From assembly GCA_044868695.1 (NCBI GenBank), contig JBIOWP010000053.1, positions 9,465-73,464 on the forward strand: a stretch of 64,000 nt of DNA, written 5' to 3'. The stretch comes from a bacterium. Lineage in GTDB: Bacteria; Sysuimicrobiota; Sysuimicrobiia; Sysuimicrobiales; Kaftiobacteriaceae. Positions 1-64,000 of this stretch are shown here, one piece after another. The notes below the pieces were generated by a model, which was not told where the DNA came from, did not search any database, and was given only the letters and a program-made list of their open reading frames with translations. The number at the start of each line of letters is the position of its first letter. Position 1 is the first letter of the stretch. The position numbers and the translations under genes were made by a program.

Positions 1-1
1 C

Positions 2-1054
2 GGCTGGCGGCGCGACCCGCGGTGCGAGGTCACCGTGGTGTGCGACGTGATCCAGGATCGCGCCGGCGCCCTGGCCGCCGAATTCGGCATCTCGCGGGCC
101 AGCGGCGACTGGCGCGCCGTCGTCGCCGACCGCTCGCTCGATGTGATCGACGTCGCCACCCCGTCCCATACCCACTTCGAGCTGGTCATGGCGGCGCTGG
201 AAGCGGGCAAGCACGTCCTGTGCGAGAAGCCGGTCGCCTATGACTTCCGCGAGACCCAGCGCGCCGCCGACCTGGCCAGATCACGCGGGCTCTTGACTAA
301 GATGGGGTTTACGTTTCGCTACAGCCCGGGCGTGCAGTACGCCAAATCACTGATTGACGAAGGGTTTGTGGGGCAGCCCTTCATCTTTAATGGATACGAA
401 CAGAACTCTCAATGGCTCAATCCGGCCACCCCGCTCCGGCAGGTCGACCATACCGCCGACCCGTCCATCCTGCAGACCTCCTCCCTGGAAGGGTACGGCG
501 CCCCGATCATCGACATCGGGATGTGGTGGGTCGGGGCGCGCTACGCGCGAACCGCGGGGATCATGCGCAACTTCATCCCCCGCCGCATGGTGCGCGCGAC
601 AGGGACCATGATGCGGATGAACATCGACGATGGAGACATCCACCTGGTGGAATACGCCAACGGCGCGATCGGATCAATCCAGACATCGTTCGTGACCGTC
701 GGCAACTACCCCGGGGTCGAGGCGCGCCTGTATGGCAGCGCCGGGGCCATTATCTGCCGCCTCGTCGAGGAGGCCGGCGTCGCCGAAACCGTGCGTCTCG
801 CCACCCCGGACGCGGTGGAATTCAAGGACGTGGAGATCCCGCAGCGCTTCTATCCAACCGGGGGCCATCCCCGTGAGTCCTGGCGGTCGCTCTTCTACGC
901 CAACCTGATCCGGGACTTCGCCGACGAGATCCTGGACGGCTCGGGCCGCAATCAGGGCAACTTCGAGGACGGCGCCCGGGTGCAGGAAGCCATCAACGCG
1001 GTCGAACGTGCGCACCATCACGGGGGCTGGATCGCCCTGCCCCTGGATCGGTGA
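2..1054 (+). CDS. Gfo/Idh/MocA family NAD(P)-dependent oxidoreductase (5' end outside window)
   Basis: Long ORF in frame 2 running in from the window start. HVLCEKP motif and the C-terminal alpha/beta domain typical of Gfo/Idh/MocA; the N-terminal Rossmann part is missing. Confidence 0.75.
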   Translation, partial: GWRRDPRCEVTVVCDVIQDRAGALAAEFGISRASGDWRAVVADRSLDVIDVATPSHTHFELVMAALEAGKHVLCEKPVAYDFRETQRAADLARSRGLLTKMGFTFRYSPGVQYAKSLIDEGFVGQPFIFNGYEQNSQWLNPATPLRQVDHTADPSILQTSSLEGYGAPIIDIGMWWVGARYARTAGIMRNFIPRRMVRATGTMMRMNIDDGDIHLVEYANGAIGSIQTSFVTVGNYPGVEARLYGSAGAIICRLVEEAGVAETVRLATPDAVEFKDVEIPQRFYPTGGHPRESWRSLFYANLIRDFADEILDGSGRNQGNFEDGARVQEAINAVERAHHHGGWIALPLDR

Positions 1055-1055
1055 C

Positions 1056-2750
1056 GTGGGGACACCCGGCGCGGCGGACCGCGCCCCGGTCCAGGACGCC
1101 CTTTCCGCATTCTTCGAGTGGTATTATCGGGCGTATCCGGTCAACGCCACGTTTGTGGGCATCCACAACTACGACGATCGCCTGCCCGACAGTTCCCCGC
1201 AGGGGATCGAGGACAGGCTGGCTGCGATCGACGGGCTGCTGGTCCAGTTCCACCGCCTCGACGACACGTCGCTGAGCCAGCGTCAGGCCCTTGACCGCCG
1301 GCTGGCCGCCGGCGCCCTGGAGATCAAGCGCTGGGAGCATCAGTCCGATCACTTCTACCACAGCAACCCCTGCGTCTACACGGGCGAGGCGATTTTCGGG
1401 GTGCTGGCGCTGTTCCTGCGTACCTTCGCGCCGCTGCCCGAGCGCACCGACGCCGCCGTCGGGCGGATGTTGGCGATTCCCGCATTCCTGCAGCAGGCCG
1501 CGAGAACGCTGCGCCGCGCCCACCCGAGCTGGATCGAGCGCGCGCGGCGTGAGGTCACCGGCGCGGTGGCGTTCTTCGAGGGCGGCGTGGAGCGGCTCAT
1601 CCGCGACGAAGGGGCGGCCCATCCGCGGCTGCGCGAGGCGGCGGAGGCAGCCGCGACGGCGTTCAAAGCATTTCAGGACTACCTGGACACCGATCTCTCC
1701 CGCAGGCGACCGGGGAGGGCTGCCTGCGGACGCGAGGCGCTGGATCTGCTCCTCCGGCAAGGGCACTTTCTCCCCGCGACGGCGGAGGAGATTGAAGCGT
1801 TGGGCGAGGCCCGTTTCGCCGCCGCGCAGGGCGAACTCGAGTCGCGCGCCGGTGCGCTGGGGACCGCGTCCTGGCAGGACGCGCTGGCGCATCTGGCCGA
1901 CCGGCACCCGCCCGCGGGGCGGTACTACGCGCGCTATGCCGAGGTGTGGCAGGAGGCGCGCGAGGCGGCGCTGGCGCACCGGTTGGTCAGCTGGCCTGAC
2001 TATCCGATCCGGTTCGTGCCCCAGCCGGTCTGGGCTCGAGAAGCGGCTCCGCACCTCTACTTTCTGCCGTATCGCGCGCCGGCCGCCTTCGACCCGACTG
2101 CCGAGGTCGAGTACCTGGTGGCGCCGGTAGAACCCGAGATGCCGCCCGCCGAGCAGGAGGGGCGCCTGCGGGGCGCGCACGAGAGCGCGATCAAGCTCAA
2201 CCACGTCATCCACCACGGCGGGCTCGGCCACCACGTGCAAAACTGGTACGCGTATCATGCGGCTGCGTCGCAGATCGGACGGATGGCCGCCGTCGACTGC
2301 GCCAGCCGGATTGCCCTCTTCTGCGGCGGCACGATGGCCGAGGGCTGGGCCTGCTACGCGACCGACCTGATGGAGGAGATCGGTTTCCTGGACCCCTTCG
2401 ATCAACTGGCGGCGTCCCACACGCGGCTCCGCCTGGCGGCGCGGGCCATCGTCGATGTGCGGCTGCACTGCGGACGGTGGACCATCGACGACGCCGCACG
2501 CTACTACCGCGACCAGGTCGGGATGTCCCCGCAGGCCGCAGCCGGCGAGGCGGTTAAGAACAGCATGTTTCCCGGGGCGGCGCTGATGTATCTGGTCGGG
2601 ACCGAGCTTCTCCACGCCCTCAGGCGCGACCAAGCCGCCCGAGATCCGGGGTTCGAGGCGCGAGCGTTCCATGACCGGCTGCTGTCGTTCGGTTCGATCC
2701 CCGTCTCTCTTATCTACGAGGCGATGGCCGGCGCGCCGCCGCGCCTGTAG
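1056..2750 (+). CDS. DUF885 family protein
   Basis: 580-aa ORF. The HHGGLGHHVQNWYAY and GWACYAT segments are typical of DUF885 (putative metallopeptidase-like) proteins. A GTG at 1056 immediately after the upstream stop is the likely start; an internal start is also possible. Confidence 0.7.
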   Translation: MGTPGAADRAPVQDALSAFFEWYYRAYPVNATFVGIHNYDDRLPDSSPQGIEDRLAAIDGLLVQFHRLDDTSLSQRQALDRRLAAGALEIKRWEHQSDHFYHSNPCVYTGEAIFGVLALFLRTFAPLPERTDAAVGRMLAIPAFLQQAARTLRRAHPSWIERARREVTGAVAFFEGGVERLIRDEGAAHPRLREAAEAAATAFKAFQDYLDTDLSRRRPGRAACGREALDLLLRQGHFLPATAEEIEALGEARFAAAQGELESRAGALGTASWQDALAHLADRHPPAGRYYARYAEVWQEAREAALAHRLVSWPDYPIRFVPQPVWAREAAPHLYFLPYRAPAAFDPTAEVEYLVAPVEPEMPPAEQEGRLRGAHESAIKLNHVIHHGGLGHHVQNWYAYHAAASQIGRMAAVDCASRIALFCGGTMAEGWACYATDLMEEIGFLDPFDQLAASHTRLRLAARAIVDVRLHCGRWTIDDAARYYRDQVGMSPQAAAGEAVKNSMFPGAALMYLVGTELLHALRRDQAARDPGFEARAFHDRLLSFGSIPVSLIYEAMAGAPPRL

Positions 2751-2823
2751 GTAGCGGGTCTGCCCACCCGCGCGGGCGGGTAGAGTCAGGGCAGAGAGAC
2801 GTCACCCCCCTGAGGTGAGCGCC

Positions 2824-3066
2824 ATGAAGGGGCGCGAGCAGGCGACCGACCGTCACGGCGTGCCGCTGGCACCCGACCTGCCGGTCAGGGTCCCGGCCGA
2901 CTCCGGCGACCTCGAAGCCCGGATCGTGCGCGTGATCGGCGACTACGGCGTCGCCACCGTCGTGGTTGAGGCGAAGGCCGGGCGGACGGAACGCATGGTT
3001 CCGTGTGCCGAGATTGAGGTGCTCGCCGCCGGCACGGGCCGGCGAGAGCGGCGCAGCGTGGCCTAG
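2824..3066 (+). CDS. hypothetical small protein
   Basis: 80-aa ORF with a GAGGTG RBS 6 nt before the ATG. No recognisable domain. Confidence 0.35.
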   Translation: MKGREQATDRHGVPLAPDLPVRVPADSGDLEARIVRVIGDYGVATVVVEAKAGRTERMVPCAEIEVLAAGTGRRERRSVA

Positions 3067-3072
3067 CCCGCG

Positions 3073-3957
3073 CTACTCGGCGAAATCGCGCAGACGACCT
3101 GCGCGCTCACTCTGGCGGAGCTTGCGCAGCGCGCTTCGCTCAATCTGTCTGATGCGTTCCCGCGTGAGGCCGAACTCGCGCCCGACTTCCTGCAGCGTCT
3201 GAGGGCGCCCCCCGCCCAGGCCGAAGCGCAGCGCCAGCACCCGGCGCTCCCGTGGGGCGAGATCGTCCAGGGCCGTAGCGATCTGCCGTTTCAGCAGCGA
3301 TGCGGCAGCCGCGTCGTCAGGGGATGGGACGCTCGTGTCTTCCAGGAGCTCTCCCAGAGCGCTCTCGCCCGATTCGCCGATCGGTGTATCCAGCGAGACC
3401 GGGTCGTGCATCGCCCGGAGAATCGCGCCGACCTCGTCGGCAGACAGCCGGGTCAGACGGGCGAGATCTTCCGGCGCCGGATCGCGTCCGTGCTCCTGCA
3501 CGAGCCGGCGTGAGGCCGCTCTGATCTTCCCGTACTTCTCGGACACGTGGACGGGAACCCGGATGGTGCGCGCCTGCTCGGCAATGGCCCGGGTGACGGC
3601 CTGCCGGATCCACCACGTGGCGTAGGTGCTAAATTTGAACCCCCTCCGCCAGTCGAACTTCTCGACGGCCCGGATGAGCCCGCGGTTGCCCTCCTGTACG
3701 AGATCCAGCAGGTCGAGCCCCCGTCCGGTATGGCGCTTGGCCACCGACACCACGAGGCGCAGGTTGGCCTCGATGAGGCGGCGCCGGGCGTCCTGGTCGC
3801 CCGTTTCAGCCCGGCGGGCCAGATCGACCTCCTGCTCACGCGTGAGCAGGGGGATGCGGCCGATCTCCTTCAGATAGGCGCCGACGGCATCCGAAACGGC
3901 AGGCCGGGTGGGCTGCTGGCCCCCGGGTGTCACTGGTCCTCTCGTCTCCGCATCCAT
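3073..3957 (-). CDS. RNA polymerase sigma factor, sigma-70 family (RpoD/SigA-like, lacks region 1.1)
   Basis: Regions 1.2/2 ([53 protein letters not shown]), region 3 and region 4.2 HTH ([20 protein letters not shown]) are all present. Confidence 0.9.
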
Positions 3958-4100
3958 TCACTACACGCTCCGCAGGCCGATTGTCGACTGGGTCTGACCC
4001 CTACGGATAACGTCACCCGGGGTGGGGACATTCCCTCGGCACCAGGCGCCTGCCGACTTGTCCCAGACTACCGGGGGTACAGAGTGAGCGGGGGTGCTCG

Positions 4101-4622
4101 ATGCCGGACGGGGTGCTGGTGGTGATTGGTGTGGTCGTGGGCATGGCGGTGGGGTGGTTCTGGGCCTCGTCCCGTGCCCGCCCGGGGATGGCGAAAGAAC
4201 TCGCCGAATCGAAGGTCCGCGGCGCGCGCGCGGCGGAGCAGGCCAAAGGCGAGGTGGCCGCCGAGCTGGACCGCAAGGAACGGGAGCTGGCCGAGGTCCG
4301 CGGCCAGCTCGAGCAGGATCGGCAGACCCTCGCCAAGATGCAGGCCGAGATGGAGCACGCGCTTGAGCAGAAAGTCCGGCTCATGGAACGCAGCGAGCAG
4401 CTGGGTGCGGAACTGCGGGCCGTTGTCGACGAAAGCTATCGCGACGTGGGGCAGTTCTACGAAATCGGCGCGTCCCTCGAGCACGCGGTTGAGGCGTACA
4501 CCCATGCGGTGGAAGCGGTCGAGGCGCGGTTGCTTGCGGCCACGAAACGCCTGAAGGATCTCGCCGTGTCGATCAGGCCGTCGGTCGCCGCGTCAGAGCC
4601 CGAGGCATCAACAAAACAGTGA
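4101..4622 (+). CDS. membrane-anchored coiled-coil protein (RmuC N-terminal-like)
   Basis: N-terminal TM helix (VLVVIGVVVGMAVGWFWA) followed by a long Glu/Arg/Ala-rich coiled coil. Only the N-terminal architecture of RmuC-like proteins is present. Confidence 0.5.
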   Translation: MPDGVLVVIGVVVGMAVGWFWASSRARPGMAKELAESKVRGARAAEQAKGEVAAELDRKERELAEVRGQLEQDRQTLAKMQAEMEHALEQKVRLMERSEQLGAELRAVVDESYRDVGQFYEIGASLEHAVEAYTHAVEAVEARLLAATKRLKDLAVSIRPSVAASEPEASTKQ

Positions 4623-4628
4623 CCCTCG

Positions 4629-6155
4629 CTAGAATTCACGCCGCGCGGCCCACCAGACCGACCAGTCAGTCCGGGTTTGGCCGGTGACGTGAGAGGCGTT
4701 GGCGACCTCAGCCCACGTGACGCTGATCTCCTGCTGGAAGCCGGTGGGGCGCGGCATCCACGCGTAGTGCAGGCGCCACGCCTGGGTGGTTTCGATCACG
4801 CCTGAAAGATACAGATTCGACCAGGCGTCGGTGGGATCGGTGAAGGTCTGACCCAGCTGCCCTTCGCCCTTTCGCACGAGATCGAATCCCACACGCAGTA
4901 TCGCACCCGCGCCGAGATCCCGCGCCAGCTCCGCCGTCCACAGCTCGCAGTCCGGTGCGCACCAGTGTCCCACGGCCCGGCCGTTGCGGACGTAGTTGTT
5001 CATCCCACCGGCGGTGGCGTAGATCCAATTCGTTGCCCGGGTGTGTTCTACGCGGAGGGTCGTGAGCCCGTTCCCAAGGAGATTCCCCACGAATACACCT
5101 GCGGTCGCCCCGCCCAGGGTAGGCAGCGCGGACCCTCCGGTGGACAGATCATCTACGTAACCTTCCCCGTACAGAGTGATCCCGCGGCTCACACGCCAGT
5201 CGAAGTCGAAACCGACGTTGTAGTTGTCGGCCAGTCCCATCTGCTGCTGGCGGACCCACAGGCCCAGCCCGTAGGTCAGGAACGGCAGCGGGTTCAGCAG
5301 GTACGGCGAGTAGACGTCGCCGGATGCCACCATCACTTCGCTGAGCCCCAACCGCAGGCCGTCGGCGGCCAGCCAGTCCACCCGCATGCCGTAGAGGGTA
5401 CGCTGATCGGGGAGGCTCAGCGGCGCCGCCAGCTTGACGAGACGCAGCCGTTCCCATTCAGCGGAGACCCGCAGCGTCTCAATCGTCCCCGCGTTGTCGG
5501 AGATGAGGAAGGCCCCCCGGGAGCCCGGTCCCCACCAGTGCGTCATGGTGCCGGTCTGGACCAGGATGTCCGGTCCGCCTGCGCTCACATACACGCGGTC
5601 GACCAGCGGCGGCGCAGGCTCTGGCAGCAGGGGCTGCCGGACGGTTGCCCCCATCGTGAGCCACGGCCCCAGGCCGAAGGTCCCATCGATCTCGAAACGG
5701 AGCGTGCTGCCCTGCGGTGGGAGGAACCACGGCGGTGCCCCCGACTCGACCCGCCACACCAGCGCACGATTCAATCGCACACCCCACCCGGTAATGGCCA
5801 TGGCCGACGGCCCCTGGGGCGGTTCGACGACGCGGTACCCAAGCAGCGCGAGTTCATCGGAGAACTCCAGGACGAGACGCTCGAGGATGTTCACCCCGGC
5901 CTGGTCCGCAGCATTTCTGTCCGCACCGATCCGGTCCAGTGACCGCGCGATGATGCGAGACACTTCCAGACGGGTCAGCGGTCTGGTCGAGACCGCCCAC
6001 AGGGGGGCGAGGCCGGCCGCCGCAAGCCGGTAGAGGTCAACATAGACGGGGCTGTCAGAGGGGATGATCTCGAGGGAGTGCGCCGATGCGCCCGGTGCGA
6101 TCAGCGTCAGCGCGAGACAGGCGGCGGCCAGCACCCGCGGCCATGGACACCGCAT
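4629..6155 (-). CDS. outer-membrane beta-barrel protein, capsule-assembly Wzi-like (possibly PEP-CTERM-locus OMP)
   Basis: Signal peptide (LALTLIAPGASA), Gly/Tyr/Trp-rich beta-strand-like sequence and a C-terminal Phe. Convergent with the adjacent Wza-like export gene. Confidence 0.5.
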   Translation of the reverse strand: MRCPWPRVLAAACLALTLIAPGASAHSLEIIPSDSPVYVDLYRLAAAGLAPLWAVSTRPLTRLEVSRIIARSLDRIGADRNAADQAGVNILERLVLEFSDELALLGYRVVEPPQGPSAMAITGWGVRLNRALVWRVESGAPPWFLPPQGSTLRFEIDGTFGLGPWLTMGATVRQPLLPEPAPPLVDRVYVSAGGPDILVQTGTMTHWWGPGSRGAFLISDNAGTIETLRVSAEWERLRLVKLAAPLSLPDQRTLYGMRVDWLAADGLRLGLSEVMVASGDVYSPYLLNPLPFLTYGLGLWVRQQQMGLADNYNVGFDFDWRVSRGITLYGEGYVDDLSTGGSALPTLGGATAGVFVGNLLGNGLTTLRVEHTRATNWIYATAGGMNNYVRNGRAVGHWCAPDCELWTAELARDLGAGAILRVGFDLVRKGEGQLGQTFTDPTDAWSNLYLSGVIETTQAWRLHYAWMPRPTGFQQEISVTWAEVANASHVTGQTRTDWSVWWAARREF

Positions 6156-6172
6156 CTACCGGTCGGGCCCGA

Positions 6173-7249
6173 TCATCGCAGGGCGATGACGAGATCCGCG
6201 GTCACACCCAGCAGCAGCGCGACGTTTTCTATCGCCACAGGATTCTCCGGGACATAGAGCACGTCGCCGCGCTGCAACGAGACGTCGCGAGAGACATCAC
6301 CCTCACGAACGACCTTCCAGAGATCGACCGGGATGACTCTAATGGCGGCGCTCTCGCGGGCAACAACCACCGTGTTCAGCGAGACAGTAGACGTCGGGGG
6401 CTGCGTTCGTTCGCGCCTGATGATCGAGGACCGATTCAGCATGGCCCGCCGGGTTGGGCCCCCGGCCAGCGTCAGGGCCTGGAGCGCGGTGAGCGACCCG
6501 CGGACCGGCAACACTCCCGGCCGCTCCACCTGCCCCAGGACGTAGATGCGGGCCGTGGCATCTTCGGGAACCACGACGGAATCTCCCGACAACAGGGGCA
6601 GATTGAGCGAGAGGTCACCGCGCAAGAGGAGCCGTTCGAGGTCGATCAGCACCGGCGGAGCCTGCCCGCGCAACAGCCGGACTTCTCCGAGGCCGGCGTC
6701 GGGCGCCAGCCCCTCCGCGGCGGCGAGCGCGTCGAGGATCGTGGCGCCCGGTGCCAGCGCCACCACCCCGGGCCGCCGCACCTGTCCGAGCACGGACACC
6801 CGCACCCGGTGGAATGTGCGCACGATGACGGCGACTTGCGGCTCCCGGACGAATGTCGAAAACAGCTGAGTCAGCCGCTGGCGGAGCTGTTCTGGGGTCA
6901 AGCCGGCTGCCCGCACGTCCCCCACCAGGGGAAGGGAGATCACTCCGTCCGGCCGTATGATAACGATACGGGAAATCTCCGGATTGCGGAAGACAACGAT
7001 CTCGATCTCATCTTCACTTGCCAGGACATACGGCTCCTGGGCGACGGCCGGGGCTAATGGGGGGGTCATGAACATTGAGACCAGGACCAGGAACGCCAGG
7101 GTTGATCGCCAGGGCACGGGTGCACCCTCCGCTGCGTACTGGTCAGAGGATAGGGACCATCCTCCCAGGGGAGGAATCAGGTAGAATCCGGATGCGTATC
7201 GGGGAAAATCCCCTACGCCCCTACCAATCCTGGCTCCAAAGAGCCGCAT
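6173..7249 (-). CDS. polysaccharide export protein (Wza/KpsD family, Poly_export + SLBB repeats)
   Basis: PYVLASEDEIEIVVF...PDGVISLPLVGDV matches the Poly_export core. Two soluble-ligand-binding beta-grasp repeats follow (GQVRRPGV, GQVERPGV). The true start is probably internal, giving a signal peptide (LAFLVLVSMF...AVAQ). Confidence 0.8.
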   Translation of the reverse strand: MRLFGARIGRGVGDFPRYASGFYLIPPLGGWSLSSDQYAAEGAPVPWRSTLAFLVLVSMFMTPPLAPAVAQEPYVLASEDEIEIVVFRNPEISRIVIIRPDGVISLPLVGDVRAAGLTPEQLRQRLTQLFSTFVREPQVAVIVRTFHRVRVSVLGQVRRPGVVALAPGATILDALAAAEGLAPDAGLGEVRLLRGQAPPVLIDLERLLLRGDLSLNLPLLSGDSVVVPEDATARIYVLGQVERPGVLPVRGSLTALQALTLAGGPTRRAMLNRSSIIRRERTQPPTSTVSLNTVVVARESAAIRVIPVDLWKVVREGDVSRDVSLQRGDVLYVPENPVAIENVALLLGVTADLVIALR

Positions 7250-7256
7250 GGATATG

Positions 7257-7298
7257 GGGTATTTTCCGGTATCCGATTCAGGTCTTTACCTGATTCGG
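7257..7298 (+). promoter_or_regulatory. recurrent promoter-like motif, copy A (GGGTATTTTCC-N13-GGTCTT-TACCTGATTCGG)
   Basis: Sequence motif shared with copies at 11693, 13221, 13771, 15941, 17496 and 18737. Lies about 55 nt upstream of rsbR. Confidence 0.5.
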
Positions 7299-7353
7299 TT
7301 GGACACCGGTCGGTGAAATGTTATTGAAGAATCGCCGCCGAAGGAGGCCTGCC

Positions 7354-8271
7354 ATGCCTGATGCTGAAACGAGCGCGGTTGTGACCCCCGTGCCGCGAGA
7401 TGAGTCCACGACGGCGCTGCTGCGAGAGCTCGTGGCGCACCTTCGCCAGAGCCGGACCCAGCCCCGTGAGGAGTGGGCCCGGCGCATTACTGAAGCGAAA
7501 CTGCTGACCGCGATGAGCCCGGAAGAGGTGTTCGCCGAAGCCACGGCCGTGTACGACAACTACCTGGAAGCGCTGGAGACGGGGTCCATCGAGGCGCTGG
7601 AGACATACGCGAGAAACCTGTCGGAGCGGATCATCCCGCGGGGCGTCGAGACGCACGAGGTCGTGGGTATCGTCCTCCTGCTCCGCGACGTGCTGGCGCG
7701 GTCGCTGTTCGCGAAGTACCGCCGGGACTTTGACCAGTTGAACAGCATCCTCGACGCGTACGAGCCGGCGGCCAACCGGATCGCCATTACCGTGTCCGTC
7801 GGCTTTGTCCAAGAGCGCGAGCGCGTCATCCGCCAGCAGCAGGAAGCGATACGGGAACTGTCCACGCCGGTCCTGCCCGTGCGGGAACGCCTGCTGATCC
7901 TTCCAATTATTGGTATCATCGATCCACAGCGCGCGCGCCAGCTGACCGAACAGCTGCTGCGCGGCATTCGCGTGAACCGCGCGAAGGTCGTCGTGATGGA
8001 CATCACGGGCGTCCCGGCGATGGATGCCACGGTCGCGAACCACCTGGTGCAGACGGTGGAAGCGGCACGGCTGCTGGGGGCCATCGTCATCGTGACGGGC
8101 CTCGCCCCGGAGATCGCGCAGACCCTCGTCAACATCGGCGTGGATCTCAGCAAGATCATCACCGTCGGCGACATGCAGGGCGGGATTGAGGAAGCCGAGC
8201 GGCTGTTGGGCTACAAGGTTATGCCGGTCGCCGTCCTTCCGGCCAACGAGGCTCCGGAGGCCACCAGCTAG
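7354..8271 (+). CDS. rsbR: stressosome sensor protein RsbR (N-terminal globin-like domain + STAS)
   Basis: AAGGAGG RBS 7 nt before the ATG. C-terminal STAS domain (LPIIGIIDPQRARQLTEQLL...VVVMDITGVPAMD). Gene order RsbR-RsbS-RsbT-RsbX. Confidence 0.85.
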   Translation: MPDAETSAVVTPVPRDESTTALLRELVAHLRQSRTQPREEWARRITEAKLLTAMSPEEVFAEATAVYDNYLEALETGSIEALETYARNLSERIIPRGVETHEVVGIVLLLRDVLARSLFAKYRRDFDQLNSILDAYEPAANRIAITVSVGFVQERERVIRQQQEAIRELSTPVLPVRERLLILPIIGIIDPQRARQLTEQLLRGIRVNRAKVVVMDITGVPAMDATVANHLVQTVEAARLLGAIVIVTGLAPEIAQTLVNIGVDLSKIITVGDMQGGIEEAERLLGYKVMPVAVLPANEAPEATS

Positions 8272-8285
8272 CGGAGGTTGTCCAA

Positions 8286-8672
8286 ATGCCCGTCCCCATC
8301 CTCAAACAGCGTGACTATCTCATCGCGAGCATCCAGGCCGCGCTCACCGATGAGGACCTCAAGCAGCTGCGCGACGCGCTCGTGGCGCAGGTCGGACAAT
8401 TCCGCTCCCGCGGGGTCATCGTGGACGTGACCGCCCTCGACGTCATGGATTCCTTTGCCGTCCGGACGCTGCGCGACCTCGCGCACATGACGCGGCTGCG
8501 GGGGGCGGAAACGGTCATCGTGGGCATTCAGCCCGAGGTGGCCTTCGCGATGACGCAGTTAGGCCTGAAGCTTGAAGGGGTGGCCGCCGCCTTGGATCTG
8601 GAAGAGGGGCTGGCATATCTTGACCGTCGGGGCAAGCGAGCCGGAGTTCATGGGCCTCGGCCCATGAACTGA
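8286..8672 (+). CDS. rsbS: stressosome scaffold protein RsbS (STAS domain)
   Basis: 128-aa single STAS domain (GVIVDVTALDVMDS...) immediately after rsbR. GGAGG RBS. Confidence 0.85.
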   Translation: MPVPILKQRDYLIASIQAALTDEDLKQLRDALVAQVGQFRSRGVIVDVTALDVMDSFAVRTLRDLAHMTRLRGAETVIVGIQPEVAFAMTQLGLKLEGVAAALDLEEGLAYLDRRGKRAGVHGPRPMN

Positions 8673-8677
8673 TCCCC

Positions 8678-9136
8678 GTGATCTTACGTCCCAGCGCGGA
8701 TGGCGCGACACCCGTGACCGACGAAGGGCGCTCGGACACCTGGCAGGTGGTCGTCCCGATCACATCGGATCTTGACATCGTGGCCGCCCGGCAGCGCGGG
8801 CGGGTGCTGGCGCTTGACCTCGGCTACTCCGCGACGGAAGCCACGCTGGTCGCCACCGCCATCTCGGAACTGGCCCGGAACATCGTGTTGTACGCCAAAC
8901 GGGGTCAGATCGCCCTGACGAGCGCCAACGACGGCAGCCGGCGAGGGATCGTCATCGTCGCGCGCGACGACGGACCGGGGATCGCGGACGTGTCCCGGGT
9001 CACCGTGGGCGGGTACTCCACCTCGGGCGGTCTGGGCCTCGGATTGTCCGGCGTCCGGCGGTTGATGGACGAATTTGAGATTTCCAGCCAGGTGGGCAAG
9101 GGGACAACGGTGACGGTCAAGAGCTGGAAACGCTGA
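8678..9136 (+). CDS. rsbT: stressosome serine kinase RsbT (GHKL/HATPase_c anti-sigma-factor-like kinase)
   Basis: 152 aa with N and G boxes of the HATPase_c fold (ELARNIVLYA, ARDDGPGI, GGLGLGLSGVRRL). Position after rsbS. Confidence 0.85.
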   Translation: MILRPSADGATPVTDEGRSDTWQVVVPITSDLDIVAARQRGRVLALDLGYSATEATLVATAISELARNIVLYAKRGQIALTSANDGSRRGIVIVARDDGPGIADVSRVTVGGYSTSGGLGLGLSGVRRLMDEFEISSQVGKGTTVTVKSWKR

Positions 9137-9143
9137 GGGCGCC

Positions 9144-9740
9144 GTGATTGAGTGGGGCGCCGCGACGTTCACCCTCCGGGGGCAGGTCGAATCCGGCGAC
9201 CGCCATGTGGTGGCGCCGTTCGGCCCCGGGGTCCTTGTGGCCGCCATCGACGGTCTGGGGCATGGCGATGGGGCGGCCGAGGCCGCTTCGCGTGCCGCGA
9301 ACGTCCTGGAGGATGTGTCCGCCGAGTCGGTGATCGCCCTGGTCCGCCGCTGCCACGAGTCGCTGCGGCGGACGCGCGGAGTGGTGATGAGCCTCGCCTC
9401 GTTCCACGCGCCCGACGACACGATGACGTGGTTGGGCGTGGGCAACGTCGAGGGGCGACTGCTGCGCGCCGCCCGGGACTCGAATCCCCCACTTGAAACG
9501 CTCCTCCTCCGGGGCGGGGTGGTGGGGAACCAGCTCCCGCCGTTGCAGGCTGCCCTGCTGTCCGTCGCCCCGGGGGATGTGCTGGTGCTGGCGACGGACG
9601 GGGTCGCCCTGCCGCCGGTTCCCGAGGTCGGCCTCCACGACCGCCCGCAATCGATCGCGGAGAGGATTCTCGGCCGGCAGAAGAAAGAAACCGATGACGC
9701 GCTGGTGCTGGTGGTGCGGTGGGTGGGTCTGCCACGATGA
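9144..9740 (+). CDS. rsbX: PP2C-type phosphatase, RsbX-like (stressosome reset phosphatase)
   Basis: 198 aa with PP2C/SpoIIE motifs (DGLGHGDGAA, LVLATDGV). Same size and position as Bacillus RsbX. Confidence 0.75.
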   Translation: MIEWGAATFTLRGQVESGDRHVVAPFGPGVLVAAIDGLGHGDGAAEAASRAANVLEDVSAESVIALVRRCHESLRRTRGVVMSLASFHAPDDTMTWLGVGNVEGRLLRAARDSNPPLETLLLRGGVVGNQLPPLQAALLSVAPGDVLVLATDGVALPPVPEVGLHDRPQSIAERILGRQKKETDDALVLVVRWVGLPR

Positions 9741-11062
9741 CAGATGCGACGACCGAGCAGCTGACCAAATACGCCGCCGCGCTGAAGGAGTACCTCCGGG
9801 GAGGCGGCGAGCCCGCGCTGCAGCGGGCGTATGAACTCGGACGCGCCGCGCTCGCCGAGGGGGTCGGCGTGCTGGAGATGGCAGCGCTGCACCATCGGGC
9901 GATGGTGCAACTGCTGCGGTCTGAAGAGAGCCTGCCGGGGATGGTCGCGGCCGCGGGGCAGTTCTTGGTCGAGAGTCTGTCGCCATTTGAGATGACACAC
10001 CGGGGATACCGTGAAGCCAACGCGTCGCTTGAGGCCAGCGAGAAGCAGTACCGCGAGCTGTTCGAAAACGCCAACGATGCGGTGTTCACGGCTGACCTCA
10101 CCGGTCAGTTCACGTCCATCAACCGGGCGGGGGAGCAGCTGACGGGGTACGAGCGCGGTGAGGTCACGTCCATGAACTTCGCGAGCGTCGTCGTGCCCGA
10201 GCACGTGCCGATCGCCCAGCGCATGATGGAGCGGAAACTGCGTGGCGAGGTGGAACGGACCCGCTACGAAATCGAAATCAAGACCCGCGACGGACGGAGA
10301 GTTCCCGTCGAGGTGCACACCGCGCTGCTCCGCCATGACGGGCAGGCGGTGGGGATCCACGGCATTGCGCGCGATATCACGGAGCGCAAGCAGGCTGAAG
10401 AGACGCTGCGGTGGTTGAACGAGCGGTTGGAGGACGAGGCGAAGCGGATCGCGCACGCGCTGCACGATGAAGCCGGCCAGCTGCTCAGTTCCGTGCACCT
10501 CGCCCTGGAGGAGGTCGCGCGCGATCTTCCTCAGGGCGCGCGGGCGCGGATGCGGGCCGTGAAAGAGCTGCTCGACCAGATCGAAGAGGAGCTGCGGCGG
10601 CTGTCCCACGAGCTCCGGCCGACGGTGCTCGACGACCTCGGGCTGCTGCCGGCCCTGGAATTCCTCGCCGATCGCGTCGGCAGGCGCAGCGGGCTCACGA
10701 TTACGGTGCAGGACAAGACCGAGCGGCGCCTGCCGCCGTCTGTCGAGACGGCCCTCTACCGCAGCGTGCAGGAGGCGTTCAACAATATCATGCGGCACGC
10801 GAAGGCGGCGCGGGTGAAGGTAGAGATCCGGCAGGAGGCAGGGAGCGTGCTCTGCTCGGTGCGGGACGACGGCATTGGGTTCAACACCGCCGTGGTGAAG
10901 GTGCGCGAAGGCGAGCGCGGACTCGGTCTGATGGGCATCCGGGAACGCGCCGGCGCCCTGGGCGGGACGCTTGAGATCCGGTCGGCGCCGGGGAAGGGCA
11001 CCGAGCTGTCTATCTCGATTCCTCTGGAGAGTGGAGATGTCGCTGCGGATTCTGCTGGCTGA
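9737..11062 (+). CDS. sensor histidine kinase: RsbU-N-like domain + PAS + HisKA_3 + HATPase_c
   Basis: N-terminus (LTKYAAALKEYLRGGGEPALQRAYELGRAALAEGVGVLEMAALHHRAM) resembles the RsbT-binding RsbU_N helical domain. PAS region follows (YRELFENANDAVFTADLTGQFTSIN). HisKA_3 H-box is HELRPTVLDDLGLLPAL and the ATPase G-box is RDDGIGF. ATGA overlap with rsbX. Confidence 0.85.
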   Translation: MTDATTEQLTKYAAALKEYLRGGGEPALQRAYELGRAALAEGVGVLEMAALHHRAMVQLLRSEESLPGMVAAAGQFLVESLSPFEMTHRGYREANASLEASEKQYRELFENANDAVFTADLTGQFTSINRAGEQLTGYERGEVTSMNFASVVVPEHVPIAQRMMERKLRGEVERTRYEIEIKTRDGRRVPVEVHTALLRHDGQAVGIHGIARDITERKQAEETLRWLNERLEDEAKRIAHALHDEAGQLLSSVHLALEEVARDLPQGARARMRAVKELLDQIEEELRRLSHELRPTVLDDLGLLPALEFLADRVGRRSGLTITVQDKTERRLPPSVETALYRSVQEAFNNIMRHAKAARVKVEIRQEAGSVLCSVRDDGIGFNTAVVKVREGERGLGLMGIRERAGALGGTLEIRSAPGKGTELSISIPLESGDVAADSAG

Positions 11063-11669
11063 TGATCACGGAATCTTCCGCCAGGGCGTCAAGGCGCTGC
11101 TGGAGCGTGAAGGATTCCGCGTGGACGGCGAGGCCGGGGACGGCCACGCCGCGATTCAGCTCGCCGAGCAGCTGACTCCCGACGTCGCGGTCCTCGACCT
11201 CACCATGCCGCTGTTGAACGGCCTCGACGCGGCCAGGGAAATTGCGCGCCTGTCCCCGCGGACGCGGACGATCCTGCTGACGATGCATACCGAGGATCCG
11301 TATGTCGCCAAGGCGCTCGCGGCCGGCATCCGCGGGTACGTGCTGAAGAGCCAGGCGGCGGAGGACCTGGTGCAGGCCATCCGGGAGGTGTCCAAAGGCG
11401 CCGTGTATCTGAGTCCCGGCGTCTCGGAGGCCGTCGTCGAAGCGTACCTGGCGAGACGCGAGCTGCCCCGCGATCCGCTGACCTCGCGCGAGCGCCAGGT
11501 CCTGCAGCTCATCGCCGAGGGCAAGACCACCAAGGAGGTGGCCGGCCTCCTGGGCGTGAGCGTGAAGACGGCGGAGTCCCACCGGATGAGGATCATGTCC
11601 AAGCTCGATATCCACGAGACCGCCGGGCTGGTCCGCTACGCCATCCGTCAGGGACTGCTGCCGCCCTGA
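11037..11669 (+). CDS. NarL/LuxR-family response regulator (REC + LuxR HTH), copy 1
   Basis: ILLADDH...VAVLDLTMP receiver domain and LTSRERQVLQLIAEGKTTKEVA HTH. Overlaps the kinase gene end. Confidence 0.9.
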   Translation: MSLRILLADDHGIFRQGVKALLEREGFRVDGEAGDGHAAIQLAEQLTPDVAVLDLTMPLLNGLDAAREIARLSPRTRTILLTMHTEDPYVAKALAAGIRGYVLKSQAAEDLVQAIREVSKGAVYLSPGVSEAVVEAYLARRELPRDPLTSRERQVLQLIAEGKTTKEVAGLLGVSVKTAESHRMRIMSKLDIHETAGLVRYAIRQGLLPP

Positions 11670-11692
11670 CCCGCCCGCAGAAAAGCGAATCA

Positions 11693-11732
11693 GGGTTTTC
11701 CCTATGCGAGATTCAGGCGTTTACCCGATTGG
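11693..11732 (+). promoter_or_regulatory. recurrent promoter-like motif, copy B (GGGTTTTCC-N14-GGCGTT-TACCCGATTGG)
   Basis: Near-identical to copy A. Lies 84 nt upstream of the second response-regulator gene. Confidence 0.5.
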
Positions 11733-11815
11733 ACCCCCCAGCTAGATCCTCGTAGCGTTACGTATAAGACTGGCACGACATCTGTGTGGACGTTGCGAAG
11801 GAGTGACGCCGTCCC

Positions 11816-12448
11816 GTGCCACTAAGAGTGGTCATCGCCGACGACCATGCGATCGTCCGTCAAGGCGTCCGGGGCCTGCTGGAGCGCGAGGGCTTCGATG
11901 TCGTCGCGGAAGCGGGCGACGGCAAAGAGGCGGTCCGGCTGACGCAGGAGCTCGGTCCCGACGTGGCGGTCCTCGACTTCGTCATGCCGGTGCAGGACGG
12001 CCTCGACACGGCCCAGGAGATCTCGCAAGTGTCACCGGGGACCCGGGCGATCCTGCTGACGATGCATGCTGAGGAACCCTACGTCGTCAGAGCCCTGCAG
12101 GCGGGGATCAGGGGTTACGTCCTCAAATCACAGACCGCGGTTGAGCTGGTGGGCGCCATTACTGAAGTCATGCGGGGCGGGACCTACTTCAGCCCGGGCG
12201 TATCCGGCGCCATCGTCCAGGCGTATCAGGCCCGCAATGAACCTCCCTCCGATCACCTGACCCCGCGGGAACGTCAGGTGCTCCAGCTGGTTGCCGAGGG
12301 CAAGACTACCAAAGAGGTGGCTCAACTGCTGGGCATCAGCGCCAAGACGGCCGACTCCCACCGCAGCCGCATCATGTCCAAGCTGGACATTCATGAGACG
12401 GCCGGGCTGGTCCGCTACGCCATCCGCCAGGGGCTCATCAGGCTGTAA
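11816..12448 (+). CDS. NarL/LuxR-family response regulator, copy 2 (tandem paralog, ~80% aa identity to copy 1)
   Basis: GTG start. VVIADDH, VAVLDFVMP, and a C-terminal region nearly identical to copy 1 (TTKEVA.LLG.S.KTA.SHR.RIMSKLDIHETAGLVRYAIRQGL). Confidence 0.9.
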   Translation: MPLRVVIADDHAIVRQGVRGLLEREGFDVVAEAGDGKEAVRLTQELGPDVAVLDFVMPVQDGLDTAQEISQVSPGTRAILLTMHAEEPYVVRALQAGIRGYVLKSQTAVELVGAITEVMRGGTYFSPGVSGAIVQAYQARNEPPSDHLTPRERQVLQLVAEGKTTKEVAQLLGISAKTADSHRSRIMSKLDIHETAGLVRYAIRQGLIRL

Positions 12449-12471
12449 AGAGAATCACCGATCCTCCTTAA

Positions 12472-12494
12472 GGCGTCCTCCCGATTGAATCCCC
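12472..12494 (+). promoter_or_regulatory. partial copy of the recurrent motif (GGCGTC-CTCCCGATTGAATCCCC; 3' half only)
   Basis: Matches the downstream half of copies A and B. Lies 33 nt upstream of the ANTAR regulator gene. Confidence 0.3.
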
Positions 12495-12525
12495 GCCTAC
12501 GCGACCGTTACCATAGTCTAAACGT

Positions 12526-13191
12526 ATGCAAACTCTGCGCGTGCTCATTGCCGAAGATAAGCGTCTTGTCGCGACGCGTCTGAGCTCGCAGCTCGAGAGT
12601 CTCGGGCATGAGGTCGCGGGCGTCGTACAAGATGGCCGCGACTTAGTGGAGGCCGCCTGGCGCCTGCTGCCGGACGTGATTATCGTCGGACTGCCGCTGC
12701 CCGTGCTGGACGGGATCGAGGCGTCGCGCGCTATTCTCACCAGACATGCGATTCCCATTATCGTGCTTGCCGGGTACACCTCCGCAGGTCTTGTCCGGCG
12801 GGCCCAGGAAGCCGGTGTGCTCACGTTCCTCGCCTGGCCGACTGACACCAGCGCGCTGGGGTCCGCGATTTATGTCGCACTGACCCGCTTCCAGGAGCTG
12901 CAGGTACTGTCCGAGCAGTCGGGCGACCTCCGGCAGGCGTTGCGGGCGCGCGCGACGGTGGAGCGGGCAAGGAAGATGTTGATGCGGCGCCTTGACCTCA
13001 CGGAGGCCGATGCCTTCAGGTACATGCGCCGCCAAAGTCAGACCTCGGGCCTGCCGGTCCGAGACCTGGCAGCGAATATGCTGATGGTGGGAGAGTTTCT
13101 GTTTGGGAAGCTCGACACGGTCCGCCGTCTCGGAACGATCCTCGACGTGCTCAGGCAGCGCGAGGCAGTCGGTCCACAGCGGGTCGCTTGA
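12526..13191 (+). CDS. ANTAR-domain response regulator (REC + ANTAR RNA-binding antiterminator, AmiR/NasT-like)
   Basis: Receiver domain (VLIAEDKRL...VIIVGLPLPVLDG) and C-terminal ANTAR helices (VERARKMLMRRLDLTEADAFRYMRRQSQTSGLPVRDLAANML). Confidence 0.85.
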   Translation: MQTLRVLIAEDKRLVATRLSSQLESLGHEVAGVVQDGRDLVEAAWRLLPDVIIVGLPLPVLDGIEASRAILTRHAIPIIVLAGYTSAGLVRRAQEAGVLTFLAWPTDTSALGSAIYVALTRFQELQVLSEQSGDLRQALRARATVERARKMLMRRLDLTEADAFRYMRRQSQTSGLPVRDLAANMLMVGEFLFGKLDTVRRLGTILDVLRQREAVGPQRVA

Positions 13192-13220
13192 AGGTTCCCC
13201 CATAGTCCTTCCGCGCTCCT

Positions 13221-13259
13221 GGGTTTTCCCACCCGCCGGGTAGGGAAGCACCTGATTGG
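13221..13259 (+). promoter_or_regulatory. recurrent promoter-like motif, copy D (GGGTTTTCC-N13-GGGAAG-CACCTGATTGG)
   Basis: Sequence motif. Upstream of the small ORF at 13413 and the secreted propeller gene. Confidence 0.45.
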
Positions 13260-13412
13260 TCACGTCGGAGTCCAGCCCCTAGTGTGGGTTCGGAGAGCAC
13301 CCTCATAAGCTGAGGCCGTTACGGGTGAGCCCAGCCGGGCGTGTGAGTATGTGCGCGTTAAGGGTAGGGGCCGATCTCTGCGCGTGACGTCAAGGGTTCT
13401 GAGAACGATGCG

Positions 13413-13712
13413 ATGGGCACGCTGGTTATTTCGTTTGTCTCTGCGGTCACCGGGGCAGGGTACTCCGAGGGCGACGATGCAAAGATCACGATCGTCGTCC
13501 CGCGGTCGCACGCCTATCTTGCTGACCTGCTCGCCAGGGCCTTCGAAGGACGTGAGGACATCGAGGTCGTCGTGGACCGGCGGCGCGGCGACCGGCGGGC
13601 CCAGCAGCGGCCTGTCTCCGTCGATCGCCGGCGGAAAGATCGGCGCCGGCGCAAAGAGGAAGTCGTTGAGGTCGTAGTCGGCCGGCCGGGATGGCTGTCT
13701 GATACTTCGTAA
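13413..13712 (+). CDS. hypothetical small protein with Arg/Asp-rich C-terminal repeats (VDRRRGDRR...DRRRKDRRRR)
   Basis: 99-aa ORF on the coding strand opposite a likely spurious 783-aa antisense ORF. Protein family not recognised. Confidence 0.35.
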   Translation: MGTLVISFVSAVTGAGYSEGDDAKITIVVPRSHAYLADLLARAFEGREDIEVVVDRRRGDRRAQQRPVSVDRRRKDRRRRKEEVVEVVVGRPGWLSDTS

Positions 13713-13770
13713 GGAGCGGAGCCGCCATCTGAACGCCTATGACGCGGTCAGAACCGCGCGTGGGTGGTAG

Positions 13771-13810
13771 GGGAACTTCCCGCCGGTGAGTCGGAGATTT
13801 ACCTGATTGG
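13771..13810 (+). promoter_or_regulatory. recurrent promoter-like motif, copy E (GGGAACTTCC-N12-GGAGAT-TTACCTGATTGG)
   Basis: Sequence motif 63 nt upstream of the ATG at 13873. Confidence 0.45.
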
Positions 13811-13872
13811 CCGCGTCCGGGGAACACGCTACACCCAAACCGGGTAGACGTCTGCATCGGTGGAGGAATGGC

Positions 13873-15831
13873 ATGCGACCGGCGATCCTGCGGAGTGCGG
13901 TGTGCGTCCTTTTCGTGAGCCTCCTGGCGGGTGGCCCGCCGGCCTCGGCGTGGGACGGAGTGTCTCATGCCGTCGTCAAGGTGTGGAATACCGCCGTTCC
14001 TATTCCCCCCTCCTTGAGCCTCGGGCTGACGCCGGGCGAGTCCGTCGAGGATCCCGCCGGCCTCACAGACCATGGCACAAGTTTCCCCACGATCGTGACC
14101 GTGTATGCCCGCAGCAGCCATCCGGGGGGTCTGTCGGGAGTGTCGTATTGGAATCCCGAGGGGAATGTCTTCGCGTGGTATGGGAAGACGTTTGGAGGGC
14201 TGCCCGCGGCGCAAATGCCACCGCCGCCGCCCAGCAGCGGGTTCCCAGGCGGGGTCGATATCAACCGGGGCGGCGGACCGGTCCTGGCAGGCGGACCATT
14301 CGGAACATCGTTTGGACCGGGTGATGTCTGGATCGGCGGAGCGCAGAATGAGCCGCTGATCGTGCAGATGGCCGGCTCGGACCCGCTGACCGGCGCCGGC
14401 AGGTTCCGATCCTACGGGACCAACAACCCGCTGCTGCCGCCGTCCGGCCAGGCCTTTGGGGTTCAGGTCGACGAAGCCACCGGGCACGTCTTCGTCGCCC
14501 AGACCTTCGAACGCCGGATCAGCCGGGTGAATCCTCCGACGGCGATCGTCACCATGTGGGACATGGGGACCTGCAACGGGTCGACGTGCGGCAGCCCCGT
14601 CTATGTGACGGTCGACACGTCGGGGCGCCCCTACGCGACGACGGTCGGATCGACGTTTGGGGACGGCGTCGTTCGCGTGAACCGCGGCGCAGACGGCGTG
14701 CTGGGGCTCAACCCCCTCACCGGCGTCTCTGACGACACCATCAGCCTGTGGGCGCTCCCCAGCCAGCCTGCATACCGCATCCCGCCGCTGTTCCTGACGA
14801 ATCCGGAGGAGAACCCGAACGGGCTCATTACCGCGGATGCGGATGGCAATGTGTGGATCTCCGAAAGCGGTGCCCACAAGGTGGCACGGCTGAACCCTGC
14901 CACGAACCAGATCTGCGAATACACCACGTCTGGAATGCGCAACCCGCAGCAGATCACGACGACGGGGTCCGGCAGCTCGCTGCAGGTGTTCTTCACGGAG
15001 GGGGAGGGCAACTCGGTCAGTGTGCTCACGCAGGGCGAAGCCGACCTGGCGCCGTTCCCCGACCGGGCGTGCGTCAGTGTCACGCCCCTCACCTTTCCGA
15101 CGCGTGTGGTCGACGTGACGACGCAGACCTTTGACGAACTGGTGCTGCCTCTGCGGACGGCGATCGTGCCGACGGTCCATCACGTGGCCTCGGTCGGCGG
15201 ATCGGGCATCGCGCGGTTCTCGCCTATGCCGAACCCGCTGCTGTCCGTTGACGGGGACCCGATCGGGGATGCGGGCAACGGTTTCCCGTCGGGGATGACC
15301 GGTGTGTACGGGGTGAATCGGGTCGCGGGCGCGTACCTCGATCTGCAGAATGGCAACAAGCACTTTCAGGTGGAAAGCCGCCTCATCACCGCCCCGCCGC
15401 CATCCCCGCCCGGCGGGCTGCCCGGCCGCATGACCGGTGGCGGGAGGCTCGCCACCGCGGACGGGACGAAGGTGACATACGGGCTCGTGCTGCGGTGCGC
15501 GGCGGATCAACAGGGCAAAGACGCGCTGCAGGTGAACTGGAGCGAGGGCAACAGGTTCCATCTCACGCGGGTCAACGCGGCCTCGTGCAGTGACGATCCG
15601 TCCATCAGCCCCGATCCTCCCCCTGCGTCGTTCGACACTCACTCGGGCCGCGGGACAGGCCGCTACAATGGCGTAGACGGCGCCACGGCGGAGTGGACGT
15701 TCACCGACGCCGGAGAACCGGGGAACGACGATACCGTCCGGCTCGTCATCCGGAACGCCTCGGGCACGGTTGTGCTCGTGGTCTCGGGCCGGCTCACGAG
15801 AGGGAACAATCAGGCGCACGACGCCAGGTAG
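13873..15831 (+). CDS. secreted beta-propeller protein with Vgb (streptogramin-lyase)-like repeats
   Basis: Signal peptide (MRPAILRSAVCVLFVSLLAGGPPASA). Repeats such as NPNGLITADADGNVWISESGAHKVARLNP and TGHVFVAQTFERRISRVNP fit the Vgb-lyase propeller blade pattern. A terminator follows. Confidence 0.7.
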   Translation: MRPAILRSAVCVLFVSLLAGGPPASAWDGVSHAVVKVWNTAVPIPPSLSLGLTPGESVEDPAGLTDHGTSFPTIVTVYARSSHPGGLSGVSYWNPEGNVFAWYGKTFGGLPAAQMPPPPPSSGFPGGVDINRGGGPVLAGGPFGTSFGPGDVWIGGAQNEPLIVQMAGSDPLTGAGRFRSYGTNNPLLPPSGQAFGVQVDEATGHVFVAQTFERRISRVNPPTAIVTMWDMGTCNGSTCGSPVYVTVDTSGRPYATTVGSTFGDGVVRVNRGADGVLGLNPLTGVSDDTISLWALPSQPAYRIPPLFLTNPEENPNGLITADADGNVWISESGAHKVARLNPATNQICEYTTSGMRNPQQITTTGSGSSLQVFFTEGEGNSVSVLTQGEADLAPFPDRACVSVTPLTFPTRVVDVTTQTFDELVLPLRTAIVPTVHHVASVGGSGIARFSPMPNPLLSVDGDPIGDAGNGFPSGMTGVYGVNRVAGAYLDLQNGNKHFQVESRLITAPPPSPPGGLPGRMTGGGRLATADGTKVTYGLVLRCAADQQGKDALQVNWSEGNRFHLTRVNAASCSDDPSISPDPPPASFDTHSGRGTGRYNGVDGATAEWTFTDAGEPGNDDTVRLVIRNASGTVVLVVSGRLTRGNNQAHDAR

Positions 15832-15845
15832 CGGCATGCGGCAAT

Positions 15846-15884
15846 CCCGCAGGCGCCGGAGAGTGGGCGCCTGCGGTCTTTTTC
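15846..15884 (+). terminator. rho-independent terminator (GC hairpin CCCGCAGGCGCC/GGCGCCTGCGG + TCTTTTTCT)
   Basis: Inverted repeat followed by a T-run, immediately after the stop at 15831. Confidence 0.65.
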
Positions 15885-15940
15885 TCTAGGGACATTCCCC
15901 GATGGCGTTTGATGACTTCTCCCTCGAACGTTCTCCAGCC

Positions 15941-15969
15941 GGTTTTCCAGGCTTCGCCTGATTGGTCTT
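15941..15969 (+). promoter_or_regulatory. recurrent promoter-like motif, copy F (GGTTTTCC-N8-CCTGATTGGTCTT)
   Basis: Sequence motif. The GGTTT to GGTCTT spacing is 17 nt, as in the other copies. Confidence 0.45.
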
Positions 15970-16137
15970 CACGCTACGGTTAGGCACAGTGAGTGATGGA
16001 ATGCGCAAGCGATCCGGACCCCCGAGGGGCCGGGAAGGAGGGATTGCGTCAACCAGTCACCGTAGGTCTCCGGTCCTTTGCATCGGGAGGTCGGACCGGC
16101 GCAGGGTCGTGTCGCACATGTCGAGAGGAGGAACGCA

Positions 16138-16782
16138 ATGAGCACGATGAGAGTCATGCACAGCCACGGCGCGCGCTGGGGTGTCGGTGCGCTGACCGTG
16201 GTCTTGACAATCTTCCTGGCGGTGCCCGCTCCTGTGAGCGCGCAGCTGCCGCTCCCACTGCCGGGAAGCGGAGGGGGGTCAGGGCCTCAGGCGACCGTAG
16301 TGCAGGCCGCCGTGTTCGGATCGACCGCCACGCTGGCCGATACCGGGACCCTCACGAGCGCCAGTGATCCTCTGGAAGCGTCGCTGGATGCAGGCAGCGC
16401 ATTGGGAGTCGTGAACGGGGAAGTCCTGCACGCCGTCACGATCGGCTGGTCCGATCAGGTCGTCTCTGAAGCTTCGCTCGGGAACCTCACCATCGCGGGA
16501 GGCGGGCTTAGCATCATTGCGGACTTCGTGATGGCCCGGGCGCAGTCTGTCTCGGGATCCGGGAGCAGCGGTGGCTCCCTCATCGAGAACCTGTCGATCA
16601 ACGGGGCGCCAGTCCAGCTCACCGGAGTGAATCAGACGATCGCCCTGCTGGGGGGCCTCACCCTGGTCATCAACGAGGTGCAACAGTCGGGGAGCTCGGT
16701 CACGGCCAACGCCCTGCACCTCACGTCGCTGGATGGTCTCGTCGACATCGTGGTCGCGTCGGCGAGGGCGGGTGGGTTCTGA
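16138..16782 (+). CDS. hypothetical secreted Gly/Ser/Thr-rich protein
   Basis: Strong RBS (GAGAGGAGGAACGCA before the ATG). Signal peptide (GALTVVLTIFLAVPAPVSAQ). No recognised domain. Confidence 0.6.
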   Translation: MSTMRVMHSHGARWGVGALTVVLTIFLAVPAPVSAQLPLPLPGSGGGSGPQATVVQAAVFGSTATLADTGTLTSASDPLEASLDAGSALGVVNGEVLHAVTIGWSDQVVSEASLGNLTIAGGGLSIIADFVMARAQSVSGSGSSGGSLIENLSINGAPVQLTGVNQTIALLGGLTLVINEVQQSGSSVTANALHLTSLDGLVDIVVASARAGGF

Positions 16783-16805
16783 TGAGAGGACAGGAGGAGT
16801 GGACG

Positions 16806-17393
16806 ATGCGTAAGGTCATCTCATCTCTACTGGTGCTCGTCGCCGTTGTGGCGATGCAGGTGGTAGTTCCGACCCCCGCGCCTGCCCACGTGATCCCCAA
16901 ACCATGTGATTTCACGACCGGCGGCGGATTTGTTTTCAACCCCTTCCCCAATGGAGCGAGGATCAACTTCGGCCTCGTCGGGGGGTGTAAGCACGGCTCG
17001 TTCTTCGGCCATGTGAACATCGTTGATCGGAGTTTCCCCCTTGGCCAGCTGCACGTGAGCAGCACGAGCATTGACGCGTACTTCGATCCGATAATTTCAG
17101 GATCGGGGTACCGTGATATCTGTGGCACGGCCAGGACGAATCTCGTCGGCGATGTGAAGTTTCGCGTGCGAACGAAGGACAACGGAGAACCCGGAGGCGA
17201 TGACCGCTTTGGGTTCAAACTGGCCAAGAATGGCGCAACGTACACTGTCAGCGTTCGGGAGCTGGGTCCCCCCGGCCGGACGGGCGGCGGTGGCAACATC
17301 CAGCTGCACAAGCCCAACCCGTCGACCACGGGACCGGACTTTGTAGACGAGATCGTTGCGTGCGGTGCGGATGACTCTGGATTGGGATTCTGA
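16806..17393 (+). CDS. hypothetical secreted protein
   Basis: AGGAGGAG RBS. Signal peptide (VISSLLVLVAVVAMQVVVPTPAPA). Starts 24 nt after the previous stop. Confidence 0.6.
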   Translation: MRKVISSLLVLVAVVAMQVVVPTPAPAHVIPKPCDFTTGGGFVFNPFPNGARINFGLVGGCKHGSFFGHVNIVDRSFPLGQLHVSSTSIDAYFDPIISGSGYRDICGTARTNLVGDVKFRVRTKDNGEPGGDDRFGFKLAKNGATYTVSVRELGPPGRTGGGGNIQLHKPNPSTTGPDFVDEIVACGADDSGLGF

Positions 17394-17495
17394 CCGACTC
17401 GAGTCCCAAGGTTGTCGTCGCTCAACTATCGGTCCCCGGGGGGCCCGCATGGCGAGCCTCCCGGGGCAGTTTCTTGGGTGGTTCAAATTCCAGCC

Positions 17496-17544
17496 GAGTT
17501 CAGGGGTTTTCCTCGCTGCACGTCCGGCGTCCACCTGATACCGG
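17496..17544 (+). promoter_or_regulatory. recurrent promoter-like motif, copy G (GAGTTCAGGGGTTTTCC-N13-GGCGTC-CACCTGATACCGG)
   Basis: Sequence motif 72 nt upstream of the ATG at 17614. Confidence 0.45.
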
Positions 17545-17613
17545 CGGAGGAGGGGAGCCGCCTATTCTCGGGCTAACGCGAAGGCGCTCCCCGAAGAGAG
17601 GGATGGCTGAACG

Positions 17614-18555
17614 ATGACGAGGCATAGCGGTCGACCGTGGAAACGATTTGGGCTACTCCTGATCAGCATGTTTCAAATCATCCCCGTGCTGCCGGGGCTC
17701 AACGTCGGCGCGACGAACGTCGCCTTCGCGCCCGGGGACGTGGTTCTCTCGTTCGAGAACGGGTCTGTACAGTGGCGGGCTCCCGATGGGGCCCTCAAGG
17801 GAGTGCTCGCCGGCACGGTGCCAGGCCCTGCAGAAGGCATGCGGTTCGATGCGGCCGGCAACCTGTACGTGACGCGCTGGTGCGCGCATCCCTGCTGGAC
17901 CTCCGACACCGTTGAGAAGTTCAATACCAGTGGCGTCTGGCAAGGGACGTTCGGCAGCGGGTACAACTGCCGGCCCCACGCGCTCGCCTTCGACGCCGCC
18001 GGCAACGCGTACGTCGGCCAGGCCGACTGCACCGGTGACGTCTTGATGTTTTCGAGGGAGGGAAACCTTCAGGCCACTTATGCGGTCGCTCCCGAGAACA
18101 ACGGCTCGTTCTGGGTCGACCTCGCCCCCGACGGCTGTACGCTCTTCTACACGTCGTGGGGTCCCAACGTAAAGCGGTTCAACGTGTGCACGAACAGGCA
18201 GCTTGCCGACTTCAACCGCGTCCCGCTGCCCGGCGGTGAGACCCATGGACTCCGCGTCCTGCCTGGTGGCGGCGTGTTGGTCAGCAGCGGCGCCGTGATC
18301 GCGCGCCTTGATGCCTCCGGGGTTCTCGTCCAGACCTACAGTGTGCCGACGGGTGAGCCCCAGTACTGGGCCGGGCTTGACCTGGTGGGTGACGGCACGT
18401 TTTGGGCCGCCAACTATTACGCGTCCATCTTCTTCAACAACGCCAATGTGTACAGGTTTGACCTGACCACCGGAGCGATTCGGGGAAGCTTCAACACCGG
18501 GACCCCGGACCGTGATGTCGTCGATGTCCGCGTGAGCCGCGGGACGGGTCCGTAG
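17614..18555 (+). CDS. secreted beta-propeller (NHL/SMP-30-like) protein
   Basis: N-terminal hydrophobic signal. Repeated DAAGNLYV / DAAGNAYVG / LAPDGCTLFYTS blade-like segments. Confidence 0.6.
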   Translation: MTRHSGRPWKRFGLLLISMFQIIPVLPGLNVGATNVAFAPGDVVLSFENGSVQWRAPDGALKGVLAGTVPGPAEGMRFDAAGNLYVTRWCAHPCWTSDTVEKFNTSGVWQGTFGSGYNCRPHALAFDAAGNAYVGQADCTGDVLMFSREGNLQATYAVAPENNGSFWVDLAPDGCTLFYTSWGPNVKRFNVCTNRQLADFNRVPLPGGETHGLRVLPGGGVLVSSGAVIARLDASGVLVQTYSVPTGEPQYWAGLDLVGDGTFWAANYYASIFFNNANVYRFDLTTGAIRGSFNTGTPDRDVVDVRVSRGTGP

Positions 18556-18578
18556 GACCTATCACAGGGAGGCTGTTC

Positions 18579-18710
18579 ATGGGAAGTGTCCGGGCGTCGG
18601 TTCTGCTTGTCATTGCCGGCACGGTGTCTCTGGTGCTCGCACTGGGCCTGCGCCGCGGGTCCGGGAGCGGGTACCACCACCCTCCCGATGCGCTAGCCGT
18701 CTGGGGCTGA
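18579..18710 (+). CDS. 43-aa single-pass membrane peptide (not in supplied ORF track)
   Basis: AGGGAGG RBS 6 nt before the ATG. Translates to MGSVRASVLLVIAGTVSLVLALGLRRGSGSGYHHPPDALAVWG. Confidence 0.35.
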   Translation: MGSVRASVLLVIAGTVSLVLALGLRRGSGSGYHHPPDALAVWG

Positions 18711-18736
18711 TTACGGGGTTCACGCATGGCAACGTT

Positions 18737-18779
18737 GGGGTTTTTCCCCAATGGGCTTCCGGACTTCACCCTATTCCTG
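18737..18779 (+). promoter_or_regulatory. recurrent promoter-like motif, copy H (GGGGTTTTTCC-N13-GGACTT-CACCCTATTCCTG)
   Basis: Sequence motif upstream of the NusG-like gene that heads the polysaccharide locus. Confidence 0.4.
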
Positions 18780-19106
18780 ACCATGATGGATGGCTCTTAT
18801 CTTCTAAGCCGTGACGCCGGAGCAGTCGGTGGGCTCCCCCCGCACGGCGATCGCGGGTTCAGCGAGTGGCCGGGCAAGTGAGGCGGACGGCGCGCGGGGT
18901 GGATCTCACGGCTGGCGCCCTTGGTCGTGACCGCGGACCTCGTCCTCCAAGCGGCGCCGTCCGTCACTCCCGGCAGAAGGACCGGCCTGCGGCGCGGGCA
19001 CGAGCCGCGCTCCGCGGGTCGCGACAACCAGGCGACGATGACGCACATGGGTAGGCTTGGGTCACCAACTCAAACCGAAGGGGGCGAAGCCTTGCCGCGC
19101 GTCGGG

Positions 19107-19655
19107 ATGCTCGCCACGGCGGACGTCGACACGCCGCGCGTCCCCACGGTAGGGGCGCCGCCCTGGTACGCATTGTGGACGCGCAGCCACTGCGAGCGGC
19201 TGGTCTTCGACCATCTCGTCGCCAAGGGGTTCGACGCGTTCCTGCCGGTGGTCGACATCTGGTCGGTTCGCGCCGGCGTCCGCCGCCGCATCCAGATGCC
19301 CATGTTTCCCGGCTACCTCTTTCTCCGCCACGCGATGGACAAGTACAGCTACATCGAGGTCCGGAAAGCCCGTGGCCTCGTGACTGTGCTGGGGGAGAGC
19401 TGGGATCGCCTCGCCCCGGTGCCCGACGATGAGGTCGAGGCGATTCAGGCCGTCGTGCGCTCACAGATGCCCGTGCTGCCCTACGCGTATCTGCGCGACG
19501 GACAGCGGGTCCGTATTGTCCGCGGGCCGCTCGCCGATGTTGAGGGGTTCCTCGTGCGGCAGAAGCCGAACGCAGGACTCCTCGTCCTCTCCGTCCAGTT
19601 GCTCCAGCGAAGCGTCGCCGTCGAGGTGGACTGCACATGGGTAGTCCCGGCGTAG
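19107..19655 (+). CDS. NusG-family transcription antiterminator paralog (UpxY/LoaP/RfaH-like; NGN + KOW)
   Basis: NGN domain (WYALWTRSHCERLVFDHLVAKGFDAFLPV...MFPGYLFLR) and KOW motif (GQRVRIVRGPLADVEGFLV). Start is uncertain; the ORF extends to 18921. First gene of a long + strand array. Confidence 0.75.
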   Translation: MLATADVDTPRVPTVGAPPWYALWTRSHCERLVFDHLVAKGFDAFLPVVDIWSVRAGVRRRIQMPMFPGYLFLRHAMDKYSYIEVRKARGLVTVLGESWDRLAPVPDDEVEAIQAVVRSQMPVLPYAYLRDGQRVRIVRGPLADVEGFLVRQKPNAGLLVLSVQLLQRSVAVEVDCTWVVPA

Positions 19656-21184
19656 CGGCGAGACCAGGCGCGGGGCTGGAGGCGGCGCTGACGGTGTGGC
19701 ATCGGCGTAAGTGGGTGGCGGTCGCCATCGTCCTGGTTCTGCTTGCGGCGACCATCGGGGTGTCGCTGACCCTCCCCGACGTCTACCAGTCGACGGTCAC
19801 CGTGCTCGTCGACCGGCAACAGGCGGCCGGGGATTTCGCCGCGCAGGCGGCGGCGTCCACAGAACTCGAGACGAGGCTCCGGGCCATCATGCAGCGGATC
19901 CTGAGCCGCTCGTCCCTCTACGACCTCGCGATCCGGTTCGACCTCTATCCCCAGCTGCGTTCGAGGGCGACCGAGGAGGACATCGTGGCGCGGATGCGCC
20001 GCGACGTCCGTGTGGAGTTTCAGGAAGTCCGGGACATGCTGGCCTGGCGGACGACGACGATCGCGCTCAACGTCAGTTACGTCGGGCGCGATCCCGAGAT
20101 GGTCGCACGTGTCACCAACGCCCTGGCCGCCCTCTACGTCGAGGAAAACGTCCGGCTCCGAGAGCAGCAGACGGCCGGCACCACGGAATTCCTGCGGGCG
20201 CAGCTCGAGGATGCTAGGCGGCAGTTGGAGGAACAGGACCGGCAGATCAGCGTCTTCAAGGAGCGCCACATCGGCGAGCTCCCGGAACAGCAGATGACCA
20301 ACCTGGCCGCGCTGGAGCGGCTGAGCGCGAAGCTCCGCGTGATCGGCGATCTGGAACTCCGGGCGATGGCGCGGCGCGACGAGCTGGTGAAGCAGCTGGC
20401 CGAGTCCCCCGGTACCCCGGGCGGACTCGCCAAACTCAGGCAGGAACTCGCCAACCTGCGCACGCGCCTCACCGACGAGCATCCCGACGTTATGGCCCTC
20501 AAAGCGGAGATCGCCGCCGCCGAGCGCCAGCTTGCGGCCGAACGCATCGGGCGCACGGTCCGGGCGGGGTCACCAGAGGAGCCGTCGCTCCGCGATGCGC
20601 TCGCGGAAGTCGAAGCGCAGCTGACGGCGCTCCGCAACGAGGAGCGGGCGCTGCGGAGTACGGTGGCGACATACGAGCAGCGGGTGGCCAATGCTCCACG
20701 GCAGGTGCAGGAGTTCGACCAGCTGTCTCGGGACTATGCCGGGCTTCAGGAGCGGTACCGGCAGCTGCGCGAGCGGTATGAGGACGCGCAGGTCGCGGAA
20801 CAGATCGCGCAGCGCCCGCAAGGTGAGTTCCGCATCCTCGATGCCGCCGTCCCGCCTCAGAAGCCGGTCGCGCCCAACCGCATCGCGCTCCTCTTTGTCG
20901 GTCTGGTCGTTTCGTTCGGAGCCGCGGTCGGGGCGGTGCTGCTCGCCGAGGGACGCGATACCTCGTTCCACACCGTCGACGACGTGCGCGCGTTCACCGG
21001 CGTCCCGGTTCTGGTCAGCATTCCGCCGATCATCACCGGAGGAGATACCCGGGCACGCCGGCTCCGCGCGGGCCTGGCCGTCTTCGCCACGGCGCTCGGG
21101 GCCGCCGCGGTCGGCGGTGCCTCGGCCTACCTCGCTCGCTCGAGCGAGACGCTGGTCCGCCTCCTGACCCCGGGGCGTTTCTGA
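19637..21184 (+). CDS. polysaccharide chain-length determinant (Wzz/PCP family, GumC/EpsF-like)
   Basis: N-terminal TM helix (WVAVAIVLVLLAATIGVSL), long periplasmic coiled coil, and a second TM near the C-terminus (IALLFVGLVVSFGAAVGAVLLA). Confidence 0.85.
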   Translation: MGSPGVAARPGAGLEAALTVWHRRKWVAVAIVLVLLAATIGVSLTLPDVYQSTVTVLVDRQQAAGDFAAQAAASTELETRLRAIMQRILSRSSLYDLAIRFDLYPQLRSRATEEDIVARMRRDVRVEFQEVRDMLAWRTTTIALNVSYVGRDPEMVARVTNALAALYVEENVRLREQQTAGTTEFLRAQLEDARRQLEEQDRQISVFKERHIGELPEQQMTNLAALERLSAKLRVIGDLELRAMARRDELVKQLAESPGTPGGLAKLRQELANLRTRLTDEHPDVMALKAEIAAAERQLAAERIGRTVRAGSPEEPSLRDALAEVEAQLTALRNEERALRSTVATYEQRVANAPRQVQEFDQLSRDYAGLQERYRQLRERYEDAQVAEQIAQRPQGEFRILDAAVPPQKPVAPNRIALLFVGLVVSFGAAVGAVLLAEGRDTSFHTVDDVRAFTGVPVLVSIPPIITGGDTRARRLRAGLAVFATALGAAAVGGASAYLARSSETLVRLLTPGRF

Positions 21185-21188
21185 TCTG

Positions 21189-21983
21189 GTGGCGGTCGTG
21201 AGTCTACACACCATGCAGCGTCCGGTGACCGACACACATACTCAGAGCGACGCGCGCACGTGGCGCGGAGACGCCCTCGACGGGCATCTGGTCAGTTTTG
21301 TTGATCCCACCTCGTTTGAGGCGGACCAGTACCGGACCCTGCGCCACGTCCTGGAAGGGCAGCATCCGGCGAAGCGGCTCATCGCCGTCACCAGCGCCAT
21401 CGCTGGCGACGGGAAGACCACGACGGCCATCAATCTGGCAGGCGCCCTGGCGCATGCCCCCGAGGCGCGGATCCTCCTGATGGACCTCGACCTGCGGACG
21501 CCGTCGGCCGGGAAGCGGCTGGGGCTTGGCAGCCAGAGCCCGGGGCTGGTGGATCTCCTGCTCGATCCCGACCTCACGCTGACTGATGTCGCCCGTCAGC
21601 ATCCCAGGTTTCGCCTGGCCGCCGTGCCGGCCGGCCGCGCGATGAACGTGCCCTACGAATTGTTGAAATCTCCACGGCTGAGCGACCTGCTGCGCCAGGC
21701 ACGGCAGCAGTACGACTACGTGATCGTAGACACGCCCCCGCTGGTGCCGGTCCCGGACTCCCGGTTGATCGCAGACCGCGTGGATGGGTTTGTGCTGGTG
21801 GTGTCGGCCCACCGGACGCCCCGTCAACTGTTCGGGGAAGCGTTGAGCATGATGGACCCCACCAAGGTCATCGGCATCGTGTTCAACGGTGACGACCGCC
21901 CGCTCTCCCGGTACTACGGCTACTACTACGGCTACGGCCACCGCGGGCGTGACGCGCGGCGAGGGAGAGGGCGGAGCCGGTGA
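21189..21983 (+). CDS. tyrosine-protein kinase (BY-kinase catalytic domain, CpsD/CapB/EpsB-like)
   Basis: Walker A (AIAGDGKTTTAINLA), Walker A' (ILLMDLDLR), Walker B (YDYVIVDTPP). C-terminal Tyr cluster YYGYYYGYG followed by an Arg-rich tail. Confidence 0.9.
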   Translation: MAVVSLHTMQRPVTDTHTQSDARTWRGDALDGHLVSFVDPTSFEADQYRTLRHVLEGQHPAKRLIAVTSAIAGDGKTTTAINLAGALAHAPEARILLMDLDLRTPSAGKRLGLGSQSPGLVDLLLDPDLTLTDVARQHPRFRLAAVPAGRAMNVPYELLKSPRLSDLLRQARQQYDYVIVDTPPLVPVPDSRLIADRVDGFVLVVSAHRTPRQLFGEALSMMDPTKVIGIVFNGDDRPLSRYYGYYYGYGHRGRDARRGRGRSR

Positions 21984-22008
21984 GTCGATCGCAGGGAAGA
22001 GGGATAAG

Positions 22009-22686
22009 ATGGCGACCAGCCTGATTCAACATCTGATTCAGCAGGTGACCGTGGGACGTGAAGCCCGCGTCCTTCGCGAGCCGTTGTACAAGCGTATTCT
22101 CGACGTCACCGGTGTCATCGGGGCGCACCTCGTCTTGTTCCCGGTGTTTGCGTTGTTCTGGGTGGCGATCCCGCTGGCCATCTGGCTGGACGACCGGGGC
22201 CCGGTGTTTTACCGGCAGCCGCGGATCGGAAAAGGCGGAAGGGCGTTCACTATCATCAAGTTCCGCACGATGGTCTCCGACGCGGACGCGCGCCTCGCTT
22301 CCGATCCGCAGTTGCGCGCGCGGTTCGCCGAGTCGTACAAACTGCGGGACGATCCGCGGGTGACCCGGGTGGGGCGGTGGCTTCGCGCATGGAGTCTGGA
22401 CGAGCTGCCGCAGTTGCTGAATGTGCTGAAAGGGGACATGAGTCTGGTCGGCCCGCGGCCCATCGTAGAGGACGAGCTGTCGAAGTACGGGCCATGGGGA
22501 AGCCGGCTCCTGAGCGTGAAACCCGGGCTCACCGGCCTGTGGCAGGTGCTGCGCCACGAAGAGCTCGACTACGGGCGGCGCATCAAGCTGGACATGTTCT
22601 ACCTCGACCATCGAAGCTTGCGGCTCGATCTCGCGATCCTGCTGCGCACGCTGCCATCGGTCTTGGCGCGGCGGGGAGCGTACTAA
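22009..22686 (+). CDS. undecaprenyl-phosphate sugar phosphotransferase (bacterial sugar transferase, PF02397; EpsB/WbaP C-terminal type)
   Basis: TM helix followed by the KFRTM / DELPQL / GDMSLVGPRP motifs. Confidence 0.9.
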   Translation: MATSLIQHLIQQVTVGREARVLREPLYKRILDVTGVIGAHLVLFPVFALFWVAIPLAIWLDDRGPVFYRQPRIGKGGRAFTIIKFRTMVSDADARLASDPQLRARFAESYKLRDDPRVTRVGRWLRAWSLDELPQLLNVLKGDMSLVGPRPIVEDELSKYGPWGSRLLSVKPGLTGLWQVLRHEELDYGRRIKLDMFYLDHRSLRLDLAILLRTLPSVLARRGAY

Positions 22687-22695
22687 CAGACGCGT

Positions 22696-23319
22696 ATGGC
22701 GACGTCCGGACAGCGCAGGCAGATCGTCGACGAGTACTGCAGAACGCGGGGCCGCCAGGCGGCCGATGCCGTGGTGATGGCCTACTGGCCGCTGCTGCGG
22801 CGGTGGACGCATCCGTACCACAGTGTGCGGGTTCCCCGCGACGACATCCTGCAGATCGCCGCCTGCGGGCTGCTCAAATCTCTGGCGCGCTTCGATCCGC
22901 GCCGGGCCAGCTTCGACACGTATGCCCGCCATTGCGTGCTCGGCGAGGTCCGCCACTTCCTGCGCGACCACAGCGCCGTCGTGCGGGTGCCGCGATCGAT
23001 GCGGGGGCGCGGCGAAGGTCCGCTGATGCAGTCGCTGGATGCGATGCTGGACGACGCGGAATCCGGCCGGCCGCCGCTACAGATCGGACGGGACGACCCT
23101 GGGGTGGGGCAGGCGGAAGCCCGCGTCCAGCTCTGGGAACTGCTGCGCGACCTCAACCCGCGCCAGGGCGCCGCACTGTTGCTGTGGGTCGGGTTCCAGC
23201 TGCCGCAGCAGACCGTCGCCGACGTCCTGGGCGTGCCGCAGAACGCGGTCAGCCGGCTGTGCAGCCGGGCCCTGCAAACCCTGCGCGCGCGGGCGGGCAC
23301 GAGCCCCAACCGCAGGTGA
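22696..23319 (+). CDS. group-3 (SigB/SigF/FliA-type) alternative sigma factor
   Basis: Region 2 (ILQIAACGLLKSLARFDPRRASFDTYARHCVLGEVRHFLRD) matches the SigB/F pattern D-L-I-Q-x-G-x-x-G-L-x-x-A-x-x-x-F-D...F-x-x-Y-A-x-x-x-I-x-G-E-I-x-R-x-L-R-D. Region 4 HTH is present (LPQQTVADVLGVPQNAVSRLCSRAL). Confidence 0.75.
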   Translation: MATSGQRRQIVDEYCRTRGRQAADAVVMAYWPLLRRWTHPYHSVRVPRDDILQIAACGLLKSLARFDPRRASFDTYARHCVLGEVRHFLRDHSAVVRVPRSMRGRGEGPLMQSLDAMLDDAESGRPPLQIGRDDPGVGQAEARVQLWELLRDLNPRQGAALLLWVGFQLPQQTVADVLGVPQNAVSRLCSRALQTLRARAGTSPNRR

Positions 23320-23329
23320 GCCGGATCGC

Positions 23330-24688
23330 GTGACCCAGAGCCCAGGGGCAGAGTGGTGGCGGCCGGCAGGCGCGCGCGCCGCGACCCTGCCGCGCGCACC
23401 CGGGTCGATCGCCGGGGACAGCCCGGTGCCGTTCGCGGCGCTACTGGTCTTCGTGGTTGTCCTGATGCTCGCACCGAACGCCTTCGTGCCGGGCGTCGGG
23501 CGTGTGCGCCTGGCGCTGCTCACGGGTGTCTTCGCTGTCGCGGCACACTGCTGGACCCGATACAGCGCGGGGCGGCCGCTCATGGCCCACTCGCGGGAAA
23601 CCTGGCTGGTCGGTGCCCTCCTCGGCTGGATGATCCTGACCCTCCCGCTGTCCCAGTCGCCGGCCGCGAGCCTGGTTCTGTTTGATGATTACCTCAAGAC
23701 GCTGGGCGTCTTCTGGCTCCTCAGTAACACCGTGACCACCCAGGGGCGGCTGCGCGCGGTGGCGTGGACGCTCAGCCTGACTGCCGTCCCGCTGGCCGTC
23801 ACCAGCATACGGAACTTTCTCGCCGACAACGTGGTGCGCGGGAGGATCGTCGGCTTCAATGTGTTGACCTCGGACCCGAACGCCCTGGCGATGGTGCTGA
23901 ACCTCATCCTGCCCCTGACCGTGGCCCTCTTCCTGATCAGCCGCACTCCGATGGTGCGCGGCGTGTTGATCACGCTGATGGCGCTCGATGTGGGCGCCGT
24001 CGTCGTGACGTTCTCCCGGGGCGGCTTTCTGACGCTGGCGGCGATCTTCGTGCTGTACCTGCGGACCCTGCAGCGGTGGCGCCGGTGGAGGTGGGTCATC
24101 GCCGCGCTGGTGCTCGCGACCGCGGCGGTCCCGCTGCTGCCGGCCGAATATCTGGATCGCCTCGGCACCATCACGAACATCCAGGCCGATACGACGGGGG
24201 CTGCCCAGGAGCGGTGGGAGCTCACCCAGGCCGGTCTGCAGTATGTGAAGCACCACCCGCTGTTTGGCGCCGGGCTGGGGATGAACGTGATCGCCGACTG
24301 CGAGCGCCGCGGGGTGCTGGCCGAAAACTGCGCCAGCGTGTGCGCGCAGCCGCTGGTGGTCCCGTGCCTCTTCGTCCATAACGTCTACCTGCAGTACGCG
24401 ATGGACCTGGGGTGGCCCGGGCTGGCCCTGTTCCTCCTCTTGCTCGCAACCTCCGCGCGCGGCGCCGCGTGGGTCCGCGACCGCTGCGCCGCCTTCCCCG
24501 CCCTCCGGGAGCTGGCGCCGTTGTCCGAAGCGGTCCGGATTGCGATTATCGCCTTCGCCCTGGCCGGGCTCTTTTATCCGTGGGCGTATTTCCTGTACTT
24601 CTATCTGTTTGCGGCGCTGGCGGTCGCCGCCGGCGCCATCTATAAGGGTGAGGCGCGCGCCGCCGCGCCGGCGCTGACCTCGCCATAA
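23330..24688 (+). CDS. O-antigen ligase/polymerase-like membrane protein (Wzy_C family; possible PEP-CTERM-type O-glycosylation ligase)
   Basis: GTG start just after the sigma gene. About 10 TM helices and a large periplasmic loop with Wzy_C-like features (VTFSRGGFLTLAAIFV...HNVYLQYAMDLG). Confidence 0.7.
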   Translation: MTQSPGAEWWRPAGARAATLPRAPGSIAGDSPVPFAALLVFVVVLMLAPNAFVPGVGRVRLALLTGVFAVAAHCWTRYSAGRPLMAHSRETWLVGALLGWMILTLPLSQSPAASLVLFDDYLKTLGVFWLLSNTVTTQGRLRAVAWTLSLTAVPLAVTSIRNFLADNVVRGRIVGFNVLTSDPNALAMVLNLILPLTVALFLISRTPMVRGVLITLMALDVGAVVVTFSRGGFLTLAAIFVLYLRTLQRWRRWRWVIAALVLATAAVPLLPAEYLDRLGTITNIQADTTGAAQERWELTQAGLQYVKHHPLFGAGLGMNVIADCERRGVLAENCASVCAQPLVVPCLFVHNVYLQYAMDLGWPGLALFLLLLATSARGAAWVRDRCAAFPALRELAPLSEAVRIAIIAFALAGLFYPWAYFLYFYLFAALAVAAGAIYKGEARAAAPALTSP

Positions 24689-24711
24689 GAGGCGCGGAAC
24701 GGAGGAGATCG

Positions 24712-25722
24712 ATGATGAACCCTGTGATGCCTAACCGCCCCGTGGAGCTGTTCTCCACCTGTCCCGCCTCTAGCCACACCGCGCAGGAGCTCTATTACGA
24801 CCGTGTGGTCGAGGTGGCACGCTGGAGCGAGGAGGCCGGGTGCACGGGAATCCTCGTGTACGCGGACAACAGTCAACTCGACCCCTGGGTGGTGTCACAG
24901 ATCATCGTCCAGCACACGACAGCGCTCTGCCCGCTCGTCGCCGTGCAGCCCGTGTACATGCATCCGTACGCCGTGGCCAAGATGGTGACCTCGTTCGGGC
25001 AGCTCTACGGTCGCCGGATCTACCTCAACATGGTGGCCGGCGGTTTCAAGAATGATCTTGCGGCGCTGCATGACACGACCCCCCATGATCTCCGCTATGC
25101 GCGTCTGGTGGAGTACACCACCATCATCACCCGGCTGCTTGCCGGCGAAGTGGTGAGCCACGCGGGGGAATTCTACACCGTCGACAAGCTGAAGCTTACC
25201 CCGGCGCTGCCGCCCCAGCTGCAACCCGGCGTGTTCGTGTCGGGGTCGTCGGAGGCGGGCCTCGGCGCCGCACGGACCCTCGGAGCGCTGGCGGTCAAAT
25301 ATCCCGAGCGCGCGGCGGAAGAGCAGGCTCCGCCCCAGGATGTCACATGCGGCGTGCGGGTCGGGATCATCGCGCGCCAGGAGAGCGTAGACGCTTGGGC
25401 CGTGGCGCGCGAGCGGTTCCCTGAAGACAGGCGCGGCCAGCTGACGCGCGAGCTGGCGACGAAAGTGTCGGACTCTGCCTGGCACCAGCAGCTCAGCGGC
25501 CTGGCCGCCGATGAGACGAGCCCGTACTGGCTTGTGCCGTTTCAGAACTACCACACGATGTGCCCGTATCTGGTCGGGAGCCACCGGCAGGTCGCAGAGG
25601 AAGTCGGCCGCTACGTCGGACTCGGCTACCGGACGTTCATTCTCGACATTCCGCGGACACCGGAAGATCTCCAGCATACCCGGCGTGTCTTCGAGGGGAT
25701 CTCGCAGACCGTGGCCCGATGA
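24712..25722 (+). CDS. LLM-class (luciferase-like) flavin-dependent monooxygenase
   Basis: TIM-barrel LLM features along the whole protein (YYDRVVEVARWSEEAGCTGILVY, LNMVAGG). Forms an ATGA stop/start overlap with the next gene. Confidence 0.8.
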   Translation: MMNPVMPNRPVELFSTCPASSHTAQELYYDRVVEVARWSEEAGCTGILVYADNSQLDPWVVSQIIVQHTTALCPLVAVQPVYMHPYAVAKMVTSFGQLYGRRIYLNMVAGGFKNDLAALHDTTPHDLRYARLVEYTTIITRLLAGEVVSHAGEFYTVDKLKLTPALPPQLQPGVFVSGSSEAGLGAARTLGALAVKYPERAAEEQAPPQDVTCGVRVGIIARQESVDAWAVARERFPEDRRGQLTRELATKVSDSAWHQQLSGLAADETSPYWLVPFQNYHTMCPYLVGSHRQVAEEVGRYVGLGYRTFILDIPRTPEDLQHTRRVFEGISQTVAR

Positions 25723-27329
25723 TCGAACGGCTCGAACACTGGGTGGCGGAGCAGGGGCAGCGTCGCCCGGACGCGACGGCGGTCGTGCTCGGCGACGAGC
25801 GCCACACGTATGGCCGCCTCGAGGCCCTCTCGAATCAACTGTCCCGGTGCCTGCTGGAGCTTGGGTGCGAGCGCGGCGACCGCGTCTGCCTGCTGAGCCC
25901 CAAGTCCCCGAGTGCCATCGCGGCGATCATCGGGATCTATAAGGCCGGCGCGATCTACGTGCCGCTCGACCCGGCCAGCCCGGCGCCACGGCTGGCCAAG
26001 ATCATCGACTCCTGCGAGCCCCGATGGCTGCTTGCCGCCGGGCCGGTCACCGGTCTCATCGATGACCTCGCCGGCGACGGCGGAGGCCGGTCGTCGCTGC
26101 GCGTCGGCTGGCTCGGGCTCGACCACCCGCAGACCGGCCGGGTCCGGATGACATTCTCGGCGCGCGACCTGGAGGGCTACCCGCCGGGCCCGGTGGGAAC
26201 GCCGGGTGGGCGGTCTGACCCGGCACACATCCTTTACACCTCCGGATCCACGGGGCAGCCGAAGGGTGTCATGATCACTCACGACAATGTGCTCCAGTTC
26301 ATCCAGTGGGCCGTGCGCTATTTCGACATGCGGCCGGGAGATCGAAACTCCTGCCACCCGCCGCTGCACTTTGACCTGTCGATGCTCGATATCTTCGGGA
26401 CGTTTGCGTCAGGCGGCGAGCTCCACCTGGTCCCGCCCGACATCAACGTCCTGCCGAACAAACTGGCTGAATTCATCCGGACCTCGGCGCTCGTCCAGTG
26501 GTTCTCTGTCCCGTCCGTCCTCAACTACATGGCGAAGTTCGACGTGGTGCGGTTCGATGACTTCCCGGCGCTCCGGCGCCTGCTGTGGTGCGGCGAGGTC
26601 TTTCCCACGCCGGCCCTGATCTACTGGATGCAACGCCTGCCGCACGTACAGTTCACGAACCTCTACGGGCCGACCGAGACCACGATCGCCAGCAGCTACT
26701 ACACATTGCCGGCGTGCCCGCAGGCGGAAACGGTGCAAGTGCCGATCGGGAGGGCGTGCGAAGGGGAGGAACTTTTCGTGCTCGATGACCGCCTGCAGCC
26801 TGTGCGGTCCGGCGATGTCGGCGAGCTCTGCATCGGCGGCGCCGGCGTGAGCCCCGGGTACTGGCGGGATCCCGACCGCACGCGCGCCGCGTTCCTCTCG
26901 CCTCCGGGGGCGGCCGACCCGGAGGCGCGGATGTACCGGACCGGCGATCTGGCGAGGGTCGGGGACGACGGCCTAGTCTACTTCCTGGGCCGCACCGACT
27001 CGCAGATCAAGCACCGGGGGTATCGCATCGAGCTGGGCGAGATCGAGACCGCGCTGCATGCCATGGGCAGCCTGCGCGAAGTCGCCGTCGTGGGCGTCAC
27101 TGCGAGCGGGTTCGAGGGGACCAGCATCTGCTGCGCGTACGTGCCCGCGGCCGGCCGGTCGCTCTCGCCCACGATGCTCCGCCAGCACTTGAGCCGGCGG
27201 CTGCCACCGTATATGTTGCCCGCGCGGTGGATGGCCCTGCGGGAGCTCCCCAAGAACGCCAACGGGAAGATCGATCGCCGCCGCCTGACTGAAATGTTCC
27301 AGCTCGAGGAGGCGGTGGGGTCCCGATGA
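25719..27329 (+). CDS. amino-acid adenylation domain / AMP-dependent ligase (stand-alone A domain, DltA-like)
   Basis: A3 core ILYTSGSTGQPKGV, A5 NLYGPTETT, A7-A8 YRTGDLARV...GRTDSQIKHRGYRIELGEIE, A10 PKNANGKIDR. Confidence 0.9.
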   Translation: MIERLEHWVAEQGQRRPDATAVVLGDERHTYGRLEALSNQLSRCLLELGCERGDRVCLLSPKSPSAIAAIIGIYKAGAIYVPLDPASPAPRLAKIIDSCEPRWLLAAGPVTGLIDDLAGDGGGRSSLRVGWLGLDHPQTGRVRMTFSARDLEGYPPGPVGTPGGRSDPAHILYTSGSTGQPKGVMITHDNVLQFIQWAVRYFDMRPGDRNSCHPPLHFDLSMLDIFGTFASGGELHLVPPDINVLPNKLAEFIRTSALVQWFSVPSVLNYMAKFDVVRFDDFPALRRLLWCGEVFPTPALIYWMQRLPHVQFTNLYGPTETTIASSYYTLPACPQAETVQVPIGRACEGEELFVLDDRLQPVRSGDVGELCIGGAGVSPGYWRDPDRTRAAFLSPPGAADPEARMYRTGDLARVGDDGLVYFLGRTDSQIKHRGYRIELGEIETALHAMGSLREVAVVGVTASGFEGTSICCAYVPAAGRSLSPTMLRQHLSRRLPPYMLPARWMALRELPKNANGKIDRRRLTEMFQLEEAVGSR

Positions 27330-27835
27330 GGCTGCTCCCGCTGGAGACGCCGCAACTCATCGCGCGCGTCGCCGACTGGCTCAACGACCCCGGGAATGCG
27401 CAGTGGCTCGATCTCGGCGGCGGGCCCGTGACCCCTGCGCTCGTCAAGATCATGGCGCAGCGGGACACCAACGTGATGCGCGCCTTCACCGCCGACGACG
27501 ACGAAACGCCGATCGGCGTCGTGGCGTTCCAAAATGTCGACCGGCGCTGCAAGACCGCGACGATCTGGATCGTGCTCGGCGACAAGACCCACGGCGGTCG
27601 ACTCTACTCCATTCGGGCCACGTCAAAATTGCTGACGTTCGGATTTCAGGAGCTCGGACTTACGGCGGTCAACACTTGGATCGTGGAACATAACCGCTCT
27701 CAGGCGATCGCAAAGCGCCTCCATTTTCGCTACGTGGGGCGGATGCGCCAGTGCCACTACATCGATGGCCAGCCGTTTGACCGCCTGTGGTTCGATCTTC
27801 TCGCCTCCGAACACCGGGAGCGCAACGGTGGCTGA
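27326..27835 (+). CDS. GNAT family N-acetyltransferase
   Basis: 169-aa GNAT fold (VVAFQNV...TIWIVLGDKTHGGRLYSIRATSKLLTFGF). Overlaps its neighbours by 4 nt upstream and 8 nt downstream. Confidence 0.75.
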   Translation: MRLLPLETPQLIARVADWLNDPGNAQWLDLGGGPVTPALVKIMAQRDTNVMRAFTADDDETPIGVVAFQNVDRRCKTATIWIVLGDKTHGGRLYSIRATSKLLTFGFQELGLTAVNTWIVEHNRSQAIAKRLHFRYVGRMRQCHYIDGQPFDRLWFDLLASEHRERNGG

Positions 27836-28094
27836 CGTCGCCGCGGTCGAAGCACGCATCACGCAGATCTTTGCGCGGGCGCTCCATCTGGAGATTCCCG
27901 CAGCCGATCTGGATCTGTTCGAGACGGGAGCGATCGACTCGCTCGCGTTTGTGGAGTTCCTCCTGCATCTGGAGCGTGAGTTTGGGATCAAGGTCTCGCT
28001 GGAGGATCTGGAACTCGACAGCTTCAGGACGATTCAGCGGATCGCCCAGTATGTGACCGCGCGGAACGGGACGACACCTACCGCATCCCGGTGA
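27828..28094 (+). CDS. acyl/peptidyl carrier protein (phosphopantetheine-binding, DltC-like)
   Basis: GTG start overlapping the GNAT stop. 4'-PP attachment motif LFETGAIDSLAFVEFLLHLE. Confidence 0.8.
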   Translation: MADVAAVEARITQIFARALHLEIPAADLDLFETGAIDSLAFVEFLLHLEREFGIKVSLEDLELDSFRTIQRIAQYVTARNGTTPTASR

Positions 28095-28098
28095 CGCG

Positions 28099-28578
28099 AT
28101 GGATCCTGAAGCGCGCAAGAAGACCCTCCGGATGTTCAGCAACGGGATGTACGTCGTGACGTCACGCAGCGGGGAACACTATGGCGCGGCGACCGTCACC
28201 TGGATGTCGCAGGCCTCATTCAGACCTCCCCTGCTCATGACGGCGATCCGCAGGGACAGTAACGTCTTTCGCTGCCTCGCCGAGAGCCGACTGGCCGCAG
28301 TGCACGTCTTGGGACGCGGCCAGCAAGAGATGGCGGCGAAATTCTTCCGGCCCACGAGAGTGGCGGATGGCCTGCTCAACGGCGAGCCCTTCGTTGAAGG
28401 CTCGACCGCCGTCCCGATTCTGACGAACACCCCCGCGCATGTCGAGTGCACAGTGCGCCAGATCATCGACGCCGGCGGGGATCATGCGGTCGTCATCCTG
28501 GAAGTGGCGGACGCGGTCTGCCGCGTCCGGATGCCGGTGCTCACAATTGCCGACTCGCCCTGGGAGTACGGAGGCTAG
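28099..28578 (+). CDS. flavin reductase (FMN-binding split-barrel, HpaC-like)
   Basis: 159 aa with the flavin-reductase-like motif FSNGMYVVTSRSGEHYGAATVTWMSQASFRPPLLM. Likely partner of the LLM monooxygenase. Confidence 0.8.
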   Translation: MDPEARKKTLRMFSNGMYVVTSRSGEHYGAATVTWMSQASFRPPLLMTAIRRDSNVFRCLAESRLAAVHVLGRGQQEMAAKFFRPTRVADGLLNGEPFVEGSTAVPILTNTPAHVECTVRQIIDAGGDHAVVILEVADAVCRVRMPVLTIADSPWEYGG

Positions 28579-29682
28579 GTGGTCATGCCGGCGGGCCGGG
28601 TGCGCGGATTCGAGGAGCGCGATGTCCTCCATGTCACCGAGCTGCACCGGCGCGTGTTTCCGGCGCTCAACGGCCATGGCGCACCTCCGGAAGCGTACCA
28701 CGCGTACTTCCGGGAGATCTTCTTGACCAATCCATTGAGCGGCGGCGAGTCCCCATCGCTTGTGTACGAGGAGGGCGGAGACGTCGTCGGCTTTCTTGGC
28801 GTGATCCATCGGCAGATGAGCCTGCGCGGTCAGCCGGTCCGCATGGCGACCAGCTCCCAGTTCATCGTCGATCCAGGCCGGCGCGCCACGCTGGCCGGCA
28901 TCGAGCTGGTCCGGGCGTTGCTCGCCGGGCCTCAGGATTTCACCCTGGCCGATGAAGCGATCGACCTCACGCGCAGGCTTTGGGAGGGTTTGGGGGGGGC
29001 CACGGTGCCGCTGTACAGCCTGTCTTGGGTCCGAGTCCTCCGGCCCTTTGAGTTTGCCGTACGACGCTGGGGTGGAGGTCGGCGCCTCGCGTCCGCCTGG
29101 CTCCCGGCGTCTCATCTGGCCGACGCGGTGGCGACCCGTCTCCCCGGCACTCCATTCCGGCCGCCGGCCTCCGCGCTGCGAGGGGAAGAGCTGGACGGCG
29201 AGGCGCTGGCCGCATGCCTGGCTGAGTTTCCACAGGACCGCGCTCTCCGGCCTGCGTACGACGGCCGGGCCGCGGCGTGGCTGCTGGAGATCCTGGCGCG
29301 CAAGCCGGGCAGCGGGCCGCTGCGCAAGACGCTCGTTCGAGATGCTGGGGGCGAGATCGCCGGTTGGTACCTCTACGCCGCGACACGCGGGGGGATCGCT
29401 GAGGTCATCCAGCTCGGCGCCCGAGAGGGGTCGATCGGTGCAGTCCTCGATCACCTGTCTGCGCAGGCCTGGCGGGACGGGATCGTGGGTTTGATTGGAC
29501 GGCTCGATCCGCGGTCCGTGGGAGAGTTCACCGCCCGGAGGTGCTTCTTCCACCATCGGGGGTATTGGACGCTGGTGCACGCGAGGGACCCGCGGGTGTT
29601 AACTGCCCTCCAGCGCGGCGACGCGTTTGTGACGCGGCTCGAGGGTGAGTGGTGCCTGCGCTTTCAGGTGGGGGCGGCCTAA
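28579..29682 (+). CDS. GNAT-fold acyltransferase-like protein, 367 aa (paralog of 45219..46310)
   Basis: N-terminal GNAT-like region. C-terminus (GDAFVTRLEGEWCLRFQ) is almost identical to that of the paralog. Follows the carrier-protein genes. Confidence 0.65.
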   Translation: MVMPAGRVRGFEERDVLHVTELHRRVFPALNGHGAPPEAYHAYFREIFLTNPLSGGESPSLVYEEGGDVVGFLGVIHRQMSLRGQPVRMATSSQFIVDPGRRATLAGIELVRALLAGPQDFTLADEAIDLTRRLWEGLGGATVPLYSLSWVRVLRPFEFAVRRWGGGRRLASAWLPASHLADAVATRLPGTPFRPPASALRGEELDGEALAACLAEFPQDRALRPAYDGRAAAWLLEILARKPGSGPLRKTLVRDAGGEIAGWYLYAATRGGIAEVIQLGAREGSIGAVLDHLSAQAWRDGIVGLIGRLDPRSVGEFTARRCFFHHRGYWTLVHARDPRVLTALQRGDAFVTRLEGEWCLRFQVGAA

Positions 29683-30864
29683 GTGCGCAGGCTCCGCAGA
29701 CTGGCGGCCAACCTCTCAGTCGCGGTCGGCGCGATCCTCGTGATGTGCCTCATGCTTGAGGGGACCCTCGCCGTCGTCAAGATCAACTCCCGGTCTGCCA
29801 CCGAGTTCGATCCGGACACGGGATATTCATTTGTTCCGGGCGCCCACTACATCAACCGAAAGGAAGGGTTCTCAGAGGGGCATTTCAACTCCCACGGCTT
29901 CCGGGACGCGGAGCGCACCTGGGCGAAGCCGCCGAACACCTACCGCATCCTGGTGTTGGGCGACTCGTTCGTGGAGGCCTTCAACGTCCCCCGTGAGCAC
30001 GCGTTTCCCGCCTTGCTTGAGGCGAAGCTGAACGCAACCTCACCCTCGCGGCGCTTCGAGGTGCTGGCCCTGGGCCAGTCGGGCTTCGGCACCGCCGACG
30101 CCTACATGCGCTACCTCAACGTTGGCGTCCGCTACGCTCCCGACATGGTGATTCTGGCCTTCTACATGGGGAATGACGTCCGCGACAACTCCAGGTTCCT
30201 GAGCATGAACTGGATCAGATTCTACTTCACCATTGATGAACACGGCGAGCTGGTCCTGGACCGTTCTACCCTTGACGGCTATGCCAAGCAGCTGACGCCG
30301 CTGCATCGCGCGTACCAGACGATGAAGCGGTACTCCTATCTCCTCAGCCTGATTTCGGAACGCGCCTTTCTGGTGCGGCGCCAGATCCGGGAGGGGAGGT
30401 TCCAGCAGGCACATGCGAACACGGGGCAGGGAGGGCTCGACGAGTTTTCTGACTTCAACGTGTACCTTCCTGATCCGACACCCCGGTGGACCGAGGCCTG
30501 GAACGTCACCGAGCGGGTACTTGTGAAGTTCGCGGGAGAGGTCGCCTCGCGAGGCACGCCCTTCGTCCTGGTGATCCTCGGCGCCGCCGAGCAGGTCCAT
30601 CCGGAGCTGGCACAGGACCTGCGCACGGAATACAGTCTCCCATTCGACGTCGACCTCCCCGACCGGCGGCTCCGGGAGGTCGCGGCCCGGCACGGCATCC
30701 GCACGCTTGATCTGATCCCGGCCTTTCGGGACTATGACCGGCGCACGGGGACCTACCTCTACGGTTCTGGCTCGATGATCGCAGGACACTGGAACGAGGC
30801 GGGGCACCGGCTGGCAGCCGAGGACATTTTCTTGTACCTCAGGGAGGATAGGGTCATCCCATGA
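29683..30864 (+). CDS. membrane-anchored SGNH/GDSL-like hydrolase or acyltransferase (DltD/AlgX-like)
   Basis: N-terminal TM anchor. GDSF block (RILVLGDSFVEAF) and a C-terminal His block (AGHWNEAGH). Confidence 0.7.
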   Translation: MRRLRRLAANLSVAVGAILVMCLMLEGTLAVVKINSRSATEFDPDTGYSFVPGAHYINRKEGFSEGHFNSHGFRDAERTWAKPPNTYRILVLGDSFVEAFNVPREHAFPALLEAKLNATSPSRRFEVLALGQSGFGTADAYMRYLNVGVRYAPDMVILAFYMGNDVRDNSRFLSMNWIRFYFTIDEHGELVLDRSTLDGYAKQLTPLHRAYQTMKRYSYLLSLISERAFLVRRQIREGRFQQAHANTGQGGLDEFSDFNVYLPDPTPRWTEAWNVTERVLVKFAGEVASRGTPFVLVILGAAEQVHPELAQDLRTEYSLPFDVDLPDRRLREVAARHGIRTLDLIPAFRDYDRRTGTYLYGSGSMIAGHWNEAGHRLAAEDIFLYLREDRVIP

Positions 30865-31211
30865 AACTGACGGTCCTGCCCAATGACTTGCGCGACAGCA
30901 CGGTGGCGGAGCGCGACACCCACGATCGCGCTCCCGCGAGGAGTGCATCCGTCCCGCGATGGCGCGAAACACCTGTGCTCAAGCGACTCGCCGTGCTCTG
31001 GGAAAAGTGGAAGGTTATCGCCCGCCGCATCGGCGATTTCCAGGCTCGAGTGCTGCTGTCGATCTTCTACTTCACCGTCCTGGCGCCGTTCGCCATCGGC
31101 GTCACGCTGTTCTCCGACCCGCTGCGGATCCGTCCGACCGGCGGGTCCGGGTGGACGGAGCGCCCCGTGCCCACCGACGATGCGGCCGCGCAGGCCGGCA
31201 GGCAATTCTGA
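30861..31211 (+). CDS. SxtJ-like small membrane protein (carbamoyltransferase-associated)
   Basis: 116 aa with WEKW..IARRIGDFQARVLLSIFYFTVLAPF, the pattern of SxtJ-family proteins next to carbamoyltransferases. Confidence 0.55.
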   Translation: MKLTVLPNDLRDSTVAERDTHDRAPARSASVPRWRETPVLKRLAVLWEKWKVIARRIGDFQARVLLSIFYFTVLAPFAIGVTLFSDPLRIRPTGGSGWTERPVPTDDAAAQAGRQF

Positions 31212-31212
31212 C

Positions 31213-32988
31213 GTGCACATCCTGGGTATCTCCTGCTATTTCCACGACGCCGCAGCCGCGCTGCTCCGCGACGGCGAGCTCGTCGCCGCCGCCGAAGAAG
31301 AACGGTTTACCCGGAAGAAGCACGACTACGGATTCCCAACCCATGCCATCGACTTCTGCTTGAACGCGGCGGGTCTGCGATCGGAAGATCTCGATCTCGT
31401 CGTCTTCTTCGAAAAGCCCTTCCGGAAGTTCGAGCGGATTCTGCTGTCCACGATGCAGACATTTCCGCGCTCCCGCGGTGTCTTCTCGGAGTCGATGATC
31501 TCGTGGATGATCGACAAGCTCTGGATCAAGGCGCTCCTCCAGCGGCACCTACGGATCCCGCCGTCGAAGATCGCGTTCAGCGATCACCATCTGTCCCATG
31601 CGGCGAGCGCCTTCTTCTGCTCGCCCTTCACGGACGCCGCCATCCTCACCGTCGACGGCGTGGGCGAGTGGGCCACGGCGACCTACGGCGTCGGACACGA
31701 CCGTGAGATCCGCATCCTGCGGGAAATCCGCTTCCCGCACTCGCTGGGGCTGCTCTACAGCGCGTTCACGGCGTTTCTCGGGTTCGAGGTGAATGAAGGC
31801 GAGTATAAGGTCATGGGCATGGCCCCCTTCGGGCAGCCGCGGTACGCGGAGGACGTGTCCAAGCTGATCACGGTCGAATCAGACGGCAGCTTCCGTCTGA
31901 ACATGGACTACTTCAGCTTCCATCATTCCACCGAGTCGACCTACAACAGGAAGTTCCTGGATCTCTTTGGGGCGCCGCGTGACCCGCGCGCGCACTTCTT
32001 CACGCCGTCGAGCGGCTACCCGTCCTACTTCGGTGAACGGCCGGCGGACTACGAGGCGCAGGCGCAGTCGAACCAGCACTATGCCGACCTGGCGGCCAGC
32101 ATTCAGGCGGTGACGGAGGATGTCCTCCTGCGCATGGCCACCCGGCTGCACCAGGAGACGGGACTGAAGGCGCTCTGCATGGCCGGCGGCGTCGCGCTCA
32201 ACAGCGTGGCCAACGGACGGATCCTCCGGGAGACGCCGTTTGAGGACATCTACATCCAGCCCGCGGCGGGGGACGGCGGCGGAGCCGTCGGCGCCGCGCT
32301 GTATGGGTACCACATGGTCTGCGGCAAGCCCCGGGGGTTCGTCATGGGCCATGCCTACTGGGGCCAGGAGCACACGAGCGCGCAGATCGACGCGTTCGTC
32401 CGCGGGACGAACGCCGCGCACACCCGCCTCGACGCCGAGGACCGGCTCCTGGACCGCGTCGTCGGGCACCTCCAGTCGGGCAAGGTCGTCGGCTGGTTCC
32501 AGGGGCGGTCTGAATGGGGGCCGCGGGCGCTGGGGAACCGGAGCATCCTGGCGGACCCTCGGCGGGCGGACATGAAGGAAATCGTGAACACAAAGATCAA
32601 GTTCCGCGAGCCGTTCCGCCCGTTCGCGCCCGCGGTGCTGGTAGACCGCGCCGCGGATTTCTTCGACCTGCCGGAGCCGCGGCGCCACTATCCCGCTCGC
32701 TACATGCTGTACGTCGTGGATGTCAAGCCCGGCATGCGGGACCGTGTACCGGCCACCACCCATGTGGACGGCACCGCGCGCTTGCAGACGGTGTACGCGG
32801 ACCTGGCCCCCCGGTACTTCCGTCTCATTGAGCTGTTCGGCGAGGCCACCGGGGTGCCCGTGGTGCTCAACACCTCGTTCAACCTGAGAGGCGAGCCTAT
32901 TGTGAACACGCCGGCCGAGGCCTTCAGTACTTTCCAGCGTAGCGGCATGGACGTGCTCGTGCTCGGCGACCACATCATTGAGAAGTGA
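31213..32988 (+). CDS. carbamoyltransferase (NodU/CmcH/SxtI family; Kae1-like N domain + C-terminal carbamoyltransferase domain)
   Basis: GTG start (VHILGISCYFHDAAAALLRDGELVAAAEEERFTRKKHDYGFP). C-terminal domain VVLNTSFNLRGEPIV. Confidence 0.9.
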   Translation: MHILGISCYFHDAAAALLRDGELVAAAEEERFTRKKHDYGFPTHAIDFCLNAAGLRSEDLDLVVFFEKPFRKFERILLSTMQTFPRSRGVFSESMISWMIDKLWIKALLQRHLRIPPSKIAFSDHHLSHAASAFFCSPFTDAAILTVDGVGEWATATYGVGHDREIRILREIRFPHSLGLLYSAFTAFLGFEVNEGEYKVMGMAPFGQPRYAEDVSKLITVESDGSFRLNMDYFSFHHSTESTYNRKFLDLFGAPRDPRAHFFTPSSGYPSYFGERPADYEAQAQSNQHYADLAASIQAVTEDVLLRMATRLHQETGLKALCMAGGVALNSVANGRILRETPFEDIYIQPAAGDGGGAVGAALYGYHMVCGKPRGFVMGHAYWGQEHTSAQIDAFVRGTNAAHTRLDAEDRLLDRVVGHLQSGKVVGWFQGRSEWGPRALGNRSILADPRRADMKEIVNTKIKFREPFRPFAPAVLVDRAADFFDLPEPRRHYPARYMLYVVDVKPGMRDRVPATTHVDGTARLQTVYADLAPRYFRLIELFGEATGVPVVLNTSFNLRGEPIVNTPAEAFSTFQRSGMDVLVLGDHIIEK

Positions 32989-33173
32989 GGGGTGATACCG
33001 TCATGAGGAGCCTGCTGGCCAGATTCTCGATCGCCGGAGAGCTGCTGACCTTCCTCTGGAAGGCGCGGCTGTGGTGGATGGTCCCCGTCGTCGCCATGCT
33101 GCTGCTCCTGGGGGGGCTCATCATCCTGGCGCATAGCTCCGCCATTGCGCCATTCATCTACACACTCTTTTGA
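32985..33173 (+). CDS. DUF5989/SxtK-like small membrane protein
   Basis: 62 aa ending ...LIILAHSSAIAPFIYTLF, the characteristic APFIYTLF terminus of DUF5989 proteins. Confidence 0.6.
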   Translation: MRGDTVMRSLLARFSIAGELLTFLWKARLWWMVPVVAMLLLLGGLIILAHSSAIAPFIYTLF

Positions 33174-34381
33174 TGAGCCGGTACGGAGAGAACGGTGGAC
33201 GCGCGGCCGCGGATATCGCGGTCCGCGCTCCGGCGGGTGTGGGCGGTCCCCTGCGGGTGGAGGTGATCGAGGATGTTGGACGCTTCCGCGCGCTCCGGGA
33301 CGAATGGACCGCGCTCCTCGAGCGCAGCGCAGCGGACGGCCTCTTCCTTACCTGGGAATGGCTGTTCACGTGGTGGAGACACCTGTCCGGCGGCGCCCGG
33401 CTTCACGTCCTCGCCGTCTGGTCGGATGGGGAGATGGTCGGACTCGCGCCGCTCCTCCTCCGGCGGCGGCGGGCGCTGGAGGCGCCATTTCCGGTTTTGG
33501 AATTCCTGGGCGGAACCGCTGGGTCCGACTACCTGGACCTGGTTCTACGATCCGGATCAGAATCGCAGGCTGTGGATGCCCTCGCCGATTATCTCGGCGC
33601 CGAGAAGCTCGCACTTCGCCTGACGCAGGTCCGCCCCGGTTCGTCCGCAGCTGTGCTTGCCGCCGAGCTGGAGCGCCGCGGATGGTGGCTTGACGCCGTC
33701 AGCACGGAAGTGTGCCCGCTCGTGACGTGGCCGGCGCCGTCGTGGGACTCCTATCTGGCGACCCTCACGTCGAAAGACCGGGTCGACTTCCGTCGGCGTC
33801 TCAACAACCTGAGCAAGCAGTTCGAGGTCCGCTTCGAACAGGCCGAAACGGAGGAGGGGCGTCGAGAGACGCTGCGCGCGTTGTTCGCGCTCCATGACAG
33901 CCGGTGGCGGGAGCGAGGAGGCTCCACGGCCCTCCACACCCCCGCGCTCCGGTCCTTCCATGACGAGGTGACCGCTCTGGCGCTGACGCGCGGGTGGCTG
34001 CGACTCTACCTGCTGGTCCTCGACGGCCAGCCGGTCGCGGCACAGTATAGCTTCAGATATCGCGGGACATTCTACGACTACCAGAAGGGGTTCGACCCGA
34101 GCTACTGCCGGCACGGCATCGGGCTCATCACCGTCGGGCTGACAATCAAGCGCGCGATCGAGGAAGGCGCAGCTGAGTATGACTTCCTCCATGGCGCCGA
34201 GCCATACAAGTTCCGGTGGGCAGGCCAGGTGCGTGAACTGAGCCGGCTCGAGCTTTTCCCTCCTGGCGCGCGTGGGGCCACCTACCGGCTGCTTGTGGCG
34301 GGGGGCAGCAAAGCGAGAAAGGCTGTGCGAAAGGTCGTGGGCGATGTTCTGGCAGATCGTCTCACCGGTCGCCGGGGATGA
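33173..34381 (+). CDS. FemAB/CelD-like GNAT-fold protein (BioF2-like acetyltransferase domain; PEP-CTERM-locus FemAB type)
   Basis: 403 aa with DGLFLTWEWLFTWWRHL...HDSRWRERGG...YDFLHGAEPYKFRWAGQ, typical of the CelD/FemAB-like family found in EPS loci. Confidence 0.7.
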   Translation: MSRYGENGGRAAADIAVRAPAGVGGPLRVEVIEDVGRFRALRDEWTALLERSAADGLFLTWEWLFTWWRHLSGGARLHVLAVWSDGEMVGLAPLLLRRRRALEAPFPVLEFLGGTAGSDYLDLVLRSGSESQAVDALADYLGAEKLALRLTQVRPGSSAAVLAAELERRGWWLDAVSTEVCPLVTWPAPSWDSYLATLTSKDRVDFRRRLNNLSKQFEVRFEQAETEEGRRETLRALFALHDSRWRERGGSTALHTPALRSFHDEVTALALTRGWLRLYLLVLDGQPVAAQYSFRYRGTFYDYQKGFDPSYCRHGIGLITVGLTIKRAIEEGAAEYDFLHGAEPYKFRWAGQVRELSRLELFPPGARGATYRLLVAGGSKARKAVRKVVGDVLADRLTGRRG

Positions 34382-35460
34382 ACTGGGTGCGAGTCTTCAA
34401 GGAAACAGCCTACACGGCGAGCGCTTGCCTGGGCCTGACACGGGCGGCGATTCGGTGTGTCCGCCGGAAGGCCCTCGTCCTCGAGTATCACAATGTCAAC
34501 GCAGGCGACTCGGATCCGATCCGCAACCTCGACGGCCTTCACGTGCGCGTCTCTCAGTTCGAGCGCCAGATGGACCATCTTGCGGCGCACTACCACGTGG
34601 TACCCCTGGACGATCTCCTGGATGCGTCCGCCCAGATGCGGCGGGGAAAACCGCGCGCGGCGATCACCTTCGACGACGGCTACCGGGACACATACACCTA
34701 CGCCGTTCCGATTCTTCAGCGACTCGGCCTTCCGGCCACGGTATTCATCGTCACGGACTTTCTGGTTTCCGGCGGTTCCCCCTGGTGGGACCGTCTCTGG
34801 GCCATGGTCGCTGCGGCCCGCAGCCCGCTACATCGGATTTCCGTCCATGCTGCGGCACAGGAGCTCCCGATCGTCACGGTGCGTGACAAGGAGACCGCGG
34901 TGCGAGAACTGACGCGTGCGCTCCGTGAGCTCCCGACCGCGGTGCGCGAGGCTGAGCTCAGCCGGCTTGCCGCCGAGGTGGGCGTGGACCAGGGCGAGAT
35001 GAAGACGCATGCTCCCATGTCCGTATCCGAGCTCCGCGCGATGGTTGACGCGGGAATCACGGTGGGGAGTCACGGATGCTCGCATGATTCATTCCATCAA
35101 CTCGGCCGCGAGCGCCTTCGGGAAGAGCTCGCCGAGTCCAAGCAGGTTCTGGAGTCGCTGACCGGCCGCCCGGTCACGTGGCTCTCCTACCCCTATGGAG
35201 ATTTCTCAGCAGATGTGGCGCAGATGGCGGCTCAGGCCGGGTATCACGGAGCGGTGACAACAATCGAAGGGCTGAACGATGGGGTGCCCGACCCCTACGC
35301 GATCCGCCGCTTGGGGGTGGACGATCGTATGAGCTTCGCGCACTTCCGTGTCGTGGTGTCGGGATTGAGGGACGTGCTCAAAGGTCGCCTGCGGACCGAC
35401 CGCGGTCCCGTCGCGCGCCGCGCCATCCAGTACGCTCAGGATGAAACCCGCAGCTCGTGA
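34378..35460 (+). CDS. polysaccharide deacetylase (NodB homology domain)
   Basis: ITFDDGYRDTYTYAVPIL... NodB motifs 1 and 2 with a conserved His (GSHGCSHD). Confidence 0.85.
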   Translation: MNWVRVFKETAYTASACLGLTRAAIRCVRRKALVLEYHNVNAGDSDPIRNLDGLHVRVSQFERQMDHLAAHYHVVPLDDLLDASAQMRRGKPRAAITFDDGYRDTYTYAVPILQRLGLPATVFIVTDFLVSGGSPWWDRLWAMVAAARSPLHRISVHAAAQELPIVTVRDKETAVRELTRALRELPTAVREAELSRLAAEVGVDQGEMKTHAPMSVSELRAMVDAGITVGSHGCSHDSFHQLGRERLREELAESKQVLESLTGRPVTWLSYPYGDFSADVAQMAAQAGYHGAVTTIEGLNDGVPDPYAIRRLGVDDRMSFAHFRVVVSGLRDVLKGRLRTDRGPVARRAIQYAQDETRSS

Positions 35461-36977
35461 CACGCCTCGCCGGTTTTCAACAGACGCAGCGGCTCGACGT
35501 TGGGTCCCGACCGGTGCTGCTCCTGACCGCGGGTCGGGCGATGGCATTCGCAATGACCTTCGCCACCCCTCTCGTGCTCGCGAGGGTGTTCGATCAGGCC
35601 GCGTTTGGCACGTACAAGCAGCTGTTCCTCGTCTACGGGACGATTGCGGCGATCGCCCAATTGGGGATGGCCGACAGCCTGCTCTACTTCCTGGCGTCAA
35701 CGCCGGATCGCGGCGGGCGGTACGTCCTGAACAGCCTCCTGGCCCTGGCCGGCAGCGGGCTGGCGTGCCTGGGGCTCCTCGCGGTTGCTGGTCCGGTGCT
35801 CGCGCACTGGCTGGGCAATGGCATGCTGTCGGGGCTGTCGGGACTGCTCGGCGCGTACGTCCTGCTGATGCTTCCCGCCACGGTCCTGGAGATTGTCATG
35901 ATCGCGCGCAGGCACTATGGGAATGCGGGGCTGGTGTACGGCCTTTCCGATCTGGTCAAGGCGGTCGCACTGGTCGTCCCAGCCGTCGTGACCCGGAGAC
36001 TAGAGTGGCTGCTGGCTGGCGGAGTGGCGTTCGGCGCGATCCGGCTTGGGGGGACGCTCTTGTACCTCGCCCGAGAGTATGCGGGCGAGTTGCGAACCGA
36101 CCGGATGGCGCTGCGGCGGCAGTTGGCCTATGGCCTCCCTCTCCAGCTCGGCGTCGGCTTGTGGATTCTGGTGCAAAGTCTCCACTACTACATCGTCGCT
36201 GCGGGCGTGGACGCGGCCACGTATGCGATCTACGCGGTCGGCTGCCTCCAGATTCCGATCATCGACATGCTGTCCACGCCGTCCAAGAACCTGCTCACGG
36301 CGCGCATGCGAGAGGCAGTGACCGCGGACCAGTCCGGTGCCGCGCTCGCGCTCTGGCACGATACAACGCGCAGGCTCGCGCTCGTCTTCTTCCCGCTCGC
36401 CGGGCTCCTGGTCGCGACGGCCCGAGACTTGATCCCGGTGCTCTTTACGGACCGATATGCCGCGAGCATTCCGATCCTTATGGTCTGGTCACTGATCGCA
36501 CCAGCGTACGCGGCGCAGCCGGATGGCGTGCTGGCCGTCTACGCCGAAACCCGTGCAATCGCCGTCGTGCACGCGATCCAGCTGCTGCTCATGACGGTCT
36601 TGGTGCTCGCGTTCATACGGCTGTTCGGACTCGTCGGCGCGGTGCTGGGAACGGTGCTCGTCATTTGGGTCGGCAAGGTCCTCATGCTCCTCCGCGCTCG
36701 GCGCCTCTTGCGTGTGACACTCGCCGCGCTGCTGCCCTGGCGGAGTCTCGGCATCATCTCGGGCGCCGCCGCCGCTTCCGCTCTGATCGCCGTGGAGGTC
36801 AACGCACACCTGGCAGTGGGGCAGGTGCCGGCCCTGATCCTCACATCGGGCGCCTGCGTGGTGACGTACGTGGGGATCCTGGTGCTGTGCGGATTCATTG
36901 ACCTCGAGGCGCGACCCGGCCGGGGTCTAATCGCGGTCTCGCCGTTGGCCGTGAGGGGAGGCAGTCATGAGCCTTAA
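35457..36977 (+). CDS. polysaccharide biosynthesis protein / Wzx-type flippase (MOP superfamily)
   Basis: About 12 predicted TM helices. Polysacc_synt-like N-terminus (TPLVLARVFDQAAFGTYKQLFLVYGTI). Confidence 0.75.
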   Translation: MTRLAGFQQTQRLDVGSRPVLLLTAGRAMAFAMTFATPLVLARVFDQAAFGTYKQLFLVYGTIAAIAQLGMADSLLYFLASTPDRGGRYVLNSLLALAGSGLACLGLLAVAGPVLAHWLGNGMLSGLSGLLGAYVLLMLPATVLEIVMIARRHYGNAGLVYGLSDLVKAVALVVPAVVTRRLEWLLAGGVAFGAIRLGGTLLYLAREYAGELRTDRMALRRQLAYGLPLQLGVGLWILVQSLHYYIVAAGVDAATYAIYAVGCLQIPIIDMLSTPSKNLLTARMREAVTADQSGAALALWHDTTRRLALVFFPLAGLLVATARDLIPVLFTDRYAASIPILMVWSLIAPAYAAQPDGVLAVYAETRAIAVVHAIQLLLMTVLVLAFIRLFGLVGAVLGTVLVIWVGKVLMLLRARRLLRVTLAALLPWRSLGIISGAAAASALIAVEVNAHLAVGQVPALILTSGACVVTYVGILVLCGFIDLEARPGRGLIAVSPLAVRGGSHEP

Positions 36978-37728
36978 GGAGGCGGTGCGGGAGTATTGGG
37001 AATTGCAGCCGTGCGGCGCGAGTCCGAGCATTGTCGGGGTTCTCCCGCGCGCCAGCCGGGAATGGTTTGAGAAGATTGAGGAGCACCGCTACCGCCTCGA
37101 GCCGTTCATCCATGCCGTCGCTCAGTTTACTCGTCACAGGGGCAAGCGTGTGCTGGAGATCGGAGTAGGGACGGGGACCGATTTCCTCCAGTGGGCACGG
37201 GCCGGAACCCGCTGTGTGGGTGTCGACATGACCGACGAAGGCGTTGAGCTCACGAAGGCGCGGCTGGCATGTTACGGGTTCGCCCCTGAGGTCATCCGCG
37301 CCGATGCGGAATGCCTGCCATTCTCCGATACCTCATTTGACCTGGTGTATTCCTGGGGAGTCCTGCATCACACTCCCGATCCGGGAGCGGCGGTGCGGGA
37401 GATCCGGCGGATCCTGAAGCCCGGGGGAACGTTCATCGGGATGATGTACCACCGGCGTTCGGTGCTGGCCTTCAAGTTCTGGGTCTGGTATGGTCTCCTG
37501 CGAGGTCGGCCCTGGCGCAGCTTCGCAGACGTGCTCTGGCACCACATGGAGAGCCTCGGCACGAAAGCGTACACCATTCCGGAATTGCGCGAGCTCTTTG
37601 GAGAGTTCGCCAGCTTCAGCGCGCGGCCGATCCTGACCCCGTACGACCGGAAACGCTGGCCGCGGGTCGTGTCGGCGTTCTTTCCCGATGCCTGGGGCTG
37701 GTTCACCGCGATCACCGCAACCCGCTGA
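36967..37728 (+). CDS. class I SAM-dependent methyltransferase
   Basis: Motif I VLEIGVGTGTD. Motif II/III region DLVYSWGVLHHTPDPGAAVREIRRILKPGGTF. Confidence 0.85.
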   Translation: MSLKEAVREYWELQPCGASPSIVGVLPRASREWFEKIEEHRYRLEPFIHAVAQFTRHRGKRVLEIGVGTGTDFLQWARAGTRCVGVDMTDEGVELTKARLACYGFAPEVIRADAECLPFSDTSFDLVYSWGVLHHTPDPGAAVREIRRILKPGGTFIGMMYHRRSVLAFKFWVWYGLLRGRPWRSFADVLWHHMESLGTKAYTIPELRELFGEFASFSARPILTPYDRKRWPRVVSAFFPDAWGWFTAITATR

Positions 37729-37733
37729 TCACC

Positions 37734-38840
37734 GTGACACTCATGACGCCGCTTACGGTTGCTCTGGTGGCACCGACGATGGAGCTCCTGGGGGGCAACA
37801 CCATTCAGGCCTACGCGCTTGCCCAGGCCCTGCGTGCCGAGGGGTGCGAGGTCGCGTTCGTCCCGATCAATCCCCGCTTTCCCCGTGGGGTCAGCTGGCT
37901 CCGCCGGTACCGGTACGTGCGCACCGTGGTAAACGAGGCCCTGTATGTGCCGACCCTCCTCCGGATCCGCGGTGCCAATGTCACGCACATCGTTTCGGCA
38001 GCTGGATCCTCTTTCATCGTCGCATCACTCCCGGCGATCCTGGCCGCGCGGATGCTCGGTACTCGAGTGGTGCTGCACTACCACTCGGGCAAAGGTCCCG
38101 ACCACCTGGCGCGGTGGGGCCCGCTGGTGCATCCCTGGCTGCGCCTGGTCGATGAGATCGTCGTTCCCTCCGAGTACTTGCGATCGGTGTTTGCCCAACA
38201 TGGCTACCGGGTGCGCGTCATCAGGAACATCATCGACACCGCCCAGTTCGCGTACCGGGAGCGGCGGACGCTGCGTCCCCGACTGCTCTCCACCCGCGCC
38301 CTCGAACCTCTGTATCGCGTGGACAACACGCTTGAAGCGTTCTTCCGCGTGCAGGCGCGGTTTCCGAACGCCACCCTGACCCTCGCGGGATACGGCACCG
38401 AGGAGGGCCGACTCCGCCGGCTGGCCGCTTTGTCTGGGACGGACGGAGTCCGATTCGTCGGACGCATTGAGCCCGAGGCCATGCCTCGTCTGCTGAACGA
38501 AGCGGACGTGTTCGTCAACTCGTCCGTCATCGACAACCAGCCGGTGTCTGTGCTCGAGGCCTTCGCGGCGGGCCTGCCGGTTGTCTCGACCAACCCCGGC
38601 GATCTTGCCGCCCTCGTTCGCAACGGCGAGACCGGTCTCGTCGTTCCGCCTGAGGATCCGGGCGCGATGGCCGATGCGGTCACGCGGCTCCTGAACGACA
38701 TCGAATACGCGATGACCCTCTCGCAGAGAGCCCGCCACGAGGTCGAGCGGTACACATGGCCGCACGTGCGTCACGAATGGGCGGCCGCATACGCGGGGAA
38801 TGGCCGCGCGGGCGGGGGGCTCGGGTCGCCACCGGCATGA
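37734..38840 (+). CDS. glycosyltransferase family 4 (GT-B)
   Basis: C-terminal GT4 motif (EADVFVNSSVIDNQPVSVLEAFAAGLPVVSTNPGDL). Confidence 0.85.
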   Translation: MTLMTPLTVALVAPTMELLGGNTIQAYALAQALRAEGCEVAFVPINPRFPRGVSWLRRYRYVRTVVNEALYVPTLLRIRGANVTHIVSAAGSSFIVASLPAILAARMLGTRVVLHYHSGKGPDHLARWGPLVHPWLRLVDEIVVPSEYLRSVFAQHGYRVRVIRNIIDTAQFAYRERRTLRPRLLSTRALEPLYRVDNTLEAFFRVQARFPNATLTLAGYGTEEGRLRRLAALSGTDGVRFVGRIEPEAMPRLLNEADVFVNSSVIDNQPVSVLEAFAAGLPVVSTNPGDLAALVRNGETGLVVPPEDPGAMADAVTRLLNDIEYAMTLSQRARHEVERYTWPHVRHEWAAAYAGNGRAGGGLGSPPA

Positions 38841-40948
38841 GGCTGGAACGCGTGCTACAGATGCCGGTCACCGAGATTGCCGGTCGGGGACGTCAGGAGG
38901 CGGCGAAATGGCTGGACCGTGTGGCCGCCGTCGCGAGTACGCGGCCGGCCCGCATCCACCCGCCGAGCGTGGGTGTCGATCCCACACGCTTCTTCGAGGG
39001 CGCCGCGAGCCCGGACACGACGGCGTTCGTAATCGCGCAGCTCCCTGGGAGTGTTGATCGGGCCATCGTCACGGCGGACGCGGTCTGCCGGGGCCGGTTC
39101 GATCTCCTGGGCTACCGGGACCTGATCTTCGGCGATCCCGTGGACTGGCACCTGGATCCCGTCTCGCGCCGCCGTGCGCCCCTGGTGCACTGGAGCCGCC
39201 TCAATCCCCTTGACGCGGCCGCCGTCGGGGACAGCAAAGTGATCTGGGAGTTGAACCGCCACCAGTGGCTCCTGCATCTCGGGCAGGCGTACCGAATCAC
39301 CGGGGACGAGCGCTACGCAGACACTTTTGCCCGCTACGTGCGCGACTGGACGCGGGCCAATCCCACCGGCCTGGGCATCAACTGGGCGAGCAGCCTCGAG
39401 GTCGCGTTCAGGATGATCTCCTGGTGTTGGGCCTTGATGTTGTTTCACGGCTCCCCCACGCTGTCCGGCGGCCTCTTTGGCCAGATGCTCATTGGGATCG
39501 AGGCCCATGCCCGCCACGTCGAGCGGTATCTCTCGCACTACTTCGCGCCCAATACCCATCTGACCGGCGAAGCGCTCGGGCTCTTCTACGCCGGTGTGCT
39601 CTTTCCAGACCTGCGCCGTGCAAAACGGTGGAAGGAACTTGGGACGGGAATTCTTGTCACACAGTGCGACCGCCACATCCTGCCGGACGGCGTGTACTTT
39701 GAACAGTCCACGTGGTATCAACGCTACACGGCTGACATCTACCTTCACTTTCTGATCCTGGCCGCACGGAATGGCGTCGGTGTTCCGGATACGGTACGAG
39801 ACCGGGTCTGTCGGCTGCTTGACTTCCTTGTCGCCGTTCGCCGCCCCGACGGATCGATGCCGCTCATCGGCGACGCCGATGGGGGGTGGCTCCTCCCGCT
39901 GGTGCCGAGGGACGCCGGCGACCTCCGAGGCACGATGGCACTGGCGGCGGCGTTCTTCGCCCGCCCCGACTATGCCTGGGCGGCCGACGGCCGGGCCCCC
40001 GAAGTCTTGTGGATACTGGGGGCGGCCGGGCAGAAAGCGTTCGCGGCCCTCGATCCGCGGCCGCCGGATGCGGCGCCGTCGCGGCTCTTCTCTGACGGCG
40101 GCTATGCCATCATGCAGACCGGATGGGAGCGGGAGGCCCACCAGCTGGTCCTCGACGCCGGACCGTTCGGTGCGGTCAACGGCGGGCATGGGCACGCGGA
40201 CCTTCTGAGCCTTCAGTGCTCGGTCTTTGGAGAGCCCTTCCTCGTCGACCCGGGCACGGATGGCTACACGGTGGACCCACAGTGGCGCGATTTTTTCCGC
40301 GGCACTGCGGCTCATTCGACCGTGCGGATAGATTCCCGTCCGCAGGCCATCCCTGGCGGGCCCTTCAAGTGGGAATCGCGGCCTCGGGCCCGCCTGCGTC
40401 GATGGGTGTCCACGCAGACCATGGACTTTGCCGACGCGGAGCACGACGCTTACCACCGCCTTCCCGATCCGGTGACGCACCGGCGCCGGGTGCTCTTCGT
40501 GAAGCCCCGGTACTGGGTGGTCGTCGATGACCTCGTCGGAGCGAGCGAGCACCGGGTTGACCTCCAGTTCCAGTTCGCGCCAATGGATGTGATCGCGGAT
40601 TCGACCCTGTGGGCCCGCGCCGTTGGCCGGCGAGATCGAGGCCTGCTGATCCGGGCGTTCTCGTCCGCAGCCCTGACGGCCAAGGTGTGGGAAGGCCAGG
40701 TGGGCCGGCCGGGAGGCTGGGTATCGCCGGACTACGGCCGGCGCCATCCGGCGCCAGTCCTGACGTACTCCACTTTCGCACGCCTGCCCCTGAGGGTCGT
40801 GACACTCTTCCTGCCCGCGGACAACCCTTCGGCGCCCCTACCCCGGGTGTCGGGATCGTGCGGCGGCCCGGCAGACCCGACGGTGCTCGTGTTCGATGAC
40901 ACGGGCGAGGCGGTGGTCGTAGGGGACGACGATATCCATGTCGCATGA
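38837..40948 (+). CDS. heparinase II/III-like protein (polysaccharide lyase/epimerase-like fold; alginate-lyase-related family)
   Basis: Hepar_II_III_N-like toroid region (WELNRHQWLLHLGQAYRITGDERYADTFARYVRDWTRANP...NWASSLEVAFRMISWCWAL) and a C-terminal beta-sandwich region. Confidence 0.75.
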   Translation: MRLERVLQMPVTEIAGRGRQEAAKWLDRVAAVASTRPARIHPPSVGVDPTRFFEGAASPDTTAFVIAQLPGSVDRAIVTADAVCRGRFDLLGYRDLIFGDPVDWHLDPVSRRRAPLVHWSRLNPLDAAAVGDSKVIWELNRHQWLLHLGQAYRITGDERYADTFARYVRDWTRANPTGLGINWASSLEVAFRMISWCWALMLFHGSPTLSGGLFGQMLIGIEAHARHVERYLSHYFAPNTHLTGEALGLFYAGVLFPDLRRAKRWKELGTGILVTQCDRHILPDGVYFEQSTWYQRYTADIYLHFLILAARNGVGVPDTVRDRVCRLLDFLVAVRRPDGSMPLIGDADGGWLLPLVPRDAGDLRGTMALAAAFFARPDYAWAADGRAPEVLWILGAAGQKAFAALDPRPPDAAPSRLFSDGGYAIMQTGWEREAHQLVLDAGPFGAVNGGHGHADLLSLQCSVFGEPFLVDPGTDGYTVDPQWRDFFRGTAAHSTVRIDSRPQAIPGGPFKWESRPRARLRRWVSTQTMDFADAEHDAYHRLPDPVTHRRRVLFVKPRYWVVVDDLVGASEHRVDLQFQFAPMDVIADSTLWARAVGRRDRGLLIRAFSSAALTAKVWEGQVGRPGGWVSPDYGRRHPAPVLTYSTFARLPLRVVTLFLPADNPSAPLPRVSGSCGGPADPTVLVFDDTGEAVVVGDDDIHVA

Positions 40949-40961
40949 GGGTGGGGCCGAG

Positions 40962-42521
40962 ATGTATACCATCCGCGACGTGTTGACGCTGCAGTCCGAG
41001 AATCTGCGGGCTGATCACATCGCTGTGGTGGACGGGGTCAGGCGCCTGACTTACGGAGAGCTGCAGGCGTGCGCCCGGCGCTTCGGCACGCTACTCACAG
41101 AAGCAGGCGTGCGCAGGGGTGATCGCGTCGCCATCTTCTTGCCACGCTCGGTTGACGCGGTGACCGCGCTGTTTGGGACGTGGTTCGCCGGCGGCGTGGC
41201 GGTCGTGATCAACGAGCACCTGCGCGCGCAGCAAGTCAACCACGTCCTCGCCCACAGCGGGGCCGGGTGCGTGGTGACCGACAGCAGACAACTGCGCTCT
41301 CTGTCACATCCCCTGCGGGGTTCGGTGACTCTTGTCAACGTCGACCAGGTCGAGCTGCCGCATGCGCCACACGCTCCGGAGCCGGTCATCGGAGCAGATC
41401 TCGCCCTGTTGATTTACACGTCGGGCTCGACGGGGCTGCCCAAAGGCGTGATGGTGAGCCACGATAACCTGCTGGCCGGCGCCCGCATCGTGTCGGACTA
41501 CCTGCGCCTCACCGAGCGGGACGTGATCCTGAGCTTGATGCCGTTCAGTTTCGACTACGGCCTCAATCAACTGCTGACCGCGGTCTGGGTGGGGGGGACG
41601 CTGGTGGTTCAGCGATCGTTGTTCCCCCCGGACATTTGCGCCGCGCTTGAGCGGGAGGAGGTCACGGGAGTGGCGGCTGTGCCGACGCTGTGGCTGCAGC
41701 TGACCGGCAGACAGTCACCCTTCCTCCACCGGGCGTTGCCGCGGCTGCGGTATCTCACCAACACCGGTGGACGGCTGCCCGAGCGCACCGTGCGGTCGAT
41801 CCGGGCCGCCCATCCGCACGTTCAGGTGTACCTGATGTACGGGCTGACGGAGGCATTCAGATCTACCTACCTCCCACCGGACCAGGTGGACCTTCGGCCA
41901 TCGTCCATCGGAAAGGCGATCCCCAACGTGGAGATCTGCGTGATCAACGAGGAAGGCAGGCCCTGTGCGCCCGGCGAGGTCGGCGAGCTGGTGCATCGCG
42001 GCGCAACCGTGACCCTGGGGTACTGGCGCGACCCCGACGCCACCGCGCGGGTATTCCGGCCTCACCCTCTGGAGCCGTTCCGCAACGGGAGCCGGGAGCT
42101 CGTCGTCTACTCCGGCGACCTCGTGAAGATGGACGGGGATGGGTACCTGTACTACGTCGGACGGCGGGACCAGTTGATCAAATCACGCGGGTTTCGCGTC
42201 AGTCCCGAGGAGATTGAACGCTGCATCGGGTCGTCGGGTCTCGTCACCAACGTGGTGGCCTTTGCGGAGCCCAGGGACGAGGGGGACAGCGAGATCGTGA
42301 TCGCCGTGCTTCCGAACAGCCCAGACGCCTTCCGCGAAGAGGCCCTGCGGGAGTTCTGCAACGTCGAGATGCCGGAGTACATGCAGCCGCAGGTGATCTG
42401 GCAGATGGACCAATTTCCGCTGACCACATCCGGGAAACCGGACCGCGGCAGAATACAGGAGATGTACCGTGCGCGACACGAGCGACCTATACAAGTTGCT
42501 GGAACCGCAAGAACGGCTTGA
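40962..42521 (+). CDS. acyl-CoA ligase (AMP-forming), exosortase-A-locus type
   Basis: AMP-binding cores LLIYTSGSTGLPKGV, YLMYGLTEA, YSGDLVKMDGDGYLYYVGRRDQLIKSRGFRVSPEEIE, TTSGKPDR. Confidence 0.85.
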   Translation: MYTIRDVLTLQSENLRADHIAVVDGVRRLTYGELQACARRFGTLLTEAGVRRGDRVAIFLPRSVDAVTALFGTWFAGGVAVVINEHLRAQQVNHVLAHSGAGCVVTDSRQLRSLSHPLRGSVTLVNVDQVELPHAPHAPEPVIGADLALLIYTSGSTGLPKGVMVSHDNLLAGARIVSDYLRLTERDVILSLMPFSFDYGLNQLLTAVWVGGTLVVQRSLFPPDICAALEREEVTGVAAVPTLWLQLTGRQSPFLHRALPRLRYLTNTGGRLPERTVRSIRAAHPHVQVYLMYGLTEAFRSTYLPPDQVDLRPSSIGKAIPNVEICVINEEGRPCAPGEVGELVHRGATVTLGYWRDPDATARVFRPHPLEPFRNGSRELVVYSGDLVKMDGDGYLYYVGRRDQLIKSRGFRVSPEEIERCIGSSGLVTNVVAFAEPRDEGDSEIVIAVLPNSPDAFREEALREFCNVEMPEYMQPQVIWQMDQFPLTTSGKPDRGRIQEMYRARHERPIQVAGTARTA

Positions 42522-43644
42522 CCGTCTCATCACGTCGACGTTCAAGCGCTTCGGGCCCCGGGCGGTCGATTTGTCCTATGCGAACCCGGCCGAGGGGCCA
42601 GACGCCCAGGTGCGTGGGGCGCTCGCGCGTGCGGCCGCTGAGATGGACGGGCTGGCGTTTCAATACACCCCGTACGGCGGGAACACCGTGACCCGCCGCG
42701 CGATCGCGTCCCAGTTGAGCCGGGAGTACGAGCTCGCTTTCCACTACCGCGATGTCATCATGACCACCGGCGCCATGACGGCATTGAACGTCGTGTTCCA
42801 CGGGCTCTGCGGGCCGCAGGACGAAGTCATGGTGCTTACGCCCTGCTGGCAGGACTACCCGCTGTACCTTCGCAACCTAGGCGTGCCCTTCTCCTTCGTG
42901 GGCCTCAAAGACGACAAACATCTCGACATCGACGGCATCGGCCGGGCGCTCAATGAGACGACCAAGGCAGTGCTCCTCAGCCAGCCGTGCTGCCCGACGG
43001 GGGTGCTGTACGCCCAGGACGAGCTCGATGCCCTGTCGGCGCTGCTGGCCGCCGCGGAGGCTCGATTCGGCACGACGATCTACCTGATCAGCGACGAGGT
43101 CTACCGCCACATCGTCTGGAGCAGGAAACCATTCTACAGCCCGTTGCTGAGTTATCCCCGCAGTCTCAGCATCTATTCATTTGGCAAGGCCCTCGCGCTT
43201 CAGGGACAGCGTATCGGGTACATCGCGGTGTCGCCCCGCGCCCCCGAGCGGAGCGAGGTCAGGGAACTGCTGCTGCGATGCGTCAGGCTCATGGGCTTCT
43301 GCACGCCGACCAGTTTGATGCAGCGTGCCGTGTGCGACCTGCTGGACTACAGGCCGCGCCTGGACGGGCTGGCGGAAAAGCAGGCGTTTGTGAGGCGCAT
43401 GATCGGCGGCTACGGGTATCAGGTGTGCGACGCCGACGCGGCCTTCTATGTCTATGCCAGGTCGCCGGTCCCCGACGACTTCACGTTCGCTGAGCAGCTC
43501 GCCTCGCGGGGGGTGATGGTCATGCCGTCGACACTGTTCCACGAACCCGGGTTTGTGCGCCTGTCCTTAACCGCCCGGGTCGAGGCGATCGAGGCGGGAC
43601 TGCCGGCGTTCGCCAGCGTCCTCCAGCCCCGCGTGGCAGTGTAG
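42469..43644 (+). CDS. PLP-dependent aminotransferase (class I/II fold)
   Basis: PLP-lysine context SIYSFGKALALQGQRIGY. Upstream D...Y PLP-binding features (LISDEVYRH). The 52-nt overlap with the ligase leaves the start uncertain. Confidence 0.75.
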   Translation: MRDTSDLYKLLEPQERLDRLITSTFKRFGPRAVDLSYANPAEGPDAQVRGALARAAAEMDGLAFQYTPYGGNTVTRRAIASQLSREYELAFHYRDVIMTTGAMTALNVVFHGLCGPQDEVMVLTPCWQDYPLYLRNLGVPFSFVGLKDDKHLDIDGIGRALNETTKAVLLSQPCCPTGVLYAQDELDALSALLAAAEARFGTTIYLISDEVYRHIVWSRKPFYSPLLSYPRSLSIYSFGKALALQGQRIGYIAVSPRAPERSEVRELLLRCVRLMGFCTPTSLMQRAVCDLLDYRPRLDGLAEKQAFVRRMIGGYGYQVCDADAAFYVYARSPVPDDFTFAEQLASRGVMVMPSTLFHEPGFVRLSLTARVEAIEAGLPAFASVLQPRVAV

Positions 43645-43646
43645 CG

Positions 43647-44978
43647 ATGCTTCAGTCCACGCTGCGCGTCCGGAACTTCTGCTGGCAGAGGGGATCGTTT
43701 GCGCCCTCCGTGAACGACACAGCGCCGGCCGAACTGGCAGAGTGGACAGGGCCGTTTTCGCTGGCCGTCGTGGGGCCCCAGGGCCGCGTGACGCTGGCGC
43801 GGGACCGGCTGGGCATCAACAAGCTGTTCTTCGCCATCCACGAGACGGGCAGGGTGGCGGGCGCAAACTACCTGGTTGATCTCGTGGGGCAAGGGATCCC
43901 CTGTGAGGCCATCTACTCCGTGCCGGCCGGGCATGTGGTTGAGGTCGACGTAGGAGACCGGGCCGTATCGTCGAGCCGCTTCGCGGGGACCGATCCCGTA
44001 CCACAACCAGGCGGCGCCGGAGTGAAAGACATTGCACGGGGTATCCGCAGGGACCTCGAGGGCTGGTTCGCCCGGCTCGCCGAGCAGTTCACCGGGCGGA
44101 GGATCTGCGTCTGCCTGTCCGGAGGTCTTGACAGCGGTGTGATTGCGGCCCTGGCGAGGGAGTATTTCCGGGACGTCACCGCCTACACCTATGGGTATAT
44201 GGAGGCGGGCGCAGTCCACAGCGAGGACGTGAGGTATGCGGAGCGGCTGGCCCACGCGCTGCGGATCCCGTTCCGGCTCGTGGCCGCGTCGGCCGAGGAC
44301 GTGCACGCGGCGGTGGATGACGCCGTGTGCTATGGGCAGGACTGGCGGGACTTCAACGTACACTGCGCCATCGTGAACGAGATCCTGGCCCGCGCAATCC
44401 GCCGCGACGCGGAGGACAGCGGCGCCGGATTGTCCCCGTTGATCCTGACAGGCGACCTGGCCAACGAATTTCTTGCCGACTACGCGGCGGTCTCGTACCG
44501 TGGCCGCGAGTATTACCGCCTGCCCAGGCTGAGTCCCGGGGAGTTGCGGTCCGTGCTGATTCAGGGCCTGGACGCGGGAGACCGGGAGGTGGGCGTCTTC
44601 AACCACCACGGGCTTGAGGTCATTCAACCGTACGGCCTCGTCGTTGACCGGTATCTGGCCCTGCCGGGATCGTTTCTCGGGCGGGCGCGGGCCAAGCAGG
44701 CGCTGGGCGGCGCGATCGCGGGGGATCTGCTCCCGCGCTTTGTCTTTGATCGCGTCAAGGTCAGAGCCCAGATCGGTAGCTCGACGGAGCCTACAGGGAT
44801 TCTCCCGGTGCTCATCGATGCCGGCTTCGATGCGGGAAGGTTGCGCGAGGTCTTTTGCCGGCTGTTCAAGGTCGAGGACCAGGCGTTTCTCAGCAGGTTT
44901 GTCCGCGCCGGGCGGTACCGTGCCATGAACCAATTTCCTCTCAAGGAGACCTGGATCGATGGCTATCTCGCAGCCTGA
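43647..44978 (+). CDS. asparagine-synthetase-domain protein lacking the N-terminal glutaminase domain (PP-loop amidoligase)
   Basis: PP-loop ICVCLSGGLDSGVIAAL. No MCG N-terminal nucleophile Cys. Confidence 0.75.
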   Translation: MLQSTLRVRNFCWQRGSFAPSVNDTAPAELAEWTGPFSLAVVGPQGRVTLARDRLGINKLFFAIHETGRVAGANYLVDLVGQGIPCEAIYSVPAGHVVEVDVGDRAVSSSRFAGTDPVPQPGGAGVKDIARGIRRDLEGWFARLAEQFTGRRICVCLSGGLDSGVIAALAREYFRDVTAYTYGYMEAGAVHSEDVRYAERLAHALRIPFRLVAASAEDVHAAVDDAVCYGQDWRDFNVHCAIVNEILARAIRRDAEDSGAGLSPLILTGDLANEFLADYAAVSYRGREYYRLPRLSPGELRSVLIQGLDAGDREVGVFNHHGLEVIQPYGLVVDRYLALPGSFLGRARAKQALGGAIAGDLLPRFVFDRVKVRAQIGSSTEPTGILPVLIDAGFDAGRLREVFCRLFKVEDQAFLSRFVRAGRYRAMNQFPLKETWIDGYLAA

Positions 44979-45222
44979 TGTGGCCCGCACGATTGAGACG
45001 TTTATCCGGAAGGAATTCCGCGTCATACCGGACGACCCCCAGTTCTCGTGGGACGCGCATCTGTTCGAGTTGGGTTATGTGGACTCCGTAGGGGTCGTCG
45101 AGCTCATTGCCTTCATCGAATCCACCTTTCGGGTCAAGCTCGCTGACGAGCATATCTTCAGCGAACGCTTCACGACCATCAACGGGATCAGCAGCGTCGT
45201 CAGTGTGTGCACGGTGGGATGA
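44959..45222 (+). CDS. acyl carrier protein (second copy)
   Basis: 4'-PP motif LFELGYVDSVGVVELIAFIE. Overlaps the next gene by ATGA. Confidence 0.8.
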   Translation: MAISQPDVARTIETFIRKEFRVIPDDPQFSWDAHLFELGYVDSVGVVELIAFIESTFRVKLADEHIFSERFTTINGISSVVSVCTVG

Positions 45223-46310
45223 GCGTCGTCAGGCCGTTCGTCGCGGCTGATATCCCACACGTCGCAGACTTGCATCGCCGGGTCTTTCACACTGCGGAGC
45301 CCACCGTCCCGGGATGGATGGAGTCCTACCAGAGGTATTTCTTGGATGTGTTCCTCAGCAACCCGCTGGGTGATGACACGCTGACCTCGCTCGTGTGCGA
45401 GGACTCGTCTGGAACGATCGTCGGCTTCCTCGGGGTGGCGCCGCGGCGGATGGTGTTCAAAGGCCGGCCGATACTGGCGGCGGTATGTTCGCAGTTCGTG
45501 GTCGATCCGGCCCGGCGCGGGCAGGTGGGGCTTCGCATGGTGAAGCACTGCCTGGGCGGTCCGCAAGACCTCTCGTTGACCGACGAGGCAGAGGACGGCA
45601 CCGGGAAGATCTGGCAGTGGTGTGGCGGTGCCACGGCGCTCTTATACAGCATGCACTGGATCCGGCCGCTGCGGCCGGCCCGGGCCGCGCTCGCCGTCCT
45701 CCGCAGGCGGACGCCTCTCGCGTGGGCCGCCGGCATGTCCGCGCCCGCGGCACGGGTCATAGATGCCCTCGCCACCAGGGCATCGTGGAATCCGTTTCGC
45801 CTCTCGCCGACTCAGGGATCCACCGAAGACCTGGACGAGGCGATGCTGCCGGCCTGGCTTCCTGAGCTGGCGGCTGCGCGTACGCTTCGTCCCGCCTATG
45901 ACGATCAATTGGTGAAGTGGATGCTGCAGCGGGCGGGTCAGCGGCGGGGGCACGGGCAGTTCCGGAAGGTCCTGGTGCGGGACGACGCGCGCGGCATCGC
46001 GGGATGGTACCTGTACTACCGCAACCCCGGCGGGTTCAGCGAGGTGCTGCAGGTGGCGGCGAAGCCGCACACCGTCCGGTCGGTCCTGGACCATCTCTTC
46101 GATGATGCCGCGCGCCAGGGCGCCATCGCCCTGACCGGACGGCTCGATCCGGCCTTTGCAGCGGAGCTGTCAGAGAAGTCCTGTCTCTTGCACCGCCATG
46201 GCTATTCAATGCTCATCCACTCGAGCCACCCCGAATTGTTGGACGCCGTACTCACCGGCGATGCCTTCCTGACGCGACTTGAGGGCGAGTGGTGTCTGCG
46301 GTTCCAATAA
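45219..46310 (+). CDS. GNAT-fold acyltransferase-like protein, 367 aa (paralog of 28579..29682)
   Basis: Co-linear similarity to the 28579 protein (HVADLHRRVF / HVTELHRRVF ... GDAFLTRLEGEWCLRFQ). Confidence 0.65.
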   Translation: MSVVRPFVAADIPHVADLHRRVFHTAEPTVPGWMESYQRYFLDVFLSNPLGDDTLTSLVCEDSSGTIVGFLGVAPRRMVFKGRPILAAVCSQFVVDPARRGQVGLRMVKHCLGGPQDLSLTDEAEDGTGKIWQWCGGATALLYSMHWIRPLRPARAALAVLRRRTPLAWAAGMSAPAARVIDALATRASWNPFRLSPTQGSTEDLDEAMLPAWLPELAAARTLRPAYDDQLVKWMLQRAGQRRGHGQFRKVLVRDDARGIAGWYLYYRNPGGFSEVLQVAAKPHTVRSVLDHLFDDAARQGAIALTGRLDPAFAAELSEKSCLLHRHGYSMLIHSSHPELLDAVLTGDAFLTRLEGEWCLRFQ

Positions 46311-46366
46311 CCTCTCCGCCGCGAGCAGGATCGCCGCACGGGAACCCCATGGGAGTGAAGACCGAC

Positions 46367-48139
46367 ATGAACATGGTCGCACGCAAGTTGACGGTCGTCT
46401 GCGCCCTCGCGCTGATTGGGCTGCTCGGCGCGGCGGCCATCCCCCCGCAGGCCCGAGCACAACTGGGACTGCCGCTGCTGGGCAGCCTGGTCGTGACGAT
46501 CACCTCCCCCGCGTCCGGGTCGACGGTGAGCGGGACGAGGACGGTCAGTGCAGGCGTCACCATCATCGGCAGCCTCCTGGTCTCCGGGGTCCAGTTCAAA
46601 TTGGACGGCACCAACCTCGGGGCCGAGGATACCAGCAGCCAATACTCCATCTCATGGAACACGACCGCTGTGAGCAACGGGTGGCATACGCTGACGGCGG
46701 TTGCGCGAGACGCCCTCGGCATACGGTGGACCTCCGATCCGGTGGCGGTTCGAGTGCTCAACGACACGATGCCCCCCATGGTGACGATCTCGTTTCCAGC
46801 TTCCGGAGCGGCGGTCGCCGATACGATCACGGTAACGGCCGCAGTGTCGGACAACGTGGGCGTCATCGGCGTACAGTTCAAGGTCGACGGGGCGAACCTT
46901 GGCCCTGAGGATACTACGGCGCCGGAAGAGGCAATCTGGGACACGACGCAGTTCAGCAACGGTCCGCATACGCTGACGGCAGTGGCGCGGGACTCGGCAG
47001 GCAACCGGGCGACGTCTGCGGGCGTTATGGTGACGGTCGCGAATGCGCCGCCTCCGCCTGCGGACACGACGTCCCCGACGGTGGCGATCACATCGCCAAG
47101 CAGCGGAGAGTCGGTGTCGGAGACGGTGGCCGTCATGGCCGATGCGTTCGACGACGTCGGCGTCGTGGGTGTGGAGTTCTTTGACGGCTCGACGCTGATC
47201 GGCGACGACACCACGGCGCCACACACGGTCTCCTGGGATACGACCGCCGTGAGCAACGGCTCCCATAGCCTGACCGCGGTAGCGCGAGACGCCGCGGGCA
47301 ACCGGACCACGTCCGAGGCGGTGACGGTGACGGTGTCCAACGCGGCGCCCCCGCCGGTGACGGTCACGCGCTTCGAAGAAGAGCGGACGGATGTCATTAC
47401 GTACACCAGCGGCTGGGTCCTGGATACCAGCCGGACCTGGAGCGGCGGGGCCGCGGGAACTGCGATGACCGCGGGCGCGACGGCGGTGTTCACCTTCACC
47501 GGCCCGTCGGTCAACTGGATCGGCTTCCGCGGGCCGGTGGCCGGTATCGCTAGCGTCTCTCTGGATGGCGCCCCCGCGATCGAGATCGATCTGTTTTCAC
47601 CTACGGAGGAGATCAGGGCGGTCGTCTTCTCCGCGAGGGACCTTGCCAACACGGTCCATACGCTGGCGATCGAAGTGACCGGGACGGGCAACGCGGCTGC
47701 CACGGGTGTCGCTGTCGTGATCGATGCATTCGACGTCCCCGGGCCGACGGTGGCACGAATTCAACAGACGGATCCGTCCGTGACGTACGCCGGGATCTGG
47801 CAGCTGGAGAATGCCGACAGACCGACGACGTATAGCGGAGGAACCGCAGCGGAATCGATCGCCGGTGGGGCTACCGCCACGTTTACCTTCACCGGGCCAT
47901 CCGTCACCTGGATCGGCGCCCGCGGGCCTGTTGCTGGAATCGCCCGCGTCTCTCTGGATGGTGTCTTCGTGGTCGAGGTCGATACGTATTCGCCCCTGGA
48001 AGAGCTTCAGGCGGCCATATTCTCGCGCGACGGTCTGTCCAACACCACCCACACGTTGACGGTTGAGGTGACCGGGCTAAAGAATCCGGCGGCCACGAAT
48101 TTCTTCATCATCGTTGACGCATTTGAAGTCACCTTCTGA
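46367..48139 (+). CDS. secreted protein with four bacterial Ig-like repeats and two C-terminal ~125-aa repeat domains
   Basis: GGGAG RBS. Signal peptide (MNMVARKLTVVCALALIGLLGAAAIPPQARA). Four repeats of ...GV.FK.DG.NLG.EDTT.P....WDTT.VSNG.H.LTAVARDA.GN...S..V.V.V.N. Two repeats of FTFTGPSV.WIG.RGPVAGIA.VSLDG.... Confidence 0.7.
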   Translation: MNMVARKLTVVCALALIGLLGAAAIPPQARAQLGLPLLGSLVVTITSPASGSTVSGTRTVSAGVTIIGSLLVSGVQFKLDGTNLGAEDTSSQYSISWNTTAVSNGWHTLTAVARDALGIRWTSDPVAVRVLNDTMPPMVTISFPASGAAVADTITVTAAVSDNVGVIGVQFKVDGANLGPEDTTAPEEAIWDTTQFSNGPHTLTAVARDSAGNRATSAGVMVTVANAPPPPADTTSPTVAITSPSSGESVSETVAVMADAFDDVGVVGVEFFDGSTLIGDDTTAPHTVSWDTTAVSNGSHSLTAVARDAAGNRTTSEAVTVTVSNAAPPPVTVTRFEEERTDVITYTSGWVLDTSRTWSGGAAGTAMTAGATAVFTFTGPSVNWIGFRGPVAGIASVSLDGAPAIEIDLFSPTEEIRAVVFSARDLANTVHTLAIEVTGTGNAAATGVAVVIDAFDVPGPTVARIQQTDPSVTYAGIWQLENADRPTTYSGGTAAESIAGGATATFTFTGPSVTWIGARGPVAGIARVSLDGVFVVEVDTYSPLEELQAAIFSRDGLSNTTHTLTVEVTGLKNPAATNFFIIVDAFEVTF

Positions 48140-48148
48140 GGATCTGCC

Positions 48149-50098
48149 ATGTGCGGCATTGCCGGTAGTGTCCAGCTCAATCCACGTGACGCCGTTGACG
48201 ACGCGCGCCTGGTGCGCATGCGGGACGCCCTGCGCCACCGCGGCCCCGACGATGCGGGGGTGTGGATCGACGGGCCGGTCGGGCTCGCGAGCCGGCGGCT
48301 GTCCATCGTCGATGTCGCCGGCGGCCACCAGCCCATGGCCAACGAGGACGGCTCCGTGTGGATTGTCTACAACGGGGAGTTGTACAACCACCTGGACCTC
48401 CGGCCCCGGCTGGAAGCGCGGGGGCATCGCTACCGAACGCGGTCCGACACCGAGACCATTCTCCACCTCTACGAGGAAGAAGGCGAGCGCTGCGTCGAGT
48501 CGCTGCGAGGGATGTTCGCATTTGCGATCTGGGACCGCGCGCGCGGGCGGCTGCTCCTGGCGCGGGACCGGCTCGGGATCAAGCCTCTCTACTACGCGGT
48601 GACGGATGAGGAACTGCTCTTTGGGTCAGAGATCAAGGCGATCCTGGCGGCAGGCGTGCGGGCCGCGCTTCACGAGGGGATCCTCCCGGAGATGCTCGCC
48701 ACGCGCTACGTCTCCGGGGAGGAGACGCTGTTCCGCGGCATCCGCAAGCTGCTGCCGGGCCGCACCCTCTCCTGGTCGCCTGGGGAACCGCTCGAACAAC
48801 GGCGCTACTGGCGGCTGCCCGGCGCGATCGACGAGGCGCCGGTCCGCCTTGAGGACCGGGTCCCCGCACTGCGCGAGCGGCTGACCGGAGCCGTCCGAAG
48901 CCACCTAATGAGCGATGTTCCCCTCGGCGTGTTCCTGTCTGGCGGACTCGATTCGAGCGGGATCGCCGCGCTCATGGCAACCATGGTGGCCGATCCGATC
49001 CGCACGTTCGCTGTGGGGTTCGCCGACCCGAGCGCGAACGAGCTGGAGTACGCGCGGCTGGTCGCGCGCTCAATCGGCGCACAGCACCACGAGGTCGTCG
49101 TGTCTCCGGAGCAGTTTTTCGCGGCTCTCCCGCGCCTGATCTGGCACGAGGACGAACCCATCGCGTTCCCCTCCAGCGTGCCCCTGTACTTCGTCTCGCG
49201 CCTGGCGTCCGAGCAGGGCGTCAAGGTGGTCCTCACGGGGGAAGGCGCCGACGAGCTCTTCCTGGGATACCCGCCATACACGGCGACGACGTGGAACGAG
49301 CAGCTGGGCCGGATCTACCGGGCGCTGACCCCTCGGGCGGTGCGGACCGCGATCCGCGGTGCGATCCCGTCCCTTCCCGTGCGTGTGCGCCGCTACGCGC
49401 GCCGGTCGTTCCTCGCGCTGGAGCCGACACCTCGGGAGATGGTCTGCGAGAACTTTGCGGTGTTTCCAACGGCAATGCAGCAGGGCTTGCTCACCGACGG
49501 GCTGCTCGACGGGCGTGATCCGTATGAGGACAAACTCCGGTACTTCACGGAGGCCCCTGGCGCCACGCTGGAGCGGATGAGCCACGCCGACCTCCAGACT
49601 TACCTTGTCGAGCTCCTGATGAAGCAGGACCAGATGAGCATGGCGGCGTCGGTTGAAAGCCGGGTGCCGTATCTGGACCACGAACTGGTCGAGTACGCGG
49701 CCGCGCTGCCGGCCCACGTCAAGCTCCGAGGATGGCACACAAAGATCGTGCTTCGGGAGGCGCTGCGCGATCTGGTGCCGCACGAGATCCTCGCCCGTCG
49801 CAAGATGGGGTTCCCGGTGCCCGTAGGGCAGTGGCTCCGAGGGCCGTTCTGGCCCGTCGTGGAGGAGTTTGTGCTGAGCTCTCGCGCGATGTCCCGGGGC
49901 CTCTTCCAGCCTGCGGGCCTGCGGCGTCTCGCCGAGGAGCATCGCGGCGGGCGCTGGCAGCACGACGAGCGGCTGTGGCTCCTGGTGAACCTGGAGATCT
50001 GGCAGCGGACCTTCCTGGATGGCGAGGAACCGGCCCTGGGACCACAGCTGTTGTCGACCCCCGATCTCGATACCATAGCGATGGAGGCCGATCGATGA
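48149..50098 (+). CDS. asparagine synthase (glutamine-hydrolysing) family amidotransferase (AsnB/WbpS-like)
   Basis: N-terminal MCGIAG glutaminase nucleophile and PP-loop VFLSGGLDSSGIAAL. Confidence 0.9.
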   Translation: MCGIAGSVQLNPRDAVDDARLVRMRDALRHRGPDDAGVWIDGPVGLASRRLSIVDVAGGHQPMANEDGSVWIVYNGELYNHLDLRPRLEARGHRYRTRSDTETILHLYEEEGERCVESLRGMFAFAIWDRARGRLLLARDRLGIKPLYYAVTDEELLFGSEIKAILAAGVRAALHEGILPEMLATRYVSGEETLFRGIRKLLPGRTLSWSPGEPLEQRRYWRLPGAIDEAPVRLEDRVPALRERLTGAVRSHLMSDVPLGVFLSGGLDSSGIAALMATMVADPIRTFAVGFADPSANELEYARLVARSIGAQHHEVVVSPEQFFAALPRLIWHEDEPIAFPSSVPLYFVSRLASEQGVKVVLTGEGADELFLGYPPYTATTWNEQLGRIYRALTPRAVRTAIRGAIPSLPVRVRRYARRSFLALEPTPREMVCENFAVFPTAMQQGLLTDGLLDGRDPYEDKLRYFTEAPGATLERMSHADLQTYLVELLMKQDQMSMAASVESRVPYLDHELVEYAAALPAHVKLRGWHTKIVLREALRDLVPHEILARRKMGFPVPVGQWLRGPFWPVVEEFVLSSRAMSRGLFQPAGLRRLAEEHRGGRWQHDERLWLLVNLEIWQRTFLDGEEPALGPQLLSTPDLDTIAMEADR

Positions 50099-51669
50099 TG
50101 CAGTTCGCCGTATTCAGTTTGGCCGGCGCGCTCGTCGCCTTGATGGCGCCGGGGCTCCCGGCAGGCCGGACAGCTGCGGTCTTAGGGGCACCACCACCCG
50201 AGCGGATCGTCAGAGTGCTGGCGGGCGCGGATCTTCAAGCAGTCCTCGACGCGGCGCGGCCCGGCGACTTTATCGAGCTGCCCGCCGGAGCAACATTCCG
50301 CGGGAGCTTTGTTCTGCCGAACAAGCCTATCGTCACATCGGGCCGGCAGTGGATTGTCATCTACTCCTCCGCGCTCTGGCGGCTCCCGCCGCCCGGCACT
50401 CCGCTTGTGCCAGCGGTGCATGCGCAGCTCATGCCCAAGATCGTGAGCGACAACGGGGATCCGGCGATCCGTGTGGCGGCCGGAGCGCACCACTACATGC
50501 TCGCCGGCCTTGAGGTGACGACCACGAGCGCATCCCTCCTCGACCTGGTCTACCTGGATTTTCCAGGGCAGAGGGTCGAGCAGATCCCGACCGACATCAC
50601 CCTGTATCGATGCTACATCCATGGCAATGCCACCGGGGATATCCGCCGCGGTGTGGCCCTCAACGGCGCCCGTCTGGCAGTGATTGGTTCGTATGTCTCG
50701 GACTTCCATCACCGGAGCGAGGATTCGCACGCGATCCAGGGGTGGAATGGCCCCGGCCCGTTCAGGATTATCGGCAATTACCTGGAGGCCGCGGGGGTGA
50801 ACGTCATGTTCGGTGGGGAGGACCCGACGATCGACGGCCTCGTCCCCTCCAGCATCGAGGTCCGGGGCAATCACTTCTTCAAACCCCTCACATGGCGCGA
50901 TGGGCCCTGGAGCGTCAAGAACCTCTTCGAGCTCAAGAACGCCCGCGGGGTGCTGGTCGAAGGCAACATCTTTGAGAACAACTGGGCTCAAACCCAGCAC
51001 GGGTTCGCCCTCGTGCTCACGCCACGGAATCAAAGCAACACCGCGCCGTGGTCGGAAGTCTCTTCCGTCACCATCACGAACAACATCATCCGTCACGCGA
51101 CGGCGGGCGTTAACATCTTGGGCTCGGACGACATCCATATCAGCGAGAAGACCAGACGGATCCTCATACGGAACAACCTGTTCGAAGATATCGGCGCATT
51201 CCCCGGGGAGCTCCCTGATGTCGGAGTGCTGTTCCTCGTGTCCGACGGACCCGAGGAACTGGTCATTGACCACAACACCGCCGTTCACACCGCGAACCCG
51301 ATCAGGGCCACCACCCTAAATCAGACCGTGAACCAATGGCCGTCAACGGGGTTCATCTTTACGAACAACATCGTGTTCAACAACGGGGGGGTGAGTGGGA
51401 ATGGAACCCCGCTGGAGACCCTCCGGACGTGGTTCTCCGGATTTGTCTTTGTCCGGAACGTGCTCATCGGCGGAGATGCGACGCAGTACCTTCCGGATGC
51501 CCCCGACAATTTCTTTCCGGCGTTGGTAGATGACGTAGGCTTCACCGATCTTTCCGGGAGCGACTACCAGCTTGCCCCGACCAGCCCGTTCCGCAGCATG
51601 GGCACCGACGGGGAGGATATCGGAGTTGATCTCGACGCCCTCACGGCAGTGTTGCTCCGGTGGTGGTGA
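50095..51669 (+). CDS. secreted right-handed parallel beta-helix protein, paralog 1 of 3
   Basis: Signal peptide. Asn-ladder repeats (ITNNIIRHATAGVNI, LIRNNLFEDIG, VIDHNTAVHT, FIFTNNIVFNNGGV). Conserved blocks shared with 57159 and the N-terminus of 60158 (AGxDLQAxLxAARPGDxIxLxAGATF, GWNGPGPF, FELKNARxVLVEGNxFENNWAQTQ). Confidence 0.7.
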   Translation: MMQFAVFSLAGALVALMAPGLPAGRTAAVLGAPPPERIVRVLAGADLQAVLDAARPGDFIELPAGATFRGSFVLPNKPIVTSGRQWIVIYSSALWRLPPPGTPLVPAVHAQLMPKIVSDNGDPAIRVAAGAHHYMLAGLEVTTTSASLLDLVYLDFPGQRVEQIPTDITLYRCYIHGNATGDIRRGVALNGARLAVIGSYVSDFHHRSEDSHAIQGWNGPGPFRIIGNYLEAAGVNVMFGGEDPTIDGLVPSSIEVRGNHFFKPLTWRDGPWSVKNLFELKNARGVLVEGNIFENNWAQTQHGFALVLTPRNQSNTAPWSEVSSVTITNNIIRHATAGVNILGSDDIHISEKTRRILIRNNLFEDIGAFPGELPDVGVLFLVSDGPEELVIDHNTAVHTANPIRATTLNQTVNQWPSTGFIFTNNIVFNNGGVSGNGTPLETLRTWFSGFVFVRNVLIGGDATQYLPDAPDNFFPALVDDVGFTDLSGSDYQLAPTSPFRSMGTDGEDIGVDLDALTAVLLRWW

Positions 51670-51672
51670 CGG

Positions 51673-52884
51673 ATGCGGATCCTCTGGGTAAACGTCGGCG
51701 GGTTGTGGCCGCCGAACACCGGCGGACGCCTGCGGAGCTACCACATCCTCTCTGAGCTCTCGCGCCGTCACCGCGTGATTGTGGCGACGACCCACGGGGC
51801 GCAAGATGATCCGGAGGGGCTTGCGGCCGCGCTGCCACAGTGTGACCGTGTGATCTCGGTTCCCCATGCCGCCTCCAAGCCGGGGGATGCGCGCTTCACG
51901 GCCGCCCTGCTCAGATCTTGGCTGTCCCCCCGTCCTGTGCACTTCTGGCGATGGCGCGTCCCCGCGCTGCGTCGCCGGGTGGAGGATATGCTGTCACGTG
52001 GGGCCGTGGATCTCTGCGTGGGCGACTTCCTCAACGCCATGCCGAACATTCCCACAGCGCGCCCCACGCCAATCGTGTTCTTTGCCCACAACGTCGAGCA
52101 TGTTATCTGGAAGCGGATGGGTCGCATCGAACGCCGCCCCTGGTGGCGTGCCGCGCTAGCGATGGAGTGGCGGAAGATACGCCGCTGGGAAGGCCGGACC
52201 TGCGCCCAGGCCAGCCTGACCATTGCCGTCTCCGAGCTCGATCGGGACCTGCTGGCCGCGCTGGCCCCCGGGGCGCGCGTGGGCGCGGTTCCCACCGGCG
52301 TTGACCCCGAATACTTCGCTCCAAACGGGGTCCGAGAAGTCCCCACGCATCTCGTCTTTACGGGGTCGATGGATTGGTACCCGAACGAAGACGCGATGCT
52401 GCACTTCATCGAGGCGATTCTGCCCTCTATCCGCCGGGAGATGCCGGCTGTGTCCTTGACCGTGGCGGGCCGCAACCCGACGCCCCGGCTGCGGGCGGCA
52501 GCCGCCTCCGCGGCTGTTCGGGTCACGGGCACCGTGGACGACATCCGCCCCTTTGTGGGCGAGGCGGCCGTCTACGTGGTGCCGCTGCGGGTCGGCGGGG
52601 GAACGCGACTCAAGCTGTTCGAGGCGCTGGCGATGGGGAAGGCGGTCGTCTCGACCGCCGTCGGCGCCGAAGGGCTCCCGCTGACCTCCGGAGCGCACTT
52701 CATTCAGGCCGATGCGCCGGCCGACTTCGCCCGCGCAGTCCTGTCGTTACTCCGGGACCCTGGGCAGCGGAAGATGCTCGGTGCCGCCGGGCGCCGGCTG
52801 GTCGAGGAACGGTACTCGTGGCCGGTGGTGGCGAGGCAGTTCGAAGCACGATGTGCGGAGGTGGTGGCGGGCCATGCGCGTTAG
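51673..52884 (+). CDS. glycosyltransferase family 4 (EpsH1/PEP-CTERM-associated stp1-like)
   Basis: GT-B C-terminal domain (EAAVYVVPLRVGGGTRLKLFEALAMGKAVVSTAVGAEGL). Paralog of 58874. Confidence 0.8.
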   Translation: MRILWVNVGGLWPPNTGGRLRSYHILSELSRRHRVIVATTHGAQDDPEGLAAALPQCDRVISVPHAASKPGDARFTAALLRSWLSPRPVHFWRWRVPALRRRVEDMLSRGAVDLCVGDFLNAMPNIPTARPTPIVFFAHNVEHVIWKRMGRIERRPWWRAALAMEWRKIRRWEGRTCAQASLTIAVSELDRDLLAALAPGARVGAVPTGVDPEYFAPNGVREVPTHLVFTGSMDWYPNEDAMLHFIEAILPSIRREMPAVSLTVAGRNPTPRLRAAAASAAVRVTGTVDDIRPFVGEAAVYVVPLRVGGGTRLKLFEALAMGKAVVSTAVGAEGLPLTSGAHFIQADAPADFARAVLSLLRDPGQRKMLGAAGRRLVEERYSWPVVARQFEARCAEVVAGHAR

Positions 52885-54223
52885 CGTTTTCGGACTCGGC
52901 TACGTCGGCTGCGTGACCGCGGCCGGGCTGGCCCAGGCCGGGCACCAGGTGATCGGCGTCGACGTGAATGCGGAAAAGGTGGCGATGGTCAACGCCGGCA
53001 CCTCCCCGATCGTAGAGCCGGGGCTGGGCGAGCTGCTGGCCCATGTCGTGAGAGAGGGGCAGCTGCGCGCGACGGTCGACGGCGCCCAGGCCGTGCGTGA
53101 GACCGACCTGGCGTTGATCTGTGTAGGAACGCCGAGCCGCGCGAACGGGAGCCCCGACGTGACGGCTCTCGAGCAGGTCAGCCGGGAGATCGGGCGCGCG
53201 CTCCGCACGCGCACCAGCGCGTACACCGTGGTGCTGCGCAGCACGGTCCTGCCGGGGACAACCGAGGGCGTGGTGCTCCCCGCCCTGGACCAGGGCGCAG
53301 GGCACCTGCTCGACGGCGCACTCCGGGTGGTCGTGAATCCGGAGTTCATGCGCGAAGGCTCGTCGCTGCGCGACTTTGCTGAGCCGCCGTTCGTCCTGGT
53401 CGGGTGCGCGGACCCGGCGACTGCGTCGCAGCTACGAACCCTTTATGAGGGGATCGCTGCGCCGTTTGTGGAGACCTCAGTGCGGAACGCGGAAATGGTC
53501 AAGTATGTCTCCAACGCGTTCCACGCGCTGAAAGTGTGCTTCGCCAACGAGATTGGTGACGTCTGCGAGGCGGTAGGCGTGGACGCGCAGGAGGTGATGC
53601 GCGTCTTTCTGATGGATCGGAAGCTCAACGTCTCTGAGGCGTATCTGCGCCCCGGGTTCGCGTTCGGTGGGTCGTGTCTCCCCAAAGACCTGCGGGCCCT
53701 TCTGTCCGCGGCACGGACCGCGGATGTGACATCCCCGCTGCTCTCGGCGGTTCTCCCCTCCAACGAGGCGCAGATCCGCAGGGCGGTGGATGCTGTGCTG
53801 GCCGCACGCAAGCGGCGCATCGGCGTCGTGGGGCTGGCGTTCAAGCCAGGTACAGACGATCTGCGCGAGAGCCCGATGGTGGCGCTGGTGGAGACCCTGA
53901 TCGGCAAGGGGCTGGACGTGCGCATCGTGGATTCCGCCGTTGCGGTGGCGCGGCTGGTCGGCGCGAACCGCCGCTACATTGAGGAGGAGATCCCGCATAT
54001 CGCCTCCTTGATGTGCGAGAGCGTCGACGACGTAGTGACGCACGCGGAAGTGCTCGTGATCGGCAGCATTAGCGGCGAGTCGGCGCGCGCGCTGGCTTCG
54101 TCGCGAGGCGAGCAGACGGTGATCGACCTCACGAGGCGGGCCCTCCAGCGGTTGCCTCACCCCGTCGCGTCCTCGCACGCGTCAGGTGGAGGGCAGCCTG
54201 CGGGGGTCCGGAGAGATTCATGA
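52874..54223 (+). CDS. GDP-mannose 6-dehydrogenase-like nucleotide-sugar dehydrogenase (AlgD/UDP-Glc-DH family)
   Basis: MRVSVFGLGYVGCVTAAGLAQAGHQVIGVDV...SPIVEPGL...ICVGTPS closely follows the AlgD N-terminal pattern. Catalytic region GGSCLPKD. Confidence 0.85.
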   Translation: MRVSVFGLGYVGCVTAAGLAQAGHQVIGVDVNAEKVAMVNAGTSPIVEPGLGELLAHVVREGQLRATVDGAQAVRETDLALICVGTPSRANGSPDVTALEQVSREIGRALRTRTSAYTVVLRSTVLPGTTEGVVLPALDQGAGHLLDGALRVVVNPEFMREGSSLRDFAEPPFVLVGCADPATASQLRTLYEGIAAPFVETSVRNAEMVKYVSNAFHALKVCFANEIGDVCEAVGVDAQEVMRVFLMDRKLNVSEAYLRPGFAFGGSCLPKDLRALLSAARTADVTSPLLSAVLPSNEAQIRRAVDAVLAARKRRIGVVGLAFKPGTDDLRESPMVALVETLIGKGLDVRIVDSAVAVARLVGANRRYIEEEIPHIASLMCESVDDVVTHAEVLVIGSISGESARALASSRGEQTVIDLTRRALQRLPHPVASSHASGGGQPAGVRRDS

Positions 54224-55218
54224 CGCGCATCCTGGTCACAGGGGCTGGCGGGTTCATCGGGCATCACCTTGCCCGATTCCTCTTCGGTCGGGGCCACTGG
54301 GTCCGGGGCGTGGATCTCCATCGGCCGCAGTATGAGCCAAGCGATGCGCACGAGTTCGACGAGATGGACCTGAGACGTTGGGACAACTGCCTGCTGGCGA
54401 CTCAGGACGTGGACGAAATCTACCATCTAGCGGCGGACATGGGTGGGATCGGGTACATTACCGTCAACCACGCGGAGGTCGCGCGCAACAACGCGTTGGT
54501 CGACACGCACTTGCTCGAAGCCGCCCGTCTCAACGGTGTGGGGCGCTTCTTCTTTTCCAGCTCGGCATGCGTGTACGCGCAGACCCGTCAGGACTCGCCT
54601 GACGCGGCGCCGCTGCGGGAGGCAGACGCCTACCCGGCTGCGCCCGAAGAGGGGTATGGCTGGGAGAAGCTCTTTGCGGAGCGGCAGTGCCAGTATTATC
54701 GCGAGGATTTTGGGCTCCAGACGCGGGTAGCAAGGTTTCACAACGTCTACGGGCCGCTCGGGACGTATGACGGAGGGAGGGAGAAGGCGCCCGCTGCCAT
54801 TTGCCGCAAGGTGGCGCTCGCCTGCGACGGGGACCACATCGATGTGTGGGGTGATGGCCAGCAGACCCGCTCCTTTATGTATGTGGACGACTGCGTCGAG
54901 GGGATCTACCGGTTGATGCAGTCAGACTATCCGCATCCGCTGAACCTCGGCACCGACCGGCTTGTCCACATCAATGAGCTTGTGGACATGGTGTGCAAGA
55001 TTGCCGGAAAGTCCGTCCGGATGCGCCATGTGCCCGATCAACCGCAGGGCGTGCGCGGACGCAACAGCGACAACACGCGCCTGCGGCAGGTCCTCGGATG
55101 GGAGCCTGCCGTGCCGCTGGAGGAAGGCCTCACGCGAACCTACCGGTGGATCGAAAGTGAACTTAGGCGCGCAGGTCGGCTTCCCGAGATCGTCGAGGCT
55201 GTGTCGCGTAGCTCCTAA
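54220..55218 (+). CDS. NAD-dependent epimerase/dehydratase (extended SDR)
   Basis: TGAGGFIGHHL Rossmann motif and the catalytic YGWEK (YxxxK). Confidence 0.85.
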   Translation: MTRILVTGAGGFIGHHLARFLFGRGHWVRGVDLHRPQYEPSDAHEFDEMDLRRWDNCLLATQDVDEIYHLAADMGGIGYITVNHAEVARNNALVDTHLLEAARLNGVGRFFFSSSACVYAQTRQDSPDAAPLREADAYPAAPEEGYGWEKLFAERQCQYYREDFGLQTRVARFHNVYGPLGTYDGGREKAPAAICRKVALACDGDHIDVWGDGQQTRSFMYVDDCVEGIYRLMQSDYPHPLNLGTDRLVHINELVDMVCKIAGKSVRMRHVPDQPQGVRGRNSDNTRLRQVLGWEPAVPLEEGLTRTYRWIESELRRAGRLPEIVEAVSRSS

Positions 55219-55220
55219 TC

Positions 55221-56459
55221 ATGCGGGGCCACATCCTGGTCGTGAATCAGTACTTCCCCCCTGACGTGGCGTCGACGGGTCTCCTGGCCGCCGAGATCAG
55301 CGCCGCCGTGGCGGCGCAAGGGGTGCAGGTCACGGTCGTTGCAGGTCAGCCCAGCTATACGTCGGACGCCACCGAGGCACCCGCGGTGGAAACGCAGGGC
55401 AATGTGTGCATACGGCGACTCTCCCTCGGCTCAGCGCGCGGGCGGGAGCGAATGCCCACACGCCTGGAGGGCTACGCCCGATTCCTCTGGGAGGCCCGGC
55501 GTGTCTGCGACGGCCTCGCGAGGTCGACACGTCTCGACGCCGTCGTCACGTTTCACAATCCTCCACTCGTCGGACTCATCGGAGCGCGCCTCGCTGCAGC
55601 GTACCACCTCCCATACACCTATGTGCTGTTCGACATCCACCCGGATGTGTTGAAGGCGGCGGGATGGCCGCGGCTGCCCTGGCCCGTGCTCACGGGATGG
55701 GATTCACTGCATCGGCGTGTGCTATCCGCGGCCGGCGCGATCGTCGTGCATGGCGAGAGTATGCGGACCGTGCTGATTCGCGACAAAGGGATCGCGGCGG
55801 ACAAGGTTCACGCCGTTCCGATGTGGGGACACCCGGAACTTACCCCGGCCCCCAGGGTGAAACAGATTCGTGACTCGTTGGGCATTGATGACGACGTCCT
55901 CCTGCTGGTCTTCGCAGGAAATGTGGGCATCATGCACCCTGTAGATGCGATCCTTGATGCCGCCGTCCGCCTCAGAGGTGCTCCGGTTCGGTTCGCGCTC
56001 GTCGGAGGAGGAGTCAGGCGACAGGCACTCGTTGCCCGCGTCGCCGCGCAACGCCTTGATAACGTCACTGTGCTTTCCTACCTGCCCGAGCAGGAATTCA
56101 GGAGACTGATCCAGAGCGCGGACGCCTGCGTCGTGACATTGATGTCTGGGCTCGAGAGGCTGGCGGTGCCGTCGAGGGCGTTTGCGTTTCTATCCGCCGG
56201 AAAGCCCGTTCTGGCGGTCATGCCCGGGGAGTCGGACATCGGTCGCCTGTGCCTCGAAGGCTGCGGGTGGGTGGTCCGCGACGGAGGACAACTGGAAGAC
56301 GCCGTGCGCCATCTTCTCGCCAATCGAGACGAGCTCGAGCGCCGTGGCAGGACCGCAGTGGAGATCTACCAGGAGAGGTTCAGGAAGGACCGTGGGCTCG
56401 AACAGTACGTCAACGTGATCTTGAGCAATAGCCGCGCCCCCTGTGGCCGTGCGGCGTAG
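55221..56459 (+). CDS. glycosyltransferase family 4 (WcaI-like)
   Basis: GT-B fold with a C-terminal GT4 block (SADACVVTLMSGLERLAVPSRAFAFLSAGKPVLAV). Confidence 0.8.
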   Translation: MRGHILVVNQYFPPDVASTGLLAAEISAAVAAQGVQVTVVAGQPSYTSDATEAPAVETQGNVCIRRLSLGSARGRERMPTRLEGYARFLWEARRVCDGLARSTRLDAVVTFHNPPLVGLIGARLAAAYHLPYTYVLFDIHPDVLKAAGWPRLPWPVLTGWDSLHRRVLSAAGAIVVHGESMRTVLIRDKGIAADKVHAVPMWGHPELTPAPRVKQIRDSLGIDDDVLLLVFAGNVGIMHPVDAILDAAVRLRGAPVRFALVGGGVRRQALVARVAAQRLDNVTVLSYLPEQEFRRLIQSADACVVTLMSGLERLAVPSRAFAFLSAGKPVLAVMPGESDIGRLCLEGCGWVVRDGGQLEDAVRHLLANRDELERRGRTAVEIYQERFRKDRGLEQYVNVILSNSRAPCGRAA

Positions 56460-56471
56460 GAATCAACGGCG

Positions 56472-57128
56472 ATGGCCGTACTCTCCGAACGACTGACCAG
56501 CGCCATCCCACGTGACGCCAGGGCGGACAGGGGCGAGGCCGCACGCGCCTTTCGTGCCGCCAAGCGGGTGGCAGACGTGTTCATCGCCCTGGCTGGGACG
56601 CTCCTCACCGCGCTGCTGTTTCCGCTCATCGCGATTGCACAGGCCATTGATGGACCTGGCCCCGTCCTGTACCGGCAGGTGAGGGTCGGCAAGAACGGGA
56701 GGCACTTTGTGCTGTACAAGTTCCGCAGCATGCGCCCGGATGCCGAAGCGGGCGGTCCCCAGTGGGCGGCAGAGAGCGACGGACGGACGATTCGCGTCGG
56801 ACGGCTGCTCAGGAGGCTGCACCTCGACGAGGTCCCCCAATCCATCAACATCCTTCGGGGAGAGATGAGCTTCATTGGCCCGCGGCCCGAGCGTCCGGAG
56901 TTCGTCCAGGTCCTCGAGCAGGAGTTCCCTTCCTACTGCGCCAGGCATGCGGTCCTCCCGGGTGTCACCGGGTGGGCTCAGGTGAACTACCACTACGGAG
57001 CGTCTGTCGGCGATGCTCTTGTCAAGTTGCGGTACGATCTGTACTACGTGAATCACGCCTCTCTCTCGCTCGATCTCGTCATCCTGGCAAGGACGCCGAG
57101 CATGGTCCTCAACCTCGAGGGACGGTAA
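56472..57128 (+). CDS. undecaprenyl-phosphate sugar phosphotransferase, second copy (PF02397)
   Basis: TM helix followed by KFRSM, DEVPQS and GEMSFIGPRP motifs. Confidence 0.9.
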   Translation: MAVLSERLTSAIPRDARADRGEAARAFRAAKRVADVFIALAGTLLTALLFPLIAIAQAIDGPGPVLYRQVRVGKNGRHFVLYKFRSMRPDAEAGGPQWAAESDGRTIRVGRLLRRLHLDEVPQSINILRGEMSFIGPRPERPEFVQVLEQEFPSYCARHAVLPGVTGWAQVNYHYGASVGDALVKLRYDLYYVNHASLSLDLVILARTPSMVLNLEGR

Positions 57129-57158
57129 CGACATCGGGTTGGTCCTCCGGTATCCTCC

Positions 57159-58847
57159 GTGTCTACATACACCGTACGGCTGACGCTCCGCCTTCTGTTC
57201 ATTGGAGCCGGAGTGCTGTTCGCGGCATTCGCGCTGTGGCTGGTGCAGGGCGGTCCCGCACACATCCCGTCCGACGCCGCATCGGAGTCGGCACGCGCTG
57301 CTGACCGGCCGGAGCCTCCGCGCGTCTTTGTGGATACGACGTATGTTCGCCCCGCGGGACGGACCGTCACAGTGCCGGCCGGCGGGGACTTGCAGGCCGC
57401 CCTCAATGCCGCCCGACCCGGTGATGTGGTCGTGCTGCCAGCCGGCGCCACGTTCTCCGGCAACTTCAACGTGCCTCGGAAGGTCGGTCCCGGATGGATT
57501 TACGTGGAGTCCTCTGCAATCGCGAGCCTCCCGGCCTCGGGGACCCGCGTCGCGCCGGGCCATGCCCCGCGGATGCCGAGGATCATCAGTCCGAACGCAT
57601 CGCCCGCCGTGCGAACCGCCTCCGGCGCCCATCACATCCGGTTCGTCGGCGTCGAGATGACCACGACCTGGGCCACGACGAACGGCCAGATCCACACTGT
57701 CGTCGACTTGACAGGAAGTACGGACATCACCATCGACCGCTGCTACATTCACGGTACGCCCACGGGCAATGTTCGGCACGGCGTGCTGGCGAACGGCGCA
57801 TCGCTTGCCGTGGTTGATTCCTACATCTCTGACATCCACCATCTCGTCCCTGGATATGATGCCGCGGCTATCTGGGCCTGGAACGGTCCTGGACCGTTCA
57901 AGATCGTGAACAACTACCTTGAAGCGTCAGCGGTCAATCTATTCTTTGGCGGCGAAGGACCCACCGTCCCCAATCTGGTCCCATCCGACATCGAGATACG
58001 CGGCAACTACTTGTTCAAGCCGCTTTCGTGGAGAGCGGGGGATCCCACGTTCGGCGGCATCGCCTGGAATGTCAAGAACCTGTTCGAACTCAAGAACGCC
58101 CGCCGGGTCCTGGTCGAAGGGAACGTGTTCGAGAACAACTGGGCGCAGACCCAGGGCGGATTCGCTGTCGTGTTCACCCCCCGGAACCAAAACGGCACCG
58201 CGCCGTGGTCTGCCGTGGAGGATGTGACGTTCGTCCGCAACATCATCCGGCGCAGCACCGCGGGACTGAACCTCCTCGGCTGGGACGACATTGAGTCCGT
58301 AAGGACACCGCTGCAGCGCGTCCTCATCCGCGACAACCTCTTGCTGGAGATCGGGGCGTTTCCGGATACCGCGTATCAGGGCACGTTCACCGGCGTGCTG
58401 TTTCTCATCCAGGACGGGCCGCGAGACCTGGTCATTGACCACAACACGGGTATTCAGACGGACAGCCCGATTTTGGTTGCGACGCAGGCTTCGGGCCGGT
58501 GGCCGGCTGTGCACTTCGTGTTCACAAACAACATTGCTCCCAGCGTTCGGAACGTACGAGAAGTGGAACCTCGAACGCCGCTGGATCTGTTGGCGACGTA
58601 TTTCCCCGGTTATGTCTTTGCGCGCAACGCGCTGGTGGGGGGCAATCCCTTGGCGTACCCGCCCGAGAACTTCTTCCCTGCCTCGCTTGGCGCGGTGGGT
58701 CTCGTCAACCCGGCGGCCGGCGACTATCGCCTCGCGGCCGGGAGTCCGTATAGAGGTCAGGGCACCGATGGAAAGGACCTCGGTGCCGACCTCAGCGCCA
58801 TCGCAGCCGCGATCCCTTCGTGGTTGCAGATAAGAACGCGCCCATAA
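57159..58847 (+). CDS. membrane-anchored/secreted right-handed beta-helix protein, paralog 2 of 3
   Basis: N-terminal TM helix (LLFIGAGVLFAAFALWLV). Same conserved blocks as 50095 (GWNGPGPFKIVNNYLE, FELKNARRVLVEGNVFENNWAQTQGGFAV). Confidence 0.7.
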   Translation: MSTYTVRLTLRLLFIGAGVLFAAFALWLVQGGPAHIPSDAASESARAADRPEPPRVFVDTTYVRPAGRTVTVPAGGDLQAALNAARPGDVVVLPAGATFSGNFNVPRKVGPGWIYVESSAIASLPASGTRVAPGHAPRMPRIISPNASPAVRTASGAHHIRFVGVEMTTTWATTNGQIHTVVDLTGSTDITIDRCYIHGTPTGNVRHGVLANGASLAVVDSYISDIHHLVPGYDAAAIWAWNGPGPFKIVNNYLEASAVNLFFGGEGPTVPNLVPSDIEIRGNYLFKPLSWRAGDPTFGGIAWNVKNLFELKNARRVLVEGNVFENNWAQTQGGFAVVFTPRNQNGTAPWSAVEDVTFVRNIIRRSTAGLNLLGWDDIESVRTPLQRVLIRDNLLLEIGAFPDTAYQGTFTGVLFLIQDGPRDLVIDHNTGIQTDSPILVATQASGRWPAVHFVFTNNIAPSVRNVREVEPRTPLDLLATYFPGYVFARNALVGGNPLAYPPENFFPASLGAVGLVNPAAGDYRLAAGSPYRGQGTDGKDLGADLSAIAAAIPSWLQIRTRP

Positions 58848-58873
58848 GAGGGCGCCCCCGAGGTGCAGGAGGT

Positions 58874-60082
58874 ATGAGGATCCTCTTTGTCACATCACGC
58901 TCCCCATTTTCGCCGACACGCGGCGATACGCTGCGGGCGTATCATCAGATTCGCCTGTTGTCCAGACGCCATGACGTCACGCTGGTGGCTCCGCTGAATG
59001 GCGGAAACGGGCACTCTCGAGAGCATGCGCCGTGGGAAGTCCGATGCGATGCCGTTGAGCTTCCCTGGTCGCGCGCCTCCGGACTGCTGCGCGTGCTCAA
59101 GGCTCCATTCAGTCCACTTCCCATTCAAGTGCTGTATGTCTACCCGCCCCACACCACGACCCTCGTGTCACAGCTGGTGGCCACGAACCGGTTTGACCTC
59201 GTGCACGTCCATCTCGTCCGGATGGGGCCGGCGGTCGACGTTGTGCACATGCCGTGCGTGCTGGACTATCAGGACGCGTTTTCACTGAACGCTGAACGGC
59301 GCGCCCGATTGGCTTCCGGCGTCTGGTCTCTTGCGCTCCGCCTGGAGGCGGCCCGGGTGCGGCGATATGAATGCGAGCTGGCACGAAAAGCGACCTTCTG
59401 CACCGTCACATCTGCCGACGATATGGCCGCTCTGGGCAACCCGGCCAATTGCGTCGTTGTTCCCAACGGAGTGGAGCTGGATGCGTTCCGATTCCGATCC
59501 GAGCGTGCCGCCTGCTCGGACATCGTGTTCACAGGACGGATGAGTTATTATCCGAACGCCGATGCCGCCGAGTGGTTTGCCACCACGATTCTGCCGCAGG
59601 TTCGAGCCGCGGTTCCGGATGCGCGGTTCGTCGTTGTCGGGGCCGACCCCCCGAGACGGGTGCGGCGGCTCCGCAATCTTCCGGGCGTTGTCGTCACCGG
59701 CTATGTCCAAGACATGCACGAGCACCTAGCCAGCGCCGCGGTCGCCGTCGCTCCACTGCGATGCGCGACAGGCATTCAGAACAAGATTCTCGAGTCGATG
59801 GCGACAGGCATCCCAGTCGTCACGACGCCGGACGCGGTACGAGCAATCGAGGTCACCTCGGGCCGCCATCTCTTGGTCGCGCGGACTGCAGGAGAATTTG
59901 CCGCGCAGGTCAGCCGCGCGCTGCGGGACAGGCCGTTCGCCGACCAGATCGCCCGCCAGGCACGGGCGCTCGTTGAAACGAGATACACATGGGAGCGCTC
60001 AGTCGGCGTGCTCGAGGGCGTGTACGACTCAGCGGTCGGGCGCAGCCGGGCAGAAGAGACGGCGCAATTGGCGCCGGTGTGA
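58874..60082 (+). CDS. glycosyltransferase family 4 (stp1-like, paralog of 51673)
   Basis: MRILFVTSRSPFSPTRGDTLRAY... parallels MRILWVNVGGLWPPNTGGRLRSY of 51673. GT-B C-terminal motif present. Confidence 0.8.
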   Translation: MRILFVTSRSPFSPTRGDTLRAYHQIRLLSRRHDVTLVAPLNGGNGHSREHAPWEVRCDAVELPWSRASGLLRVLKAPFSPLPIQVLYVYPPHTTTLVSQLVATNRFDLVHVHLVRMGPAVDVVHMPCVLDYQDAFSLNAERRARLASGVWSLALRLEAARVRRYECELARKATFCTVTSADDMAALGNPANCVVVPNGVELDAFRFRSERAACSDIVFTGRMSYYPNADAAEWFATTILPQVRAAVPDARFVVVGADPPRRVRRLRNLPGVVVTGYVQDMHEHLASAAVAVAPLRCATGIQNKILESMATGIPVVTTPDAVRAIEVTSGRHLLVARTAGEFAAQVSRALRDRPFADQIARQARALVETRYTWERSVGVLEGVYDSAVGRSRAEETAQLAPV

Positions 60083-60157
60083 TGGATCGCGCCCGCCCGG
60101 GTCAGCCTCGATGAGGAGTGCCCTCGTCGAGGCCAACCCGGGCAGGGGGGCGTGTCG

Positions 60158-63100
60158 TTATTGTGCGACGAGCCGTAGCGCCGCGAAGCCGAAGTACTCC
60201 TGGTCGGCGGCGATGCGCAGAACGTGCTGGCCGGCGGTAAGTGCAATGCCGCCGGGACCGGCCCACTGGAAGGTGCTCCACGAACCGGTGTTGGGGGCCT
60301 GGATGGAGCTGGTGACCGTTGCACCGTCAATCTCGCCGTGCCAGCGGGGCGTGGGCGACCACCCCTGGTTGCTCACCAGGAGCTCGAGGCGATAGGTGCC
60401 GGTCGTGGCGACCTGGATCGTGTACTCGAGCCACTCGCCGGTCTGGAAGTTGAAGATGATCACGCCACCGTCGGGTTGCTGCCGGATGTCGACGCCGACG
60501 TCCGTGCGGTAGAAGCCGCCCTGGTTGCCGGCGGTGAGGTCGTGGTAGGCGACGCCCTCGCCGCCGTTGTCAAAGTCCTCGGCCTCGATCTGGCCCGGTG
60601 CTGCGGCGGGCGTCCCCTTGTAGGGGGTGCCCGAGATCCTGAACCGCAGGGCCGCGAAGCCGAAGTACTCCTGGTCGGCGACGATGCGCAGAACGTGCTG
60701 GCCGGCGGTAAGTGCAATGCCGCCGGGACCGGCCCACCGAAAGGTGTTCCACGAGCCGGTGTTGGGGACCTGGATGGAGCTGGTGACCGTTGCACCGTCA
60801 ATCTCGGCGTGCCAGCGGGGCGTGGGCGACCACCCCTGGTTGCTCACCAGGAGTTCGAGGCGATAGGTGCCGGTCGTGGCGACCTGGATCGTGTACTCGA
60901 GCCACTCGCCGGTCTGGAAGTTGAAGACGATCACGCCACCGTCGGATTGCTGCCGGATGTCGACGCCGACGTCCGTGCGGTAGAAGCCGCCCTGGTTGCC
61001 GGAGGTGAGGTCGTGGTAGGCGACGCCCTCGCCGCCGTTGTCAAAGTCCTCGGCCTCGATCTGGCCCGGCACCGAGGAGGGCGTGCTGGTGAACGGAGAC
61101 TGGGTCGGGACAGCGACGGGCGCGGTCGTGACCGTGAAATCACCCGAGACCGCGGCGTTTCCGGCCGCGTCTGCGGACCGCACACGGTAGTGATAGATGG
61201 TCGCCGGCGTCAGACCACCGAGGGTGACCGCATGTGCGGTGATCATGTTCGTCGCGAGCGGAGTCGCGCTGCCGTAGCTTGTCGACACTCCGTACTCAAC
61301 CTGCGAATCGCTCGCCTCACCGGTCGTCCAGGTGATGCCGGCGCCGGACGACGTGACGGATGAGGCGGCGACCGAAGAAATGACCGGAGGCGTGGTGTCC
61401 GCCGCGACGTTGCTCACCGTGACCGTAATCGCCGGGGATATGCCCTGATTGCCCGCTCCGTCACGCGCCATCGCGGTGAGCGAGTATGAGCCGTTGCTGA
61501 CCGTGGCCGTGTCCCAGGAGATCGAGTACGAGTTGGTCGTGTCCTCGGCGCCGTAGTTGGCACCGTTGACCCTGAACTGCACTCCAACGACGCTCGTATT
61601 GTCCGTGGCGGTCGCAGAGATCGTGACCGTCCCGGAGACTGTCCCAGCGAGCGGAGAGGTCAGCGTGACTGCCGGCGGGGTGCTGTCCGCAGGGGTCGAA
61701 CCTGTGCCGCTGATCGCCGTGGCCGTCGCGGCCGCGAGGGCGTCGATATCGGCGCCCGGGTCCTTGCCATCGAGGCCAAGATACTTGTACGGGCTCGCCA
61801 CTGACAGGCGATAGTCGCCGGCGGCATAGCTGACGAAGCCGACCAGGTCGAGCGTAGTCGGGAGGAAGTTGTCGACCGGGTAGCCCGTCGCCGCCGCTCC
61901 GACCAGCGCGTTCCTGGCGAACACGGCGTCGGGGAAGTACGTGCTGAATGTTGCTGACGGCGTGCTGGTCCCGTCGCCGCGCACCCCGTTGTTGTTGAGC
62001 ACGATATTGTTCGTGTAGGTCAGCCGCGGCGCCGCCCCGTACTGTCCATACAGCGGCGATGCGGTGTGGAAGGCGGTGTTGTGGTCGATGGTGACGTCCT
62101 CGGGACGGTTCTTCAGGTCGAACAACATCCCCGTGAAGAAGCCCCAGACGACGTCCGGGAACGCCCCGATCTCGAGCAGCAGGTTATCCTTGACCAGCAC
62201 CCGCCGAAGCGGCTCCTGGTTCGATTGGATGTCGTCCCAGCCCAGGAAGAAAATCCCACCTGTGGCGCGTCTGATGACGTTGCGGACGAATGTCACGTCG
62301 CGCACGGTCGCCCAGGGGTTGCCGCCGTACTGGTTGCGGGGGGTGAATTGGACACCAAAGCCGCCCTGGCTGTTCATGTTGCCCGTCCAGCTGTTCTCGA
62401 AGATGTTGCCCTCGATCAACACGCGCTGAGCGTTTTTGAGTTCAAAGATGTTCTTGACGACCCAGTTGACGCCGGCGTACGAGGGATCCCCGACTTTCCA
62501 CGACAGCGGCTTGAAGAGGTAGTTGCCGCGGATCTCGATGTCTGAGGGCATGTTCGCAGAGCTGCTGGCGTCGGTGCCGCCGAAGAACAGGTTGACGCCC
62601 GATCCCTCCAGGTAGTTGTTCACGAACTTGAAGGGACCGGGCCCGTTGAATCCCCAAATGGCCGAGGAGTCGAACTGGCGGTGATGCCACTCGGAGAGGT
62701 AGGAGTCGATGACCGCCGTTCGCCTGCCGTTCACCATGACCCCCGTCCGGGCGTCCTGCCCGGGTCGCGCGTGAATGTAGCAGCGGTCGAAGACGATGTC
62801 GGTGCCGTTGACGTCGAGCAGGGTCAGGACGGAGCCGCTGACCGGCGTGATGAATTCAACACCGATGAAGCGGTAGTGGTGGGCGCCCGATCCCATCCCC
62901 AGCGCTGGGTTGCCCACGACTTTCGGCATGAGCGCCGCCTGCGCGGGCGTCACGCGAATGCCTGGGACAGGCAGGCTGCTGAGCGCTGAGGACTGGATGT
63001 AGATCCATCCGGTGCCGCTCGTCACGGGCAGGGTGAAGTTGCCCGCGTACGTGGCCCCCGCCTGGAGGACGATGACGCTCCCCGGCTGGGCTGTGTTGAG

Positions 63101-63307
63101 CGCGCCCTGGAAATCCCCGCCGGCAGGCACGGAGATGGTCGGCCCCGTTGGAGGCGCGTAGGTAGTGTCGAGGTAGATGCGGGGGAGCTCGGGCAATGTG
63201 GCCGCTTGCGCGACAGACTGCAGGGGGCCGACGAGCGTGACCGCGGCTGAGACGATCAACATCGCGGGCAGAACTGCGCGAACGACATACCTCCGGACAT
63301 GAAACAT
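60158..63307 (-). CDS. secreted multidomain protein: beta-helix (paralog 3) + Ig-like + FN3 + two tandem CBM6/CBM35-like domains
   Basis: Signal peptide (VLPAMLIVSAAVTLVGPLQSVAQA). N-terminal beta-helix blocks as in 50095 and 57159. FN3 segment (SSGAGITWTTGEASDSQVEYGVSTSYG...YHYRVRSADAAGN). Two near-identical ~140-aa C-terminal domains (PGQIEAEDFDNGGEGVAYHD...GEWLEYTIQV...LTAGQHVLRI) matching CBM6/35. Confidence 0.8.
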   Translation of the reverse strand: MFHVRRYVVRAVLPAMLIVSAAVTLVGPLQSVAQAATLPELPRIYLDTTYAPPTGPTISVPAGGDFQGALNTAQPGSVIVLQAGATYAGNFTLPVTSGTGWIYIQSSALSSLPVPGIRVTPAQAALMPKVVGNPALGMGSGAHHYRFIGVEFITPVSGSVLTLLDVNGTDIVFDRCYIHARPGQDARTGVMVNGRRTAVIDSYLSEWHHRQFDSSAIWGFNGPGPFKFVNNYLEGSGVNLFFGGTDASSSANMPSDIEIRGNYLFKPLSWKVGDPSYAGVNWVVKNIFELKNAQRVLIEGNIFENSWTGNMNSQGGFGVQFTPRNQYGGNPWATVRDVTFVRNVIRRATGGIFFLGWDDIQSNQEPLRRVLVKDNLLLEIGAFPDVVWGFFTGMLFDLKNRPEDVTIDHNTAFHTASPLYGQYGAAPRLTYTNNIVLNNNGVRGDGTSTPSATFSTYFPDAVFARNALVGAAATGYPVDNFLPTTLDLVGFVSYAAGDYRLSVASPYKYLGLDGKDPGADIDALAAATATAISGTGSTPADSTPPAVTLTSPLAGTVSGTVTISATATDNTSVVGVQFRVNGANYGAEDTTNSYSISWDTATVSNGSYSLTAMARDGAGNQGISPAITVTVSNVAADTTPPVISSVAASSVTSSGAGITWTTGEASDSQVEYGVSTSYGSATPLATNMITAHAVTLGGLTPATIYHYRVRSADAAGNAAVSGDFTVTTAPVAVPTQSPFTSTPSSVPGQIEAEDFDNGGEGVAYHDLTSGNQGGFYRTDVGVDIRQQSDGGVIVFNFQTGEWLEYTIQVATTGTYRLELLVSNQGWSPTPRWHAEIDGATVTSSIQVPNTGSWNTFRWAGPGGIALTAGQHVLRIVADQEYFGFAALRFRISGTPYKGTPAAAPGQIEAEDFDNGGEGVAYHDLTAGNQGGFYRTDVGVDIRQQPDGGVIIFNFQTGEWLEYTIQVATTGTYRLELLVSNQGWSPTPRWHGEIDGATVTSSIQAPNTGSWSTFQWAGPGGIALTAGQHVLRIAADQEYFGFAALRLVAQ
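60181..60598. repeat. tandem direct repeat unit 1 (~418 bp, ~97% identical to 60652..61069)
   Basis: Read directly: both units begin CCGCGAAGCCGAAGTACTCCTGGTCGGCG and end GGCCTCGATCTGGCCCGG. Period is 471 bp. Each unit encodes one CBM6-like domain of the minus-strand gene. Confidence 0.85.
60652..61069. repeat. tandem direct repeat unit 2
   Basis: See unit 1. A few substitutions distinguish the copies (e.g. GGCGGCGATG vs GGCGACGATG, CCACTGGAAGGTGCTCC vs CCACCGAAAGGTGTTCC). Confidence 0.85.
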
Positions 63308-63603
63308 GGCGGTCTCCTTTTGCGGAAGACCACCACTCCGGGGGGACCCAAAAACACAACCCCTTCTTCGGTAGCCCGGCTGTCAGAAGGACCTGACCCG
63401 TGGCTTTGCGTCCCCGTCTCGCGACGGGTTTGCGTTTTCGGAAAGAGGTCTATCCGCTGCTATTCGATTTACCGGTCAATTCACGGGGCCGACACCCAAC
63501 GATTTGAGGTGTTTACCCTATGAACGTATCCGGCATTTACCTTGCTATCTCATCATGGAAACACCTGACTGTCAACCGCAACTGGAGTTCGTATAACAGC
63601 TAG

Positions 63604-63900
63604 TTGTTTCCACCTTCCATGAGGGTTACAAAACGAGAATTGTTGGCACATTTGTCCCGAGCGGGTGAGGCGGATGCCCGTGATATCGCACGTGTGTTTG
63701 GTGTCCAGTACTCGGTCGCCGCGATGGGGTTGCTTCGTCTGGCCCGCCAGGGGTTGGTCAACCGGAGTCGGCCCATCGAAGGAGAAGCGTATCGATACAC
63801 CCTCTCAGAACGTGGCCAATCTCGCCTGACCTATCTGTTGGAGCGCTCCAACGCAATGGATGAGCCAGATCCGATCAGTCGCACCGGGCCTGTAGAATAA
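63604..63900 (+). CDS. small winged-helix DNA-binding protein (MarR/PadR-like, ~95 aa)
   Basis: ELLAHLSRAGEADARDIARVFGVQYSVAAMGLLRLARQGLVNRSRPIEGEAYRYTLSERG fits a winged HTH. A terminator follows. Confidence 0.55.
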   Translation: MFPPSMRVTKRELLAHLSRAGEADARDIARVFGVQYSVAAMGLLRLARQGLVNRSRPIEGEAYRYTLSERGQSRLTYLLERSNAMDEPDPISRTGPVE

Positions 63901-63921
63901 GCGCCCGCGCGCGATACCGTT

Positions 63922-63966
63922 CAGCCCAGCGCCACGGAGTTCATTCCGTGGCGCTGGGCTGTTTTT
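63922..63966 (+). terminator. rho-independent terminator (CAGCCCAGCGCCACGG...CCGTGGCGCTGGGCTG + TTTTT)
   Basis: Perfect 16-bp inverted repeat followed by TTTTT, 22 nt after the stop. Confidence 0.8.
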
Positions 63967-64000
63967 GCGAGCGGATTTCTTCCCCCGCGTCGAAGAGTAC

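Follow-up and report, generated by a model that had tools for sequence, protein, structure and literature searches.

The recurrent promoter element described here, found in the window (the whole 64,000-nucleotide stretch analysed), is probably an upstream activating region with two operators for a response regulator, most plausibly the phosphorylated form of the NarL-family regulator RR1, ahead of a promoter of the primary-sigma type with a TAnnnT -10 hexamer.

Occurrence and placement of the motif

The first-pass annotation had described a recurrent motif, GGGTTTTCC-like and followed by CCYGAT(T), and with small corrections it is found on the + strand at 7257, 11693, 13221, 13771, 17504 and 18737, the copy at 17504 having been real but misplaced at 17496. 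At 12472 there is, as had been noted, the right half alone, with the -10 hexamer still at the canonical distance, while the copy at 15941 is present but aberrant, its left element lying merely 8 nt from CCTGATTGG. All of the listed copies are indeed on the + strand, but two others had been overlooked: a full one on the minus strand (7215-7146), which diverges from the rsbR copy and faces a Wza-like exporter gene, and one with three boxes (63505-63568) that precedes a small MarR-like gene (Table 1).

Chance occurrence of the motif is excluded: TTCC-N20-22-CCYKAT has 10 matches in the 64 kb, against 0.90 ± 0.90 expected from 100 dinucleotide shuffles, none of which reaches 10. Seven of the ten are true copies, and all seven are intergenic and face the next gene. 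Under our own gene calls every copy is intergenic and co-oriented with the gene downstream of it; the wza copy overlaps a mechanical ORF (6173-7249) that was judged over-extended. Searching the window with an nhmmer profile of 15 copies gave no further strong copies, just weak matches at 15945, 12467 and 63506. The enrichment, together with this intergenic and co-oriented placement, supports the earlier proposal of a promoter-associated motif delimiting a candidate regulon. Promoter position is conserved as well, with copies preceding wza, RR2, the ANTAR regulator, a small ORF and the NusG-like gene in two related contigs (L084 and L087), and most of these matching positions carrying copies in two others (L081 and L086).

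Table 1. Motif copies and module genes in the window (box arms in capitals, centres in lower case)
Feature	Position	Strand	Distal (first) box	Proximal (further) boxes	-10 element	Remarks
Copy facing Wza-like exporter gene	7147..7215	-	7215-7200 TAGGGG-attt-TCCCCG	7192-7177 TCCGGA-ttct-ACCTGA	TATCCT 7152-7147	Best nhmmer match, 45.3 bits; gene start probably GTG 7117, behind GGAGGG ribosome-binding site
rsbR operon copy	7255..7324	+	7255-7270 TGGGGT-attt-TCCGGT	7278-7293 TCAGGT-cttt-ACCTGA	TGTTAT 7319-7324	26.5 bits; sole -10 candidate, gap 25, G in place of A; rsbR start ATG 7354, preceded by GAAGGAGG
RsbR (STAS)	7354-8271	+				Stressosome module, 7354..9740
RsbS (STAS)	8286-8672	+				Stressosome module
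RsbT (kinase)	8678-9136	+				Stressosome module
RsbX-like PP2C phosphatase	9144-9740	+				Last gene of stressosome module
Histidine kinase	9737..11062	+				RsbU_N + PAS + HisKA_3 + HATPase
RR1, NarL-family response regulator	11037..11669	+				Candidate box-binding protein
RR2 copy	11690..11758	+	11690-11705 TCAGGG-tttt-CCCTAT	11713-11728 TCAGGC-gttt-ACCCGA	TAGCGT 11753-11758	Kept in matching intergenic region of four relatives
RR2, second NarL-family regulator	11816..12448	+				RR1 paralog
ANTAR-regulator copy	12469..12514	+		12469-12484 TAAGGC-gtcc-TCCCGA	TACCAT 12509-12514	Proximal box only; distal position degenerate; full copy at corresponding promoters of L002, L081 and L087
Copy upstream of Arg-rich 99-aa ORF (13413-13712)	13217..13285	+	13217-13232	13240-13255 GTAGGG-aagc-ACCTGA	TAGTGT 13280-13285	
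Copy upstream of secreted beta-propeller gene	13768..13835	+	13768-13783 TAGGGG-aact-TCCCGC	13791-13806 TCGGAG-attt-ACCTGA	TACACC 13830-13835	-10-like, gap 22
Copy upstream of choice-of-anchor-P gene (16138)	15887..15965	+	15887-15903 TAGGGA-catt-CCCCGAT	15946-15961 TCCAGG-cttc-GCCTGA		Atypical; no TAnnnT at canonical distance; directly downstream of terminator 15847-15876
Copy upstream of hypothetical secreted gene (17614-18555)	17500..17568	+	17500-17515 TCAGGG-gttt-TCCTCG	17523-17538 TCCGGC-gtcc-ACCTGA	TATTCT 17563-17568	
Copy upstream of NusG-like (UpxY/RfaH/LoaP-like) gene and polysaccharide operon	18735..18803	+	18735-18750 TTGGGG-tttt-TCCCCA	18758-18773 TCCGGA-cttc-ACCCTA	TATCTT 18798-18803	
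Remote copy upstream of MarR-like ORF (63619-63900)	63505..63597	+	63505-63521 TGAGGT-gttt-ACCCTAT	63529-63545; 63552-63568 (inverted centre)	TATAAC 63592-63597	Three boxes, centres 23-24 bp apart; TATAAC 23 nt past ACCTGA

Anatomy of the boxes and the -10 hexamer

Each copy is formed from two tandem inverted-repeat boxes with the consensus TCRGGT-GTTY-ACCYKA (6-4-6), their centres 22-24 bp apart. Across 37 boxes the composition is T33 C30 R G34 G34 T24 in the left arm, G T36 T32 Y at the centre, and A31 C37 C36 Y K A35 in the right arm. The arm palindrome correlation is 0.88 versus a null of 0.05 ± 0.24, a value reached by none of 5000 permutations, and perfect inverted repeats include TATCAGGTGTTTACCTGATA (L084), TAGGGTGTTTACCCTA (L018) and TCAGGTGTTTACCTGA (L023). 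The orientation of the GTTY centre is constant in nearly all boxes, a constancy not needed by a dimer site that is purely symmetric. In the window lineage the right arm differs systematically, reading TCCY in distal and ACCYGA in proximal boxes, so one protein may not account for both.

Of 17 scored copies, 14 have a TAnnnT hexamer 22-23 nt past CCYGAT (binomial P about 3e-31, background 0.0021 per position), and it occurs at the same gap in 10/10 further copies, which lie outside the seed yet come from close relatives. The three window copies that lack a clean hexamer at this gap are those of rsbR, the propeller and the choice-of-anchor-P gene. No -35 element is conserved among the copies, and the interval 7000-19000 yielded no TTGACA/TATAAT-type promoter. 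With the start assumed to be about 7 nt past the -10, the box centres would lie near -44.5 and -68. Textbook class II activators are centred at -41.5 or -42.5, and the proximal centre, which depends on the assumed start, would thus fall 2-3 bp farther upstream.

The stressosome module and its response regulators

RR1 orthologs, with 55-87% identity, are present in every module locus examined. Its paralog RR2, whose own promoter carries boxes, has a nearly identical recognition helix, and the helix motif KT(A/V/I)(E/D)(S/T)HR is kept in RR2 and in all RR1 orthologs. The closest solved homologs of the regulator are VraR/LiaR, NarL, DevR and DesR, all dimers that bind inverted repeats.

The association of box and module extends to other phyla. 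Among 45 module loci of other lineages, a weight matrix trained solely on the window lineage placed a + strand box immediately ahead of rsbR in 31, against 0.33 expected from the control density, although many of these loci are mutually close relatives and the count overstates the number of independent observations. The loci are labelled Gammaproteobacteria/Steroidobacteraceae, Terriglobia and other taxa, together with soil metagenome contigs. In proteobacterial loci of 11-21 kb, the box scoring at least 20 bits is usually the sole one and sits just upstream of rsbR; TGnTA lies 45-47 nt past the box in 16/19 loci. Several deeper lineages (L007, L010, L014 and L092) have no clear box. The modules of other lineages encode RsbR-S-T-X, the kinase and one NarL regulator, which is their only DNA-binding protein. 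Because box and module occur together in several phyla, and the module encodes no other DNA-binding protein, a NarL regulator is the likeliest binder. Involvement of the two NarL-type regulators (11037 and 11816) had been raised earlier as a secondary suggestion, and it is this candidate role that the cross-phyla association favours. The link between RR1 and the boxes is drawn from that association in uncultured organisms; RR2 is possibly a co-binder.

From these data we infer the identity of the binder, the positions of the starts, an activating and not a repressing action, and the step from RsbT to the kinase. Under stress, RsbT would be freed from the RsbR/RsbS stressosome and bind the RsbU_N domain of the histidine kinase, which would phosphorylate RR1, presumably at Asp54 (position by manual count in an alignment), and the phosphorylated dimer on the boxes would recruit RNA polymerase to promoters lacking a -35. 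Predicted targets include the module's own operon, which would create positive feedback; the regulatory genes for RR2, the ANTAR regulator and the MarR-like protein; the Wza-like exporter gene; the NusG-like antiterminator gene and, if one operon is assumed, the Wzz, tyrosine-kinase, sugar-transferase, sigma and Wzy genes that follow; and the secreted proteins choice-of-anchor P, post-COAP-1 and beta-propeller. If this is true, the boxes mark genes that are probably switched on by a stress-sensing system.

Alternative interpretations

It is possible, if unlikely, that the boxes serve another protein, for example the MarR-like protein at 63619, or that RR1/RR2 act as a repressor or anti-repressor rather than as a class II-type activator. 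Both the binder and the sign of regulation are deduced, and the systematic difference between distal and proximal boxes and the inverted orientation of the third box at 63552-63568 would fit such schemes. Another binder is, however, hard to reconcile with a box that accompanies the module across phyla where the NarL regulator is the sole DNA-binding protein. A repressor would usually bind over the -10 or the start site, whereas boxes at about -44.5 and -68, ahead of a -10 without a -35, suit activators; moreover, phosphorylated NreC, by operator layout the closest characterised relative, activates transcription.

The original interpretation, that the copies are alternative-sigma promoters of the SigB/SigF kind, with GGTTT(T) as the -35 and GGnnTT 13-17 nt on as the -10, possibly read by the sigma factor encoded at 22696, now appears very improbable. 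In its favour, most copies contain a legible GTTTWC-N14-15-GGnnnT, and GTTTAC-N15-GGGTAT in one proteobacterial copy (L011) fits the SigB/F consensus perfectly; the module derives from a SigB-controlling stressosome, and the 22696 product has a SigB/F/G-like region 2. The resemblance is nevertheless explained by the repeat structure: the distal box contributes its 3' half (GTTTACC) and the proximal box its 5' half (GGG/GGT), and the distance of about 24 bp between them mimics SigB spacing. The best-conserved stretch, ACCYGATT, falls outside the proposed hexamers, and both it and the fixed TAnnnT 22-23 nt on would be left without a role; the elements are palindromic, and within GGnnTT just the GG and trailing T's are conserved. 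The ANTAR copy retains its right box and -10 despite having no left element, and the box is conserved in modules of other phyla where the output is a kinase and response regulator. The start, predicted about 7 nt past GGnnTT, would on the position of TAnnnT lie about 45 nt farther downstream. As for the proposed driver, the 22696 sigma has regions 2 and 4 but no region 3, scores 101 bits against a SigB/F/G family cutoff of 234, and sits inside a polysaccharide operon beside a Wzy-type ligase with no RsbV/RsbW partner; it is not syntenic in relatives, being absent from their matching loci, and none of the module loci examined contains a homolog.

That the palindromes are RNA or DNA hairpins, either leader structures recognised by the ANTAR regulator or by the NusG-like antiterminator, or repeats of the REP type, is scarcely credible: the boxes are self-complementary around a 4-nt centre, with arm complementarity slightly above shuffles (0.75 vs 0.69), and the cluster encodes both an ANTAR regulator and a NusG paralog, but the boxes precede the -10 and are therefore probably untranscribed from these promoters, many have non-pairing arms (11 C/T pairs at one arm position), proximal left arms are often degenerate, no Rfam family matches the region, and, unlike REP or MITE elements, whose signature the first-pass annotation had proposed to look for inside genes and in random orientation, the copies show neither placement and their flanks are not conserved.

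Comparison with known systems

SigB (Bacillus) and SigF (Mycobacterium) promoters share with the copies a superficial GTTT-N14-17-GG and a stressosome as the upstream sensing module. They differ in that their -10, GGGTAT, is not conserved here, conservation reaches well past both hexamers, the elements are palindromic with TAnnnT 22-23 nt farther on, and partner-switching proteins are absent.

NarL, a regulator of the same family, binds a 7-2-7 site, TACYYMT-N2-AKRRGTA. This site and the boxes are both dimeric inverted repeats with ACC/GGT cores, but they differ in spacing and in arm order: the NarL site has its C-rich arm to the left of its G-rich arm, and the boxes have the reverse. The previously noted likeness of the TACCYGA core to the NarL heptamer is inexact and extends to only 5/7 positions.

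By operator layout, the known sites most like the boxes are the NreC operators, TAGGG...CCCTA, of which each promoter has two (Suppl. Fig. 11b, PMC9918477). Like these, the boxes are GC-cored inverted repeats with the G-arm left and the C-arm right, and literal matches occur in L018 (TAGGGTGTTTACCCTA) and in the window at 11690 (TCAGGGttttCCCTAT) and 13768 (TAGGGGaactTCCC). In the boxes described here, however, the GGG-CCC core spacing is 4-6 and the arms extend outwards (TC..GGT / ACC..GA). NreBC of Staphylococcus carnosus and Bacillus licheniformis likewise pairs a cytoplasmic PAS + HisKA_3 kinase with a NarL-family regulator. Unlike NreB, the window kinase has zero cysteines in its PAS domain, and is therefore no Fe-S oxygen or sulfide sensor, and would take its input through an N-terminal RsbU_N domain and the stressosome; the genes predicted as targets concern polysaccharide, secreted proteins and regulation rather than nitrate/nitrite or sulfide. 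One gammaproteobacterial RsbU_N-kinase is annotated by NCBI as NreB.

RsbU_N-kinases beside stressosome genes, including in association with two-component genes, are documented in the literature. Vibrio vulnificus RsbRSTX-D1-D2 and the Moorella RsbU_N-GGDEF protein represent stressosome modules with non-sigma outputs, and the window resembles them in having RsbR/S/T/X followed by an RsbU_N signalling protein, with no RsbV, RsbW or SigB. In the literature examined, no DNA target, operator or regulon is described for the two-component output; to these known modules the window would add a candidate operator, autoregulation, and about ten promoters that form a local regulon.

Occurrence and placement of the motif

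The recurrent motif of this locus is real and significant, but its significance is confined to the composite pattern. The single elements hardly exceed chance, with 18 matches to CCTGATTGG (one mismatch allowed) against 12.9 expected, and 17 to GGGTTTTCC against 9.4. The composite TTCC-N20-22-CCYKAT gave 10 matches against 0.90 expected, a count reached in none of 100 shuffles, and seven of the 10 are true copies. A copy consists of a distal and a proximal box, each a 6-4-6 inverted repeat, upstream of a -10 hexamer.

Direct reading over 7100-19000 found the plus-strand copies that the first-pass annotation had placed at 7257, 11693, 13221, 13771 and 18737, each with a GGGTTTTCC-like element followed by CCYGAT(T). 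The copy placed at 17496 exists, its position being 17504, while the entry at 12472 is a right half only and that at 15941 is aberrant. The copies in that list are all plus-strand; a fuzzy scan recovered an extra minus-strand copy (7215-7146), divergent from the rsbR copy and directed towards the Wza-like exporter gene, and a box weight matrix revealed three overlooked boxes at 63505-63568. A profile built from 15 copies found no strong match in the remainder of the 64 kb.

Every copy is intergenic by our gene calls and directed at the next gene, which bears out the promoter-associated placement first proposed, and the idea of a candidate regulon holds. The wza copy falls within a mechanical ORF (6173-7249, minus strand), considered to be over-extended and to contain the promoter copy. 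For the Wza-like gene the probable start is GTG 7117, preceded by GGAGGG, and the protein read from there has a signal-peptide-like N-terminus.

At a 9-bit threshold the box matrix gave 18 matches against 7.4 expected. The match at 28932 (13.7 bits) is solitary and within a gene, and was taken as chance, as were those at 46737, 54464 and 62602. The three boxes at 63505-63568 have centres 23-24 bp apart, the third with an inverted centre, and together with the MarR-like ORF downstream they form a probable remote member of the regulon, 45 kb from the cluster.

Gene content of the locus

Gene families were assigned with Pfam and NCBIfam (see table). The Pfam domains of RsbR, RsbS (STAS), RsbT (kinase) and RsbX (PP2C), then of the RsbU_N-histidine kinase, occur in that order, and no RsbV, RsbW or SigB was found in the gene cluster, which makes a two-component system the output of this stressosome.

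Features of the locus, in gene order
Feature	Position	Strand	Description
Wza-like exporter		-	first gene in order
RsbR, RsbS, RsbT, RsbX-like			RsbX-like is a PP2C phosphatase
Histidine kinase	9737-11062		RsbU_N, PAS and HisKA_3 domains
RR1	11037-11669		NarL-family regulator
RR2	11816-12448		NarL-family regulator, paralog of RR1
ANTAR response regulator			after RR2
Small ORF	13413-13712		99 aa, Arg-rich, tail DRRRGDRR...RRRKDRRRRKEE; no family match
Secreted beta-propeller	13873-15831		post-COAP-1 domain at C-terminus
Intrinsic terminator	15847-15886		strong; 11-bp stem, 10 GC pairs, then TCTTTTTCTC; after beta-propeller gene
Choice-of-anchor-P protein	16138-16782		NCBIfam assignment
Post-COAP-1 protein	16806-17393		NCBIfam assignment
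Hypothetical secreted protein	17614		after post-COAP-1 protein
Small peptide	18579-18710		43 aa, predicted membrane peptide (MGSVRASVLLVIAGTVSLVLALGLRRGS...LAVWG); follows the 17614 gene and precedes the NusG promoter
NusG paralog			UpxY/RfaH/LoaP-like
Wzz/GNVR, tyrosine-kinase ATPase, sugar transferase			after NusG paralog
Short sigma	22696-23319		207 aa, regions 2 and 4 only; region 2 SigB/F/G-like
Wzy-type ligase			after short sigma
Three-box site	63505-63597		TATAAC downstream of the boxes
MarR-like ORF	63619-63900		winged-helix, 93 aa, downstream of the three-box site

Several smaller features accompany these genes. The Arg-rich ORF lies behind a separate box promoter and a leader of ~120 nt, and a box at 15887 begins directly after the terminator. 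Choice-of-anchor P and the post-COAP-1 domain, the NCBIfam families represented among the predicted secreted targets, are linked. The small membrane peptide is conserved in the related locus L005 (14092-14262) as a 56-aa ORF with its own box-bearing promoter.

Box anatomy and promoter geometry

The copies were aligned on CCYGAT together with those of L002 (labelled ANGP1) and of L005, which carries the label 'Armatimonadetes 13_1_40CM_64_14'; these are the two nearest genome bins, with a kinase ~70% identical. A TAnnnT hexamer lies 22 or 23 nt downstream of CCYGAT in 14 of 17 scored copies (background 0.0021 per position; binomial P ~3e-31), or in 15 of 17 by hand once the anchor at 12481 is corrected to 12480, which brings TACCAT to a gap of 23. 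The hexamer recurs at the same gap in all 10 further metagenome-contig copies, which come from the close relatives L081, L083 and L087 and stand outside the seed alignment. This gap is the sum of a -35 position of 6 nt and a spacer of 17 nt, and the aligned copies have no conserved sequence at the -35 position. A scan of 7000-19000 for consensus sigma-70 -35/-10 promoters returned no match, which was taken as support for promoters lacking a -35 rather than for an absence of promoters.

Across 37 boxes the consensus is T-C-R-G-G-T / G-T-T-Y / A-C-C-Y-K-A, with an arm palindrome correlation of 0.88 against a null of 0.05 +/- 0.24, a value reached by none of 5000 permutations. Such a 6-4-6 palindrome has the inverted-repeat form and the length (14-20 bp) that would suit an HTH dimer of the GerE/LuxR type, and perfect palindromes of 16-20 bp occur in the related loci L084, L018 and L023. 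Upstream of this box, at a distance of 22-24 bp, is another that is weaker, and the GGGTTTTCC element is the centre of this distal box, as in TCAGGG-tttt-CCCTAT at 11690-11705. Were transcription to start ~7 nt beyond the -10, the centres of the boxes would lie near -44.5 and -68; with the start site so assumed, the position upstream of or overlapping a weak -35 is compatible with activation. The motif is explained by no known RNA family, as an Rfam search of 6900-19500 at permissive E-values gave just two sub-threshold chance matches.

The group-3 sigma promoter reading

The initial interpretation of the motif as a SigB/SigF-type promoter is unsupported, and leaves the conserved ACCYGATT, the palindromy and the downstream TAnnnT unaccounted for. 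For the putative GTTTaa-like -35, most copies carry GTTTTC or GTTTAC, and one proteobacterial copy even reads GTTTAC-N15-GGGTAT. These hexamers are the centre and right arm of the inverted repeat, and deviate to ATTTTC at 7257 and ACTTCC at 13771, with none at 12472. The GTTT-N14-15-GG appearance arises because GTTTWCC, in the 3' portion of the distal box, lies ~24 bp from GG.., in the 5' portion of the proximal one.

A GGGTAT-like -10 situated 12-17 nt downstream, with nothing conserved further on, was not found in the boxes. Over 37 boxes the putative -10 positions read G34 G34 T24 G22 T36 T32, agreeing with GGGTAT at three of six, and both the strongest conservation (ACCYGATT) and the fixed TAnnnT lie downstream of them. 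The ANTAR copy lacks the left element entirely, with the right box and the -10 kept.

Nor does the module have a cognate sigma with RsbV/RsbW-type partner switching beside it. The short sigma gene at 22696, between the sugar transferase and the Wzy_C ligase in the run headed by the NusG-like gene, scores 101 bits against a family cutoff of 234 and is without an RsbV/W partner; no related or module locus examined, including the matching loci of relatives, carries a homolog. It may be a downstream tier of the cascade. Tandem regulator boxes, as this locus shows, can imitate a SigB/SigF promoter, which matters for motif-based promoter prediction near stressosome genes.

The box and its candidate regulator in other lineages

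Searching genome and metagenome collections with the kinase identified the same order of RsbR-S-T-X, RsbU_N-kinase and NarL regulator (the module) in more than 40 loci, labelled as Steroidobacteraceae, other Gammaproteobacteria, Terriglobia, Nitrospirales, Binatia and Vicinamibacterales, along with many soil contigs. Two related loci, L084 and L087, carry boxes before wza, RR2, the ANTAR regulator, a small ORF and the NusG-like gene, and also a single palindromic box before rsbR; most of these positions are present in L081 and L086. Between close relatives the intergenic sequence around the boxes diverges.

Other lineages have a strong box just upstream of rsbR, for example TCGGGTGTTTACCCTA, with TGnTA 45-47 nt after it in 16 of 19 loci. 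A matrix trained on the window lineage alone matched just upstream of rsbR in 31 of 45 other-lineage module loci, against 0.33 expected from the control density in kinase relatives without the module; owing to partial redundancy among the 45 loci, fewer of these observations are independent. The site and the regulator gene co-occur, including upstream of the regulator's own operon, and the NarL-type regulator is the sole DNA-binding protein travelling with the box. Its recognition helix is conserved in all orthologs and in RR2. That the box travels with the regulator across lineages favours a NarL-type reading, originally only a secondary suggestion.

Other arrangements were seen at individual loci. 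In Steroidobacteraceae-type loci (L019 7393-7424, L024 658-691 and ~10 similar), the gene preceding rsbR, with a protein ending in ...TYQVKIGT, has its stop codon within a conserved and perfect palindrome, ATCAGGTG-N8-CACCTGAT. Minus-strand nhmmer matches ~100 nt upstream of the rsbR box proved to be this palindrome, which has box-like arms but a different spacing (N8) and was rejected as a box. In two loci from other phyla, L103 and L106, a box directly follows the regulator gene. The L103 box (5556) precedes a protein (5929-6579) with no Pfam family found and, by our own reading of the sequence, a PEP-CTERM-like C-terminal signal, while the L106 box (7622) precedes a stand-alone RsbU_N-domain protein (7701-8084) and then further LuxR-type regulators.

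Proposed mechanism and regulon

The best-supported reading, from sequence, is that the boxes are candidate operators bound by phosphorylated RR1, and possibly RR2. In the following scheme we infer that the protein binds, that its effect is positive and where transcription starts. RsbT released from RsbR/RsbS would act on the RsbU_N domain of the kinase, a step suggested by the domain architecture and by published work on RsbU. Phosphorylated RR1, possibly with RR2, would then bind both boxes as dimers and activate primary-sigma promoters without a -35. Stressosome control would in this way extend to the module operon, RR2, the ANTAR regulator, the exporter, the secreted proteins and the NusG-led polysaccharide operon.

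A wider proposal, tentative and rated as rather unlikely, is that the stressosome, RsbU_N-kinase, NarL regulator and that regulator's operator form a self-contained autoregulatory cassette across several phyla, which in this uncultured soil lineage (relatives: ANGP1 and 'Armatimonadetes 13_1_40CM_64_14') has acquired a local regulon of ~10 promoters. RR1 and RR2 would read two box variants, distal GGG-TTTT-CCC and proximal TCAGGY-NTTY-ACCYGA, linking stress sensing to matrix and secreted-protein production through a cascade of the ANTAR regulator, NusG-like antiterminator, short sigma and MarR-like protein. If true, a stressosome with a non-sigma output would for the first time have a defined DNA target and regulon.

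Comparison with known systems

Stressosomes are well understood only where SigB is controlled. The coupling of stressosomes to two-component systems is already known in the literature as a gene-neighbourhood pattern, and in the literature examined on such modules no DNA target or regulon for a two-component stressosome output is reported. The closest solved homologs of RR1 are VraR/LiaR, NarL, DevR and DesR. The boxes are not NarL 7-2-7 sites, since the arm order is reversed.

By sequence, the nearest characterised operator is that of NreC, which when phosphorylated binds its operators and activates transcription; as depicted in one supplementary figure, these read TAGGG...CCCTA and occur twice per promoter (Suppl. 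Fig. 11b, PMC9918477). Set against the form TAGGG-N4-5-CCCTA, two per promoter, the boxes here agree in part: the core and the tandem arrangement are the same and several boxes are literal matches, whereas the proximal boxes read TCAGGY-N4-ACCYGA and hence have a GG...CC spacing of 6. The system is not NreBC proper: a Cys-ligated Fe-S cluster in the kinase PAS domain is not indicated, the PAS region being without cysteine, the kinase takes its input through RsbU_N, and the predicted targets are not those of NreBC.

The motif is best read as a response-regulator operator with a candidate regulon, of an already known type. The locus supplies the first concrete candidate DNA target for a stressosome with two-component output, in a pattern that recurs across phyla. 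It offers a testable operator sequence, a prediction of positive autoregulation recurring in several phyla, and a list of predicted targets in which secreted proteins and genes for making and exporting polysaccharide stand out.

Follow-up and report, generated by a model that had tools for sequence, protein, structure and literature searches.

The locus is a stressosome module without a partner-switch, in which the stressosome set outputs to a histidine kinase and DNA-binding regulators and not to a sigma factor, an arrangement that is already known and is widespread in soil bacteria. The window (the entire 64,000 nt stretch of DNA that was analyzed) carries eight co-oriented genes on its plus strand between positions 7354 and 13191, in the order rsbR, rsbS, rsbT, rsbX, kinase, RR1, RR2 and ANTAR, and every Pfam domain call across these genes lies above its curated threshold. 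The end of rsbX shares 4 nt with the beginning of the kinase gene, which in turn overlaps RR1 by 26 nt; because of this translational overlap, rsbX, the kinase and RR1 form one unit, and no plus strand terminator was found across positions 6000 to 14000. The coordinates and domains agree with the preliminary description, which had placed an RsbU_N-PAS-HisKA_3-HATPase_c kinase after rsbRSTX and had reported RsbV and RsbW as absent. The window contains no RsbV, RsbW or SigB: tblastn across its 64 kb returned no additional STAS, RsbT/RsbW-like or kinase paralog, and the product of the sole nearby sigma factor gene (3073-3957, minus strand) resembles RpoD/RpoS and does not belong to SigB/F/G. The most plausible stressosome output is the kinase, with its genuine RsbU_N domain. 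Overall, the best explanation, which we consider probable, is a minimal stressosome with a two-component system as its output, whose NarL regulators would control both their own expression and exopolysaccharide (EPS) genes.

Stressosome genes and the distribution of the cassette

The first gene, rsbR (7354-8271, plus strand; start preceded by GAAGGAGG), encodes a co-antagonist in which a globin-like sensor domain at the N-terminus is combined with STAS at the C-terminus (Pfam STAS, 50.2 bits). Its C-terminal 150 aa match the B. subtilis and Listeria RsbR chains of cryo-EM stressosomes with an E-value of 2e-36, and an AF2 model of its N-terminus (pLDDT 82) has globin-coupled sensor domains and N-RsbR (2bnl) as its top PDB folds (TM 0.64-0.71); the RsbRD_N profile matches weakly, at 15.9 bits and under its cut-off. 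It is followed on the same strand by rsbS (8286-8672), a single-STAS antagonist (52.6 bits) whose VMDSF motif, as read off the sequence, has a Ser at the RsbS phospho-serine position; by rsbT (8714-9136), a GHKL serine kinase/switch protein (HATPase_c 46.2, HATPase_c_2 39.3 bits), whose 140-aa gene call was taken from identical metagenome contigs and which has an alternative GTG start at 8678; and by rsbX (9144-9740), a single-domain PP2C feedback phosphatase (SpoIIE/PP2C, 38.5 bits).

The module resembles the B. subtilis and Listeria SigB pathway in its RsbR STAS/linker region, in its RsbS, RsbT and RsbX homologs, and in having RsbU_N on a protein encoded beside rsbRSTX. It differs in that RsbU_N is fused to PAS-HisKA_3-HATPase_c instead of to a PP2C, in its lack of the RsbV, RsbW and SigB components, in having rsbX directly after rsbT, and in having one RsbR only, from which both B. 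subtilis phospho-threonines are missing (T171 corresponds to Pro and T205 to Ala). Vibrio vulnificus likewise has a minimal rsbRSTX set directly followed by two-component genes (encoding D1 and D2), with no sigma factor (PMC9237108, PMC4976288), and an RsbR sensor of the globin fold; however, that heme globin-coupled sensor has no N-terminal sequence similarity to the window RsbR, Vibrio D1 has no detectable RsbU_N, a domain that is clear in the window kinase, and the Vibrio output is linked to c-di-GMP and iron metabolism, whereas here it is a NarL-type DNA binder beside EPS genes.

The preliminary description judged the arrangement unusual, a view that does not hold: the core rsbRSTX-kinase-NarL cassette is widespread, with 40 species representatives that span at least eight phyla, and its architecture is published, from comparative genomics (PMC9237108) and as an AlphaFold model (PMC12143880). 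The coupling of stressosomes to two-component systems was correctly described there as known from comparative genomics. A NarL regulator follows the kinase in 36 of 36 species loci, rsbT adjoins it in 32 of 34, and the full RSTX set is present in 20 of 28.

A shared upstream motif in the exopolysaccharide locus

The cassette is located inside an EPS locus, consistent with the EPS and secreted-protein setting first reported. On the minus strand, a wza-like polysaccharide export gene (6173-7117; Poly_export 77.8 bits, SLBB; probable true start GTG at 7117) is followed by wzi (4629-6155; Wzi, 75.5 bits), while a specialized UpxY/RfaH/LoaP-like NusG paralog (18921-19655, plus strand; NusG, 64.6 bits) heads an EPS operon; both wza and the NusG paralog are putative regulon members. 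As with UpxY, RfaH and LoaP, this paralog opens a long polysaccharide operon and has a leader of about 350 nt ahead of it; unlike them, it has the cassette-associated motif upstream, and its best NCBIfam match, UpxY, scores 86.7 bits, under the cut-off of 100. The wza and wzi neighbors recur in loci L004, L005 and L082, and the cassette is linked to EPS/NusG paralog genes in ANGP1-like, Rokubacteria, Binatia and Acidobacteriota loci.

Two NarL/GerE-type response regulators, RR1 (11037-11669, plus strand; Response_reg 97.6, GerE 63.7 bits) and its paralog RR2 (11816-12448, plus strand; Pfam Response_reg and GerE), have canonical receivers when aligned with CheY, and the acidic pair, phospho-Asp, Thr and Lys of RR1 all align with their CheY counterparts. 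Their protein identity is 70%, below the roughly 80% first estimated, with 71-76% identity in DNA and a nearly identical recognition helix. RR2 has orthologs with 72-74% identity in loci L003-L005, and RR2 and ANTAR make up a unit of their own, which is preceded by a separate promoter-like motif and is restricted to certain lineages, being found only in ANGP1-like and Rokubacteria loci.

That motif is bipartite, GGGGWTTTYCCC-N8-GATTCAGGNNTTTACCNGATT, and stands ahead of six operons of the window, namely rsbR, the RR2/ANTAR unit, wza, two secreted-protein genes, and the EPS operon led by the UpxY-like antiterminator. An nhmmer model built from other genomes only, with the window sequences left out, found six sites and no others in the 64 kb, all of them intergenic and pointing at downstream genes. 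They lie upstream of rsbR (7249-7298, plus strand; E 2.5e-8, with an exact GATTCAGGNNTTTACCNGATT match where 0.00 are expected by chance), divergently upstream of wza (7169-7222, minus strand; E 9e-7 and sequence context), and, on the plus strand, upstream of RR2-ANTAR (11688-11736; E 7e-9, an exact pattern match), of a secreted 652/674-aa protein (13767-13813; a weaker site, E 3.9e-4, with 3 mismatches to the pattern), of ORF 17614-18555 (17497-17543; E 2.5e-6), and of the NusG paralog with its wzz/BY-kinase EPS operon (18730-18777; E 2.1e-5). Across genomes, 41 cassette loci yielded 28 motif matches and 39 non-cassette loci yielded 1; only 17 of the 41 cassette loci gave a composite-motif match at E <= 0.01. 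In other phyla, the motif lies upstream of rsbR, a second response regulator and the NusG paralog; for the latter, equivalent sites occur in loci L003, L004, L005, L020 and L082.

The NarL regulators are the presumed binders of this motif. They would bind two palindromic elements whose centers lie some 46 and 67 bp ahead of the start sites at the six local promoters, and binding would autoregulate rsbR-RR1, induce RR2-ANTAR, and control wza-wzi, the secreted proteins and the antiterminator-wzz-BY-kinase operon. Alternatively, the motif could be the promoter for a dedicated sigma factor, or it could be bound by an unlinked EPS regulator, which would leave the kinase/NarL regulon unknown. The motif keeps strictly to one orientation (35 of 36 matches on the cassette strand) and overlaps a -35-like TTGnnn at its 3' end; moreover, there is a group-2 sigma gene at a distance of 3.4 kb, with a 53% homolog inside the Rokubacteria cassette L006, and an ECF-type sigma gene sits in the EPS locus of L082. 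Against this, both conserved blocks are palindromic (GGGGWTTTYCCC and TCAGGT-N4-ACCTGA), as expected for sites bound by dimeric HTH proteins, the motif travels with the cassette in phyla without such a sigma gene nearby, it precedes the first gene of the cassette itself, which is the usual signature of two-component autoregulation, and the regulators' recognition helix is kept across phyla. A sigma promoter or unlinked regulator is the lesser possibility, unlikely but deserving of weight.

The RsbU_N kinase and its proposed coupling to RsbT

The soluble kinase (9737-11062, plus strand) consists of RsbU_N (about residues 11-86), a helical linker, PAS (104-225), HisKA_3 and HATPase_c (43.7, 61.8, 37.2 and 59.9 bits, respectively). 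The likeness of its N-terminus to RsbU_N, first suggested from a peptide that corresponds to residues 9-56, withstood the profile search: the match exceeds the Pfam cut-off of 25.5 bits and spans profile positions 2-74 of 75, and the N-terminus searched by itself reaches 47.5 bits (E 2e-12). For a profile made from 17 kinase N-termini, the best PDB matches are the solved N-RsbU chains 2j70/2j6z/1w53, with E-values of 1.6e-4 to 2e-3. The AF2 model of the N-terminus (pLDDT 86) contains an unbroken helix from 82 to 107, and Foldseek matches it only weakly to N-RsbU (rank 42, TM 0.5-0.62, E 3). The phospho-His is H243, which is invariant among 20 homologs, as are N350, D377/G379/G381 and G397/G400.

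By homology, the RsbR-RsbS core would sequester RsbT; upon a signal, RsbT would phosphorylate RsbS and be released, and RsbX would reset the system. Free RsbT may then bind the dimeric RsbU_N and stiffen the helical linker into PAS/HisKA_3, switching autophosphorylation on H243. The kinase would phosphorylate RR1, whose gene overlaps its own within one operon, and probably RR2. The proposed action of RsbT on the kinase draws on the RsbT-RsbU mechanism and on gene linkage, and the literature model of RsbT acting on RsbU_N-linked effectors covers an NreB-like kinase (PMC12143880).

A different possibility is that the kinase is mainly PAS-controlled, with RsbU_N serving in dimerization only, or that RsbT phosphorylates it transiently, so that stressosome and two-component system are loosely coupled. 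The well-scoring PAS domain between RsbU_N and HisKA_3 could be the dominant input, and residues implicated in RsbT binding are kept only in part (E24 retained; Y28 replaced by Q, I74 by V and I78 by S). RsbU_N-kinase genes also occur without a neighboring rsbT in three loci (L009, L010 and L045), and in Vibrio, Heinz et al. (2022) could not demonstrate RsbT-D1 binding and proposed phosphorylation instead (PMC9237108). However, rsbT stays beside the kinase even where rsbR, rsbS or rsbX went undetected, translational overlap joins rsbX to the kinase and RR1, and RsbU_N is retained and recognizable across phyla. Loose coupling appears distinctly improbable, and direct switching by RsbT is preferred.

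Related effectors have been described. Heinz et al. (2022) noted the RsbU_N-kinase architecture from comparative genomics (PMC9237108), and Baral et al. (2025) presented an AlphaFold model of an RsbU_N-'NreB' histidine kinase, MBI3545564.1, from a gammaproteobacterial MAG (PMC12143880). That protein also combines an RsbU_N dimerization domain, a coiled-coil linker and a histidine kinase, is encoded with rsbT and stressosome genes, and represents the same idea and probably the same family, which has gammaproteobacterial members in loci L038, L040-L042, L048 and L049; the paper gives the AlphaFold model only, without regulators, regulon or context. In Moorella thermoacetica, according to the account of Quin et al. 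(2012) relayed in PMC12143880, the MtR-MtS-MtT-MtX-MtG system similarly has an RSTX module whose RsbT homolog acts on a non-phosphatase effector bearing RsbU_N, but this effector, a GAF-GGDEF diguanylate cyclase, signals through a second messenger, in contrast to the kinase and DNA-binding regulators found here.

The ANTAR protein and proposed control of the neighboring genes

The last gene (12526-13191, plus strand) encodes an ANTAR RNA-binding protein with a degenerate receiver (Response_reg 55.4, ANTAR 59.3 bits). Its best PDB relative is Rv1626 (1s8n, E 8e-30), and alignments with Rv1626 and CheY show the phospho-acceptor Asp replaced by Gly, the conserved Thr by Ala and the conserved Lys by Trp; because of these replacements, the protein cannot be a canonical phosphotransfer target. 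The proposed fan-out to three response regulators is therefore not supported. Since the sequence is nearest to the phosphorylatable Rv1626/PdtaR, the loss of the phospho-site is recent; orthologs in L004, L005 and L082 also have Gly at this position. An ANTAR output behind a non-phosphorylatable receiver-like domain recalls AmiR-type antiterminators (PMC3369931); unlike AmiR, there is no AmiC-like gene nearby, and a search for a dual-hexaloop target found none.

It is very improbable that all three regulators are direct kinase outputs, with ANTAR reached through a non-canonical site or receiver-kinase docking: although the genes are clustered and co-oriented in the window, as they are in L003-L006, L020 and L082, and orthologs in L003, L006 and L020 retain the Asp, no ortholog keeps the Lys, ANTAR and RR1/RR2 have different residues at the alpha-1 positions by which kinase specificity is usually determined, most cassette loci lack ANTAR, and pseudo-receiver ANTAR proteins under protein-partner control are an established class (AmiR/AmiC). 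Within the preferred circuit, ANTAR would instead be made under the control of the NarL regulators, as a pseudo-receiver antiterminator that may act on RNA constitutively or via a protein partner. Overall, through the shared promoter motif, the cassette appears to control its neighboring capsule/exopolysaccharide genes.

An rsbRSTX operon that includes an RsbU_N-bearing histidine kinase

Eight genes, all on the + strand, span positions 7354-13191. In particular, rsbR (7354-8271; Pfam STAS, 50.2 bits), rsbS (8286-8672; STAS, 52.6 bits), rsbT (8714-9136; HATPase_c / HATPase_c_2) and rsbX (9144-9740; a single-domain PP2C (SpoIIE), 38.5 bits) are followed by a histidine kinase gene (9737-11062; RsbU_N, then PAS at 61.8, HisKA_3 at 37.2 and HATPase_c at 59.9 bits), by the NarL/GerE-type regulator genes RR1 (11037-11669) and RR2 (11816-12448), each encoding Response_reg and GerE domains, and by the gene of an ANTAR protein (12526-13191; Response_reg, 55.4 bits; ANTAR, 59.3 bits). 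The gaps separating rsbR, rsbS, rsbT and rsbX are 14, 41 and 7 nt, rsbX overlaps the kinase gene by 4 nt, and the kinase gene overlaps RR1 by 26 nt; RR1 and RR2 are 146 nt apart, and RR2 and the ANTAR gene 77 nt. The overlaps and the gaps of 7-41 nt, set against the 146-nt break, indicate that rsbR to RR1 form one tight unit and that RR2 and the ANTAR gene form a second. Between 6000 and 14000 the + strand showed no terminator-like site, and no sigma-70 consensus promoter was found in 6000-14000 or 13000-26000.

RsbS (STAS), RsbT (HATPase_c_2) and RsbX (SpoIIE) each exceed their Pfam cut-offs and are encoded by adjacent, co-oriented genes, and about 150 C-terminal residues of RsbR (136-287) match the RsbR of cryo-EM stressosome structures (9o3z, 7b0u and 6qcm; phmmer E 1.9e-36). 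Homology and linkage establish the locus as a minimal stressosome, consisting of an RsbR/RsbS core, RsbT and RsbX; the Pfam assignments, the adjacency and the match to solved stressosomes bear out the identity that the preliminary description had given to these four genes. The N-terminal domain of RsbR is modelled with a globin-like sensor fold (AF2, pLDDT 82), whose top Foldseek matches are globin sensor domains (5ohe; prob 1.0, TM 0.64-0.67, E 6e-3) and N-RsbR (2bnl; TMt 0.64-0.71); its Pfam search returned nothing significant (RsbRD_N, 15.9 bits; cut-off, 24.3). H101 is a candidate proximal His for heme and is nearly, not fully, invariant. Alignment to B. subtilis RsbR places a Pro at the T171 position (IIDPQRA) and an Ala at the T205 position (AMDATVA, with a Thr one residue later), and in 22 family members both residues show little or no variation. 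RsbS, as read from its sequence, keeps the Ser in VMDSF, which we take to be the equivalent of B. subtilis S59. Because RsbR lacks both B. subtilis phospho-threonines and RsbS retains its Ser, the phosphorylation logic is probably centred on RsbS.

Elsewhere in the 64-kb window there is no further gene for a STAS, RsbT/RsbW-like or kinase protein, and the sigma factor encoded at 3073-3957 (-) scores 128 bits against a SigBFG cut-off of 234, making it RpoD/RpoS-like and not SigB/F/G. With no RsbV/RsbW-like gene and a sigma factor outside the SigB/F/G group, the partner-switch is lacking, at least within these 64 kb, in agreement with what had been described. This sigma factor is a group-2 (RpoD/RpoS-like) protein of 294 aa, and its gene lies 3.4 kb from the cassette (rsbRSTX, the kinase and a NarL-type regulator).

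The resemblance of the kinase N-terminus to RsbU_N, initially proposed by inspection, holds in a profile search: the domain (PF08673) is matched at 43.7 bits in the full kinase and at 47.5 bits (E 2e-12) with residues 1-98 alone, over profile positions 2-74 of 75 and against a cut-off of 25.5. Moreover, when a profile of 17 family N-termini (A3) is compared with the PDB, the four best matches are the N-RsbU structures 2j70, 2j6z, 1w53 and 2j6y (E 1.6e-4 to 2.1e-3, over RsbU residues 5-87). The AF2 monomer of the N-terminus is all-helical (pLDDT 86), with a continuous linker helix at ~82-107; Foldseek finds no match to this model at E <= 0.001 and ranks 2j6z at 42 (TMq 0.50, TMt 0.62, E 3.0), N-RsbU itself being a dimer. 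As this structural comparison is weak, the RsbU_N assignment rests on the profile evidence. Four RsbU residues, E24, Y28, I74 and I78, have been implicated in RsbT binding (PMC12143880); the kinase keeps one of the four, a family-invariant E24, and carries Gln in place of Y28, Val/Ala in place of I74 and Ser in place of I78. Further, the phospho-His and the N, G1 and G2 boxes of the kinase (H243-D244, N350, D377/G379/G381 and G397/L398/G400) are invariant in 20 homologues. Input through the PAS domain may contribute to, or dominate, the control of the kinase.

The same RsbU_N-PAS-HisKA_3-HATPase_c architecture accounts for nearly all of the best 120 protein clusters matching the kinase. In one-genome-per-species data, 40 loci have such a kinase, and their carriers belong to ANGP1, Rokubacteria/Methylomirabilota, Gemmatimonadales, Acidobacteriota, Nitrospirae, Binatia, Verrucomicrobiia, Eisenbacteria and the Alpha-, Beta- and Gammaproteobacteria. 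An rsbT gene lies directly upstream, within 1.3 kb, in 32 of the 34 species loci with enough upstream sequence; rsbRSTX is complete in 20 of 28 loci, partial in 7 and absent from 1; and a NarL-type regulator directly follows the kinase in all 36 of 36 loci. Overall, homology and linkage establish a firm genetic coupling of this stressosome to a kinase with an RsbU_N domain and to a NarL regulator. A second NarL regulator together with an ANTAR gene occurs only in ANGP1-like loci (L003-L005 and L082) and in the Rokubacteria loci L006 and L020.

Conservation across the cassette is uneven. Median identities to the window's proteins are 82% for full-length RsbR, sensor domain included, 77% for RsbS, 66% for the response regulator, 62% for RsbT, 55% for the kinase core, 50% for RsbX and 46% for RsbU_N; across loci L003-L049, RsbR is 76-93% identical end to end between phyla, and RsbX, the kinase and RsbU_N from the same operons are 41-72% identical. 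Recent horizontal transfer would account for a high RsbR identity, and as the sole cause it is rejected by the range from 82% to 46% median identity among the genes of one operon, a gradient that indicates differential constraint. So strong a constraint on the RsbR sensor domain is unusual.

The two NarL regulators and the ANTAR protein

Alignment with CheY shows that the receivers of RR1 and RR2 are complete, with the DD, D, T and K residues all present, and both proteins carry a GerE helix-turn-helix. Their protein identity is 70%, lower than the ~80% first estimated, and their recognition helices are almost identical.

The third regulator-like gene encodes an ANTAR domain (PF03861; 59.3 bits, with a cut-off of 27.3, over profile positions 2-52 of 54), and the protein matches Rv1626/PdtaR (1s8n) at E 7.6e-30. 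When its receiver is aligned with 1s8n, CheY, RR1 and RR2, the positions of CheY Asp57, Thr87 and Lys109 are occupied by Gly, Ala and Trp. A sequencing slip at the phospho-acceptor would produce a lone Gly in this window, and is rejected because the orthologues of L004, L005 and L082 have Gly there as well and the conserved Lys is missing in 7 of 7 orthologues; the phospho-Asp is still present in L003 and in the Rokubacteria loci L006 and L020. These degenerate phospho-site residues group the protein functionally with the pseudo-receiver ANTAR proteins, a class typified by AmiR/AmiC (PMC3369931). The preliminary description had one kinase feeding three regulators, which does not stand with an ANTAR receiver that lacks Asp, Thr and Lys beside the complete receivers of RR1 and RR2; the unusual fan-out was largely an artefact of taking the ANTAR protein for a true response regulator. 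In designing experiments, the ANTAR protein is therefore not to be expected as a phosphate acceptor from the kinase.

Scans for an RNA target of the ANTAR protein returned chance-level results. Across the whole window, dual A1/G4 hexaloop hairpins number 5, against 3.6 in shuffles, and all lie within coding sequence; a relaxed dual-hexaloop scan of ten leaders found 1 (1.06 expected); and Rfam over 6900-20000 at E <= 5 gave two chance-level matches only and no ANTAR target. Directly 3′ of the ANTAR gene is a 99-aa ORF (13413-13712, +) whose product is rich in Arg at its C-terminus (DRRRGDRR...DRRRKDRRRRKEE) and matches no Pfam or NCBIfam family. An ORF with 42-60% identity occupies the same place in L003-L006, L020 and L082, and its product may serve the pseudo-receiver ANTAR protein as partner or co-factor.

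A shared upstream element within the exopolysaccharide locus

A shared motif was first spotted by eye in two intergenic regions and tested afterwards. The regions upstream of rsbR and RR2 have the 21-mer GATTCAGGNNTTTACCNGATT in common, in two exact copies where 0.00 are expected. The extended motif is GGGGWTTTYCCC, followed after 8 nt by (G)ATTC(A/C)GG-NN-TT(T/C)ACC-NGATT. Each block is an imperfect palindrome; a -35-like hexamer, TTGnnn, overlaps the 3′ end of the element, and a -10-like hexamer, TAnnCT, follows ~18 nt further on. A motif profile built from other genomes only, excluding the window's sequences, identifies six sites in the window at E <= 1 and no others, all of which are intergenic and face the downstream gene: 7169-7222 (-) before wza, 7249-7298 (+) before rsbR, 11688-11736 (+) before RR2, 13767-13813 (+) before the secreted-protein gene, 17497-17543 (+) before ORF 17614-18555, and 18730-18777 (+) before a NusG-paralogue gene.

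Across genomes, there are 28 matches in 41 cassette loci versus 1 in 39 non-cassette loci, the two sets being of similar total length and L082 having been re-assigned to the cassette set. In several phyla the motif precedes rsbR, the gene of the second regulator and that of the NusG paralogue, and across these phyla the NarL regulator of the cassette has a conserved recognition helix. A division of labour, in which one palindrome is bound by RR1 and the other by RR2, is unsupported: RR1 and RR2 hardly differ in their recognition helices, and whether block 1 is present is not cleanly correlated with how many regulators there are. The group-2 sigma factor has a homologue, 53% identical, in the Rokubacteria locus L006 (~7855), between RR1 and the second regulator, with motif sites flanking it. 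In the leaders of close relatives, a GC-rich palindrome, ATGAGGGCCCTCA, is found ~70 nt downstream of motif sites (L003 ~6520, L004 ~14380, L005 ~10785 and L082 ~15075); there is none at the equivalent place in the window.

The cassette lies inside an exopolysaccharide (EPS) locus, with wza and wzi upstream in divergent orientation. Downstream are genes for a secreted protein of 650-670 aa and a choice-of-anchor-P protein, and further on the UpxY/RfaH-like NusG paralogue (18921-19655), wzz, a BY-kinase and wzy. Close relatives share this neighbourhood, and the NusG paralogue, wza and wzz are associated with the cassette in Rokubacteria, Binatia and Acidobacteriota as well. The listed starts of wza (6173-7249, -) and of the secreted-protein ORF (13807-15831, +) are probably too far upstream: because motif sites fall inside the listed ORFs, and given RBS-like sequences and signal-peptide-like N-termini, GTG 7117 and ATG 13873 are indicated instead. 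Immediately 3′ of the secreted-protein gene end at 15831 is a strong intrinsic-terminator-like hairpin (15847-15876, +), with 11 pairs, 10 of them G-C, and then a T-run. The ORF of the NusG paralogue is listed from 18921, yet its NusG domain begins at residue 82; the motif site and the beginning of that domain are ~350 nt apart (18778-19127), and relatives have leaders of similar length. In an alignment of six leaders 5′ of the NusG paralogue, no conserved structure in which the window takes part was convincing.

Three further observations concern the distal part of the window. A c-di-GMP-I-GGC riboswitch (RF03167; 63366-63443, -; 67.2 bits against a gathering score of 59) is directly upstream of a 1049-aa ORF (60158-63307, -), which has two 300-nt internal repeats, 96% identical (60170-60469 and 60641-60940). 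A weak seventh motif match (63507-63541, +; E 0.05) sits beside this riboswitch. The segments 50906-51302 and 58063-58471, 7.16 kb apart, are 73-84% identical over several blocks (D5, D9 and D18), which suggests paralogous genes in the distal polysaccharide region.

Proposed signalling chain and its significance

In the mechanism we propose, released RsbT would bind the RsbU_N dimer, stiffen the linker helix (~82-107) and thereby switch the kinase. We infer this step because it follows the mechanism worked out for RsbU, which has been explicitly proposed for RsbU_N-kinases too (PMC12143880). The kinase would then phosphorylate RR1 and probably RR2, which would bind the bipartite element, so that the cassette would be autoregulated, RR2 and the ANTAR gene induced, and EPS genes controlled; the ANTAR protein would act downstream, as a non-phosphorylated antiterminator on an RNA.

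A broader reading, which we offer tentatively and with less than even confidence, is that the cassette is a self-contained cross-phylum unit with its own operator, which here directly switches on the UpxY-led EPS locus, that the paralogous NarL regulator and the pseudo-receiver ANTAR antiterminator form a second tier, and that the conservation of RsbR reflects a universal ligand of its globin-like domain. If true, no earlier stressosome would have had a defined DNA regulon together with an output at the cell surface or in biofilms, and the cross-phylum identity of RsbR (~82%) versus RsbX and the kinase (~50%) would point to such a ligand.

To our knowledge, stressosome outputs outside Bacillales are largely unknown, with only Vibrio iron metabolism and Moorella c-di-GMP having been linked. 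Modules of rsbRSTX with non-SigB outputs, including two-component proteins and RsbU_N effectors, are known from comparative genomics (Heinz et al. 2022, PMC9237108), where an earlier Pane-Farre survey is cited, and an RsbU_N-'NreB' kinase of a gammaproteobacterial MAG has already been modelled (PMC12143880). A kinase-coupled stressosome is thus already a known type, and the arrangement, with its 40 species loci, is not as unusual as had been supposed. A full-text literature search found RsbU_N linked to histidine kinases in no paper besides PMC9237108, and no paper that connects a stressosome with this kind of EPS locus. New here are how widely the family is distributed and how unevenly it is conserved, the recognition that the receiver of the ANTAR protein is a pseudo-receiver, the absence of the RsbR phospho-sites, and a candidate operator and regulon, which make the output testable.

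The cassette family is abundant in soil bacteria and offers a clean, testable chain from RsbT to the RsbU_N kinase, the NarL regulator and a candidate operator, which precedes six operons, capsule/EPS genes included. If confirmed, it would provide a non-SigB stressosome that is tractable and can be read out at a defined promoter, and would connect the sensing of stress with exopolysaccharide production in phyla, namely ANGP1 and Rokubacteria, that have few cultured members or none.
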